Source: a virus (lineage: Duplodnaviria; Caudoviricetes). From it: DNA of 40,087 bases. Below, one piece after another: positions 1 through 40,087 of this stretch. How positions within the stretch are numbered: the first letter of the stretch is position 1; every line of letters begins with the position of its first letter. The notes beneath the pieces are model-generated. The model ran no database searches. It saw nothing but the letters and a program-made list of their open reading frames with translations, and was not told where the DNA came from. The position numbers and the translations under genes are program-made. The DNA is taken from IMG/VR virus record IMGVR_UViG_3300043171_000118, positions 1 through 40,087 of that record; one strand, 5' to 3'.

Positions 1-8
1 CTGAATCT

Positions 9-134
9 TTGACCACTGAGTTATGGGCCGATATACAAGCATTTGCAAAGATTCAGCTTGAGAAGTTCGATGGTAAGCCAAATGCAGATGAGGCCTGTAT
101 AGAGAGGTTTAAGTCTATTATTGCAGGGGTTGTT
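9..134 (+). repeat. 126-bp terminal direct repeat, left copy (probable circular assembly overlap)
   Basis: ttgaccactgag...gcaggggttgtt is identical to 39962-40087; bases 1-8 do not match the sequence before the right copy. Confidence 0.95.
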
Positions 135-178
135 CCTTGTGGATATGTTGTTGAAGATGAGAATGAGAGGGGGTAGTA

Positions 179-463
179 ATGGCAGATTCAATACCAATAT
201 CAAAAACAGTGGATACTACTCTCCGATCTGTGTTTAAAATTAAGAACGGTGAAGATGGTGAAGAGGTCGATCTTCACGTTACAAAAATCAATAATGAGTT
301 TCAATTTACGCATAACCGAATTGAGGAACTTACACGAAAAGTTAACAATGATATTTTCGGCAATATTTTCAACGGCATGGGTAATCAAAGAATGAGTTCA
401 GAGGTTGCTCAAAAACTTGCGGACATTATAACAGAAATGAATCATGGAAGGGTGAGCGAGTAA
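179..463 (+). CDS. Hypothetical protein
   Basis: 94-aa ORF, GAGGGG RBS, part of a stop/start-coupled + strand operon. Confidence 0.7.
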   Translation: MADSIPISKTVDTTLRSVFKIKNGEDGEEVDLHVTKINNEFQFTHNRIEELTRKVNNDIFGNIFNGMGNQRMSSEVAQKLADIITEMNHGRVSE

Positions 464-639
464 TGCCGGAACCAAAAACAGTACATGATTGCGTTGTGAA
501 TAAAGTGTATGATAGAGTGACAACTGACATATATAATTCAGACAAGCCTGTATATGAGTTTCCTACAGATGAAGAAGCGTTTATTTATAAATCAATCATC
601 CGCCATACACTTAATATGGCTTTGGAGATATGTAAATGA
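463..639 (+). CDS. Hypothetical protein (58 aa, MPEPKTVHDC...)
   Basis: Read manually; TAATG and ATGA overlaps with both neighbours. Confidence 0.65.
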   Translation: MPEPKTVHDCVVNKVYDRVTTDIYNSDKPVYEFPTDEEAFIYKSIIRHTLNMALEICK

Positions 640-830
640 GTACTGATGTACAATTAATAAACAATGACTTCAGTGCGATACATGAGAGAATGCAGGCTAT
701 AACTTTACATACTCATCACAGTGCTTATGTTGAAGCTAATAAATTGTTTAGCCTTGCAAATCTTGTGAACATGAACCCGTCTGATTTAATGGATGAGGTT
801 GAAAGACAACACAACCAAAGGGAAACATGA
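636..830 (+). CDS. Hypothetical protein
   Basis: ORF with GGAG RBS and ATGA coupling. Confidence 0.65.
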   Translation: MSTDVQLINNDFSAIHERMQAITLHTHHSAYVEANKLFSLANLVNMNPSDLMDEVERQHNQRET

Positions 831-1129
831 ATAAGCGAATCCGTAAAAAGAAACATAAACAGTTTATACAGCATTTATCAAATGTAGCAAGGAAGGCTTT
901 TATTGTTAGTCAATGTATGCAATTACATATTCAAGCAATGAATAGATTGAGGCAATGTAAATTTATGAGTGGCGGGATAGTAGTTGCTACAGGTAGAGAA
1001 GAGGTTATTATTCCGGCTTCATCTCTTGAGTTATCACTTGATAAAGATCAACAGGAGGCTCTATCAAAATTCGCTGATAATTTTGCAGAAATAAACAAAT
1101 CTAAAAGCGTTACAATGGAGGTAACATAA
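827..1129 (+). CDS. Hypothetical protein with basic N-terminus and FMSGGIV...GREEVIIP motif
   Basis: ORF coupled to both neighbours. Confidence 0.65.
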   Translation: MNKRIRKKKHKQFIQHLSNVARKAFIVSQCMQLHIQAMNRLRQCKFMSGGIVVATGREEVIIPASSLELSLDKDQQEALSKFADNFAEINKSKSVTMEVT

Positions 1130-1413
1130 TGAATAACTGCCTTGAATGCCAAGAGCTAAACGACACTATACGGCCTATGAGCGGTAAGGATTTGGTGTGC
1201 GATAAATGCAATGAAACGCCAGATAAAATACGTGAAATTGTTGGTGAATTATTGAATTTAAAATGCTGCGGTAACTGTAAACATTTTGACACTGAAGAAC
1301 ATCATGGCGCCGCATATGATCACAATCATTGTGATTTAACAGGCGAATCAAAGGAGCCTTACAGAGCTTGCCCTCTATGGGAGTTTGATAATGTGAAAGA
1401 TAGGTCAACATGA
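1129..1413 (+). CDS. Cys-rich putative zinc-binding protein
   Basis: CxxC, CxxC and CCGNC motifs; GGAGG RBS. Confidence 0.7.
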   Translation: MNNCLECQELNDTIRPMSGKDLVCDKCNETPDKIREIVGELLNLKCCGNCKHFDTEEHHGAAYDHNHCDLTGESKEPYRACPLWEFDNVKDRST

Positions 1414-1610
1414 GAAATGATTTTATACATTGGACACACAAAACAACAATAGCTGGCGCAAAGTATACAGTGTTTGCTTTTGGTACTCCTGTTATTATTT
1501 CTAAAGAGCTTAAATATGAAAAGCATGAATTGATAATTGTTGGATATTCAAATCATTACAGAAAATACGTTGAGCAACACGTTAACCAAGATTGTATAGA
1601 AAAAATCTAA
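1410..1610 (+). CDS. Hypothetical protein
   Basis: ATGA-coupled ORF; its stop overlaps the convergent stop of the minor head gene. Confidence 0.55.
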   Translation: MRNDFIHWTHKTTIAGAKYTVFAFGTPVIISKELKYEKHELIIVGYSNHYRKYVEQHVNQDCIEKI

Positions 1611-2671
1611 TCAGCCAACTTATTCAACATAGTTTCTTTTCTAATATTCCTAGGCTGTTCAGGCTTGATGTAAGTCTTGTCCCTACCAGCCTTAACAGAT
1701 ATCTCATTGGCCTTATCTATTTCTTTCTGAACCAGTTTAGTATGCTTATCATCACTCCACGCCTTTGGCCTCTTACTAGTCTTTTTATAATCAACAGTGC
1801 AAAAACAATGAGGGTGGTGTGTTGGTATAGTTGCATTTTCAACAGGTACAAAGCCAACATTCTCAACAGCCACGCAATATGGACAAGGATTTGACCCACT
1901 CGTAATACTCCTAACATATTGAGTGTCGGGATCATCCATAGCGATACCATTCTTTACCAATGTAACAGATTCGAGAGTTTCAGTCTGAGCCGTTCTATAT
2001 GCGTAAAAATTCGTTTTCTCAACTAACGCTTTTTCAACTGCATTATCGATATTCTTATTCAAATCTATGGCATCAATAAGATCTATATAAGCCCTTCTGA
2101 GATCGCCAGTTTTGAGCTTTAACGCTTGCTTACGAGCTTTACGAAATGCTCTAGGGTCGATCTTCTCACCGCCTAGCTTAGCCTTTTTAAGCTTCTCTAG
2201 AAAGTCGGGTAGCTCTTTGGTAAATCCATCCTTACTAATGAGTCTTGCAGAATCTACAATAGACCTACCCTCAATTAAAGCAGTCTTCATCACTTCTTTT
2301 TGAGCCATTACTATTTCAGCGGAATTCTTTCTCAATCTCTCACTAAGTATTGTTTTATCAGTCCATAGCGATGTTCTCAGGAGCCTATCGTTGTATGTTT
2401 TGACCTCCATCTTCAGGTAAGGCTTATTGTATGAACTATCAACTATAACTTTTGTAACGCCAGCTTGCCACGATGCTACAAAATCAGTACTCACTAATGC
2501 CTCATCAAATGCCTTATCAAGCATTGTCAGTGCCTTATCGAGTTTGATCTTATCACTAACAATAAGGGACTTAAGGAGTTTCTCAGTCTGCTTATACAAC
2601 AATAGAACAGCGGATTGAGTCCGCTTATCTAATTGATCAAGATTCTCTAATGATTTTCTATAGCTCGCCAT
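1607..2671 (-). CDS. Minor head / head morphogenesis protein (SPP1 gp7 / Mu F-like)
   Basis: Follows portal; C-terminal RTAQTE...CPYC...PTHHPHCFC motif typical of the family. Confidence 0.8.
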   Translation of the reverse strand: MASYRKSLENLDQLDKRTQSAVLLLYKQTEKLLKSLIVSDKIKLDKALTMLDKAFDEALVSTDFVASWQAGVTKVIVDSSYNKPYLKMEVKTYNDRLLRTSLWTDKTILSERLRKNSAEIVMAQKEVMKTALIEGRSIVDSARLISKDGFTKELPDFLEKLKKAKLGGEKIDPRAFRKARKQALKLKTGDLRRAYIDLIDAIDLNKNIDNAVEKALVEKTNFYAYRTAQTETLESVTLVKNGIAMDDPDTQYVRSITSGSNPCPYCVAVENVGFVPVENATIPTHHPHCFCTVDYKKTSKRPKAWSDDKHTKLVQKEIDKANEISVKAGRDKTYIKPEQPRNIRKETMLNKLAD

Positions 2672-4110
2672 TAGTCGTTAGGTACGTTAAGGCCGCTCTG
2701 GAACGTGTCGTTACTTACTGGGATAATTGGCTTTGATCGTTGCATTTTAATTAGCTCATCACGTCTCTCAGGGCTATTAGAGTACTGGATTGCTATAATA
2801 TCAACACCTAGTTCCTGTTTAACATCATCGTTAACCAATCCAGAATCACCAATAGCAACAATAGAATCAATCTCATCTGACTTTGTAAGACTCTCGAAGT
2901 CCATAATATAGACAACGGTATAATCAAACGACTCAGATGTGAAGTTCTTCAGAGCTATGTTAACAAGCCACAATTCATCATCTTGCAGGTTGGTTGTCTT
3001 CTGCTTAAGTTTCTCAATCCTACGTTTATCTTTCTCTTTTCGAGTCTCAGCGCTTGAATCAGCCGCAACATTTACATTGCCACCAATATCATCTTTAATA
3101 TTATCGCGGTGCTGATTAACCTTGCCATTCATTGAGTCAAGGTGTGCAACGGGTGGCGCTATGAATGAAGGTGTTTTAGCATCCGGCCCGACATATGACA
3201 ATACGCCATTTGCACCAATCTTAATGCCTTTAACAGACCCGTTATAGGTCAGTATAGCGAAACAGTTCTTAACGTAGTTATCATCAATATTAGATTCGAG
3301 ATTATACATTTTACGCGCAATAGTGAAGATATACCAGTATTTAGGTTGAGGTATTTCATTCTCTTTTTCCCGTGGCGAACCCTCTCTCAACTTAACAGGG
3401 TATGTATCGAAGTCTAAAACATCGTTATCATTAACAACCTGACCATCTTCAGTCAACGTAAAGTATGACCCTGTACCGTCAGCATTACGAAACCAAACAA
3501 TGTATTCCTCGTCGTCCTGTGCTGTTTTACCCGTATAGCCGTTATTGTCCATATTCCTGACATTAACGCTTTTCGGGAATACTATACATTGCAATGCGTT
3601 TCTATCGTCAAAGGTATATCCTGTTATTTGTGACGGCGTGAGATAGTATGAGTACGGCATGAATTCGGGTGATCCATCAGATACGCCAGAAGACGGTATT
3701 ACGTCCGGCCCATCACAAACAAGAAATATCGCACCATATAGATCTGTATTGAACTCAACATTCTTTTGATACTCAGACATTGTAATCTTACGGCCTGAAG
3801 TCGGGTCTTCAATAAACGCCTTATGAATTATAGGCGCTTCCTCTGTATTTCTCACTTGAGGCTTTGAAAATATTGGGTCAATCAATGAGTCAAGCTCACC
3901 GCTAAACACATTATCATAATGCGCTAAATCCTTTCTGCGCTTATAAAAGTCGTCACTCTCACTAGGCCATTTCTCTATATAGTCGCCTGTCTCGAACCCT
4001 CCCGACCCATAATACAGATCTTTAACGTTCTTGAGTTTCCGCCTATGTGTAGCTGTGATGAGCTTTAAATGGTGCTCTGTACCATTGAATGTAAATTTTG
4101 TTATTGCCAT
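2671..4110 (-). CDS. Portal protein
   Basis: 479 aa directly after terL; N-terminal LYYGSGGF...ES..FYKRRK.A.YDN pattern of SPP1 gp6/DUF4055-like portals. Confidence 0.8.
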   Translation of the reverse strand: MAITKFTFNGTEHHLKLITATHRRKLKNVKDLYYGSGGFETGDYIEKWPSESDDFYKRRKDLAHYDNVFSGELDSLIDPIFSKPQVRNTEEAPIIHKAFIEDPTSGRKITMSEYQKNVEFNTDLYGAIFLVCDGPDVIPSSGVSDGSPEFMPYSYYLTPSQITGYTFDDRNALQCIVFPKSVNVRNMDNNGYTGKTAQDDEEYIVWFRNADGTGSYFTLTEDGQVVNDNDVLDFDTYPVKLREGSPREKENEIPQPKYWYIFTIARKMYNLESNIDDNYVKNCFAILTYNGSVKGIKIGANGVLSYVGPDAKTPSFIAPPVAHLDSMNGKVNQHRDNIKDDIGGNVNVAADSSAETRKEKDKRRIEKLKQKTTNLQDDELWLVNIALKNFTSESFDYTVVYIMDFESLTKSDEIDSIVAIGDSGLVNDDVKQELGVDIIAIQYSNSPERRDELIKMQRSKPIIPVSNDTFQSGLNVPND

Positions 4111-5712
4111 TTAATATAATCCCTCTATATTGTCATTGTCTTTATCTTCGTACCCATATAGACCGTCAAGATCCGCTGACTCAGCAACAGGCATTATCTC
4201 AAAATATTCACGCATCATAAAAGCATCCATGAAGTCAGGAGAATAACCTAGTATACCCTTCATTGTTGGCTTTTCAGGTGTGTGTGTGCCACCTTTAGGG
4301 ATTATCTGTAGATTGCCATCCATGTCAGCTTTCCACTTCTTAATACATCTCTGTTCACCCAATAAGACATTAAATAAAGTCTTGTTATCTCTAATATTAA
4401 CTATTTTATCAGCAACTTTCGGTAAAATATAGTAATCGTTACGATTTACACGCCTTCCAGACCTATAAAAACACATAGTTTTGAGGTTGGTGTAGTTCTC
4501 TTTTACCTTTGCTCCATTATGAAACGCTCTTGAGGCATTGATAAAGCCGCCAATATAGCCACCAACACCATCAGCGTCATAACACACATTACAGGCTGGT
4601 ACACGGTGAGTTTGGGCTAAATCTATTATAAGTCCAAGCACTTCACCACCATCTGATTTAGGCATCCACTCAGCATCTATAAGAGTAAAACCTTCCCACA
4701 CAAACACAACAAACGCATCTGACCCTTCAAGTGCAATATCGGCAGTTATAAACCGTTCATTCTTGTATGGGTTATCATCAATGGGATTTCCAAACGCGTC
4801 AAGCATTGAAGATCCAACCTCAGTATTGCGCCTCATTTGGTTGAATTTATCTCTATTGTATATCTCTGTGCCTGAAGGTCTTACAAGCCAATTACCATGT
4901 AATAACCTGTCCTTTTCCTCTTCATCCTGCGCTAGTAGATTTGATAGGTACTGTGGGTTAACCTTTAATAGCTCAACATTATCATAGATCGAACCACCTA
5001 CAAACGTGACCGATTTTATAAGGTCTTTAGCACTAATCAGCCCTTCTTGCCGCTCATTCGCCTTCTCAATAGCCTCCTTAAGCTCCGACCCCGCCTCTTC
5101 TGCTACATCTTGGTAATTGTCACCCCATATGAATTTACCGCCCAATTTGAACATATATCTGATTACACTATCACGCTCAGGTATCGGTATTCCAGTGTCA
5201 GGATCAATCCACCATTGAATTAGCTCATAAACGAATGAGTCTGGGTCAGGATTGCAAGTTCCTCTAAAATTTGGCCTAATACCACAAACAGACCTATTTC
5301 TACTTATCATATACCAGAATTGGCGCGATGTGAAGTGAGTCATTTCGTCAAACTTAAACGATGGTAACTGTGATCCCTGCCATGAGTATATATCCTTTTC
5401 ATACTCTAAGTGGGAAAACCGTATCTCTGCACCAGATGGGAACCTATGTCTAAGTGTTGATTGACTTGATTTGACATTGGGAATCTTAGAATAAAGCTGT
5501 ACTGACTCATCCCATAAGCCACCCGAATTGCGTATTTGTGGTGTTGTTCTTCTGAATATGGTATCTGAAAATGTAGGTATATGGATATGTCTCAACCCAT
5601 CAAGTAACTCGGCAAACGTTTTACCGACCCCTGCACAAGCTCCACCTATGCCAATATCAACAGGGGTGGATAAGAATTTCTCTTGAAAACCCTTCTGTGG
5701 TCTAATCCCCAC
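4111..5712 (-). CDS. terL: Terminase large subunit
   Basis: Walker A GGACAGVGKT, Walker B FKFDE, motif III TCNP, nuclease ADIA and DFMDA motifs. Confidence 0.95.
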   Translation of the reverse strand: MGIRPQKGFQEKFLSTPVDIGIGGACAGVGKTFAELLDGLRHIHIPTFSDTIFRRTTPQIRNSGGLWDESVQLYSKIPNVKSSQSTLRHRFPSGAEIRFSHLEYEKDIYSWQGSQLPSFKFDEMTHFTSRQFWYMISRNRSVCGIRPNFRGTCNPDPDSFVYELIQWWIDPDTGIPIPERDSVIRYMFKLGGKFIWGDNYQDVAEEAGSELKEAIEKANERQEGLISAKDLIKSVTFVGGSIYDNVELLKVNPQYLSNLLAQDEEEKDRLLHGNWLVRPSGTEIYNRDKFNQMRRNTEVGSSMLDAFGNPIDDNPYKNERFITADIALEGSDAFVVFVWEGFTLIDAEWMPKSDGGEVLGLIIDLAQTHRVPACNVCYDADGVGGYIGGFINASRAFHNGAKVKENYTNLKTMCFYRSGRRVNRNDYYILPKVADKIVNIRDNKTLFNVLLGEQRCIKKWKADMDGNLQIIPKGGTHTPEKPTMKGILGYSPDFMDAFMMREYFEIMPVAESADLDGLYGYEDKDNDNIEGLY

Positions 5713-6166
5713 TTTCAGAGTCCTCAGCTTCGGTTCCGTTTTTAGGTATGTAAAAAACTACTTGGTCTACTTCACCTGAATGCTCTATTTCTTGCTTATC
5801 TCTAAATATCTTTGGTTGGCGATTCTTAAGCCAGAACTCACACGCCTTTTCTGATGGCGGATAATGCTTTGTATACTCTCTCTCATCTGTTATTTGACCC
5901 TCAAAAGTCGCAAATTTAGTGTCTTTGCATGAGTAGCCATTTGCTATTTTATAAAGCGAGAGGGCAACATTAGAGTCCGCAATTTCTTTACCCTTTTTCA
6001 TGGACTGTAAAAATTCCGGAAATTCATGTTTCCAGTTGTTTAGTGTCTTCTCACATATACTGAATAAATCCGCTAATTCTGTATCTTTTAACCCTAATAA
6101 GCAATATTTATACACTAAATCAATGTATTCAACTTTAAACTTATTTGGGGCGCCTACATCTGACAT
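5702..6166 (-). CDS. terS: Terminase small subunit
   Basis: Upstream of and overlapping terL; GAPNKFK...HTH...WKHEFPEF and FWLKNRQP..FRDKQEIEHSG motifs. Confidence 0.85.
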   Translation of the reverse strand: MSDVGAPNKFKVEYIDLVYKYCLLGLKDTELADLFSICEKTLNNWKHEFPEFLQSMKKGKEIADSNVALSLYKIANGYSCKDTKFATFEGQITDEREYTKHYPPSEKACEFWLKNRQPKIFRDKQEIEHSGEVDQVVFYIPKNGTEAEDSESGD

Positions 6167-6189
6167 AAAAACCTCTAGTTTCTAATTAT

Positions 6190-6233
6190 TTGCGTATCAA
6201 ACGCGAAAAACTATGAGCATCAAGCCCATAGTT
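6190..6233 (-). terminator. Tandem hairpins with identical UUGAU loops; the first is terminator-like
   Basis: Minus strand AACTATGGGC-TTGAT-GCTCATAGTT-TTT, then GCGT-TTGAT-ACGC, between the lipoprotein gene and terS. Confidence 0.55.
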
Positions 6234-6265
6234 CCAATATAACTAATTAACAAGAAAAATGCTAA

Positions 6266-6616
6266 TTACTCAATACACCTCTTAATATCTTGACCATTAT
6301 AATACAAGGGAAAATATTCATTCCTTGTATCCCTGTAATAATCATGCATTCCACTATGCACAAGCAATTCATCAACAACCCCTTTCTGATTCTCAACTAT
6401 GGCCCATTTAGCTCCATCCTGAGTAATAAACAGAGTATCACCATTTGCGCTATCTATCTCTGTATCTACCCAGATAATAAACATTTCCTTTGGCTCCCCA
6501 TTGCTCCATTCCTCAGTAGAGCAAAACGCCTTACCTTGATATTCTGATTGTAACGGGCTTGTGCTATTTTCTGAGCAACCCATGATTAAGATTGCGATTA
6601 TTAATATATATTTCAT
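6266..6616 (-). CDS. Putative lipoprotein
   Basis: MK, hydrophobic stretch, lipobox-like LIMG-C, then Ser/Thr/Pro-rich linker. Confidence 0.7.
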   Translation of the reverse strand: MKYILIIAILIMGCSENSTSPLQSEYQGKAFCSTEEWSNGEPKEMFIIWVDTEIDSANGDTLFITQDGAKWAIVENQKGVVDELLVHSGMHDYYRDTRNEYFPLYYNGQDIKRCIE

Positions 6617-6626
6617 TATTTATTCC

Positions 6627-6680
6627 TTATTTATTGGTTTATTTATTGGTTTATTTATTGGTTTATTTATTGGTTTATTT
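6627..6680. repeat. Perfect tandem repeat (TTATTTATTGGT) x4.5
   Basis: Units start at 6627, 6639, 6651 and 6663, with a partial unit at 6675. Confidence 0.95.
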
Positions 6681-7277
6681 TTCCAGTGTTGTTTTGATTT
6701 TGGTGAGTTCTCTTGATACTGTATTTACGTGAATCTGAGCAGGTACAGTATTGAACACTGACAATTTTATGTGTTTGCTCAATAACTTTTCAAGATTGGT
6801 AACTATCCCCACAGCCTCTTTCAGTCTTGGGTCTGACTGTGTTTTATGGAGTAGCCTTGTATTTACAATCATGCCGACAATCATAGATTCAAGCATTTCA
6901 AAACGCTCTTCCAATATAAAGCTAGGCGCTACTCTTGGTTTATAAGCTGTAGCCGCAATGGACTCTTTCACAATCTTTCTTAACTCAACATCCCCTCCCT
7001 CGCTCGCACTGGGTCGGGTGTTCCATGCTTTAAGGTCTACACCATAATCACCAAATACCATGATACAGCTTTCGTCACTACACCCTACTCTTGGTTGGTC
7101 AAATTCTGTAAACACGTCCGCCTCTGCTCCACAAATAGGGCAATATTTCGCTTCGTAGCCTTTTGGTTTTTCCTTGTTCTCGTTAGTCATTGACTCATCC
7201 CTGTAGGTATTACAATGTTCGCATTTTAATTCACTATCCTCTACTGAGCCACAGTGTATACATTTCTCGTTAGTCAT
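6675..7277 (-). CDS. Chimeric protein: Zn ribbon plus Lar-like (restriction alleviation) zinc module
   Basis: CIHCG...CEHC then YCPICGAEA...C...C...AWNTR, the Lar family pattern. Confidence 0.6.
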   Translation of the reverse strand: MTNEKCIHCGSVEDSELKCEHCNTYRDESMTNENKEKPKGYEAKYCPICGAEADVFTEFDQPRVGCSDESCIMVFGDYGVDLKAWNTRPSASEGGDVELRKIVKESIAATAYKPRVAPSFILEERFEMLESMIVGMIVNTRLLHKTQSDPRLKEAVGIVTNLEKLLSKHIKLSVFNTVPAQIHVNTVSRELTKIKTTLEK

Positions 7278-7644
7278 TGGTTGGGGTCTCCTTTAATAGG
7301 TTTTCATTACTTAACATATATGTTTCATCAGAACACACAACGGTAACTCTATATTGTTGCATTCTATTCATTATCTTTTCAGCAAGTCTCAACGCCCTAT
7401 CTAATATATCATCCTCATCCCTAATAAACCTAGGGTATTGAATAAAACCTATAGCAACGCCAGTCTCCCCACCATTTTTGTAGATAAAATCAGTGTTAGA
7501 GATAGTGATACAATCGCCCTCACGATTACAGTATGACTGTGCAATACTATGTATCTCATCGACACTCTGAACCACACCAGTGTCGCGTATTTTGAGGCCA
7601 ACATAAATAGTAGCCGTGAACGATTTAACTATTTTCACTTCCAT
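7270..7644 (-). CDS. Hypothetical phage protein (GETGVAIGFIQYPRF motif)
   Basis: 124-aa ORF in the leftward operon. Confidence 0.7.
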   Translation of the reverse strand: MEVKIVKSFTATIYVGLKIRDTGVVQSVDEIHSIAQSYCNREGDCITISNTDFIYKNGGETGVAIGFIQYPRFIRDEDDILDRALRLAEKIMNRMQQYRVTVVCSDETYMLSNENLLKETPTND

Positions 7645-7668
7645 CTCTTACTCCAATATATTTTAAAA

Positions 7669-8613
7669 CTAAGCATTGTCAAATAACTCCATAAAATCTA
7701 GCTGGTTTGTATTTTCTTCAGCGCTGCAAAAACCGTTACACTCCTTGTATATTGGTTCATGTCTCCCATCAATAGTATCTACTGTCGGTATCTCTGGAAA
7801 CATAATATTAAATCTTAGAAAGCATTTACTTTTAGAATATGGAATACCAGTTTTTTTACTTATATCCCATTTTGTAACTATTCTACCTTTTTTAATGTCT
7901 TGAGTGTATTTGAATTTATCACCATATTTTTCTTCAAAACTTCCAGTAGGGTCATAAATGTCACCTTGCTTGTGTAATACAACAACAGGCTCTCCTTTTA
8001 ATTCACTTAAATCATGTTCCCTCTGTGCCATTCGGTTATATTTTGCAAAATCATCTCTTCCGATTTTTTGCCAATACCCCGCTCCACCTTGAGTACAGCC
8101 AGTATTAAAACAATTATTATTATTGTAGCCGAACCTATAAACTCTTGGCAACTCAATTCCTTGTTTTTCTAAAACTTCAAATGATCTATCTTTTGTTATT
8201 TCAGCTTCAATTAACGGAAAGTGAGCGGCAAGCCCCTGATTTTTTTTCCAACTTTCAGCCCTGTTAATTTCCTTTTTACTATACTCAAACCCAAAAACAT
8301 GAGCGGAAATATTTTTATCTTTACAATATAATTGTCTTGCAATCGCCTTAAGCTCCTTTGAACATATAGCGCCTGTAGCATTTGATAATGATTTAAAATG
8401 CCACCATACTTCATCAATTGAACTCCACCTTAGGTGTTTGAATAACTCAATCTCCACGCCATACCATTTTTCACAATCAGCTTTGAACCTATAAGTATCT
8501 TCATCCTCGTTCATTGTATCAAGCATAACAAGATGAACATCTTCATACATATCAAGTGCCATTTTACAGGCAATTGCAGAGGTTACTCCACCTGACCACC
8601 AAGCTATTATCAT
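7669..8613 (-). CDS. PAPS reductase-like / PP-loop adenine nucleotide alpha-hydrolase family protein
   Basis: PP-loop IAWWSGGVTSA near the likely start at 8613; CSKELK, FPLIE and NNNC..GC..GG.GYW motifs; C-terminal ECNGFC. Confidence 0.75.
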   Translation of the reverse strand: MIIAWWSGGVTSAIACKMALDMYEDVHLVMLDTMNEDEDTYRFKADCEKWYGVEIELFKHLRWSSIDEVWWHFKSLSNATGAICSKELKAIARQLYCKDKNISAHVFGFEYSKKEINRAESWKKNQGLAAHFPLIEAEITKDRSFEVLEKQGIELPRVYRFGYNNNNCFNTGCTQGGAGYWQKIGRDDFAKYNRMAQREHDLSELKGEPVVVLHKQGDIYDPTGSFEEKYGDKFKYTQDIKKGRIVTKWDISKKTGIPYSKSKCFLRFNIMFPEIPTVDTIDGRHEPIYKECNGFCSAEENTNQLDFMELFDNA

Positions 8614-8614
8614 C

Positions 8615-8989
8615 CTATTCTTCTCCTTTGTTGCCCTTGGGAGGGGTTGGTAGTTCAGTATATCTATGTATTTTAATGTGTTCTGGTACTTTTTGAGCTG
8701 TATTTCCCAGGTTCCAAAAGCCACCAGAGTTATAGAAATGGATAGCGCAGAATCTTTTTCCCTTATAGATTTTATGTGTCAAGTTTTCACACTCACACCA
8801 ATAGGATTTTGATTTTACTTTAGGCTCAATTTCACCATCCACCCATCCCCCTGTCGTCTCGCTTCCCCCACCCTCTGAGGATAGGCGGTCGGCTACGGCT
8901 ATAGCTACAATTCCAGACATTTCACCAGTTACTTTAAGGTGTTTATGTATTTCATCTTGAACTGCATTTTCTATCTCTTCTCTATTCAT
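8615..8989 (-). CDS. Hypothetical protein
   Basis: Likely start MNREEIE at 8989 after GGAG. Confidence 0.6.
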   Translation of the reverse strand: MNREEIENAVQDEIHKHLKVTGEMSGIVAIAVADRLSSEGGGSETTGGWVDGEIEPKVKSKSYWCECENLTHKIYKGKRFCAIHFYNSGGFWNLGNTAQKVPEHIKIHRYTELPTPPKGNKGEE

Positions 8990-9191
8990 CTGATTCTCCA
9001 CGCATAAACAATATTCCTTTTCTTTCGGCATTCAACACTCTTATCTCTTCACGAAATTCATCTTTCAGCTCTTCAGAACATTCACGCCTTTGTCTAGTAT
9101 ATTTTAAGACTAACTCATCAATGATTTTTAATCTATCTACTATACTCTGGCTATCTTTTTCAACTTTTTTATTCCAATCTTCATTATTCAC
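8982..9191 (-). CDS. Hypothetical coiled-coil protein
   Basis: ORF overlapping both neighbours. Confidence 0.6.
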   Translation of the reverse strand: MNNEDWNKKVEKDSQSIVDRLKIIDELVLKYTRQRRECSEELKDEFREEIRVLNAERKGILFMRGESDE

Positions 9192-9483
9192 TTGGTAGCT
9201 CCTTAGCTTCGATGCCTTTATAATGCTCTGGAAAATCTTTAAACCACTCTTCTAACTCCCCTGCTCCAATACCATCATATTCATAGAAATCTTGCGGAGT
9301 TTTTGTAAGAACTTTTTTACACCAATCACAATAATAACATGTAATAACTGTACCATCCTCAAAAGTGGTTACTCTTTCAACTGTTGATGCATAAGGTATC
9401 GTATCACAACAACCCCAACACATATGAACTTTGCGTGTTTTGACTTTCTTTGAAAATGTATTACTCACTCTCACCACCTCCAT
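9184..9483 (-). CDS. Zinc-binding hypothetical protein (start possibly GTG 9468)
   Basis: KTRKVHMCWGC...CDWC motifs. Confidence 0.65.
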   Translation of the reverse strand: MEVVRVSNTFSKKVKTRKVHMCWGCCDTIPYASTVERVTTFEDGTVITCYYCDWCKKVLTKTPQDFYEYDGIGAGELEEWFKDFPEHYKGIEAKELPSE

Positions 9484-10018
9484 TAAATTTATGCATACAC
9501 CTCAAGCTCACCCCCTCAACCTCATGACCTGCGAAGTGCTTGCAAGACTCATAATTTACACCACCAATGAACACCGCCTCTCCTTCACGCTTTGAGCAAT
9601 AAGTAGAAAAATCACGGAAGTCAGTATATTTTTTATTTGGCCTCAACTCATACTCCACAATATCATACTCAGCAACGGGGGCAGGTGGTTCGGTGGGCCT
9701 AGATAATACTTTTATCAAGGCTTGCATATACCTGACCACATCATCGGCAGGCCTATTGCATAGCGTCTTCAATAGTACTCCAATCTCTTTTTTGATATAT
9801 CTGTAATCATAATTAACTACATCTTGACACACCTGATCCTTATCATCTTCCTCAAACAGGCTCTTGATTTCTGGGTGGTTGATGAGGTCGTCACGCATAC
9901 ACTCAAATTCACCGCTTTCTAAACCGCAATGATGGTGATTTTCATCTAGTATGTCTTTGTGCTTATCAAACATTTCGTCAAGTATCTCTATCATTCGTTC
10001 TGATGTGATTTTACTCAT
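9461..10018 (-). CDS. Tandem paralogue A, modular Cys-rich protein
   Basis: Shares MSKITxERMxEIL, NHPEIK, EPPAPVAEY and FAGHEVEG..RC.HKFN blocks with 10015-10578. Confidence 0.75.
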   Translation of the reverse strand: MSKITSERMIEILDEMFDKHKDILDENHHHCGLESGEFECMRDDLINHPEIKSLFEEDDKDQVCQDVVNYDYRYIKKEIGVLLKTLCNRPADDVVRYMQALIKVLSRPTEPPAPVAEYDIVEYELRPNKKYTDFRDFSTYCSKREGEAVFIGGVNYESCKHFAGHEVEGVSLRCMHKFNGGGESE

Positions 10019-10578
10019 CCCTCGCCTCCTTCATTAAATTTATGCTTACACCGTATACTCTTCCCCTCAACCTCATGACCTGCGAAGTTTTGTTTGCCAT
10101 TGGTTTTGCAATGTAATTCACAAAACATACAACCTACAGCGCAGTCTCCAATATATTCACACACCGGATCGCCAGTTTCTAGCGCCGTCTGCTGAACCTC
10201 AAATATCTCATACTCAGCAACGGGGGCAGGTGGTTCTATCGTTTTGCTGACGTCGGTCAAGAGTTCGGTAGGCCATATTAAGGGCGCCCCACAATTACCC
10301 ATGCCACAAGCTACATTATCTTTACACAATGAAAACTCACCACAAACAGGGCATCTATATTTATTAAGAGTGCTATCGTACTGATCTAAATCTACCTTGT
10401 TGTAAACGTCTGAATACAAACAATGTTCTACTTCTTCACACTCAAGCAGCCCTTTGATTTCGGGGTGGTTGACAATAGTACCCGTTACAGCATCACAGTC
10501 GTATGAGTCTAATACGGTATCATCTCTCAGTATTGCGCTTAGTATCTCTCGCATTCGTTCTGCAGTAATCTTACTCAT
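10015..10578 (-). CDS. Tandem paralogue B, modular Cys-rich protein
   Basis: Same blocks as paralogue A plus an internal CPVCG...C...CG ribbon. Confidence 0.75.
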   Translation of the reverse strand: MSKITAERMREILSAILRDDTVLDSYDCDAVTGTIVNHPEIKGLLECEEVEHCLYSDVYNKVDLDQYDSTLNKYRCPVCGEFSLCKDNVACGMGNCGAPLIWPTELLTDVSKTIEPPAPVAEYEIFEVQQTALETGDPVCEYIGDCAVGCMFCELHCKTNGKQNFAGHEVEGKSIRCKHKFNEGGEG

Positions 10579-10820
10579 GATTTCACCCCCATATACTTAT
10601 TCTTGAGCCAGTACTCGAATAGCTTTTTGCCTTCACCATTCCCAACATTAAATAAACATATTGAGCACTTCAACTCTTGCCGACAATCTGCTTTATGATT
10701 TGTACATCCTGAGCCTCGATTTTGCGTCAACTCCTTATGCAGCAGGTCTACTTTAGCCGCTCCGTACATATTCGCAGGAACCCGCTTCTCCCTTAACTTC
10801 TTTTCCATGGATTTGTTCAT
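10575..10820 (-). CDS. Hypothetical Cys-containing protein
   Basis: Coupled ORF with GAGG RBS. Confidence 0.6.
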   Translation of the reverse strand: MNKSMEKKLREKRVPANMYGAAKVDLLHKELTQNRGSGCTNHKADCRQELKCSICLFNVGNGEGKKLFEYWLKNKYMGVKS

Positions 10821-11146
10821 TAGTCTACCTCGCTATTATAAATAGGTATACTGTGTTTCTCTCTTTCTGCATCTGTTGGAGGTCTCTCAAAGTCGCAATC
10901 AGAGCAAGACATATGAGTCGCCCATTTTGGTATCGTTCTACTTGGAGTTAATTTGTGTTCACCATCATTTAAGCAATCAGCCTTTCTGCCATCGTATGAA
11001 AACATTATTGTCGTGAAGAAAACAAAGTTTTTATCACATCCTCCGCATACTTCTTCATGAGCCTTATCCTCTTCATAGGCAAAGCCATCATCATGACACA
11101 CGTCCTGTTGGTGTCCACAATAAGGACATTCAATATCTTTACTCAT
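10820..11146 (-). CDS. Zn-ribbon hypothetical protein
   Basis: ECPYCG...CGGC and C...H...CSDC motifs. Confidence 0.7.
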   Translation of the reverse strand: MSKDIECPYCGHQQDVCHDDGFAYEEDKAHEEVCGGCDKNFVFFTTIMFSYDGRKADCLNDGEHKLTPSRTIPKWATHMSCSDCDFERPPTDAEREKHSIPIYNSEVD

Positions 11147-11232
11147 AATTTACCAGTTCCAAAAATAGACGCACCGCTGAACTGGTAGGGAAAGCGTGAT
11201 CTTAGTCCAAAGCGTCTATTATAAAATTTCAT
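11143..11232 (-). CDS. Possible 29-aa leader peptide (MKFYNRRFGLRSRFPYQFSGASIFGTGKL)
   Basis: Runs through the structured RNA; its TGA overlaps the ATG of 10820-11146. Confidence 0.35.
   Translation of the reverse strand: MKFYNRRFGLRSRFPYQFSGASIFGTGKL
11164..11220 (-). ncRNA. Putative C4/CI-like antisense structured RNA 1
   Basis: 9-bp closing stem AATAGACGC/GCGTCTATT; inner hairpin CGCT-[TTCCCTACCAGTTC]-AGCG with loop complementary to GAACTGGTA sites within 11238-11247 and 11150-11159. Confidence 0.65.
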
Positions 11233-11254
11233 TTGAATTACCAGTTCGTTTTTA

Positions 11255-11283
11255 AATCTACTATACATTTGAAATTATTGCAA
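11255..11283 (-). promoter_or_regulatory. sigma70-like promoter
   Basis: TTGCAA-17 bp-TAGATT. Confidence 0.6.
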
Positions 11284-11412
11284 GCTATTTTTTGCAACCC
11301 CAATATAAACCAACAACCCAACCCCAGCAAGAAAGGCCGCCCCGACAATGACAACTGTTCTAAATGCCGCTCGTAGTAGTTCTGGTGCGGCTTGTGAATT
11401 ATTATTTTTCAC
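11275..11412 (-). CDS. Small single-pass membrane protein (45 aa)
   Basis: GTG start; hydrophobic VVIVGAAFLAGVGLLVYIGV; read manually. Confidence 0.45.
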   Translation of the reverse strand: MKNNNSQAAPELLRAAFRTVVIVGAAFLAGVGLLVYIGVAKNSLQ

Positions 11413-11413
11413 T

Positions 11414-11773
11414 CTATTCATCCTTTAGCTCAGGGTTCTGATGTATATTGCCTACAATGTGCTCAACATCGTCACTGTTTCCTGTTTTATAAGCGTCCCA
11501 GATGTCGTAACCAGAATCATCTACTATACAATTGCCATGGCCAGCTATATAAACAACATCACCTCCATAAATCGGGATGTTGTTTTTATTTTCTAACCCT
11601 ATGTAACGGCCTATTGTACCCTCATCAACTTCAATAAAACTACTATCTGATCCAAATGTTTCACCATCTTCAAGTATTGTCATTGCACCTGACCCGTACC
11701 ACCACCTCCTAACAGGAACGCCATATACCCACTTGCCTTCATTTGTTAATCCTCTAAATTTTATATCACTCAT
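11414..11773 (-). CDS. YopX family protein
   Basis: IKFRG....WVYG, TIGRYIGLENKN..IYGGDV and VGNIHQNPEL motifs. Confidence 0.85.
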   Translation of the reverse strand: MSDIKFRGLTNEGKWVYGVPVRRWWYGSGAMTILEDGETFGSDSSFIEVDEGTIGRYIGLENKNNIPIYGGDVVYIAGHGNCIVDDSGYDIWDAYKTGNSDDVEHIVGNIHQNPELKDE

Positions 11774-12024
11774 CCCTTCCCACCCCCTCTCCCAAGCAAA
11801 CAATTCCGCCCAGCATAATCAGTTAATTTAATAAGCTCATCCACAGAATACAAATGAGGCTTACTGTTTTTCTTCAATTTAAACCGCCCTGAGCTGTCTT
11901 TGCGTATTTCCACATTAGAGCCAAAGTTTGAGCGATATACCTTCTTGCTAGTCCTGCAAAATGAGTAGTTTGGGTGTTCTCGTAGGATTATGCGATTTCT
12001 GTGTTCTGGGTTAGTTTTTTTCAT
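11770..12024 (-). CDS. NUMOD4-like small DNA-binding protein (no HNH)
   Basis: Basic ORF loosely matching NUMOD4 (HPNYSF...KVYRS...LKKNSK..YSVDELI). Confidence 0.4.
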   Translation of the reverse strand: MKKTNPEHRNRIILREHPNYSFCRTSKKVYRSNFGSNVEIRKDSSGRFKLKKNSKPHLYSVDELIKLTDYAGRNCLLGRGGGKG

Positions 12025-12220
12025 TCGATTTTTTCTCCCAGTGTTTAACAAATTCGGTTCTCATTAATTCGCCATATTCTATAGCTTGATCTCTTGTTAA
12101 CTGACCAACTGGAAGCTCTTCTGACTGTTTGAACCCATCTTGCCTTAAGCCTGTACCGCTCGATTCAAAGGTTAAAAAGTTTGGCATTCTAGGCGGGTTT
12201 AATTTTTTACTTATATTCAT
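12011..12220 (-). CDS. Hypothetical protein
   Basis: 69-aa ORF in the operon. Confidence 0.6.
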   Translation of the reverse strand: MNISKKLNPPRMPNFLTFESSGTGLRQDGFKQSEELPVGQLTRDQAIEYGELMRTEFVKHWEKKSNEKN

Positions 12221-12267
12221 CCTAAACTTCCCCTTCTGGAATAACTTTAATTAATATCTCTATAGTC

Positions 12268-12462
12268 TTATTTTTCATTCTGTTGATCCTTTTGCTCACA
12301 TGGGAGCGATATTATCGTATAACCCTCTTTGGTTGCTATTGAAAAAAATCCAAAATCAAACCTTGTTCCAGTTGTAAATCTTGGGTGGTCTGATTGTATT
12401 ACACGCATAGCTATTTCATATCCGTATTTTTCTTCTGGAACCCATTTAACTATTATATTCAT
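12268..12462 (-). CDS. Hypothetical protein bounded by 20-bp direct repeats
   Basis: Likely start MNIIVKW at 12462 (ATGA coupling). Confidence 0.6.
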   Translation of the reverse strand: MNIIVKWVPEEKYGYEIAMRVIQSDHPRFTTGTRFDFGFFSIATKEGYTIISLPCEQKDQQNEK

Positions 12463-12477
12463 TCTGTTGATCCTTTT
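12274..12477. repeat. 20-bp direct repeat TTCATTCTGTTGATCCTTTT (12274-12293, 12458-12477)
   Basis: Exact match at both ends of one gene. Confidence 0.9.
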
Positions 12478-12608
12478 TGGTTGATTTGATCTTCCTGTTC
12501 TTCGCAATCTTCGCAATATCTTGGCACACCCTCTGATTCGCCCTCAATATATACCCCACATTCGGCGCAAAAATCACCATTCAATATTGCCTCTGCCATT
12601 TCGCCCAT
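12459..12608 (-). CDS. Small Zn-binding protein (49 aa, MGEMAEAILNGDFCAECG...PRYCEDC)
   Basis: Read manually; two CxxC motifs; GAGGA RBS. Confidence 0.7.
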   Translation of the reverse strand: MGEMAEAILNGDFCAECGVYIEGESEGVPRYCEDCEEQEDQINQKGSTE

Positions 12609-12612
12609 TATA

Positions 12613-12915
12613 TTATTCCTCTTTAATTGTTATTGAATGCCTGTCACAATCTATCGGGAGTTTCCATCGGTCTTTTTGTCTTCGCTCAACTAAGCCTCTA
12701 TATAATTTATCGTCTGATTTAGCCATATCTGAGTATGTGTCTATATCGTCTATTATCTGCCATAGCTTTTCAATTATTTCTTCTTTACTCATAGTGCCAA
12801 CCTTTTTAATTGATTTTGTGAAATTGTTTATTTTATCCATTGAATCTTGAGATATTTCTCCATTACCACCACTTGCTAATATTCCGTTTTTGTTACATGA
12901 TTTCTTCATCTTCAC
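12613..12915 (-). CDS. Hypothetical protein
   Basis: ORF in the operon; start uncertain. Confidence 0.5.
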   Translation of the reverse strand: MKMKKSCNKNGILASGGNGEISQDSMDKINNFTKSIKKVGTMSKEEIIEKLWQIIDDIDTYSDMAKSDDKLYRGLVERRQKDRWKLPIDCDRHSITIKEE

Positions 12916-13060
12916 CCTTTTCTGTTTCTTTATATAATTCTCTTGATAGTATCGATAAACACCCTACTGCTTCACAATATGTTATGCTATAAGTTTCTCT
13001 GTATCTATCCAATACCTCGTTAAGGTCTTCCATCATGTTTTCTACTATCGGTCTACTCAT
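12893..13060 (-). CDS. Hypothetical protein
   Basis: Likely start MSRPIVE after GAGG. Confidence 0.6.
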   Translation of the reverse strand: MSRPIVENMMEDLNEVLDRYRETYSITYCEAVGCLSILSRELYKETEKGEDEEIM

Positions 13061-13105
13061 ATCCTCATTCCTTCCCCTCACCTATCTGGTTATTGTTGTA
13101 TTCTG

Positions 13106-13528
13106 CTATAAATCGTTTATTCTCTTCGGTTGATTCTTTTCGTTGGCAATTCGGTTTATGTTGTTTATCTTTATCGCTATTTTCTCAGCGACATAGTTTT
13201 TTTCTTTTCCGAAATGCCCCTCAATTCCAAGTGGACAATCCTCAAAGAGCTCAACGTGATCATGTAATACATCGCTAATTGCCTTTATCATCTTCTCTTT
13301 ACGCACTTCATTCACGGCCTCACTTGATTTGCGTGTGTTCTGTTGTTCAATCATTTTTTCTTTATTTGTACTGTGATGCTGTGTAAATTTATTACGAATA
13401 AAACACCCTATGTAATGACCATTTACAGTGTAACTTTCACATATTAGCGTCCCTTCTTTTGCTGGGTGTGTTATGGCACATAGCGGGGCTCCACAATAAG
13501 GGCAATCCTTTAATTTCTCTTCACTCAT
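13106..13528 (-). CDS. Lar-like zinc-ribbon protein with C-terminal extension
   Basis: LKDCPYCG...NTR pattern. Confidence 0.55.
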   Translation of the reverse strand: MSEEKLKDCPYCGAPLCAITHPAKEGTLICESYTVNGHYIGCFIRNKFTQHHSTNKEKMIEQQNTRKSSEAVNEVRKEKMIKAISDVLHDHVELFEDCPLGIEGHFGKEKNYVAEKIAIKINNINRIANEKNQPKRINDL

Positions 13529-13737
13529 CCTTCATCCTTTTTCTCTTTTCTTGGTTGACGTATCAAAACAATAGCACCACTGAATTTATCTGAATATGAA
13601 CTCCATACTCTACACCAATGCGTTGATCCCATATTATCATGAGCCTTTCCGTACTTCTGGAATAAATACACTACAACCCCAAGTGGAATGCAACTCCAAA
13701 ATATACGCCTAGCTTTATTGTTCAATGGTTCATTCAT
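13525..13737 (-). CDS. Hypothetical protein
   Basis: Likely start MNEPLN after AAGGA. Confidence 0.55.
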   Translation of the reverse strand: MNEPLNNKARRIFWSCIPLGVVVYLFQKYGKAHDNMGSTHWCRVWSSYSDKFSGAIVLIRQPRKEKKDEG

Positions 13738-13779
13738 ACTATTCCTTTCCCTCACCTATCTGGTTATTGTTGTATTCTG

Positions 13780-14301
13780 CTATAAATCGTTTATTCTCTT
13801 CTTCAAATCATCAAGCTCTTTTTTGTACATTTCAGCTTTATTTCTCCATTTTATGATATTCTTTTTAAGTGTGTATATTCGCTTAACGCCCAGTCTATTG
13901 AATAAGAATATTTCATCTTTGGTTAGCTTTGCGGCATCCTTGCTTGTTACAGGGTTTTTAACGCAGTAAACTCCACCATCTTCACGGACAAAAAGCAATC
14001 CAGCTCTATCTGGAATCATATACAATTCTGTTTCTTTGCATATTAAATTTTCTGGAACTGCAAAATAAAAGTCTTTAATTCTGAAATCTTCATGTGTGTG
14101 CTTTTTCTTTTTCTCATTTTTCAAATCAGCTCTAGATATTTTTATTTCTATTTCCGTCATATAACCAGCATTGGTAACGACAAGCAAATCACACTCATGT
14201 ATACAGAATCCATGATTTATATTTGGTACTATTGATTTTTGAGTAAAATCAAAATATCTCATTAAAGCAACTTCAAGCTCTATAGTAGTTTTGTAATTCA
14301 T
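13780..14301 (-). CDS. MmcB-like PD-(D/E)XK nuclease-fold protein
   Basis: ECDLLVV...EIEIKISRADLK...FYFAVP...AGLL. Confidence 0.7.
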   Translation of the reverse strand: MNYKTTIELEVALMRYFDFTQKSIVPNINHGFCIHECDLLVVTNAGYMTEIEIKISRADLKNEKKKKHTHEDFRIKDFYFAVPENLICKETELYMIPDRAGLLFVREDGGVYCVKNPVTSKDAAKLTKDEIFLFNRLGVKRIYTLKKNIIKWRNKAEMYKKELDDLKKRINDL

Positions 14302-15086
14302 TATTTAAACACTCCCATTTCTTCCATTTCTTTGACTTTTGCGGCATCTCTAAGCCTTCTTTCTTCAACCGTTGACTCTTTATCGGGGTTAACGTGAATA
14401 GAGGGCTTGACATCGCTCTTACTGGAATTAAAGTTACTGTTAGCCCATCTTGAAAGCCTTAGCTGTAAACTCCAAGTTTTTTCAGACTCAAAACGCATTT
14501 TGCTGTTAGATTTATTCGGCTCTCTCCAATAGTCGTAGAAATCTCTTATAGTTTCTTTTGAGTATTCAGAAATAAAAACTTTTAAGGATTCATAAAAAGC
14601 GAGCTCACGAGCCAATAACTTCTCTTCTTTACTATTCTCTTCTGTTCTCTCCTCTCCTTTACTCTCCTCTCCTTTACTCTCCTCTGCTTGATTTTGCTTA
14701 GCATTTGCTTCCGTTTTGCTAGGCTTTTGCTTAGCATTTGCTTTAGCTTTGCCACCTTTTCGGCCAAATTCGACTCTTTTGGCCTTTATTTCATCGAGCT
14801 TATTCATTCTATCAGCCAATGATTTGGAGAAAAACTTGTCACCATCAATGGCAAAAAGAGAGAAATCCTCTACAACAGACTTTAAGACTTTTTCATCAGC
14901 CCTAGCGCTAAATGCTAATCTCTTGTAATTTGTTTCTAATTGGTATTCATCGGCAGATGCCAATAATTCTATCAGATACCAGAAAACACCATAACCCAAT
15001 AAACCATGAGACATTAATAGATCGACTATTTTCTCATCGTTATGTGCGTTAAAATCGTGTTTAAAATAATATGTGTGCTTTGCCAT
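14301..15086 (-). CDS. Replication initiator (DUF4373 / Lin1244-like N-terminal domain)
   Basis: YFKHDFNAHNDEKI..L....G..GYGVFWYLIELL; low-complexity linker; C-terminal FYDYW.E...KMRFE.EKTW....RL.RW. Confidence 0.8.
   Translation of the reverse strand: MAKHTYYFKHDFNAHNDEKIVDLLMSHGLLGYGVFWYLIELLASADEYQLETNYKRLAFSARADEKVLKSVVEDFSLFAIDGDKFFSKSLADRMNKLDEIKAKRVEFGRKGGKAKANAKQKPSKTEANAKQNQAEESKGEESKGEERTEENSKEEKLLARELAFYESLKVFISEYSKETIRDFYDYWREPNKSNSKMRFESEKTWSLQLRLSRWANSNFNSSKSDVKPSIHVNPDKESTVEERRLRDAAKVKEMEEMGVFK
14647..14753. promoter_or_regulatory. Putative replication origin (iterons) inside the initiator gene
   Basis: NTTTGC(T/C) every 11 bp at 14692-14747, including a 19-bp exact repeat; adjacent 15-bp tandem ACTCTCCTCTCCTTT. 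Confidence 0.55.
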
Positions 15087-15127
15087 TCACTTTGACTCCT
15101 AATCTAAATAACCTAATCCAACAAAAA

Positions 15128-15190
15128 ATATACGGCAACCCGATTAGGAAGAGCTGTCCACAAAGAGCAACCAATGTGTAAGCCGTACAT
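15128..15190 (-). ncRNA. Putative C4/CI-like antisense structured RNA 2
   Basis: Closing stem ATGTACGGC/GCCGTATAT then T-run; inner hairpin AGCTC-[TTCCTAATC]-GGGTT with loop complementary to GATTAGG (15112-15118) and GATTAGGAG (15096-15104, initiator RBS). Confidence 0.6.
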
Positions 15191-15193
15191 GAA

Positions 15194-15222
15194 TAGCTAC
15201 CTTTTTCCCTATTCCTTGTCAA
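15194..15222 (-). promoter_or_regulatory. sigma70-like promoter
   Basis: TTGACA-17 bp-TAGCTA (imperfect -10). Confidence 0.5.
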
Positions 15223-15230
15223 TAGGTTTT

Positions 15231-15734
15231 TTAGTATGAGCCATTTAAAATGTATTTAGCTCTGTAGCAAAGGTTTGGAGTGAGGCCACAATAAGCATCA
15301 ACCAATAGGAAATTTTCTCTCTGCCAATACAACATATCTGAATCATCGTCAAATATCACATACTTTGGAGTACCACCTATTATCTTTGCGTTTTTATCCA
15401 TCCAGTTATATATCTCAACGCCTCTCAGTATTCTATACCCGTCTACATATATGCTAGGCGTTTTCCCAATAACTTCACCAATAAACCCTGCATCATTTAA
15501 TATGCTTTGTAGGTATTCGACATCTCTACCCTTTCTCCATGTGCTACTTATAACAACCTTTGCGGAGGTATCCTTAATTAGGCCGTTAAGCATCTCCACT
15601 CTAGTTTTATCAATGTTACACTGTGGTAGCCCGACCTCTTCATATCGTTCATCCTGCGACTTCTCCCTGTAGAACAACTCATGGTTTAGTACTCCATCAA
15701 TATCTAGGAATATTATCTTATCGTATTTACCCAC
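15231..15734 (-). CDS. HAD-family phosphatase (HAD_SAK_2-like)
   Basis: IIFLDIDGVLN, VVISSTWR, RG.EI and YVIFDDD motifs. Confidence 0.9.
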   Translation of the reverse strand: MGKYDKIIFLDIDGVLNHELFYREKSQDERYEEVGLPQCNIDKTRVEMLNGLIKDTSAKVVISSTWRKGRDVEYLQSILNDAGFIGEVIGKTPSIYVDGYRILRGVEIYNWMDKNAKIIGGTPKYVIFDDDSDMLYWQRENFLLVDAYCGLTPNLCYRAKYILNGSY

Positions 15735-15765
15735 TCTTACTCCTTTGCCCGCTGTGGGCTGTTAA

Positions 15766-15924
15766 TTATTCACTAATATCTCTAAAATCATTGCAGCAAG
15801 TATCGCAACATTTATTTATATCGTGACCTTTTGTGCAATACTCGTCTGAATCTTCGCCATTGAACTCAAATACATATCTAGCGCAGTTGGTTCCGCTTTG
15901 GCCGCATTCGCACTCTTCACTCAT
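15766..15924 (-). CDS. Cys-rich microprotein (52 aa)
   Basis: Read manually: MSEECECG...CCDTCC; ATGA coupling. Confidence 0.55.
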   Translation of the reverse strand: MSEECECGQSGTNCARYVFEFNGEDSDEYCTKGHDINKCCDTCCNDFRDISE

Positions 15925-16094
15925 ATCTCATCCTCACACTTACACTCAACAGTATTATCCCACCCAGAAAACGATTCAAAATGTCTGCAATCTTCGCACC
16001 CGATTGACCCAACCTTTTTATCTTCATAGAAAGGGCATTGAGTTGTAGAAACACCACCATCTTCATTTGGATTATATTTTATTGATTCACTCAT
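15921..16094 (-). CDS. Cys-rich microprotein (57 aa)
   Basis: Read manually: MSESIKY...CPF...VGSIGCEDCRHF...VEC; GGAGG RBS. Confidence 0.6.
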   Translation of the reverse strand: MSESIKYNPNEDGGVSTTQCPFYEDKKVGSIGCEDCRHFESFSGWDNTVECKCEDEI

Positions 16095-16153
16095 CTACTT
16101 CCTCCATTGTGGCTTACGAGCTTTACTTATCATATATGTATCGTTAGTTGTGT

Positions 16154-16324
16154 TCATTCCCATTCCTCATCATCGTGCATTGTCGTACCCATCAAGTCGC
16201 AAACGTCCATTGTTTCATCTTCATCAATATCTAAATCCATATCTTGCTCTCTCTCAAGCGCTTCCGCTTCTCTGGTTTCTTGTTTAGCTGTATTGTATTG
16301 TCTATTTGGGCGGCCTCGTGCCAT
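16154..16324 (-). CDS. Microprotein with basic N-terminus and very acidic C-terminus (56 aa)
   Basis: Read manually: MARGRPNR...DMDLDIDEDE...HDDEEWE. Confidence 0.55.
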   Translation of the reverse strand: MARGRPNRQYNTAKQETREAEALEREQDMDLDIDEDETMDVCDLMGTTMHDDEEWE

Positions 16325-16425
16325 AAATTACTCTCTTTTTAATCCGTTTATATTCCCAAAAATAAGCCACTGTGACGGGTTGAATTTCCTAGCCAGATCT
16401 CCTATTGTCACAGTGACCTATTTAT

Positions 16426-16764
16426 TTATGCTCTCTTATTTAACTGTATCGGCCTAACTTCAAACCTAAGTACTAACTGATAAAGTTCTTCACCAAATAC
16501 ACCTCTTAGGCTCGTATATTCTGTATGGCGCTTTACCCATGACTTGAAATTTGAATTACTAATGGTCGGATATTGTGTCTTGAATGATTCACGCTGTAAT
16601 AGTATTGACTTTGGATCATTCTTTTTTAGCCAGCGAACCATGCTTACTTGCTCATTAATACAGGGCTTACATTTGGTCGTCTTGCCATCTGGTGAAGCTG
16701 TCCTGTTGCCGTATGCGCTTAATGGTAGTGTTTCTTCGCATATTCTACATTTTTTAGCGCTCAT
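16426..16764 (-). CDS. Protein with N-terminal Zn finger of the endonuclease VII-associated type
   Basis: KKCRIC..TLPLSAY......DG....CKPC; likely start MSAKK. Confidence 0.6.
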   Translation of the reverse strand: MSAKKCRICEETLPLSAYGNRTASPDGKTTKCKPCINEQVSMVRWLKKNDPKSILLQRESFKTQYPTISNSNFKSWVKRHTEYTSLRGVFGEELYQLVLRFEVRPIQLNKRA

Positions 16765-16979
16765 TCTGCAGCTCTCCCACGCTCGATTAATTCGGCACAT
16801 TGTTTAGCGTCTTCGATTGAGGCTAGGTATATTTTGCCAATGTTTGAGCTATGTATAATTAAATGTGTATTGTACCGTATCTCATACTTAGAGATTTCTT
16901 CATTTTCAATATCTTCAGCGGTGTACCCGTATAGTACATTTTTTAATATGTCACTTTCTTTCCATTTGATAAGACTCAT
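16761..16979 (-). CDS. Hypothetical protein
   Basis: Coupled ORF with GGAGG RBS. Confidence 0.6.
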   Translation of the reverse strand: MSLIKWKESDILKNVLYGYTAEDIENEEISKYEIRYNTHLIIHSSNIGKIYLASIEDAKQCAELIERGRAAE

Positions 16980-17515
16980 TTAGCCTCCATAGTCGATTCC
17001 ATGCCATTAATAAAGTCGGCAACCTTTACGGCTGTTGATTGATCCAACTTGTATTCATGCATTTTATACTTACCATCAGATTGGATATAGCAACCATCGC
17101 AACACATTTCCTTGTTTAGTTTTTCGATCTGCTTATCAACTGTCTCGTTGAATTCCTTCTTATTAGCCTCCATTTTGGCAACTAATTTAAGGAGGTATTC
17201 ACGTTTTGTCAAAGGCGCAGACTTAAACTCTGTAGCGTTTTCCAGTTCTAGTGTTGTTGTTAGTTTTGGCTCTGGGTTGAACCATGATAGGAATGCTTCT
17301 GCTTTTATGTCGTAACTTCTAGAGCTTATAGTTATTGATTTTTCGTAAATATGGACTGTATGCCTAGATTTGTAATCATCTTTCTTTATGATGTCGCCAC
17401 CATTCCATTTGTACCCAACATCCCTTAGTTTCATTAATACATCATCTGTTCGTTGAACCCTTATTTCAACACCTTTCTCTTTAATTAATTGCTCTTTTGT
17501 TGTAATATTATTCAT
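16976..17515 (-). CDS. Hypothetical protein
   Basis: 179-aa coupled ORF. Confidence 0.7.
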   Translation of the reverse strand: MNNITTKEQLIKEKGVEIRVQRTDDVLMKLRDVGYKWNGGDIIKKDDYKSRHTVHIYEKSITISSRSYDIKAEAFLSWFNPEPKLTTTLELENATEFKSAPLTKREYLLKLVAKMEANKKEFNETVDKQIEKLNKEMCCDGCYIQSDGKYKMHEYKLDQSTAVKVADFINGMESTMEAK

Positions 17516-18060
17516 TTTGACTCTCCTTTAAATTTCCACTTATACCCAGCGTGACTAGTATATCTATTGTAGCAACAATTTGAAATGCTAGATTGTCTAA
17601 ATCCGCCCCTATCTGCCTCGCCCATTGATTTCCACTCTTTTATAAAGCTACCATCCATATCCATTTGAATCACTTTTTTTGATCCAAACCCGTTTCTCCT
17701 GATTTTAACACTGCGAGAAATTCCAGTTCCATGATTAGCGTTTTCTTTAGCTGTTACCCATTCAAGATTTTCAACCCTATTGTCTGTCTTTATTTCGTTA
17801 ATATGGTTAACTTGTGGCTTGTTTTCTTGGTTTGGTATAAAAGCCATTGCCACTAGTCTGTGTGCTCTAAATTGGTTTTTAATGCGGCTTTTTGATAGGT
17901 TCACACTAAGATATCCGTTGCTTTTAAATATGCTCATTTGCTTGGTGTTTTTTTCTCTACGGTTAAAGCACAAACATCTAATTCCTCCAATATTAGATGC
18001 TTGGTATAGGCCCTCAAATGAAGGTATATCCACCCATATCTCCCCATCTGAAGCACTCAT
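17512..18060 (-). CDS. NUMOD4-HNH-NUMOD1 homing endonuclease
   Basis: EIWVDIPSFEGLYQASN, HRLVA.AFIPN, VNHINEIKTDNRVENLEW and C-terminal NUMOD1-like helix. Confidence 0.9.
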   Translation of the reverse strand: MSASDGEIWVDIPSFEGLYQASNIGGIRCLCFNRREKNTKQMSIFKSNGYLSVNLSKSRIKNQFRAHRLVAMAFIPNQENKPQVNHINEIKTDNRVENLEWVTAKENANHGTGISRSVKIRRNGFGSKKVIQMDMDGSFIKEWKSMGEADRGGFRQSSISNCCYNRYTSHAGYKWKFKGESK

Positions 18061-18290
18061 TTTGTAATACCCTCCGCTATCTCTATTAAGTTTCTTGTTC
18101 CTTCTGGCTTAGTCGCCCATCCTTCTTTAATGAATTTTGCAAAAGCTATTCTAGATGTGTTTTCCTTTAATTGCTTCTTAAGACATTCACCTATTGTTAA
18201 TGTTTTTCTCTGCCATAGCATAGACCAGCAAGTTTTCTCTGTGTATCCGCTAACCTGCGCTTGAATGTATTTATTTGTTTTATTAGACAT
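18057..18290 (-). CDS. First gene of the leftward operon; small basic protein, possibly a regulator
   Basis: AGGAGG RBS directly behind the promoter. Confidence 0.6.
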   Translation of the reverse strand: MSNKTNKYIQAQVSGYTEKTCWSMLWQRKTLTIGECLKKQLKENTSRIAFAKFIKEGWATKPEGTRNLIEIAEGITK

Positions 18291-18311
18291 TTAATGTCCT
18301 CCTTTTGATAA

Positions 18312-18340
18312 AGTATAATTTAAGGGATTTTAGTTGTCAA
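18312..18340 (-). promoter_or_regulatory. Leftward early sigma70-like promoter
   Basis: TTGACA-17 bp-TATACT. Confidence 0.8.
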
Positions 18341-18395
18341 TCATTATTCCTTGATTTTAAATTTAATTTTAATTTAACTTTTATTTAATAATCCA

Positions 18396-18424
18396 TTGAC
18401 AACCCAATCCAACTATTATATTAT
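18396..18424 (+). promoter_or_regulatory. Rightward early sigma70-like promoter
   Basis: TTGACA-17 bp-TATTAT with AT-rich upstream region. Confidence 0.75.
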
Positions 18425-18457
18425 TTGGGTAGGAATTAATTAACAAGTGAGAAGATT

Positions 18458-18844
18458 ATGAGTAGAATAAATTTACAAGACAACGCAATGTCAATGGTAA
18501 TGAAAATGAGTGACGGAAATCCTGGCGCTATGGATGCAATGATGCAAATGATGGAATCTAAATGTGATCCAGATCATTTTATCGGCCCTATCGGATCAAT
18601 ACTATCTCTTGATTCTCATGGAATATACGGGACTGACATATATGTTCTTTTTAGTGATATATGTGGTAAAGATGTTGTTAAGACTTGCGCTGTACTTAGA
18701 GCTGTTCAGCTTGGATTATTTGAAGAGGGCAAACTTCAAGATGCTTGCAGTAGACAGGATTATTCAGGTAGAGAGATAATTGACCCAGATGACCTACTTA
18801 AAAAAGTTCAAGACCGACTACCAAATTTTGGAAAAAATAATTAA
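18458..18844 (+). CDS. Hypothetical phage protein (GNPGA...GIYGTDIYVL motif)
   Basis: First ORF of the rightward operon. Confidence 0.75.
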   Translation: MSRINLQDNAMSMVMKMSDGNPGAMDAMMQMMESKCDPDHFIGPIGSILSLDSHGIYGTDIYVLFSDICGKDVVKTCAVLRAVQLGLFEEGKLQDACSRQDYSGREIIDPDDLLKKVQDRLPNFGKNN

Positions 18845-18867
18845 CCAACCAACAAAAGCGAGATAAT

Positions 18868-19686
18868 ATGATATTAATAATAGGCGAATCAGGAACAGGA
18901 AAGAGCACATCAATCGAAGAACTCAATCACGAAGAAACTTTCATCATTCAAGTATTGGGTAAGCCATTACCGTTCAGAGGGTGGAGACGTAAATATTTAC
19001 CGTATTCATCTGTTACCAAAACAGGCAACATATACACTAGTGATAATTGTGTTCAGATTTTGGCATTAATAGAAGAGATTGACAAGAACATGCCACAAAT
19101 TAAGAACATCATTATTGATGATCTTCAATACATGATGTCAAACGAGTTCATGCGTAGAGTTAAAGAGAAAGGGTTTGACAAGTACAACGATATAGCGCAT
19201 AATGCATGGGCTATAATTAACAAACTTAACGGTGTTCGTGAAGATATTGTACCAATAGTAATGAGTCATTCAGAAAGCAATGATGCAGGTAAAACAAAGT
19301 TAAAGACACTTGGCAAGCTTCTGGATGATAAGGTGGTTATTGAGGGCATGTTTACCGTAGTTCTTCAATCAATAATCTTTGATAGTCAGTATCTATTTAT
19401 TACTCAAAATAACGGCTCTAACACCTGTAAGAGTCCACGGGGAATGTTCGCAACCGATACTATACCCAATGACCTTAAATCAATCACAGACCAGTATAAC
19501 AAGTACAACAACGCAGACATTCAAGAGCTTAAAGATGATGTAACAAAAGAGATAGGCGTTGCTGACTCTGTTGAGTCTCTTAATGCTGTATGGCCTCGAT
19601 ATAAAATGTTTCACAAAGACGAAATGATTATATCTCTTTTCAAGGCGAAAAAAACAGAGCTTGAAATGAACAATGGAGAAGCGTAA
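18868..19686 (+). CDS. Sak4-like (AAA_24) ATPase / ssDNA-annealing recombinase
   Basis: Walker A GESGTGKS, Walker B IIIDD, KTLGKLLD..V.IEGMFT, KSP.GMF; adjacent to Gp157. Confidence 0.85.
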   Translation: MILIIGESGTGKSTSIEELNHEETFIIQVLGKPLPFRGWRRKYLPYSSVTKTGNIYTSDNCVQILALIEEIDKNMPQIKNIIIDDLQYMMSNEFMRRVKEKGFDKYNDIAHNAWAIINKLNGVREDIVPIVMSHSESNDAGKTKLKTLGKLLDDKVVIEGMFTVVLQSIIFDSQYLFITQNNGSNTCKSPRGMFATDTIPNDLKSITDQYNKYNNADIQELKDDVTKEIGVADSVESLNAVWPRYKMFHKDEMIISLFKAKKTELEMNNGEA

Positions 19687-20168
19687 TGAATTTGTATGAA
19701 ATCAATTCAAACCTTGAAGAACTATTGATGAGCTCCGTTGATGAGGACGGGGTTATCAAAGATGAATTCGAGGGAAAGCTCGACGAACTGTTTGCAGTCA
19801 GAGACGACAAAATGCTCAACTGTGCAAAGTACATTAAAAACCAGTCAGCATTTGCCGATGCAATTAAAAAAGAAGCCGACTCTTTAACCAGTAGACTGAA
19901 GTCTGTAAACAACCGTATAGAGTGGATGAAAAAATACATCCTATCAAATGTTGAGGCAGGGTATAAGGTTAAAGATTCTCAGGCTGAAATATCTACACGA
20001 AAAAGCTCATCTGTAAAAATAACCGATCAAGTATTAATTCCAGAAGAGTTTCTTAATGAGACACCTGCCACTTATTCACCAGACAAAAAAGCTATCAAGG
20101 CGGCTTTAAAAAATGGCGATGTGTTAGGCGCTAAAATGGTTGATAATGTTAATCTGAGCATTAAGTAA
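19686..20168 (+). CDS. Siphovirus Gp157 family protein
   Basis: MNLYEI start, coiled coil, IPEEF...PDKKAIKAALKNG.V.GA C-terminus. Confidence 0.85.
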   Translation: MNLYEINSNLEELLMSSVDEDGVIKDEFEGKLDELFAVRDDKMLNCAKYIKNQSAFADAIKKEADSLTSRLKSVNNRIEWMKKYILSNVEAGYKVKDSQAEISTRKSSSVKITDQVLIPEEFLNETPATYSPDKKAIKAALKNGDVLGAKMVDNVNLSIK

Positions 20169-20404
20169 TGAAGATACACGTCAAACTATATCTTGACCAT
20201 CACAACTTGCACGGGGAGTTCATCCCTTGTGTGGCTTGTGGCGCTCCAAGCGTGGACATCCATCACATTGATTTTAAGGGTATGGGTGGCACTGGTGGCA
20301 AGGACGTGATTGAGAATCTTATAGCTCTGTGCAGAGAGTGCCATGTGAAGGCGCATAGTAGTAAATTGAGTAAGGATTACTTAAGAGGGCTTATAAATGA
20401 GTGA
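20168..20404 (+). CDS. Small HNH endonuclease
   Basis: CVACG...DIHHI...NLIALCRECH. Confidence 0.85.
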   Translation: MKIHVKLYLDHHNLHGEFIPCVACGAPSVDIHHIDFKGMGGTGGKDVIENLIALCRECHVKAHSSKLSKDYLRGLINE

Positions 20405-20807
20405 ATACATATGCAGTGAAGTATACTTTTCCATGTTAATAGACAACAAACGTGTAACCGTAACTGAAACAGATTGTAAGGTTAAGGTAACTAAGCCTAG
20501 AAACATAAAACACCACAGGCTATGTTTCGGGATGCTGAACTATACCTATAAGCACATGAATGAGCGCAAAGGAATAACAACGGCATACGACCTCTTATTG
20601 ATATTCAAAGATATTTACGAGTACTATACGCCAATACCAACTAACAAAGGAGTAGTTAAGAAATACTATTCACTCTCATTTGAATCAATGGGTGAGGATG
20701 AATTTAAACCTATTGCTGAGAACTTAAAGGCATTCTGCTATGCAACTTTGAATGGTGATAAGCGCAGTAAGGAAGTCATACAGGGGCTATTAGATATAGA
20801 ATTTTAA
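20397..20807 (+). CDS. DUF1367 / NinB-like protein
   Basis: KPRN.KHHR..F and SLSFESMGEDEF motifs. Confidence 0.55.
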   Translation: MSEYICSEVYFSMLIDNKRVTVTETDCKVKVTKPRNIKHHRLCFGMLNYTYKHMNERKGITTAYDLLLIFKDIYEYYTPIPTNKGVVKKYYSLSFESMGEDEFKPIAENLKAFCYATLNGDKRSKEVIQGLLDIEF

Positions 20808-20817
20808 TAAACTTCAC

Positions 20818-20873
20818 CCCGCAACACACGCCAAGGATTGTTTCAAAGTTCATTTATTCTTGTGTGTTGTGGG
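20818..20873 (+). other. Long intergenic hairpin
   Basis: CCCGCAACACAC/GTGTGTTGTGGG outer stem plus inner AAGGAT/ATTCTT stem. Confidence 0.6.
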
Positions 20874-20895
20874 TTAATTAAATTTAAGGGAAAAT

Positions 20896-21279
20896 ATGAG
20901 TAGAGAAATAAAATTTAGAGTATGGAATAAGCGATTGAAAAGGATGTTTTCTGTTTATTCTATAAATTGGCAGACGGGAATAATACAATGTACTGACTGT
21001 ATAACAGGTACATCACATACTTTCGGTATGATTGACTGTGAATTATTGCAATTTACAGGACTTAAAGACAAGAACGGTGTTGAGATTTACGATGGTGATA
21101 TACTATCTAATAATATGTGCGTCAGAAAGCTGAGTGTAGTTATATGGGAAGAATACGGGGCTAGATTCATATGTAAAGAATTCCTAAATGGATGCATGGT
21201 TCATTGGGCTAAAAACTTCTCTTCACTTAGCGTAGTCGGCAACATCCACGAAAACCCAGAACTACTAAACAAGGAATAA
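20896..21279 (+). CDS. YopX family protein
   Basis: REIKFRVW, QFTGLKDKNGVEIYDGDI and VVGNIHENPELL motifs. Confidence 0.9.
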   Translation: MSREIKFRVWNKRLKRMFSVYSINWQTGIIQCTDCITGTSHTFGMIDCELLQFTGLKDKNGVEIYDGDILSNNMCVRKLSVVIWEEYGARFICKEFLNGCMVHWAKNFSSLSVVGNIHENPELLNKE

Positions 21280-21280
21280 C

Positions 21281-21805
21281 ATGAGTATAACAAGTAACAT
21301 GACTATAATAGAGAAATCACAGGAAGTACACAGGAACGCCGTTGAGCATGGTTGGTATGATGATAAGACTTGCCATGATACTAAAATGGCTCTGGTTGTC
21401 GGTGAGGTAATCGAGACTATGGACGCTATAGCAAACAACAGGGCTGATGACAGGTGTGATAAAGGTATCGACTTAACCAACTTAGAGGAAGAAATAGCGG
21501 ACGTATACCTAAGAACACTAGACTATATCGGCCACCTCAGATATGCGTCATTTGTGAGATATGACGATCCAGTTATCAGAGAGAGAATACAGTTTCTATT
21601 CAAAGGTAAATCTGATGGAGCTATGATAGGTACTCTCATCAAGAGCATTGTACGGAATTTCGGCTCTGGAACTGGCTATGATTATATCTTAGCGATGGTT
21701 GAAGAGTATGCAATTATCAAGGGTGTGGATCTTGAGCGGGCTGTGATGGTTAAGCATGAGTATAATAAGGGTCGAGCGTATCGGCATGGGAATAAGAAGT
21801 TTTAA
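21281..21805 (+). CDS. MazG-like nucleotide pyrophosphohydrolase
   Basis: GEV.E...EEEIADVYLR..D and K.EYNK.RAYRHGNK motifs. Confidence 0.75.
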   Translation: MSITSNMTIIEKSQEVHRNAVEHGWYDDKTCHDTKMALVVGEVIETMDAIANNRADDRCDKGIDLTNLEEEIADVYLRTLDYIGHLRYASFVRYDDPVIRERIQFLFKGKSDGAMIGTLIKSIVRNFGSGTGYDYILAMVEEYAIIKGVDLERAVMVKHEYNKGRAYRHGNKKF

Positions 21806-21835
21806 ATTAATTAACTAATAACAAAAGGAAGTAAT

Positions 21836-22132
21836 ATGTCAGAAGAAATAAATTTAACTAAAAAAGAGATCGACAAAGATAGAGTCGAAGTGTGTGAAGC
21901 GATAAGCAGAATGCTGGATTTTCCAGATGAAAACGGAATATATCCGACAACAGCTTGCTTTAATAGGCTTGTAGGGTATATACAAGGTATTCGATTTGAG
22001 ACGCTTGGATTTGCTCATGCCGAGGCTTGCAGTTGTCTTGATAAAGGCGGAGACCCAAGAAAAACAGAAACATTTGAACTTATCGAAAACTATGAAAAAG
22101 CATTTGAATTAAAAAAAGAGATAGTGACTTAA
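21836..22132 (+). CDS. Hypothetical protein
   Basis: AAGGA RBS; 98-aa ORF. Confidence 0.65.
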   Translation: MSEEINLTKKEIDKDRVEVCEAISRMLDFPDENGIYPTTACFNRLVGYIQGIRFETLGFAHAEACSCLDKGGDPRKTETFELIENYEKAFELKKEIVT

Positions 22133-22144
22133 CATGTTTTAACC

Positions 22145-22199
22145 TACCTTTTCACCCATGACAACAAATCTCGCTTGATTGGTTAGGTCAGGGAAGGTA
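22145..22199 (+). ncRNA. Putative 3'-UTR structured RNA 3 with anti-RBS loop
   Basis: TACCTTTTC/GGGAAGGTA stem; inner AACAAATC-TCGCTT-GATTGGTT; ATCTCGCTT complementary to 18856-18864. Confidence 0.4.
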
Positions 22200-22230
22200 T
22201 TATCTTAATTGGTAATGCCTTTTTTATTTT
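22194..22230 (+). terminator. Rho-independent terminator
   Basis: AAGGTATTATC-TTAATT-GGTAATGCCTT followed by a T-rich tract. Confidence 0.75.
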
Positions 22231-22259
22231 CGGATTTTATAGATTATTATACGATTAGG

Positions 22260-22288
22260 TTGAATTGTCCGTACAATGTATGTACATT
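22260..22288 (+). promoter_or_regulatory. sigma70-like promoter overlapped by a repeated operator-like motif
   Basis: TTGAAT-17 bp-TACATT; TGTCCGTACA and TGTATGTACA 11 bp apart. Confidence 0.5.
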
Positions 22289-22318
22289 TGGATAAGAGAT
22301 AACGAGAAAGGATGCGAG

Positions 22319-22627
22319 ATGAAAGATTTTAAAGAATTACCAATAGAAATGCAAAACAGAGTGAATAGCCTTGCTGATTCAATGGGGGTTTCTGCTTCTG
22401 ATACTTATTCCCTTATCACATTAACAATCAACGGCATGGAGCATGATAAGGTTGTTGACTGCATTCCCGATATGCCTCAAGAAAGTAGAGAGTATCTTTG
22501 CGAAACATATATGTGTTGTGCTGTTGATCGGTTCAAAAAATTCAGTGAACAATTCCAGACGAGCGATGTTATGCGTGAAGGATTTGCCGGTATGGTTTAT
22601 AACAAATTAACTACTAATGAGGTTTAA
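22319..22627 (+). CDS. Hypothetical protein
   Basis: Likely start MKDFKEL after AAAGGA. Confidence 0.65.
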   Translation: MKDFKELPIEMQNRVNSLADSMGVSASDTYSLITLTINGMEHDKVVDCIPDMPQESREYLCETYMCCAVDRFKKFSEQFQTSDVMREGFAGMVYNKLTTNEV

Positions 22628-22628
22628 A

Positions 22629-22793
22629 ATGAGTGATATGAAGAATTTACTAACAGATAGTGAGGCTGAACAGGTTTGCCATAAGTGGGATCATAACAGC
22701 GTATGGAAAGGAGTTAAAGTCAACTCAGCATTCTGCACGAACGTTTGTAAGTATCATAAAGACTGTGAGGTAATAGGTGGCCTAGATGAGTAA
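22629..22793 (+). CDS. Small Cys-containing protein
   Basis: Read manually; GAGG RBS; MSDMKNLL...CTNVCKYHKDC. Confidence 0.5.
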   Translation: MSDMKNLLTDSEAEQVCHKWDHNSVWKGVKVNSAFCTNVCKYHKDCEVIGGLDE

Positions 22794-23019
22794 AGAGAGT
22801 AACGATAAATTGAAGCCGTGCCCATTTTGTGGAGGTGAGGCTGAATTTAAAAGAGTTGGCAGTGCAAGACAATCTGAAATTGTGGGCTGTACCGATTGCC
22901 ATTGTGAGCTTGAGTCAGGAGATAGAGATCATTATTCTGGTAGCTCTTGGAACTATAGAGTTGATCAAGCATGGGAATTACTTAAACAAGGACATACAAA
23001 TGCCAAAACCAAACGATAA
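22786..23019 (+). CDS. Lar family restriction-alleviation protein
   Basis: LKPCPFCGGEA...VGCTDC...WNYR. Confidence 0.8.
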   Translation: MSKESNDKLKPCPFCGGEAEFKRVGSARQSEIVGCTDCHCELESGDRDHYSGSSWNYRVDQAWELLKQGHTNAKTKR

Positions 23020-23146
23020 AAGAGTAGAATTTAGAATGCCTAATGATTTAGTAGAAGACGCTAAAACTTGGGCTTATCACCTAAACATATCATTCAGTAA
23101 ATTTGTACGTGATGCAATTGAAGAGAAAATAGAAAGGCGCCAATGA
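23000..23146 (+). CDS. Ribbon-helix-helix (CopG/Arc-like) DNA-binding protein
   Basis: KRVEFRMPNDL...NISFSKFVRDAIEEKI; AAGGA RBS. Confidence 0.75.
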   Translation: MPKPNDKRVEFRMPNDLVEDAKTWAYHLNISFSKFVRDAIEEKIERRQ

Positions 23147-23661
23147 TCGAACAAGTCAAACAAAAACTAGCAGGACTCAAAGTTGTAATAGACTTATCAA
23201 ATAAACAAGGCTGTTCAGTCAAGTTAAAGCAAAAGAATCAATGGGATATGTTCAGTGACCGAATTGAGTATTATTTCGCAAAGTTCAGCAAATCGTCAGG
23301 GCTGAGATACAATATAAATCCATCAAATGAGCCTTCTATCTCTGATCTTGAGCATTTCGATTTTGCACAGGATAGATTTGTACTAGAGGATTTACTAGGG
23401 TTGGCTATTGAGCATGTCAACCTGCTTGAAGACTATGATCTTATTAAGGTTACTGAGTTCGTTATAATTCTGAGTAGTCGTGAATTGATGGACGATGCCG
23501 AGGATAACGGTCACGATACAGAGAGGGAGCGCTGGTCGTGGGATTACTTGCAAGAGACGTTTAGGGGCTTGTATGAGAAAGGGTTTGAGCTTGAGCCTCA
23601 GAGGGTTTATGGTATTGAGGAAGGTAGGCTACATTGTCACTTCAAGCTGTTGGAGGTGTAA
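23143..23661 (+). CDS. Hypothetical protein
   Basis: 172-aa coupled ORF. Confidence 0.65.
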   Translation: MIEQVKQKLAGLKVVIDLSNKQGCSVKLKQKNQWDMFSDRIEYYFAKFSKSSGLRYNINPSNEPSISDLEHFDFAQDRFVLEDLLGLAIEHVNLLEDYDLIKVTEFVIILSSRELMDDAEDNGHDTERERWSWDYLQETFRGLYEKGFELEPQRVYGIEEGRLHCHFKLLEV

Positions 23662-23663
23662 TT

Positions 23664-24104
23664 GTGAATAAACCAATAATACCGTCTGAACATGATGAGC
23701 AGAAGAGTCTATTTAAAAGGTATAGATTGATGCTTGGGAGGTTTCCTGAGTTGATACTTGCCTATGCTTGCCCCAATGGAGGACAGAGAAATAAGATAGT
23801 GGCAAAGCGCTTAAAAGATGAGGGTGTAAAGTCTGGCGTTCCAGATATTCATATACCAATAGCAAAGGGTGAATATTCTGGATTATGGATTGAGTTGAAG
23901 AGACTTAAAGGTTCATCATTTCAAGAGAATCAAAAGTTCTGGCTGAATGAGTTAAATAAATATGGTGCTTTTGCTGTAATATGTAAAGGCGCTGAAGAGG
24001 CGCTTAAGATTACTGAAATGTATTTGAATGAGGAAAACGGGCTTGAGTCGTATCGGAAAACTTATGAGATAAACCGCTCTAAGTTAGATGTTCAATACAG
24101 GTAG
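23664..24104 (+). CDS. VRR-NUC domain nuclease (possible resolvase)
   Basis: EHDEQ, PNGGQR, GVKSGVPD, LWIELKR and Q..WL..L...G motifs; GTG start after GGAGG. Confidence 0.9.
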   Translation: MNKPIIPSEHDEQKSLFKRYRLMLGRFPELILAYACPNGGQRNKIVAKRLKDEGVKSGVPDIHIPIAKGEYSGLWIELKRLKGSSFQENQKFWLNELNKYGAFAVICKGAEEALKITEMYLNEENGLESYRKTYEINRSKLDVQYR

Positions 24105-24108
24105 TTAC

Positions 24109-24573
24109 TTAAGGCATGAATTCAATCATATTATAATCATCAACATCGTAACCGTTAAATTCAGTATGCAAATAACCTTTCCCCATTGTCACATTTGGAG
24201 ACTCAATACGGCTGATAGAGTATTTTTTATAATTTACTCTAATCAGCATTAATAATATATCCATGTGTCGAGACTTAAGGTCATATGCAATACATTGTTT
24301 GTGACTACTACCATTAACCCCGATAATACAAGAGTCCGCTCTTACGCCGCTATAAATATATTTAACGCCGTACCACATGCCGTTGATAACAATAGCGCAT
24401 TCAACGGGTTTACAACTCGGATATCTCGACCTGACAGCGTCCTCATAGTCTGAACGTAACAAATTAAGTGAAATCAATCGATTTAAGCCCACTAATTCAA
24501 AACAGGCATCTCTCGACAAGATGTTATATATTGAAGGCTCAACAAGTTCTGTGTGGTCGAATTTGTTTATCAT
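24109..24573 (-). CDS. Putative endolysin, peptidase M15-like
   Basis: SGVR...SSH.....YD...YLHTE zinc-binding pattern; last gene of the late operon. Confidence 0.65.
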   Translation of the reverse strand: MINKFDHTELVEPSIYNILSRDACFELVGLNRLISLNLLRSDYEDAVRSRYPSCKPVECAIVINGMWYGVKYIYSGVRADSCIIGVNGSSHKQCIAYDLKSRHMDILLMLIRVNYKKYSISRIESPNVTMGKGYLHTEFNGYDVDDYNMIEFMP

Positions 24574-25007
24574 GGAGCGCTCAACATCTTCTTCTTTGCG
24601 GAAGCTCTAACATATTTTCCAGCGCCAATTCTAACGCCTCTATACCAGTATTGGGAGCGAAACCAGTTCATACCATCACGCCTTATGAGATAATAAATAG
24701 CTAAATCAGCCTTTTTACGGAATGATCGAGGGAGTAAACCTTCACGCATTAGCTGATATAAGAAATCATGTACAAGCGATCCTATCATGGAATTTTTACT
24801 ATCATAAGTCGGGCCGCTTGCTCCATCCCATGCGTAATCTTTCCGAATCCCTATCCATCCACTAGTAAGGAAAAACCCATACTCAGTGATTATATCTTTC
24901 TCAGGGGCGAAACCCGTTTTGATAAAGAAATGAGTTTTATTCTGGTATTTGTAACCATCCATGTAATACATTCTCTGTGATTCTACTAATTTTGATGGAA
25001 TTTGCAT
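24570..25007 (-). CDS. DUF1353 family protein
   Basis: YAWDGAS, SLVHDFLYQ, RKKAD and YRGVRIG motifs. Confidence 0.8.
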   Translation of the reverse strand: MQIPSKLVESQRMYYMDGYKYQNKTHFFIKTGFAPEKDIITEYGFFLTSGWIGIRKDYAWDGASGPTYDSKNSMIGSLVHDFLYQLMREGLLPRSFRKKADLAIYYLIRRDGMNWFRSQYWYRGVRIGAGKYVRASAKKKMLSAP

Positions 25008-25009
25008 AT

Positions 25010-25222
25010 CTACCTCAATTTATCGTGTTCTGCCTTGGTTAAATAGATTACAGGAATCTCATCTATCTTACCTTGAAAATATTTTATTTTCTCGTTATGA
25101 GTGGTTTTTATTTCCTTAATATCATCTCTAAGGTCATAAAATATGATGCCACAGAGAGTTATAACTACAGCTATAACCCCTTTAAGCACATTTCCAGTAA
25201 AATCAACTTCTGCTTTTTTCAT
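25010..25222 (-). CDS. Holin-like single-TM protein
   Basis: One TM segment followed by a charged coiled coil, within the lysis region. Confidence 0.5.
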   Translation of the reverse strand: MKKAEVDFTGNVLKGVIAVVITLCGIIFYDLRDDIKEIKTTHNEKIKYFQGKIDEIPVIYLTKAEHDKLR

Positions 25223-25242
25223 TCTGTTTTCTCTGCCTTTTA

Positions 25243-25764
25243 TTATAAAACACTTCTAGTTCTGTAATTACACACCCATCCATTAACCTTAATAGTGCAC
25301 GCTGTGTCTGAGTTCATTTCAAACGCAGAAGGGTTGTCGATTATATCTTGGCTACCAATGTATAGTAGGTTATACCTGTTTAACGGTAAGTCCCCTACTG
25401 TTGATTTAAAGTTTGACGGAGCTATAAAAGGCAATTGGAAATTAGATGCAGACCCTTGCGCCACATCAAGCCTTACACCTATTTCAGTGTTTACCGATGT
25501 AGTTGTAAGTAATGCGTCAAACCGTATCTCTACAATATCTCCAATAGCCAACTCACTAAAATCAAATTTATTTGTAGATGGATTCCATATATCAGCGATG
25601 TCGGTCGGTTTATTCTCTTTGTTTGTGTTCGGGCCACCCTCATCATTTGTGAGAAGAGTCCATGCGCTAGTTCCCGGAATTGCTATAGGACTTGACTGTG
25701 TGCCAAGATCATTATAATCCCAAAAACCGCTTTGTTTTTTTAATAAATCATTATATTCTATCAT
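25243..25764 (-). CDS. Hypothetical virion or tail-associated beta-rich protein
   Basis: 173-aa ORF in the late operon. Confidence 0.6.
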   Translation of the reverse strand: MIEYNDLLKKQSGFWDYNDLGTQSSPIAIPGTSAWTLLTNDEGGPNTNKENKPTDIADIWNPSTNKFDFSELAIGDIVEIRFDALLTTTSVNTEIGVRLDVAQGSASNFQLPFIAPSNFKSTVGDLPLNRYNLLYIGSQDIIDNPSAFEMNSDTACTIKVNGWVCNYRTRSVL

Positions 25765-25775
25765 AATTTTTCCTT

Positions 25776-26771
25776 TTATACTTTTGCTGTTACTAAAACA
25801 TTGTTGTGCCCTACAAATTCACCTTTATGTACAACAGGTTCAAACCCTGCCGGAACAATCACACAGGTGTCGCCTATAAGGTATTTGTCGTCAGTCAATT
25901 CCCAATCAGTCGCCCCCTCAGGAGTAAACACCCCTGTCACAGGATCACGATACCCAATTAGAGTACCGCCTTTGTATATATTGCCTACTTGAGGCTCCAT
26001 AGTTCTAGGTAGGTAGTAATCCCAAAAATCATTACTAGGATCTGTTAATGTACCAACAACCGTTCCAGTAGAATCTTTTATATCTGTTCCTGCACCTTCA
26101 TTAAGAGGTATCAATTGACCGCATCTTGTAAGATCCCAGATTTTACCAACGAAGTCACTACCTATAGTGCCAGTATCTATTGCCCCGATAGATACTGCTG
26201 TAGCTTGTAAATAAGAACCTACAAGGCCAGAACCTAATAACTCATAGACACCATCAACCTTTAATGTTACGTCTCCCGATAAAGTTCTTTCAACCTCAAT
26301 AAATTTTACTGTGCCATCATAAACATCTAATACCGAATCTACGCCTATTTTCGTACTTGTGTTTTCACGTATTCCAAGCCTAAGTTTAGTACTAGTCACA
26401 TCCACACCAACAGCGTATTGTGTTTGGGTTGAAGGAATACTTTCAGCATAAATTTTTGAATATGCCGGTGGTGCCGTTGCCTCAGTATAGAATGAAATTT
26501 TCCATGTTTCTAAGTGCATACATGGTGGAGCTTCTATAATATCCAATGCAACATGCGACCCTATATAATCATTCGCAATATACCTATCAATAGAAGTAAC
26601 AGGAGCGCCTAATGTTGGCACTCCATCAACCTGTACAAATGGCACGTTTACCGACTCTTCTGTTGTTGGGTTGGTGTAGGTGGAGTAGTTGCAGATAGCC
26701 GCTACTATTCTCCCTATAGGCTGGTATATCTTAGCACCGCCTCTTCTTAATAGGTTACATCCTATAAACAT
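25776..26771 (-). CDS. LamG/concanavalin-like domain protein (possible receptor-binding protein)
   Basis: DGTVKFIEVER...VTLKVDG...IGA...FVGKIWD...LNEGAG. Confidence 0.6.
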   Translation of the reverse strand: MFIGCNLLRRGGAKIYQPIGRIVAAICNYSTYTNPTTEESVNVPFVQVDGVPTLGAPVTSIDRYIANDYIGSHVALDIIEAPPCMHLETWKISFYTEATAPPAYSKIYAESIPSTQTQYAVGVDVTSTKLRLGIRENTSTKIGVDSVLDVYDGTVKFIEVERTLSGDVTLKVDGVYELLGSGLVGSYLQATAVSIGAIDTGTIGSDFVGKIWDLTRCGQLIPLNEGAGTDIKDSTGTVVGTLTDPSNDFWDYYLPRTMEPQVGNIYKGGTLIGYRDPVTGVFTPEGATDWELTDDKYLIGDTCVIVPAGFEPVVHKGEFVGHNNVLVTAKV

Positions 26772-26803
26772 TTATTTAACCCCTTGTGTTAGTGTGCTCA
26801 TAG

Positions 26804-27847
26804 TTATATACCTCTCATTACAGGGCCATCATCATGAACCCATAGCTCGTAAGCGTCCGCACCTGCATCCACTTGACTTGTACCTTCTTTTAATCCGTAC
26901 ATATAGACCCTACCATCTTTGTCGGTTATTTTAGTATTCAAAAAAGATGCAAGTGGTATAACTTCACCAGTTGTAGCGTCATATGAATATTCTAAAGTTT
27001 TACCTATTGATTTAATTGTTACAGAAATCCCCCCTGTAATTTTACTTGTATAACTAGATGCTCCTGCGTTTGGGTAACAGCCTTGCGATGTTATGTATGC
27101 GCCGACCCCAGCAAAAGCGTATGCATAGCAATCAAGACCTCTGAATTCATAGTTCAATGTAACATTCAAACTCAAGGGAATCGCAGCCCTGTTGTAAGCT
27201 ATATTTCCGTTTACGTCTGTGCGCTTTCTTTCATAGTCGCTGCCAGTGAATCCGTTTGACTCGGTATCTGGAATTGTATATTCGTAAAGATTACCATTAT
27301 TCGCACGCGTTATCGTTGCAGGTTCTGAATCGTCAATGAAATTGAAATCAGTCAAGCTTATAGGGTAGCAGTTGTGACAATCCCATGATGTAGTATATTG
27401 CCCTACAGCCAAAGTGGTTGACGCTCTACACCTTAGCCCAGAAAACTCGTACATATAGTCTGTACTGAGGCCACTAGGTATAGCGGTATCCTTATAGGCT
27501 ATGTGACCGTTTTCATCTTCGATCATGTCGGCATATTCTAAAGCTGATTCTGTGCCGTTGACTTTTAATACCTTATTAGCCTCACCAACGTATGACACCG
27601 GAACATCATCAAGCTCTACAAAGTTTGCCGCTCCTAAATTTGACGATATAGCAACATCTATCTTGCTATCTGTTTCATCTTCAGTTATGAAATCATGTTG
27701 TACCCCAAAGCTGTCCTTAACTATAAATCTAGTTCTATCGCTTGAACCATCTATACCTATATCAAACTTAGTCATTAAGTTTTCAATAAATGCAGGGGCC
27801 GCCAAAGTCCCGAAAATCCACCTTATTAATTCTTGTTTTACACTCAT
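26804..27847 (-). CDS. Tail fibre-like protein with two internal repeats
   Basis: FVELDDVPVSYVGEANKVLKVN..ESALEY fibre motif; duplicated D.NG.IAY...AIP..L.....YEF.GL.C unit. Confidence 0.6.
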   Translation of the reverse strand: MSVKQELIRWIFGTLAAPAFIENLMTKFDIGIDGSSDRTRFIVKDSFGVQHDFITEDETDSKIDVAISSNLGAANFVELDDVPVSYVGEANKVLKVNGTESALEYADMIEDENGHIAYKDTAIPSGLSTDYMYEFSGLRCRASTTLAVGQYTTSWDCHNCYPISLTDFNFIDDSEPATITRANNGNLYEYTIPDTESNGFTGSDYERKRTDVNGNIAYNRAAIPLSLNVTLNYEFRGLDCYAYAFAGVGAYITSQGCYPNAGASSYTSKITGGISVTIKSIGKTLEYSYDATTGEVIPLASFLNTKITDKDGRVYMYGLKEGTSQVDAGADAYELWVHDDGPVMRGI

Positions 27848-27848
27848 C

Positions 27849-30794
27849 TTATTTACCTGTACCGTTTTGAATTATGCTTGTGGCCGTTGCGTCCTGTTGA
27901 ATTATGTCTGTTACCGTTGCGTTATCTTGAATAATATTTAACTGAACTAAGAAGGGGTCGAATTGGCTTATATCTAAAAGTATCTTAAATGCAATCTCTT
28001 TATTTTCCCAGCTTAACTTATGTTCTATTATCCATCCTTTACGGGTTTCTCCGTTCGTTCTTTTCTGGTCATTTACACTTATAAAAGATAGTAAATTCAG
28101 AATAGCATCAGTTGCATTTAATGGTAATCTAATTGTAACTTTTTCAAGCTCCCTGTTAATGTGACCCGCTTGATTACGTATAAAGTTGATCGCCTCACCC
28201 TCACCTGTACCATCAGAGAACAGCATTTTAATCCACTTTGTTTCTAATGTTGTTTGAGTAAGTTTTTTTGCCCTTAAATATCCGGCCCTAAATAACTCCC
28301 AAGCTTGCTGCGCTGTTGCTGTATTTTCTAAGCTTATTCCCTCTGTGCATAGGTTAAAATCAAATACCTCAAGGTCAGTTCTCTTTATCCTCATAGGGGT
28401 TTTGGATCCATCCTTGTCACTAGACGCTTGCTGAAACTCACCGCTAGACTCATTGAGATCATAATCTAGTTGATAATCAGATACAACTTGTGTGATCTCT
28501 GATCTGCTTATTTTACTAATGCCGTTATTTTTTAGCCAGTTTGCCGATGTATAGCTTGCAAGTATTGGAGCTAGATCGCTAAACACTTTACTCTTTGGTA
28601 GCCAGTTTTCAAGGCTGTACTTTCCCAACCTATTAAGGTAAAGCCCTAGATGAGAGGATTTAAGCATATCTTTTAATACAGAATTAGAGTCTGTTTGTGA
28701 TGTTATTTGATGTGAAGGATTGCGCTCAGTTACGCTATCAAACAGATCATAATCCTCTTGAGCTTCTGAATATGATGCTGTATCAATATTCGCCAAAGGT
28801 ATACCAATGTGATTTTCTTGCAAGTACTGTATTGTGTCTGGGTAGTTTTCAAATTCATTTCCAGATTGTACGTTTTCACCATTACAACCGATAGATATAT
28901 TATCTATCCCTATTTCTTTATCTGCCTCATGTGCCGTGCTAAAAGTCGCTAGTTTTATAGCTTCAATTTGCCAATCTATCCATACGTGATTTAATAAAAA
29001 GCTACTAGCCATCACGAAACTACCTAGAGATCCCTCATTATCTATTATGTTTTCTATGGTGAAAATAGATCTAAAAGATTCCCAATTGTTACAGGTTATT
29101 TCTAAATCGTAAAGCTCTGATGTTGAACCAACGGAAACAATGGTGTCAAGTGTTTTTTTCTCGCCATCATATATTGTGTTAAAGCCAGAAAGGTAAGATA
29201 AATTTGTTAAATTATTAGGATCACCTAAAACGTCAAAACTTTTATTGCATATTGATTCGGTTTTAAAGCTTCTTATTATTTGATCTGTAGTTAGCGTAAG
29301 TGGGTCTGGAAGCCCTAGTGCGTCTTTAATTGCATCTTGAATAGTGACTTTAATCGGTCTAAAATAAACATTATCATATTTTTCATGTAAATCTATTATT
29401 TCTCTAACTGAATTTTTACTGTACCCATTCCTGAGTAATAGATGTATAACGGTCGCCCCTACCTCATAATCAAAATACTCATCAACGTATACGCTATCAT
29501 TAGATGATATATCTTTAAGAGTAGACTTAAATAGTATATCTTCAGCATCTAGAACCCTATAAACCGATACAGTTTTATTGTCTTCTGAATCATACATTTC
29601 TTCACTTAAAAAATAATCCTCCCCACTATCGGTTGCTTTGATAGGGTATTCTGTTTTTGAATTTCTTGAAGTGTGTATGTATCTTACTTCTTTTTGACTT
29701 AGGTTATAATTAAAAGAGAAATCCTTTAGCATTATTATCGAGGGCTGACTGTTTTTTAAATAATACCCACCGTTGCCATTGTCTAAAAATTCAAAAGTAC
29801 TCAAATCATCTATGTTTTCATTGTCAAGATATAGCGTGTGGACTGCATCTACACCTATGCCCTCCATAAAGAAGCCTAAAACATTCTCAGCTCTAACTAC
29901 ATTATAATTTACACCCGAACCATCGCCAAGAACAACCTGCACTACTATATTATTAAAATCACCAGCTATAATTGATTGCCATATTTCTAATGAGTATCTT
30001 ATTTTAATCGAAGACCCCAATTCGTCAGTCGTTTTATCAACTATATATCCGCTATTTTCTTCTAGGCGCATTGGCACATAATCAAAGTTAGCATCTTTCT
30101 CGCCACCTAAAACTAACTTACAATTGTAGTTGCGATTAAGGGCTATTGGTATAGTATCAGAGCCTATCTTTTCAATGTTAGCCTTACCTGCATCAGTACA
30201 TTTAAAACTTGCTGTTGTATCGCCTGTCTTCGGAAACGTATCTATAATACCTGCCCATACTTGAACATATCCAGCGCCAAAATCTATGTAATATCTAGTA
30301 GGTAAATGCTTTAAAAATAACCCATCTTTTTCAATCGAATCAACAAGACCAAAGTTAGCAAGCGAAAACCCGAACTGATAACCAGAGGCTAAATTTCCAC
30401 CTTTATCAATATTGATCTTCATTACTGAATCATCAATTTTTGCTATCATATCCCCAGTAGTCTCAAGTGTCCATAATCCATCTTCTATACTGTATAATGG
30501 ATTAGTATATAGTTCACTTCCTGTGGTCATAGAGCCGTTAGATTCGCCAACACCAGATAAGCTACCCACTAAAGGTTCTTCAAAATCAAAATATCTAGTG
30601 CGTTGCTTGATTACTATGTATGTGTCGCCAATATCAGCCTGTACCGCAACCTTCGCAAATGCTGTACTGTTTATTCCAGATACAACCTCATCTACTACAA
30701 ATGCACTTGTAACATTGGCTGGTATTCTTTGTTGGTGAGAGTTTACGCCCTCTACCTCAATCTTTGCTCTTACAGCATTATTTATTACAGTCAT
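27849..30794 (-). CDS. Tail tip / hub (central fibre) protein
   Basis: 981 aa, positioned after tape measure and the Dit-like gene. Confidence 0.65.
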   Translation of the reverse strand: MTVINNAVRAKIEVEGVNSHQQRIPANVTSAFVVDEVVSGINSTAFAKVAVQADIGDTYIVIKQRTRYFDFEEPLVGSLSGVGESNGSMTTGSELYTNPLYSIEDGLWTLETTGDMIAKIDDSVMKINIDKGGNLASGYQFGFSLANFGLVDSIEKDGLFLKHLPTRYYIDFGAGYVQVWAGIIDTFPKTGDTTASFKCTDAGKANIEKIGSDTIPIALNRNYNCKLVLGGEKDANFDYVPMRLEENSGYIVDKTTDELGSSIKIRYSLEIWQSIIAGDFNNIVVQVVLGDGSGVNYNVVRAENVLGFFMEGIGVDAVHTLYLDNENIDDLSTFEFLDNGNGGYYLKNSQPSIIMLKDFSFNYNLSQKEVRYIHTSRNSKTEYPIKATDSGEDYFLSEEMYDSEDNKTVSVYRVLDAEDILFKSTLKDISSNDSVYVDEYFDYEVGATVIHLLLRNGYSKNSVREIIDLHEKYDNVYFRPIKVTIQDAIKDALGLPDPLTLTTDQIIRSFKTESICNKSFDVLGDPNNLTNLSYLSGFNTIYDGEKKTLDTIVSVGSTSELYDLEITCNNWESFRSIFTIENIIDNEGSLGSFVMASSFLLNHVWIDWQIEAIKLATFSTAHEADKEIGIDNISIGCNGENVQSGNEFENYPDTIQYLQENHIGIPLANIDTASYSEAQEDYDLFDSVTERNPSHQITSQTDSNSVLKDMLKSSHLGLYLNRLGKYSLENWLPKSKVFSDLAPILASYTSANWLKNNGISKISRSEITQVVSDYQLDYDLNESSGEFQQASSDKDGSKTPMRIKRTDLEVFDFNLCTEGISLENTATAQQAWELFRAGYLRAKKLTQTTLETKWIKMLFSDGTGEGEAINFIRNQAGHINRELEKVTIRLPLNATDAILNLLSFISVNDQKRTNGETRKGWIIEHKLSWENKEIAFKILLDISQFDPFLVQLNIIQDNATVTDIIQQDATATSIIQNGTGK

Positions 30795-31579
30795 ACGTTC
30801 GTCACAATCCTAATCTTTGAAGTCCAGTGGTTTACATCATCTCGTTTGGTACTTAGCTTGGTAATCATTACATTGTCGGTTGCTTGGCCTTCAAATAAAT
30901 CGAGACAATCGAGTGTAGGCCATACAAATGGCGTTGACCTCTGCTCATTATAGTACTTTTCAATTTGTGCTGTCTCACTTGTTTTCTGCTTGAAGGTAAG
31001 GTCAAACACAAAGCTATTTATTGGTTCGCCCGTCTCATCTACCTCAATGTTTGACCCATAATCACCAAATGAAGCAGAGCTAAATGCTCTTTCCTGCTTG
31101 CTTAGTAGTCTAACTACTGGCAATTGATAATTAAGATCTGGCAATACAGCACTTACAGCACCACCAAAAGCAAGTTGTAAACTATTCGATTCAAGGGCTT
31201 CAACATTTAACGGTATCTCAGCTAGTCTAAAGTTCTTTTGATCATACTTTATCTTACCGCTGTTTAGAATATTACAGGTAATTGTGTTTGTGTAGTCAAT
31301 GCCAGCCCCAAATATAAGCTCGCCAGATTCAGCAGTAATAACAATCTGATTAATACTTTTTTTCAACTGCTTAGATAGATCAAATATATCAGATTTTAAC
31401 CCTTGTATAGTAAAGGAAGATGTAAACTTATCGAATGTAGCACCTCTATTGTAGGCATGGGTCTGTCCATTGGTGGTCTTTAGGTGCTCAACTGTTTGAG
31501 CTTGTACGGGTGTAAAAGCCTTTTTAACCGTTACATTGTAAGGTGTTGACCCTGAGCTATCGATAATGCTTATTATCAT
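30791..31579 (-). CDS. Distal tail-like protein
   Basis: Directly after the tape measure gene; assigned by synteny. Confidence 0.55.
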   Translation of the reverse strand: MIISIIDSSGSTPYNVTVKKAFTPVQAQTVEHLKTTNGQTHAYNRGATFDKFTSSFTIQGLKSDIFDLSKQLKKSINQIVITAESGELIFGAGIDYTNTITCNILNSGKIKYDQKNFRLAEIPLNVEALESNSLQLAFGGAVSAVLPDLNYQLPVVRLLSKQERAFSSASFGDYGSNIEVDETGEPINSFVFDLTFKQKTSETAQIEKYYNEQRSTPFVWPTLDCLDLFEGQATDNVMITKLSTKRDDVNHWTSKIRIVTNV

Positions 31580-33783
31580 CCTTGAGGCTCCAATCCTAAT
31601 ACGTTGGCTCTCTCTACTGCATCGGTCACGGCCTGAGCAAGTGAATCTATATCCGTTCCCGCTCCTGCATGGATAGTGATATTTGTGCCACCACCTCCAC
31701 GAATAGCAGTTAGTAGATCTCCATTGCTTATACCGCCTAATTCACTATTTATATCAGCGGGAACAACACGCTCCCCTTTTGATAGCATGGCTGGTATTGA
31801 ATCGCTTCTACCACTACCGGCGCCATCAACAAACTCCGTACCATCTGCTAATTTAATTCCACTCGCTTTTCCTGCTTGAACAACACCAGTTGCGCCAATA
31901 AGTCCAGCCAATATAGGGTTTGGAGGTGTTGAGCCTAATGCTGACATTACGCCTCTAGCAGTAGATAGGCCAATCTCTGCAATAGTAAACGCTTTATTCT
32001 CACCGAACACCTCTTTGCCTAGCGCTATAGATTGATCTGCTACAGCTAGGTTGTTTTTCATTTTCGCATCACTGGCTATTTTAGCGATTCTCGCATCTAC
32101 CTTAGCTTGCTTCTCTACCCGTAAAGTCTCTTTAACTGCCGCCTGTTGTTTTAACCTATCTTCCTCTAGGAGTCTCTCAACTAACGTTTGAGTTTTAGCT
32201 CTTTCATTCTCATTATGTTGCTCTAGATCAACCTGTAAACCCATGTTTGTTATTTCGTTAGCTACTGCATACTGTTCTTCTAGTGCGGTTAAGTATTCTT
32301 GTCTGGCGACCGCCTGTAGCCTTAGTTTTTCATCTTCTGCCTCTTTGGCTTGCTTAACCTCTTTTGCTTTTGCGTCTGCCGTAGCCTTCTCTCTATCTTG
32401 GATAGCTATTAAGTCAATCTCTGCATCAACCCTAAGCAATAAAAGCTCTGCGCGCCTTTCTTTTGTCGCTTTGGTGTTCTGGAATACGGCGGCATTTACT
32501 TTGTCTTGACGGTCTCTTATGTCATTAAGTATTAGCCACTGTTGTTTAAGCGATCTGTTCTCAAGTTCGGTTGCCTGAGCTATCTCTAAGGTTTTTTCCT
32601 CGTTTAAGCTTTCAAAAGCTTTTGAAGCAACTTCCAGAAGCCCATTAAATACTTTTTGAGCCGCGCCTACCTCAGTTAGTTTTGTAACGTAACTTTCGGC
32701 ATTGTTTGTTAATACCGTCCAAGTCTGAGCAGATGTTTTCTCTATTTTCCCAAACTCTTCATTGATAACATCGGACTGACTTTTTATTGCATCTATAACT
32801 ACTTCGGCAGTTAACTTGCCTTGTGTGCCAAACTCACGTAACGAGCCAACGGCTATACCCATACCATCAGCTATTAACTTAGCCACTCTTGGAACTTGCT
32901 CTAAAACAGACCTGAGTTCATCGCCGCGCAACGCACCAGAGGCTAAACCCTGTGAAAGTTGTATGATTGCTGCGCTTGATTCGCTTGCGCTCGCACCACT
33001 AATGATAATAGCCTTGTTCAGTGTTTCAGTTGCCGCAATGACCTGTTTATCTGTTAAAAATAATTGCTCTGTAGCTCTATCTAATCTAGCATACAGCTTT
33101 ACAGTATCGGAAAACCCTTGCCTAGTGTCGTTGGCAACCTGTAATAACTCTTCCTGAACACTTACAAGGTTTTTAGAATCATCCACTACAAGCCTAATCT
33201 GAGATCTTAAAAGAGAGTATTCGTCATTAAGACTTACCAATCCTTTTGCAAGTTTAATCGTGCCGAAAACAAATCCAGCCAATCCAATGGTTGCGAGATT
33301 AACGCTATTATCAAAATCAATAATTCCCTTTCTTGCTTTTTTGACACCACTACCTATGCCTTTCCCAGCACCCTCACCTTTCTTTTTTAATTTATCAAGC
33401 TCTCTACCGAGTGAAGCTGTTACTTTTTTTGATTCCTTCAGCTCTTTATTGAGGCCATCAAATTTAAGCTCTAGTTTTTGCGCCTTTTTAGCAGACTCAG
33501 CAAGCTCCCTATTTAGCTTATCAAAAGCCTCAACGCCTTCCTTGCCAACCTTCTCGACTGGCTTTTCTGTTCTTCTTGCCGACTCAGAAAGTTTGAGCAT
33601 GTTTTCTGATGTTTTCTGTATTGTTTTTTCAAAGTTTGATATTGTTCTAGACGCGCCACTTAGCGACTTTTCAAATTTTGTAAAATCAACAGTTGTTTCT
33701 TTTGCTTTTTTACCGAGATTTTCAACAGCGGTAACACCGTTTTTAGCGTTTACCTCAACGGTTATTCCAACCTTAGTTCCCAT
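31576..33783 (-). CDS. Tape measure protein
   Basis: QLSQGLASGALRGDELRSVLEQ.P tape-measure domain, coiled coils, C-terminal ADG...G.GRSDSIPAMLSKGERVV. Confidence 0.95.
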   Translation of the reverse strand: MGTKVGITVEVNAKNGVTAVENLGKKAKETTVDFTKFEKSLSGASRTISNFEKTIQKTSENMLKLSESARRTEKPVEKVGKEGVEAFDKLNRELAESAKKAQKLELKFDGLNKELKESKKVTASLGRELDKLKKKGEGAGKGIGSGVKKARKGIIDFDNSVNLATIGLAGFVFGTIKLAKGLVSLNDEYSLLRSQIRLVVDDSKNLVSVQEELLQVANDTRQGFSDTVKLYARLDRATEQLFLTDKQVIAATETLNKAIIISGASASESSAAIIQLSQGLASGALRGDELRSVLEQVPRVAKLIADGMGIAVGSLREFGTQGKLTAEVVIDAIKSQSDVINEEFGKIEKTSAQTWTVLTNNAESYVTKLTEVGAAQKVFNGLLEVASKAFESLNEEKTLEIAQATELENRSLKQQWLILNDIRDRQDKVNAAVFQNTKATKERRAELLLLRVDAEIDLIAIQDREKATADAKAKEVKQAKEAEDEKLRLQAVARQEYLTALEEQYAVANEITNMGLQVDLEQHNENERAKTQTLVERLLEEDRLKQQAAVKETLRVEKQAKVDARIAKIASDAKMKNNLAVADQSIALGKEVFGENKAFTIAEIGLSTARGVMSALGSTPPNPILAGLIGATGVVQAGKASGIKLADGTEFVDGAGSGRSDSIPAMLSKGERVVPADINSELGGISNGDLLTAIRGGGGTNITIHAGAGTDIDSLAQAVTDAVERANVLGLEPQG

Positions 33784-33786
33784 TAT

Positions 33787-34191
33787 CTAACCGCCGATTT
33801 TATTGAGCATATCTTCAGCGCGTTCAAATTCCTTTGAATTAACATTGAGACGTAAACCTCTATAGTAGTTAACAAGCTTGAAAGTCTCGAATAGGATTTT
33901 CGGCTGTTCAATAAGTGAACCTGAGAAAGGCAGTATATTTTTATCATTGTATGCATCATATAGAAGCCTTAAATATTTTACTTCATGGTCATAATAATGT
34001 ACTGGGCATCGGTCTGGATATACCAACCCAACCCCTTTACATTTGTGGCACTCTTTGTCATTGTCGCAGTCGCATACAATCCACCAATAATCTATTTTTG
34101 CATTAGCGGCCACACACCCTAGATCATTGTTTGAACAATCACAAGTGTGCGAAGTACCACCTAGTATCGCCGCCAATACATTTACTTTCCC
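33787..34191 (-). CDS. Tail assembly chaperone gpT-like segment, reached by -1 frameshift
   Basis: The -1 frame from GGGAAAG reads GKVNVLAAILGG... into ORF 33787-34176, which has only a TTG start. Confidence 0.8.
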   Translation of the reverse strand, partial: GKVNVLAAILGGTSHTCDCSNNDLGCVAANAKIDYWWIVCDCDNDKECHKCKGVGLVYPDRCPVHYYDHEVKYLRLLYDAYNDKNILPFSGSLIEQPKILFETFKLVNYYRGLRLNVNSKEFERAEDMLNKIGG

Positions 34192-34556
34192 GTGTTAATT
34201 TGGCTGTTGATTCTTCTGCCTTCATTAACCACTTCTTTAATGATTCTCCATGGAGGGCTAAACTTAATAGAGCTCTTACCCTTTGGAATTTCTAAACCTT
34301 TGATTTCTTTAACTAAAAGCTTGAACATTTCTGCATAATAATCGTTGTTGTTTACAATTAAATTGCCGTCTTTGTCTTCTTTAAGTTTTCCGTCTCTGGT
34401 TTTCTTTGAATACTTTGTCAAGAGGCTTGATAGTATATCGTCCTCATCAAAATCAAGTATTTTTAGTACGAAAACTAAGCCACTCCCCTCTTTCAAAAGG
34501 CGTGACTCGTATTCTACTAATTTATTTTTCGGTGGTACTGTTAATATATAATTCAT
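34182..34556 (-). CDS. Tail assembly chaperone gpG-like
   Basis: Between tail tube and tape measure; ends in the slippery site. Confidence 0.8.
   Translation of the reverse strand: MNYILTVPPKNKLVEYESRLLKEGSGLVFVLKILDFDEDDILSSLLTKYSKKTRDGKLKEDKDGNLIVNNNDYYAEMFKLLVKEIKGLEIPKGKSSIKFSPPWRIIKEVVNEGRRINSQINTGK
34185..34191 (-). promoter_or_regulatory. Programmed -1 ribosomal frameshift slippery site G GGA AAG
   Basis: ACG GGA AAG TAA ends the gpG-like gene; same heptamer as lambda G/T. Confidence 0.85.
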
Positions 34557-34568
34557 GTTATCCTTTAA

Positions 34569-35759
34569 TTAAATACAAACGAATTCGAGTTCTTCATCGT
34601 CTGCACCTGTGAGTTTTGACTGTAGAGCGTACTTCGCTAAACCGTCTTGATCTTCGATTGTTGGTGGCTTGAGTCTTCCGTCAGACACGAACGCCCAAAA
34701 TGTATTATACTGCTCTGTACCCCATCTAAACTCACTCTGAACACTCTCTGACTTGAATAGCGCTTTGAATACATCAAAATCGGAGTTCTGAGGGATTCCA
34801 ATTCTACGATTAAATAGCGGTACACGTCCACTTACATTGTAGCCATATACACCACCATCACGGTTTGAATCTTCAAGAATAGATCTGATTATTCCCAAAT
34901 CTAATGAGGTTGTACCGTCAACAATAGGTTGGAAATCATTCTCTTTGAATCTTGAGCCAACATAAAGAGGTGGTATTGTTTGATCTCGAACGATATTGGG
35001 TGTCGCTACTGCGTTTTTCATCCACTGGAATTCATCTCCAACGTTATGAATAACGCCGGCAAGCTCCCAAGCCATACGAGGGATTTTTCCGCTGTCCGCA
35101 GTTAAAACTATTGTGGGAATAGTATTGAGCATTTTAGAATTAAACCCGTCAAACTCTGATCTGATAGATAAATGCTCACACGCATTCGTGTCGAATTTAT
35201 AAGACCACCCTGCATCGGTTAATGTTCCTGAGGTAATATCAATGTCTGCTGGTATCGCGCCGTTGCCAGTTAAATTTTCGCCAGCAACCTCAAAAGTTCC
35301 CGATGTTACAATAATATTAAGCACTGCATCTGCTGAATCTGTTGGAACTATTACGCGACCAATGGCCCCTGAAGTACCGCCTGTAACTACCTCGTTGTGA
35401 AGTGCCCCTGCGTTAATAGTGGCAATAGGTAACGTTTGAACCTTAGTGGATACAAGCCCTACAGCTCGGAGAAACTTATCAAACCATGGCTTTGTAACGC
35501 CATCTGAATAATCAGCACCGTAAAGCTCTGAATTACCACCCATAACGCCAATTTTAATACCACTCAAATCAGCCTCAGGAGTAAACGAACCCTTTAAAAT
35601 CTCACGGGCGATATCTTCTGGTGTTGCTTGAATTTGGTATCCTGCATCGAGCCGGATAACATCGCCAACCCCTGCCTCTTCATATTCATCTTTGTCACCT
35701 GTAGTTTGTAACACAACAAATGCGTCCTGTATTCTGGTTCTAACTCCTGTACATAACAT
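34569..35759 (-). CDS. Major tail (tube) protein with inserted beta domain
   Basis: Directly upstream of the chaperones; 396 aa. Confidence 0.7.
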   Translation of the reverse strand: MLCTGVRTRIQDAFVVLQTTGDKDEYEEAGVGDVIRLDAGYQIQATPEDIAREILKGSFTPEADLSGIKIGVMGGNSELYGADYSDGVTKPWFDKFLRAVGLVSTKVQTLPIATINAGALHNEVVTGGTSGAIGRVIVPTDSADAVLNIIVTSGTFEVAGENLTGNGAIPADIDITSGTLTDAGWSYKFDTNACEHLSIRSEFDGFNSKMLNTIPTIVLTADSGKIPRMAWELAGVIHNVGDEFQWMKNAVATPNIVRDQTIPPLYVGSRFKENDFQPIVDGTTSLDLGIIRSILEDSNRDGGVYGYNVSGRVPLFNRRIGIPQNSDFDVFKALFKSESVQSEFRWGTEQYNTFWAFVSDGRLKPPTIEDQDGLAKYALQSKLTGADDEELEFVCI

Positions 35760-35760
35760 A

Positions 35761-36231
35761 CTATACCTTTATTTCCTCTTCTCTATACGAGACTGTTGTG
35801 TTTATATTTCTTCCACCGTAGACGTTCGAGTCTTTATTTGCGCCTCTTAGAACGGCGTTACGGCTGTTTGTATATTTCCAATCACACCAAATCTGATTAG
35901 CTCTATTGCTACCAATGGTGTTTTTTATAGCCCTCAATACTGCCGCCGATGATGGCTCTAATTCGCTTTTGCCAGTATTAAGGACAACATTTAAGTTGAT
36001 AGTTCCGCTTTCACTCAGTACACCTAATGGCGATTCAACATCATTTGTCTCATCACCTGTAGATATAAATATGATAGGGAATTGAGATAGCGGGTCAGTT
36101 GGGTCTGTTCCACCCGCCAACTCATCAACGTCAATCCCTTGATCATCAAATTCTTTCTGTGTGTATACGGTGAAATCATCGTCTTGAAGTTTCACTTGTA
36201 TACCTAACATTACATCATATAGACTCGCCAT
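35761..36231 (-). CDS. Tail terminator / completion protein
   Basis: Synteny; FPIIFISTGDE motif. Confidence 0.55.
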   Translation of the reverse strand: MASLYDVMLGIQVKLQDDDFTVYTQKEFDDQGIDVDELAGGTDPTDPLSQFPIIFISTGDETNDVESPLGVLSESGTINLNVVLNTGKSELEPSSAAVLRAIKNTIGSNRANQIWCDWKYTNSRNAVLRGANKDSNVYGGRNINTTVSYREEEIKV

Positions 36232-36668
36232 TACATCCTCGAAAATTCGCCAGTAATAGAGCTTTCTTCGCCCTTTGGTAGGTCTGTGAAAAATACATTG
36301 TCATCAAGGTCACTCAAAGCAATCTTGAGAGCTAACATATATTCTTTCATTTTTATCTTAAATTCATCTTGAAGCGGTGTCATGTTCTCATACATATCTT
36401 GCTGACCATTGATGCCATCTCTACAGACTTGAACGGCAACCCAGTTCATTAGTACGTTTACAATCTCAAATACTGTTTGCGGATCCGCAAGTGTTGTATC
36501 AGTCGGGTCAATGCTTCTTTCTCTAAGTAGCTGACCGTAGTAATCATCACCTCTCAGCAGGTATTTATTCTCACCCTTTACAGTGTGCTTGTTGGTTTCT
36601 GGCCCAAGTGAGCCGAGCAAATCGCTATCCGTGAAATCGTCTACTGTTAAAATAGTTGTGACAGCCAT
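36231..36668 (-). CDS. Head-tail connector / neck protein
   Basis: Synteny only. Confidence 0.5.
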   Translation of the reverse strand: MAVTTILTVDDFTDSDLLGSLGPETNKHTVKGENKYLLRGDDYYGQLLRERSIDPTDTTLADPQTVFEIVNVLMNWVAVQVCRDGINGQQDMYENMTPLQDEFKIKMKEYMLALKIALSDLDDNVFFTDLPKGEESSITGEFSRM

Positions 36669-37132
36669 TAAAATACACCCTCAAGTTCTTCAGCAATCTC
36701 ATTGCCAAATACTTTTAAAAATTCTTGTTCATTGTCAAAATATGCATCATCAATAAATGGCTCGGCAACTATGCCATCAATAGACTTTGCAAAAAATTGT
36801 GCCCCTCCAATACTGAAGGCTAAAACGTCTGCTTTTTTAGGTACAATCTTTTTCTTCTTAGGGCCGAATAATCCTGTACCAAAATAGATGTACTCAGCAT
36901 ACTTTACCTTGTCAGTAGATACAAATATATCAGACACCAACCCCTTTACTTCAGTGAATATTGAATTCTCTAAAAGTCCAGATTGTGTCTTAAATAAATG
37001 ATCTTTCTTTGCGTGATTAGATATGACACTCGAAGCATTGAATAGCGCGTTCTCTATACCCTTAGTGATACTTTGAGTATCTTCTAAGCGTTCAGATAGG
37101 CGCTCAAGCTCCGATGCGTCAATATCAATCAT
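36668..37132 (-). CDS. HK97 gp10-like neck / virion morphogenesis protein
   Basis: SGLLENSI...YAEYIYFGTG...PFIDDA pattern. Confidence 0.75.
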   Translation of the reverse strand: MIDIDASELERLSERLEDTQSITKGIENALFNASSVISNHAKKDHLFKTQSGLLENSIFTEVKGLVSDIFVSTDKVKYAEYIYFGTGLFGPKKKKIVPKKADVLAFSIGGAQFFAKSIDGIVAEPFIDDAYFDNEQEFLKVFGNEIAEELEGVF

Positions 37133-37139
37133 ACATTAC

Positions 37140-37583
37140 TTACTTTAACTTCTTTTCAAGTTCAGCAATACGAGCTTTCAATACGTCAGTTTCTTTTGTT
37201 GCTTTTTCAGCCAACTCAAGAGCGTCATTCGTATCTTTGTTTGCAGATACGGCTTTTTGTTCAGCTTGTTTTGCGCGAGCCTCAAAAACACCTTTTTCAT
37301 TTTCAGAAATAGCAAGATCTTCTTTCAGCTTCTTAGCGTCGCCACTCTCACCTTTAACAACAGGCTTGACTTTGTACTCTTCTTTAATCTCAAGACCTTT
37401 TTCACAGGCCTTGATGGTAGCTTCAGGAGCTTCTAATGCTTCACGCATTTCTTTAGATGCGCGGCGAGAGTCAATGATTTGAACCTTGTTAATAACCGCA
37501 ACCTGTTTTACGTCTTGATTGTAGCGATAAAATGGGCCTTCAAGAAACCATTTTGTTTTTTCATCTTTTTTGATAGTAGCCAT
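37140..37583 (-). CDS. Capsid-adjacent hypothetical protein with coiled-coil tail
   Basis: WFLEGPFYRYNQDVK...IIDS N-terminus, directly after the capsid gene. Confidence 0.6.
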   Translation of the reverse strand: MATIKKDEKTKWFLEGPFYRYNQDVKQVAVINKVQIIDSRRASKEMREALEAPEATIKACEKGLEIKEEYKVKPVVKGESGDAKKLKEDLAISENEKGVFEARAKQAEQKAVSANKDTNDALELAEKATKETDVLKARIAELEKKLK

Positions 37584-37608
37584 ATTTTTGCCTTTTTAAA
37601 TTAATGTA

Positions 37609-37626
37609 GCGGGCTTTTACACCCGC
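37609..37626 (-). terminator. Hairpin after the major capsid gene (weak terminator or stabiliser)
   Basis: GCGGG-TGTAAAAG-CCCGC; no clear U-tract. Confidence 0.4.
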
Positions 37627-37635
37627 ATGGATTTG

Positions 37636-38607
37636 TTACTCAGCAGCCAATGTGTAGTTACCTATAGCAATAACGCCAGCTGTGTGCTTAACATCTGTTA
37701 CGTACTGATTCCAGTTCGAGCCAGTTGCAAGTTCTGCACTTGTAGGTGATTTACCGCCGTTAGCAATATCCCACTGATAGCCCTTACAAGCCACGCCGTA
37801 TGTGAAGTCATTCATCATCACAGTTTCAGCTCGATCTTTAGTAGTATCGGAGTTGATTGTAACAACTTGGTCGCCAACATTAGAGATCACCAATCCACCC
37901 TGAGCAAGTGAGATAACGCGCTCATAAGTACCAACAGTAGTAATAAGAGCTGGACAGTCAGTTACAATGATAGCTTTTCCAAGAATATCAAGAATAGTAA
38001 CAGTACCAGCAGTATATAACTGAGCCGCATTTGCAAGTGAAGTATTGATCAAGCGGTGATAAGTGCTTGAGTGCATGATCTGTGCTACAAGGATTTGACT
38101 GTTATCGCCAAATTTTGCATGAGAGCTGTTGAGTGTAACCTGTGAAATTGACTTTGTAGCATAAATACTATAAGTCGCATCAGCGTTGTTCTCAATAGCA
38201 GAAACTACAGCTGCAATAGAGTTATTAAGCTCATACTGGAAAATAGCTTCAGCGATACCACGAGATGCAACTTCGATACCTTCAGCAACATTCTTTTCCA
38301 TCCAAGTAAATTGGGCTGGCTCAAAGAATTTCTTGATGCCACCAGCAACTTTAACGCCGATTTCTTCAATTTGAGTGATTGCTGTACCTGCATTAACGCC
38401 ATTAGCCGCGTAACGGTCAACGTCATACACATCACCCGCAAACGATGCATAGATAGCGTTTTTCATGAAGTCACCTTCAAAGCCATCCATAACCATTTGA
38501 ATTGTTCCGCGTGAATTTGCATTTACAACATCCATGAACTGAGGAATAGTTTCAAGGATTGAAGTGTTCATTTCTTGGTTGTACACAACCATATCTGAAA
38601 TTGCCAT
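37636..38607 (-). CDS. Major capsid protein (SPP1 gp13-like)
   Basis: NANSRGTI..., GFEGDF, KFGD, MHS..YH.L and KGYQWD..NGGKSPT.AELATGSNW...K.TAGV motifs. Confidence 0.85.
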   Translation of the reverse strand: MAISDMVVYNQEMNTSILETIPQFMDVVNANSRGTIQMVMDGFEGDFMKNAIYASFAGDVYDVDRYAANGVNAGTAITQIEEIGVKVAGGIKKFFEPAQFTWMEKNVAEGIEVASRGIAEAIFQYELNNSIAAVVSAIENNADATYSIYATKSISQVTLNSSHAKFGDNSQILVAQIMHSSTYHRLINTSLANAAQLYTAGTVTILDILGKAIIVTDCPALITTVGTYERVISLAQGGLVISNVGDQVVTINSDTTKDRAETVMMNDFTYGVACKGYQWDIANGGKSPTSAELATGSNWNQYVTDVKHTAGVIAIGNYTLAAE

Positions 38608-38625
38608 GATATTACCTTTTTTTAA

Positions 38626-39312
38626 TTAATTAGTATTTTCGGCCATTCTAGCTTCGATAGCTTCGGTACGGCTTTTTGTGTCCGTTACCTTAATATCTTT
38701 TAGACCGCTTGTTGTCTCTTGCTCACCGCTCTGGCGACTTCTTGCCCCAGGCTTGTGCGATGTTTCTTTAAGAGATGGATACTTTTCCACAAACCCGGTA
38801 GCAAACTCTGTAAAATCAGTAGTTTCCATATTGGCAGACAAATGAGCGTCAACAGCAAGACCTTGATTACCAGAATCTTTAATCCCTAGAGCATCCAAGG
38901 CTTCACGCATCAATTTTTCTTGACTCGCAGACTTAACCTTACCTTGCTCTTTCTGTAAATTACCTTCAATGGCCGAAATCTTATCAAGTGCGCTCTGTGC
39001 GTCTTGTTGAGCTTTCATAACCTCTTTGTCTTTATCAGACACACCAGACTCTAAAGTTGCAATTGTAGACTCATACTCGCTCTTCTGTTTCCCTAGTTTT
39101 TCCAGTGAATCAGCTCTGCTTGTATCTTCTGCTAGACCTTGAATCTTATTTACCTCTTGTTTGTATGTTCTGAGCTTTCCCTCAGCTTCCACAGACTTTG
39201 ATAACTTACCCTCATCAGCCTTTGCCTCGATCTCCATTGTATCTAACAATGTAAGACCTTCCTTATTATCTTTAAGCGTATCTTTCAATTTGCCAAAATT
39301 TTTTAAATCCAT
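38626..39312 (-). CDS. Capsid scaffolding protein
   Basis: Charged coiled coil directly upstream of the capsid gene. Confidence 0.7.
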   Translation of the reverse strand: MDLKNFGKLKDTLKDNKEGLTLLDTMEIEAKADEGKLSKSVEAEGKLRTYKQEVNKIQGLAEDTSRADSLEKLGKQKSEYESTIATLESGVSDKDKEVMKAQQDAQSALDKISAIEGNLQKEQGKVKSASQEKLMREALDALGIKDSGNQGLAVDAHLSANMETTDFTEFATGFVEKYPSLKETSHKPGARSRQSGEQETTSGLKDIKVTDTKSRTEAIEARMAENTN

Positions 39313-39495
39313 CTTTATTCCTTTTAAACATCGAGTTTAATTTAGTGGTGTACCAGACACCGTATACTGAATTTAGGAATGTTAAAAACCAACGGATTAA
39401 TCAATTTTGCAAAATGCAGTCAATTACTAATTTTTATTACACAATTCCGTTAATCTTGTTACATTGTATATATATTACTTACATAAGGAATTAAA

Positions 39496-39663
39496 ATGTC
39501 ATACAGTGTTAGTCACAAAACAGAGAATACCAAAATGGCCGAGGTCATGGCTAAAAATGATGGTGGTGGATTGTCTGGGCTTATAATCAGATTAATTAAA
39601 CGTGAATGGAGAATGAGACTTCTAAATGGTGAAGTTACAAAAGAGGATTTAAACAATGGATAA
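39496..39663 (+). CDS. Small protein, possibly RHH-like (55 aa, MSYSVSHKTENTKMAE...LSGLIIRLIKREW)
   Basis: Read manually; AAGGA RBS; first gene of the + strand cassette. Confidence 0.5.
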   Translation: MSYSVSHKTENTKMAEVMAKNDGGGLSGLIIRLIKREWRMRLLNGEVTKEDLNNG

Positions 39664-40087
39664 TGAAGATAAAAGACAGAAACTATTCGATACAGCAAAA
39701 AAGCAAGAGCGTCACACTGTACGAGATTTCATGAAGAAAATGAAGTACACTATAGCTGAAGGCGTAGAAGATGCTGTAATTGATGCTATAGTTGCCTCAA
39801 TGCTCGCTATAGGGTATGCCTTGGGTGCTGGTAAATTTAAGAGTAAGGTATTCTGGGGTGTGGTTCGTCAGATGAATTTTGCTACAAATAGAACCTCAGT
39901 TAAATTCATTGACTTTGATGCAATGCTATACCCAATGTTTGACCATATGTTTGAGAAGAAATTGACCACTGAGTTATGGGCCGATATACAAGCATTTGCA
40001 AAGATTCAGCTTGAGAAGTTCGATGGTAAGCCAAATGCAGATGAGGCCTGTATAGAGAGGTTTAAGTCTATTATTGCAGGGGTTGTT
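39656..40087 (+). CDS. Hypothetical protein spanning the circular junction (continues at 135-176, stop TAG 174-176)
   Basis: ATG at 39656 after GAGGA; frame MDNEDKRQKLF...KLTTELWADIQ...GVVPCGYVVEDENERG* stays open across the repeat; not in the ORF track. Confidence 0.8.
   Translation, partial: MDNEDKRQKLFDTAKKQERHTVRDFMKKMKYTIAEGVEDAVIDAIVASMLAIGYALGAGKFKSKVFWGVVRQMNFATNRTSVKFIDFDAMLYPMFDHMFEKKLTTELWADIQAFAKIQLEKFDGKPNADEACIERFKSIIAGVV
39962..40087 (+). repeat. 126-bp terminal direct repeat, right copy
   Basis: Identical to 9-134. Confidence 0.95.

Follow-up and report, generated by a model that had tools for sequence, protein, structure and literature searches.

The phage and its three folded elements

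The window, 40,087 nucleotides of an uncultured 40-kb phage, harbours three folded intergenic stretches (E1, E2 and E3), whose loops are complementary to regions in which translation of early genes of the same phage begins. All three complementarities proposed in a first-pass annotation were found in place, while a leader ORF running through E1 and a terminator after E3 had been omitted there. No integrase, CI-type repressor, tRNA or tmRNA was found in the window, and no antirepressor family was present among its 74 proteins (PHROGs) or among 52 of them (Pfam). A possible protein repressor of 48 aa is encoded by a small ribbon-helix-helix (Arc/CopG-like) gene at 23000..23146 (+ strand), which matches PHROG 582 (E 1e-4) and Pfam CopG_antitoxin (26.3 bits, below the cut-off of 28). 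The claim that the phage has no recognisable repressor thus holds for CI-type repressors, but is overstated because of this gene. The 77-aa product of the first leftward gene has a predicted structure of pLDDT 41, no usable Atlas match and no profile match to its counterpart in G001, one of the two related genomes (G001 and G002) used below.

Layout of E1

E1, the strongest of the three elements, lies on the minus strand and consists of a promoter-like site, a target over the ATG of a leader ORF, a closing stem, a 14-nt loop and a second target over the start of the next gene. The predicted promoter-like site (11255..11283; -35 TTGCAA, 17 nt, -10 TAGATT) is identical in G001 and G002. It is followed by the upstream target (11239..11247), which starts 7 nt past the -10 and ends 6 nt ahead of the leader ATG. 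The leader ORF of 29 codons (11143..11232) has a stop codon overlapping the ATG (ATGA) of the first gene behind E1 (10820..11146), which encodes a small Cys-rich protein and varies among relatives. Within the leader, the putative small RNA (11164..11220) comprises a 9-bp closing stem (arms 11212-11220 and 11164-11172) around a hairpin with a 14-nt loop (11179-11192), in which 5 nt precede the 9-nt anti-target. The downstream target (11151..11159), 4 nt ahead of the ATG at 11146, is the best match for the E1 loop among 74 gene starts. The word GAACTGGTA was found at 11239-11247 and 11151-11159, with no further copies on the minus strand of the window. The window has a single triplet of 9-mers in the order target/anti/target within 130 nt, and none of 60 block shuffles has one. 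Promoters had been annotated ahead of both E1 and E2; neither appears in the 60 sites (of 61) that our consensus scan gave, and the E1 site falls below its threshold.

E1 alleles in related phages

The register of E1 (-10, 7 nt, 9-nt target, 6 nt, ATG) and the plan of its loop (5 nt plus 9-nt anti-target) are the same in the window, G001 and G002. When comparing G002 with the window, five of the nine target letters differ and the matching five loop letters change too; the upstream target keeps its register with changed letters. In the inner hairpin, two of four pairs are altered on both sides and one on one side. Between the window and G001, four of the nine closing-stem pairs are altered on both sides and none is broken, and the 5′ inner part differs although the targets are identical. 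These changes were counted by anchored coordinates, because MAFFT misregisters divergent elements. The covariation of loop and target that had been proposed as a check on homologues was therefore observed for E1, at 5 of 9 positions between two alleles in three genomes, representing one event. A closing stem (7-10 bp) and a b′-like hairpin are present. The leader ORF is open in all three genomes, in three different frames and either abutting or in-frame; the chance of an open leader in shuffles was 0.21, 0.10 and 0.09. In all three, and also in a paralogue in G001, both targets would lie on one transcript with the downstream one at the RBS. This second copy of the scaffold in G001, at the E3 position, has a stem of 15 bp, one upstream target of 11 nt and a further target at the RBS.

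Further variants were seen in sequencing runs. A contig from run X3 keeps E1 (1 of 21 listed differences within 11143-11255) behind an altered promoter and ahead of the downstream gene of G002; its -10 has become the hexamer of the rightward promoter with unchanged spacing, as read by eye. Run X1 contained both E1 alleles, and nothing from run X2 (share 0.13) was placed on E1.

We also searched for the elements elsewhere. Seventeen loci with homologues of the gene behind E1 showed no such element upstream on inspection, and a search with the replication initiator gave one distant locus. No relatives were found by the capsid, the 172-aa protein, the 81-aa protein (in metagenomes) or the tail protein (in genomes), nor did the DNA or the 981-aa protein identify any among cultured phages. 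The loop/target pattern returned 56 loci with one true relative, L025 (G001). The hairpin-scaffold pattern returned 106 loci, 21 of which had a complement of at least 7 nt nearby, and the layout was seen only in L096 (G001). Two of the 14 loci from the promoter pattern were relatives, both already known.

E2 and the replication initiator

E2, also on the minus strand, resembles E1 in its layout. A predicted promoter-like site (15194..15222; TTGACA, 17 nt, weak -10) has its TTGACA at the same place in G001, again after the upstream stop codon. The putative small RNA (15128..15190) has a 9-bp closing stem (15182-15190 and 15128-15136), a loop at 15142-15150 and then a T-run. Its two target sites (15111-15119 and 15096-15104), both on the downstream side, share GATTAGG (15112-15118 and 15098-15104), and the second extends over the RBS of the gene for the replication initiator (14301..15086; PHROG 2562, Pfam Lin1244_N). 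The first inner hairpin of the annotated layout is weak, and G002 lacks it. On its own E2 is less unusual, because the window contains five 7-nt target/anti/target triplets, compared to a mean of 1.1 in shuffles. No homologue was found, and G001 has an unrelated rod at this position.

The E2 word occurs in two direct copies 14 nt apart, one inverted copy and another at 22253, with a one-mismatch version in the spacer of the rightward promoter. The copy at 22253 belongs to a further E2-type site (22253..22261, + strand) that lies 4 nt ahead of an in-frame TTG at 22265; its role is uncertain. A counter-transcript like lambda OOP was considered at E2 (T-tailed hairpin, + strand, 15208-15232) and rejected, as no convincing promoter was seen.

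E3 and the recombination operon

E3 is a rod-shaped hairpin on the plus strand (22145..22199) with a pairing segment of 21 nt (22166-22186). It is directly followed by a terminator-like hairpin with a T-run (22196..22225), which has 4 nt in common with the rod and is missing from the terminator-scan listing. Such a rod plus terminator is a different fold, and E3 does not share the scaffold of E1 and E2. Repeated use of that scaffold is shown in G001, which carries at another locus two motifs that the window has in E1 alone.

The recombination operon is preceded by a rightward promoter (18396..18424, + strand) that is homologous in G001. Among 74 gene starts, the best pairings of E3 are with those of the two leading genes in its own operon, the 21-nt segment and the target genes having been picked after inspection. 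The start of the Sak4-like gene (18868; target 18847..18864, predicted 9+6-bp duplex, -20.0 kcal/mol) ranked first and that of the first gene (18458; target 18438..18452, predicted 16-bp duplex, -17.0 kcal/mol) second. A weaker E3 target of 7 nt covers the ATG at 22319 (22313..22320) and ranked 4 of 74 when the 15-nt loop was used. Besides the opposite strand of E3 itself, AAGCGAGAT has one further copy, at 18856 in the start of the Sak4-like gene. The first RBS behind the rightward promoter is unlike in the window and G001, and each E3-position element matches the RBS of its own genome. In the window the worst of these own-genome matches ranked 2 of 74, which 1 of 60 shuffles attained; in G001 it ranked 4 of 69 (2 of 40 shuffles). 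The cross pairs ranked 29 and 16. The G001 RBS word is not confined to that operon: it also precedes other genes, and the window has two copies. As the targets are 3.3-3.7 kb away from E3, their position favours action in trans.

Folding and pairing energies

When the proposed folds were compared to shuffles, E3 was more stable (z -2.7), whereas isolated E1 and E2 were no more stable than shuffles (z -1.1 and -1.3). The minimum-energy fold of E1 leaves the claimed loop closed, the claimed fold being 0.5 kcal/mol higher. In full leaders, cis pairings match or exceed the closing-stem fold in stability (-25.7 versus -21.9 for E2; -21.8 versus -16.7 for E1 of G002). For the two E1 alleles, loop/target energies were -13 to -15 kcal/mol for cognate and -2 to -6 kcal/mol for non-cognate pairs. 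Cognate pairs were strongest in an energy matrix of loops and targets, but orthogonality is partial: the E2 loop reached about -7 kcal/mol with the E1 targets of G002, which equals its pairing with its own first site (-7.7 kcal/mol). A single descriptor, drawn up after the elements were known, recovered P1 c4, E1, E2 and two G001 elements, but missed E1 of G002; it gave one extra match in G001, a doubtful one in P4 and five in 218 kb of background.

A proposed model for antisense control and its alternatives

These results lead us to the view that the three elements likely yield small antisense RNAs, which would shut down the early operons after a first burst of expression, comparable to the C4 RNA of P1 and the CI RNA of P4. 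E1 would be transcribed from its own promoter, and its core of 55-60 nt might be freed by processing at the AU-rich stretch that precedes it or because transcription stops at the T-run. As the core accumulates, its loop would bind newly made transcripts, both where the leader begins and at the RBS of the next gene, blocking the leader ribosome and thereby coupled downstream translation. E2 would have the same effect on the initiator gene. E3, as the terminated 3′ end of the recombination message, would anneal to the two foremost gene starts of that operon. Pairing depends on matching letters, so an allele would be expected to silence phages of its own type and no others, like C4 of P1 and P7.

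Part of the data could equally be explained by cis-acting mRNA switches, in which the loop pairs with the 5′ site or the downstream RBS of the same transcript and no diffusible RNA is made. Leader translation or folding kinetics would then choose the conformer, as leader translation drives refolding in repY-repZ of ColIb-P9. The alternative conformers lie within 1-5 kcal/mol of each other, the full-leader cis pairings are explained just as well, covariation is expected here too, and the initiator RBS is predicted to be nearly fully paired in RNA reading through E2 (unpaired probability 0.01). The open, coupled leader would also suit ribosome-driven refolding as in isrK-orf45-anrP (PMC4825925). 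We nevertheless consider it rather unlikely that such switches account for the elements, since the E3 targets kilobases upstream and the retention of the closing stem with new letters in each genome are left unexplained. Cis and trans action can coexist. The RNA could instead act in trans as an activator that opens a silent cis fold, for which the short IsrK offers a precedent (PMC4825925). Short and read-through forms of E2 are plausible, because it starts near the predicted start site and ends in a T-run. The loops, however, complement the RBS itself, and binding in trans would cover rather than free it, which makes activation very improbable.

Chance is another explanation for part of the pattern, with E1 functional and E2, E3 or both arising because pyrimidine-rich loops match purine-rich RBSs anyway; it concerns only these two elements and is compatible with an antisense role for E1. 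The E2 triplet spans just 7 nt at one site, the fold of E3 differs, and an earlier, cruder test of E3 gave a weak result (2 of 12 operon starts; 4 of 60 shuffles did as well at 8 bp, and 15 of 60 did so at 7 bp). Against this, comparison with 74 gene starts takes RBS composition into account and G001 repeats the genome-matched pattern, and we hold chance to be rather unlikely. Finally, some ribbon-helix-helix repressors bind short repeats of this kind, and the repeated words might be DNA operators for a protein such as the product of 23000..23146, direct and inverted copies mimicking a loop/target pair. The copies of the E2 word, including those at 22253 and in the rightward promoter, would suit such a protein, and for E2 alone this explanation is more tenable. 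It fails to account for stems that are compensated, or for the word always sitting at one place in the 14-nt loop of E1, and G001 shares the E1 word yet gave no tblastn match to the protein. For the set of elements we regard operators as a very improbable explanation.

To our knowledge, control of the C4/CI type is known from a few enterobacterial temperate phages, with one RNA per phage that is tied to immunity, and our search of the literature, which covered few subscription papers, did not turn up such elements in phages that do not integrate. The elements follow C4/CI logic without Rfam-detectable sequence; they occur several per genome ahead of replication and recombination genes, in phages without detectable integrase or CI. 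If antisense control works as we propose, this kind of regulation is wider than sequence families show and has a timing or exclusion role in non-integrating phages. More speculatively, a non-integrating lineage might time its replication, recombination and accessory operons by several antisense-RNA channels rather than by a CI-type repressor, and swap whole loop/target cassettes among co-occurring relatives, each allele forming an RNA-based exclusion group; we put this forward as a rather unlikely extension. The two natural E1 alleles provide a ready orthogonal pair for reporter work and, if functional, compact programmable translation switches of 9 nt.

Comparison with C4, P4 CI and IsrK

The C4 covariance model (RF01695, in one clan with c4-a1b1) had no match in the window (E<=5), in any of the three genomes (E<=10) or in the three element regions scanned singly (E<=10). 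Membership requires the gathering cut-off of 45 bits, and P4 scored 74.9 bits as positive control. RF01394 and RF03163 (the seqA/IsrK-type upstream structure) likewise gave no match in the phage with a positive P4 control; P4 matches C4, isrK and c4-a1b1, and the window phage matches none. Because no Rfam family matches, the elements are not members of C4, but the layout of E1 does resemble that of P1 c4 and P4 CI. According to the annotation and sequence of P1 (immI), promoter, upstream targets, folded RNA, a downstream target a few nucleotides past the closing stem, RBS and ATG follow each other in the same order. The Rfam consensus of C4 also resembles E1 and E2 in its second hairpin, whose loop begins with UUUCC and whose 3′ strand has CGGU at its end. 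PMC5320573 describes allele-specific loop/target pairs for P1 and P7 C4, to which the covarying alleles of E1 correspond, and RNase P processing into a discrete RNA whose 5′ end lies at GG(W); in E1 and E2 the 5′ arm does not start with GG. The elements are also shorter (55-63 nt versus 77 nt) and AU-rich, with closing stems of 7-10 bp instead of 17 bp. The C4 fold of three stems (long closing stem, tetraloop hairpin and b′ hairpin) was not recovered: there is no UUCG tetraloop hairpin, and the first hairpin is weak and lacking in G002. C4 uses two recognition words (a′ and b′), whereas E1 and E2 have one each; E3 pairs in two blocks, yet its fold differs. Moreover, C4 controls icd/ant, while other genes lie behind the elements described here, several elements occur per genome, and a leader ORF runs through the RNA.

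This last feature has a counterpart in P4, in which the eta/kil ORF reads through the CI RNA; here the leader would be translated and coupled to the next gene. A further trait of the P4 CI/IsrK systems is premature termination of transcription brought about by pairing. P4 CI RNA has complementary sites on both flanks within the same transcript (PMC4825925, PMC3632133), and the putative small RNA here is similarly flanked by upstream and downstream sites. The upstream site differs from P4 seqA in being an unstructured 9-mer at the predicted 5′ end. In contrast to P4, no integrase was found, hence no evident lysogenic immunity to maintain.

Gifsy-1 IsrK/orf45/anrP has been described (PMC4825925) with short and read-through leader forms and translational coupling, the short IsrK activating its own long transcript by opening a silent fold. 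The pairing of this activator extends over about 30 nt within orf45, whereas our match is 9 nt on the RBS; the leader ORF here also starts ahead of the folded core, with no RF01394 match. The orf45 gene encodes an unconserved leader peptide of which the stop overlaps the next start (AUGA; PMC4825925), and the leader ORF of E1, with its own stop overlapping the next start and the coupling predicted from it, resembles this arrangement.

The phage, its relatives and the question of a repressor

The window is a linear virus record (40,087 nt; CheckV 100%). It represents a tailed phage, and its genes include those for terminase, portal, capsid and tape measure. The leftward early operon, which starts at 18340 (minus strand), includes the replication initiator gene, and a rightward operon from 18396 (plus strand) carries Sak4-like, Gam-like and NinB genes. 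Run X1, described in its record as marine sediment, contains 0.99 of the window's words and may be where the window came from. Since a 41,190-nt contig encodes proteins identical to those of the window, about 1 kb may be absent from the record.

Two relatives were compared, G001 (42.8 kb with terminal repeats) and G002 (a 22-kb fragment). The tail genes of the window are 60-78% identical to theirs, its capsid gene has no tblastn match in them, and the recombinases are of different kinds (Sak4-like with Gam-like in one case, an exonuclease pair in the other). Sequence comparison points to strong mosaicism among the three phages. In the window, a 61-nt direct repeat (13067-13127 and 13741-13801, 98% identical) is located at gene ends, shorter repeats occur at 12274/12458, and contigs from the runs lack small genes at several points; the repeats are possible recombination points for the exchange of small genes. 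A PAPS reductase-family gene is found at 7669-8724 (minus strand), and RNA repair genes occur in the window (HAD_SAK_2 phosphatase, 15231-15734, minus strand) and in G001 (RtcB ligase, 40327-41484, minus strand).

The first-pass annotation had described a phage with no recognisable repressor. Tyrosine integrase, resolvase, S24 peptidase, HTH_3 and ParA-type families indeed matched none of the three records. However, the window harbours a ribbon-helix-helix gene (23000-23146), and HTH searches gave a weak match (E 0.005) for the first leftward gene in G001 and a faint match (E 0.077) for a homologue of the window's first leftward gene. The description therefore holds for CI-type repressors only. 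Some ribbon-helix-helix repressors bind short repeats.

Element 1 covaries with its targets

All parts of element 1 lie on the minus strand. A predicted promoter-like site (11283-11255) is followed by an upstream target (11247-11239), a leader ATG (11232), a closing stem (11220-11212 with 11172-11164) enclosing a hairpin of 4 bp with a 14-nt loop, of which the last 9 nt are the anti-target, then four T, a second target (11159-11151) and the ATG of the downstream gene (11146). The 9-mer triplet of target, anti-target and target is unique in the window and was found in 0 of 60 shuffles.

In G001 the promoter, target and anti-target are as in the window, and the 10-bp closing stem has changed letters: four of nine pairs are altered on both sides and none is broken. 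G002 keeps promoter and register with a different allele, in which five of the nine target letters are changed and the loop is changed accordingly, as expected for the proposed covariation; pairing at its downstream site spans 7-8 nt. A contig from run X3 joins the window's allele to an altered promoter on the 5' side and to G002's downstream gene on the 3' side, and run X1 contains both alleles (depths 21 and 13), which indicates that cassette, promoter and downstream gene reassort.

The leader ORF has 29 codons and ends in an ATGA overlap in the window, has 36 codons in another frame with a stop 8 nt inside the next gene in G001, and in G002 reads through in frame to the next ATG; the shuffling odds of these open frames are 0.21, 0.10 and 0.09, values that are not fully independent. 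Counting against element 1, it is marginally stable when folded in isolation (z -1.1), and its cis conformers are about equal in energy.

Directly upstream, a 48-codon ORF with one hydrophobic stretch is conserved in the window (11275-11421, minus strand), G001 (about 9895-10023, plus strand) and G002. The -35 hexamer of element 1 lies within its last codons, and a Pfam search with it gave no match.

Elements 2 and 3

Element 2 precedes the replication initiator gene. A predicted promoter-like site with TTGACA and a weak -10 (15222-15194, minus strand) is immediately followed by the region of a 9-bp closing stem (15190-15128, minus strand), a 9-nt loop, a T-run and two target sites. The second site covers the initiator RBS, and this start ranks first among 74 for the loop; a perfect upstream target is absent at this element. 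Across the element, two of the three reading frames are uninterrupted. In G001 a TTGACA is found at the corresponding place, followed by an unrelated rod of 65 nt (z -5.3), the loop of which has 11 nt of complementarity to the transcript 5' end. What recurs here is the design, not the sequence.

A plus-strand 6-bp hairpin with a T-run (15208-15232) overlaps the TTGACA and could end an OOP-like counter-transcript across element 2, for which no clear promoter was found. G001 carries a very stable rod (6193-6290, plus strand) 5' of an HNH gene and the initiator gene; the start of gene 20232 (minus strand) also pairs with the loop of this rod, over 11 nt, and is the best of 71 starts. Tandem repeats of 15 and 11 nt lie within the window's initiator gene (14619-14752). 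Such repeats inside an initiator gene are a typical origin position.

Element 3, inside the rightward operon, is a rod of 55 nt (z -2.7) with a terminator-like hairpin directly behind it. Among 74 gene starts, those of the first two genes in the operon take ranks 1 and 2 for pairing with its segment 22166-22186, a result equalled by 1 of 60 shuffles, with segment and target genes chosen post hoc and some gene starts taken from an ORF finder. An earlier, cruder test was weak: 4/60 and 2/60 shuffles did as well for 8-bp pairings, and 7-bp pairings gave no signal. The rightward promoters of the window and G001 are homologous, and the first RBS differs. At this position G001 has an element that matches the starts of G001's own operon (rank 4 of 69 at worst; 2 of 40 shuffles as good), and the cross pairs between the two phages rank 29 and 16; the G001 first-RBS word also occurs outside the operon. 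Two motifs present once in the window, in element 1, occur twice in G001, in element 1 and in the element at the position of element 3, in the same order, which identifies the latter as a paralogue of element 1. This paralogue combines a stem of 15 bp (z -4.6) with two targets, one of 11 nt upstream and one at an RBS.

Past the element 3 terminator, window 22226-22322 (plus strand) contains TAGATT and, after 7 nt, an element 2-type site. These are followed by a TTG in frame, a hairpin (22268-22292) and, 5' of an ATG at 22319, three imperfect copies of the element 3 target. The spacing echoes element 1, but no -35 is present. On the minus strand, positions 22247-22252 form a perfect TATAAT.

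Pairing specificity and mode of action

In the predicted energy matrix the cognate pairs are the strongest for each loop: -13 kcal/mol for element 1, -15/-10 for its G002 counterpart, -10/-8 for element 2 and -20/-17/-13 for element 3. The claimed orthogonality is nevertheless incomplete, as the element 1 loop also pairs with the 18458 start (-11.3) and the element 2 loop with the G002 element 1 sites (-7).

We slightly favour a model in which the elements would be transcribed and processed into small RNAs that repress in trans, with leaders that would be translated, giving delayed shut-off and allele-specific exclusion. The main alternative, that the elements act as a cis switch, would agree with the near-equal conformers of element 1 and with the element 2 read-through RNA, in which the predicted structure has the initiator RBS paired in cis. 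Leader-coupled refolding of this kind is known from repY-repZ of ColIb-P9. We consider the cis switch less likely than repression in trans, with which it may coexist.

Comparison with C4 and CI RNAs

The loop/target complementarities reported for the three elements were all recovered. The first-pass interpretation is partly supported: the covariation at element 1 and the C4-like layout agree with it, but orthogonality is incomplete and the absence of a repressor is confined to the CI type. In P4, the eta/kil ORF extends across the CI RNA. A structural descriptor devised post hoc recovers P1 c4, elements 1 and 2 and two G001 elements. Background sequence of 218 kb gives 5 hits, all of them lacking an anti-word of at least 8 nt. 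The comparison draws on published work (PMC5320573, PMC2864571, PMC4825925, PMC3632133, PMC5737381, PMC8546580, PMC5415839), and the description of c4-2 in the supplementary material of PMC5737381 may affect how new these elements are. Rfam models gave no match in these elements, including the suggested C4 type, while the P4 control scored 74.9 bits. The order of parts is the same as in the P1 annotation; the elements are thus predicted to work like C4 and CI RNAs without being members of these families.

Follow-up and report, generated by a model that had tools for sequence, protein, structure and literature searches.

The stretch of DNA analysed here (the window; 40,087 nt) is a complete phage contig with a 126-nt terminal repeat, and the five sequencing runs listed as containing its DNA, none of them from RNA, are labelled as marine sediment metagenome. 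Its ORFs encode terminase, portal, capsid and tape-measure proteins as well as Sak4, Gam and a replication initiator. Neither an integrase nor a CI-type repressor was found among the 73 window ORFs scanned, the sole regulator-like ORF being Arc/CopG-like. A query of the ESM Atlas with a candidate repressor (18057–18290) returned no usable match, and protein homologues gave no usable taxon for the host. The phage uses Shine–Dalgarno sequences, which reach −5 kcal/mol or better at 42 of 65 starts chosen by hand. A promoter scan places divergent strong promoters at 18340 (−) and 18396 (+). The leftward arm runs from the replication initiator (14301–15086) through small accessory genes to terS, terL and portal, and the element described here lies in this arm, 5.1 kb ahead of terS. 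We also note two tandem paralogous genes with shared ends (9461–10018 and 10015–10578) and a 61-nt repeat of 98% identity (13067–13127 and 13741–13801) that spans gene junctions, both of which we regard as signs of cassette-like shuffling of the accessory genes. A 12-nt tandem repeat, TTATTTATTGGT, is present in about four copies between two genes (6627–6686).

The element consists of a putative promoter, a short target word, a folded domain with the complementary antisense guide in a hairpin loop, and a second copy of the target in front of the first downstream gene, with a leader ORF running through the RNA (Table 1). Every feature named in the earlier note is present at its place on the minus strand. 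The repeated 10-mer that it reported, GAACTGGTAA, does occur twice (11247–11238 and 11159–11150, minus strand), but the complementarity to the guide extends over nine nucleotides and not ten.

Table 1. Features of the element and their positions in the window
Feature	Position	Strand	Remarks
−35 hexamer TTGCAA	11278..11283	−	Overlaps last codons of upstream 48-aa ORF (11275–11421)
−10 hexamer TAGATT	11255..11260	−	17 nt after −35, 7 nt before target 1
Target 1, GAACTGGTA	11239..11247	−	Predicted first nine transcript bases; ends 6 nt before leader ATG
Leader ORF, 29 codons (41 from ATG 11268)	11143..11232	−	Spans whole RNA; TGA overlaps next ATG
Folded domain, 57 nt, closed by P1	11164..11220	−	P1, weak P2, P3
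P1 outer stem, AATAGACGC/GCGTCTATT	11220–11212 with 11172–11164	−	9 Watson–Crick pairs
P2, weak small hairpin	about 11211–11197	−	
P3 hairpin, CGCT-TTCCCTACCAGTTC-AGCG	11175..11196	−	Antisense in loop
Antisense guide, TACCAGTTC	11179..11187	−	Complementary to both targets; duplex about −14 kcal/mol
U5 run	11161..11165	−	At and after P1 base; possible pause, weak terminator or 3′ end
Target 2, GAACTGGTA	11151..11159	−	Ends 4 nt before ATG 11146; contains weak Shine–Dalgarno of downstream gene
First downstream gene, 108 aa	10820..11146	−	Cys-rich, zinc-ribbon-like; not a fixed part of the element

Within the 40-kb window this is the sole triplet of word, complement and word of eight or nine letters within 200–260 nt. 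A 9-mer triplet appeared anywhere in three of 60 order-3 Markov simulations of the window, so that the evidence from a single genome amounts to no more than about p = 0.05 and the argument depends on the homologues. The genomes G000, G001 and G002 each contain one 9-mer triplet and no further copy of the 9-mer. Neither target is more than 100 nt from the guide. The triplet scans yielded no second shared word indicative of a second antisense element. Remote targets were rejected because no start codon outside the element has a 7-mer core nearby.

Six further loci were found by pattern scans: L039 in phage G001, L236 in phage G002, and L210, L211, L212 and L214 on metagenome contigs. Since L211, L212 and L214 are nearly identical in the RNA, these amount to five lineages including the window. 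In all seven loci the targets stand on both sides of the RNA in the same transcript. Partial copies are also present on contigs of two other runs (X2 and X4). A loose triplet pattern on viral contigs (57 of 64 parts covered) gave 119 stretches; a stricter pattern applied to all of these returned three rows, one of them genuine (L039). The metagenome triplet scan gave five matches, four of them genuine; the fifth, L213 (1127–1245), was rejected, its contig bearing a long repeat array, direct and inverted, that includes GAACTGGTAA. A target-free promoter and leader pattern gave two genuine matches among 24, a leader and loop pattern two among 11, both already known, and a promoter 19-mer one among 36 (G001). 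None of 28 matches to an exact P1 stem pattern on viral contigs was the element, none of three matches in a GTDB scan was genuine, so that no host can be taken from it, and a search for relatives by capsid protein gave none in nine. Sequence model R1, run on 24 virus records, returned only its three training members and one A+T-rich chance match, and the 41 weak hits among GenBank phages included no meaningful DNA match. The element is described nowhere in the literature searched, outside which lay the primary P1 and P4 papers; non-Rfam motifs in the supplement of PMC5737381 could bear on its novelty.

In G000, G001 and G002, accessory modules that are related to one another accompany terminase, portal and capsid modules that differ. 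G000 is long-tailed and G002 is P22-like and short-tailed. The latter carries P22-like head-closure and DNA-ejection genes, against a tape-measure gene in the window, and the cassette is therefore common to different virion types. In G001 an RtcB RNA ligase gene adjoins a MazG-like gene (L248, 327–1484).

The candidate promoter of the window matches the σ70 consensus at eight of 12 positions, one short of the scan threshold of nine, and is not among the promoters listed by the scan. Its assignment is nevertheless supported by comparison, as the pattern TTG[CG]AA, 17 nt, TAnRTT, 7 nt, GAACTG recurs in all seven loci: the spacer letters diverge, whereas the hexamers and the 7-nt separation from target 1 stay constant. 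L236, and L039 when it was found a second time, were the only loci whose search pattern included the promoter spacing; the triplet by itself retrieved the four metagenome loci. The fixed spacing implies that target 1 begins at the predicted +1, and the base preceding it varies among the loci. On the X2 contig the −35 and −10 hexamers read TTGCAT and TATTAT; among the changes listed for this contig, ten are in the hexamers and spacer and one is in the transcribed part. Both targets end 0–6 nt before an ATG, and target 2 stays with the element when the downstream gene is swapped. An ORF of 43–48 aa encoding a single hydrophobic helix ends inside the −35 box in the window (11275–11421, minus strand) and in L039 (1841–1972); the genes that end at or near this hexamer in the other loci are different ones.

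The locus in G002 was found with a pattern that left the target unspecified. There both targets read GAACTGACA and the loop reads TGTCAGTTC, compared with GAACTGGTA, TACCAGTTC and GAACTGGTA elsewhere. Two positions have thus been altered in step at three sites, which represents one event in one lineage. This three-way covariation, together with covariation in the stems, sustains the proposal that the target–antisense–target arrangement acts at the RNA level, and we consider it very probable that the element works by RNA pairing of some kind. Three DNA sites could also change together with a protein, as they would if the 9-mers were operators for a protein repressor and the stem a separate terminator-like element. 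A protein bound at site 1, which lies at +1, would block the promoter, and G002 and the window encode, respectively, an HTH repressor-like and an Arc/CopG-like protein. However, the word lacks palindromic symmetry, its middle copy is in every case inverted and placed in a hairpin loop with covarying stems, the match starts exactly at +1, both sense copies abut start codons and no copies are found at the divergent early promoters. An operator function is, in our view, most improbable.

The outer stem P1 comprises 7–10 bp, all Watson–Crick, and closes 54–61 nt in each of the five lineages with a different sequence in each. Besides the stem of the window, these are AAACAAGCTC/GAGCTTGTTT in L039, AATAGACAC/GTGTCTATT in L211, TAAGCCC/GGGCTTA in L210 and TTAGACCA/TGGTCTAA in L236. 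Such a stem was reached by 1, 1, 0, 18 and 3 of 400 shuffles in the five lineages; automatic alignments misregister P1. P3 is found in all five lineages as a stem of 3–5 bp with a pyrimidine-rich loop of 13–17 nt enclosing the guide, and L210 shows a compensatory change from CGCT/AGCG to CAAAA/TTTTG. On a MAFFT alignment 70% of the P3 cells are paired and six of 500 shuffles reach the covariation score, in a control that ignores relatedness. P2 is only 2–4 bp long, variable and inconsistently placed by the script. Its loop was considered as a second guide and rejected, the loops being different from one another and having no partner near the targets. Five T residues are present at or after the base of P1 in four of the five lineages and absent in L210; the U run was not called by the terminator scan.

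Fold z-scores are weak (−0.5 for 113 nt and −2.0 for 66 nt). In the predicted fold of the window the last five antisense bases have unpaired probabilities of 0.09–0.17 and opening them costs 1.9 kcal/mol, and in several lineages a part of the guide is likewise concealed when sequences are folded singly. The description of the domain as exposing the antisense is therefore contradicted by the window's own predicted fold, which hides five of the nine guide bases, and the loop model derives from the comparison across lineages. ViennaRNA favours an alternative helix over the P3-loop fold.

In the six loci tested, three cis folds (P1 closed, guide paired with target 1 and guide paired with target 2) lie within about 1–5 kcal/mol of each other, and a purely cis-acting switch would consequently explain the covariation equally well. 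In such a switch the guide would pair either with target 1, leaving the ribosome site free, or with target 2, masking it; leader translation or polymerase speed would choose between these states and no free small RNA would be made. The linker of 17–29 nt between target 1 and P1 could reach the loop in cis, and the closeness of both targets to the guide, with no remote target in the three genomes, is in keeping with this. Against it, a free RNA would require a self-contained domain of the kind seen here, closed by a strongly covarying P1 and with the guide held in a loop. Furthermore, the base of P1 is separated from target 2 by only 4–7 nt, which by our estimate is too short for the P3 loop to reach while P1 is closed, so that pairing needs a second molecule or the opening of P1. 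We regard a switch confined to cis as rather unlikely, though deserving serious attention.

The earlier note described a leader ORF of 29 codons whose TGA overlaps the ATG of 10820–11146. This is correct for the window (ATGA), but strict coupling of this type is present in only three of the seven loci; in the others the frame stops 4 or 13 nt short of the next gene, extends 8 nt into it, or is fused to it in frame. The frame of the leader ATG is free of stops through the RNA in all five lineages, with the guide in three different frames, and the other two frames contain stops in nine of ten cases. The chance of an open frame is 0.18–0.32 per lineage, odds which are not independent because the lineages are related. 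No conservation of the peptide beyond MKF was detected across the lineages, and AATGAAATTT of the leader is invariant in the six loci aligned. An open frame that is kept without conservation of the peptide or of the overlap supports translation through the structure as a selected feature, and on these comparisons the leader is probably translated.

The suggestion that neither start has a normal Shine–Dalgarno sequence applies to the leader start (−2.8 kcal/mol). The downstream start, on the other hand, has a weak one inside target 2 (−4.8 kcal/mol, compared with a median of −5.9 kcal/mol for the 65 hand-picked starts, 23 of which are weaker than −5 kcal/mol), and AGGA or AAGGA is present there in four of six homologous loci. 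We note an additional in-frame ATG within the promoter, in the spacer or −10 hexamer, in both the window (11143–11268, minus strand) and G001; in the window it is ATG 11268, inside the spacer, and gives 41 aa. In L211, L212 and L214, read by hand, the ATG in the promoter region opens a 9-codon ORF, the TGA of which overlaps the leader ATG. Transcripts that read through from the early promoter could enter the leader by way of a promoter-internal ATG.

Seven types of first downstream gene are found in nine loci. The gene behind target 2 encodes a zinc-ribbon-like protein in the window, a homologue of window 10575–10820 in G001, YopX in G002, MK[DE]FII proteins in L211, L212 and L214, and a repeat protein in L210; at the loose end of X2, read by hand, it is a homologue of another G001 gene, and in X4 it is window gene 10015–10578 (10579 joined to 11148). 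As the first gene varies, the element would gate an operon position and not one particular gene, and the arrangement of these loci suggests that the ribosome site belongs to the cassette and that genes are swapped at its ATG. The 108-aa product of 10820–11146 gave only weak PHROG and Pfam matches. A link between the element and this gene was considered and rejected, none of its 17 homologues having the element upstream.

Accessory genes do run from the element toward terS, as had been proposed (11146 to 6266, with the terS start 5081 nt from the predicted +1), but the idea that its control extends to terS is not supported. A promoter match of 11/12 at 7682 and a structure with a promoter-like site before terS make control of this reach doubtful in the window. 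The structure in question (6180–6250, minus strand, just upstream of terS) is strong, with a z-score of −3.98 that was reached by none of 200 shuffles, and is formed by two tandem hairpins with the same UUGAU loop, a U run after the first and TTAGCA-18-TATATT before them. No twin-loop counterpart was found in G001 or G002, and it is possibly a late promoter, a terminator or a protein-binding site. In G002 the accessory genes overlap directly into terS.

The gene content also bears on P4-like RNA immunity or superinfection exclusion, in which a resident RNA would silence the operon of an incoming phage and G002 would represent another immunity group. The specificity variant of G002 recalls the heteroimmunity of P1 and P7 (PMC5320573), and the lack of a CI-type repressor among the 73 window ORFs also speaks for such a role. 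However, no integrase was found among those 73 ORFs, nor among the 52 of 70 G001 ORFs and 46 of 51 G002 ORFs scanned. The replication initiator, moreover, is upstream of the element and has no target, and the genes behind the element are variable accessory genes, none of which is annotated as an antirepressor or killer. We judge an immunity role to be improbable.

We would give an even chance to the reading in which the promoter and short leader with its complementary loop form a delayed off-switch of the accessory operon in the manner of P1 c4 and P4 CI. In the early phase the operon would be on: ribosomes would initiate at the leader ATG (15 nt from the 5′ end), open the domain as they pass and carry translation over into the first gene. 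Transcripts that escape translation would fold into P1–P2–P3, and stopping or trimming at the U run would leave a stable RNA of 57–87 nt. With accumulation of this RNA, trans pairing of its loop would occlude both targets: at target 1 initiation of the leader would be blocked and a larger share of transcripts would fold, and at target 2 the first gene would be blocked, with polarity on the genes behind it. The operon would then be off. Leader translation and folding of the domain would be mutually exclusive, and target 1 would provide positive feedback.

Both targets are translation-start regions, and guide binding should therefore block initiation at each. The sign of the effect is not guaranteed, since the IsrK small RNA of Gifsy-1 activates in trans (PMC4825925). 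By analogy, the full transcript would be locked, with the guide on target 2 or target 1, and a free short RNA would unlock leader translation and coupling. Target 1 would form the 5′ end of a terminated short RNA, which could pair with the guide of a long transcript, and the coupled upstream ORF that IsrK activates is likewise conserved in DNA and not in peptide (PMC4825925). Yet the guide covers both ribosome-binding regions, where binding should block, and in IsrK the coupled ORF lies behind the small RNA and the pairing extends over about 30 nt. Activation in trans thus appears highly unlikely.

Among known systems the element is closest to c4 and CI in its proposed way of working, but it falls outside their family. 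No match was found among 4227 Rfam families, isrK included, and at E up to 10 the C4 covariance model (RF01695) gave none in three genomes (the window and two relatives). What the earlier note drew as a likeness to P4 seqA/seqB/seqC thus applies to the way of working but not to family membership, there being no Rfam C4 or IsrK match. The c4 and CI RNAs act through a loop that pairs with targets on both sides of the RNA, of which the downstream one is at a ribosome-binding site (PMC5320573, PMC4825925, PMC12197685).

The c4 RNA of P1/P7 immI (RF01695; targets c4-a1b1) is, like the element, a same-strand antisense RNA inside its own operon leader (PMC5320573, PMC12197685, PMC2864571). It also shares with the element targets on either side, a lower target that overlaps the ribosome-binding site and the existence of specificity variants. 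The three stems P1, P2 and P3 of c4 compare with P1 and P3 supported in five of five lineages of the element and a P2 of 2–4 bp. There are clear differences: c4 is about 77 nt long and the element 57 nt; c4 uses an a′/b′ pair and bipartite targets, whereas the element forms one duplex of 9–10 nt per target; the a1b1 target is structured, whereas target 1 is a bare 5′ end; and the element has a reading frame through the RNA and no antirepressor behind it. A GGW motif at the 5′ base of P1 is the RNase P site of c4 (PMC5320573). P1 of the element begins with AAT, AAA, AAT, TAA and TTA in the five lineages, and neither a GGW start nor a 3′ CCA suggests release by RNase P.

In P4 immunity the order of seqA, CI RNA (seqB) and seqC is, as in the element, target, antisense and target downstream of one promoter (PMC4825925 and PMC3632133). 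The CI RNA derives from an untranslated primary transcript and ends transcription of replication genes (PMC4825925), whereas the element has a leader that is probably translated and does not cover the replication genes. Its counterpart of seqA is reduced to 9 nt and lacks an IsrK-like structure. The eta frame of P4 runs through cI and starts from an upstream promoter. The Gifsy-1 isrK-orf45-anrP system resembles the element in being a dual small and messenger RNA with alternative folds, and in having an upstream ORF with conserved DNA and a variable peptide that is AUGA-coupled to the next gene (PMC4825925). It differs in that IsrK is an activator with about 30 nt of pairing, and in that the coupled ORF comes after the small RNA and does not overlap it. 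In the leader-coupled replication control of plasmid R1 (CopA/CopT) an antisense RNA blocks a gene through translational coupling (PMC5415839), as proposed here for the element. The element, in contrast, has a 9-nt guide within the same transcript. CopA is cis-encoded on the opposite strand and fully complementary.

To our knowledge, RNA-only control of the c4/CI type has been characterised almost only in the enterobacterial systems P1, P7, P4 and Gifsy-1. In our view the element is a real and well-conserved RNA control cassette, best read as a compact, single-guide, probably translated analogue of P1 c4 and P4 CI and not as a member of the Rfam C4 family. It keeps the c4/CI logic with unrelated sequence, one guide, about 100 nt in total and a frame through the regulator, and it sits in phages where the classic role of an immunity gate is improbable. 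More tentatively, and as a possibility that we would stop short of calling probable, it may belong to a separately evolved, minimal class of RNA timer in phages, with one molecule serving as both regulator and messenger and a 9-nt guide silencing the start of the frame that passes through it. This would give a portable, protein-free and self-reinforcing switch in long- and short-tailed phages in which no integrase was found. If so, translation would destroy the regulator and the regulator would block that translation. The guides of G000/G001 and of G002 form a natural orthogonal pair that makes action in cis or in trans directly testable, and the element could serve as a compact synthetic regulator. 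Since it is invisible to Rfam, such switches are probably undercounted.
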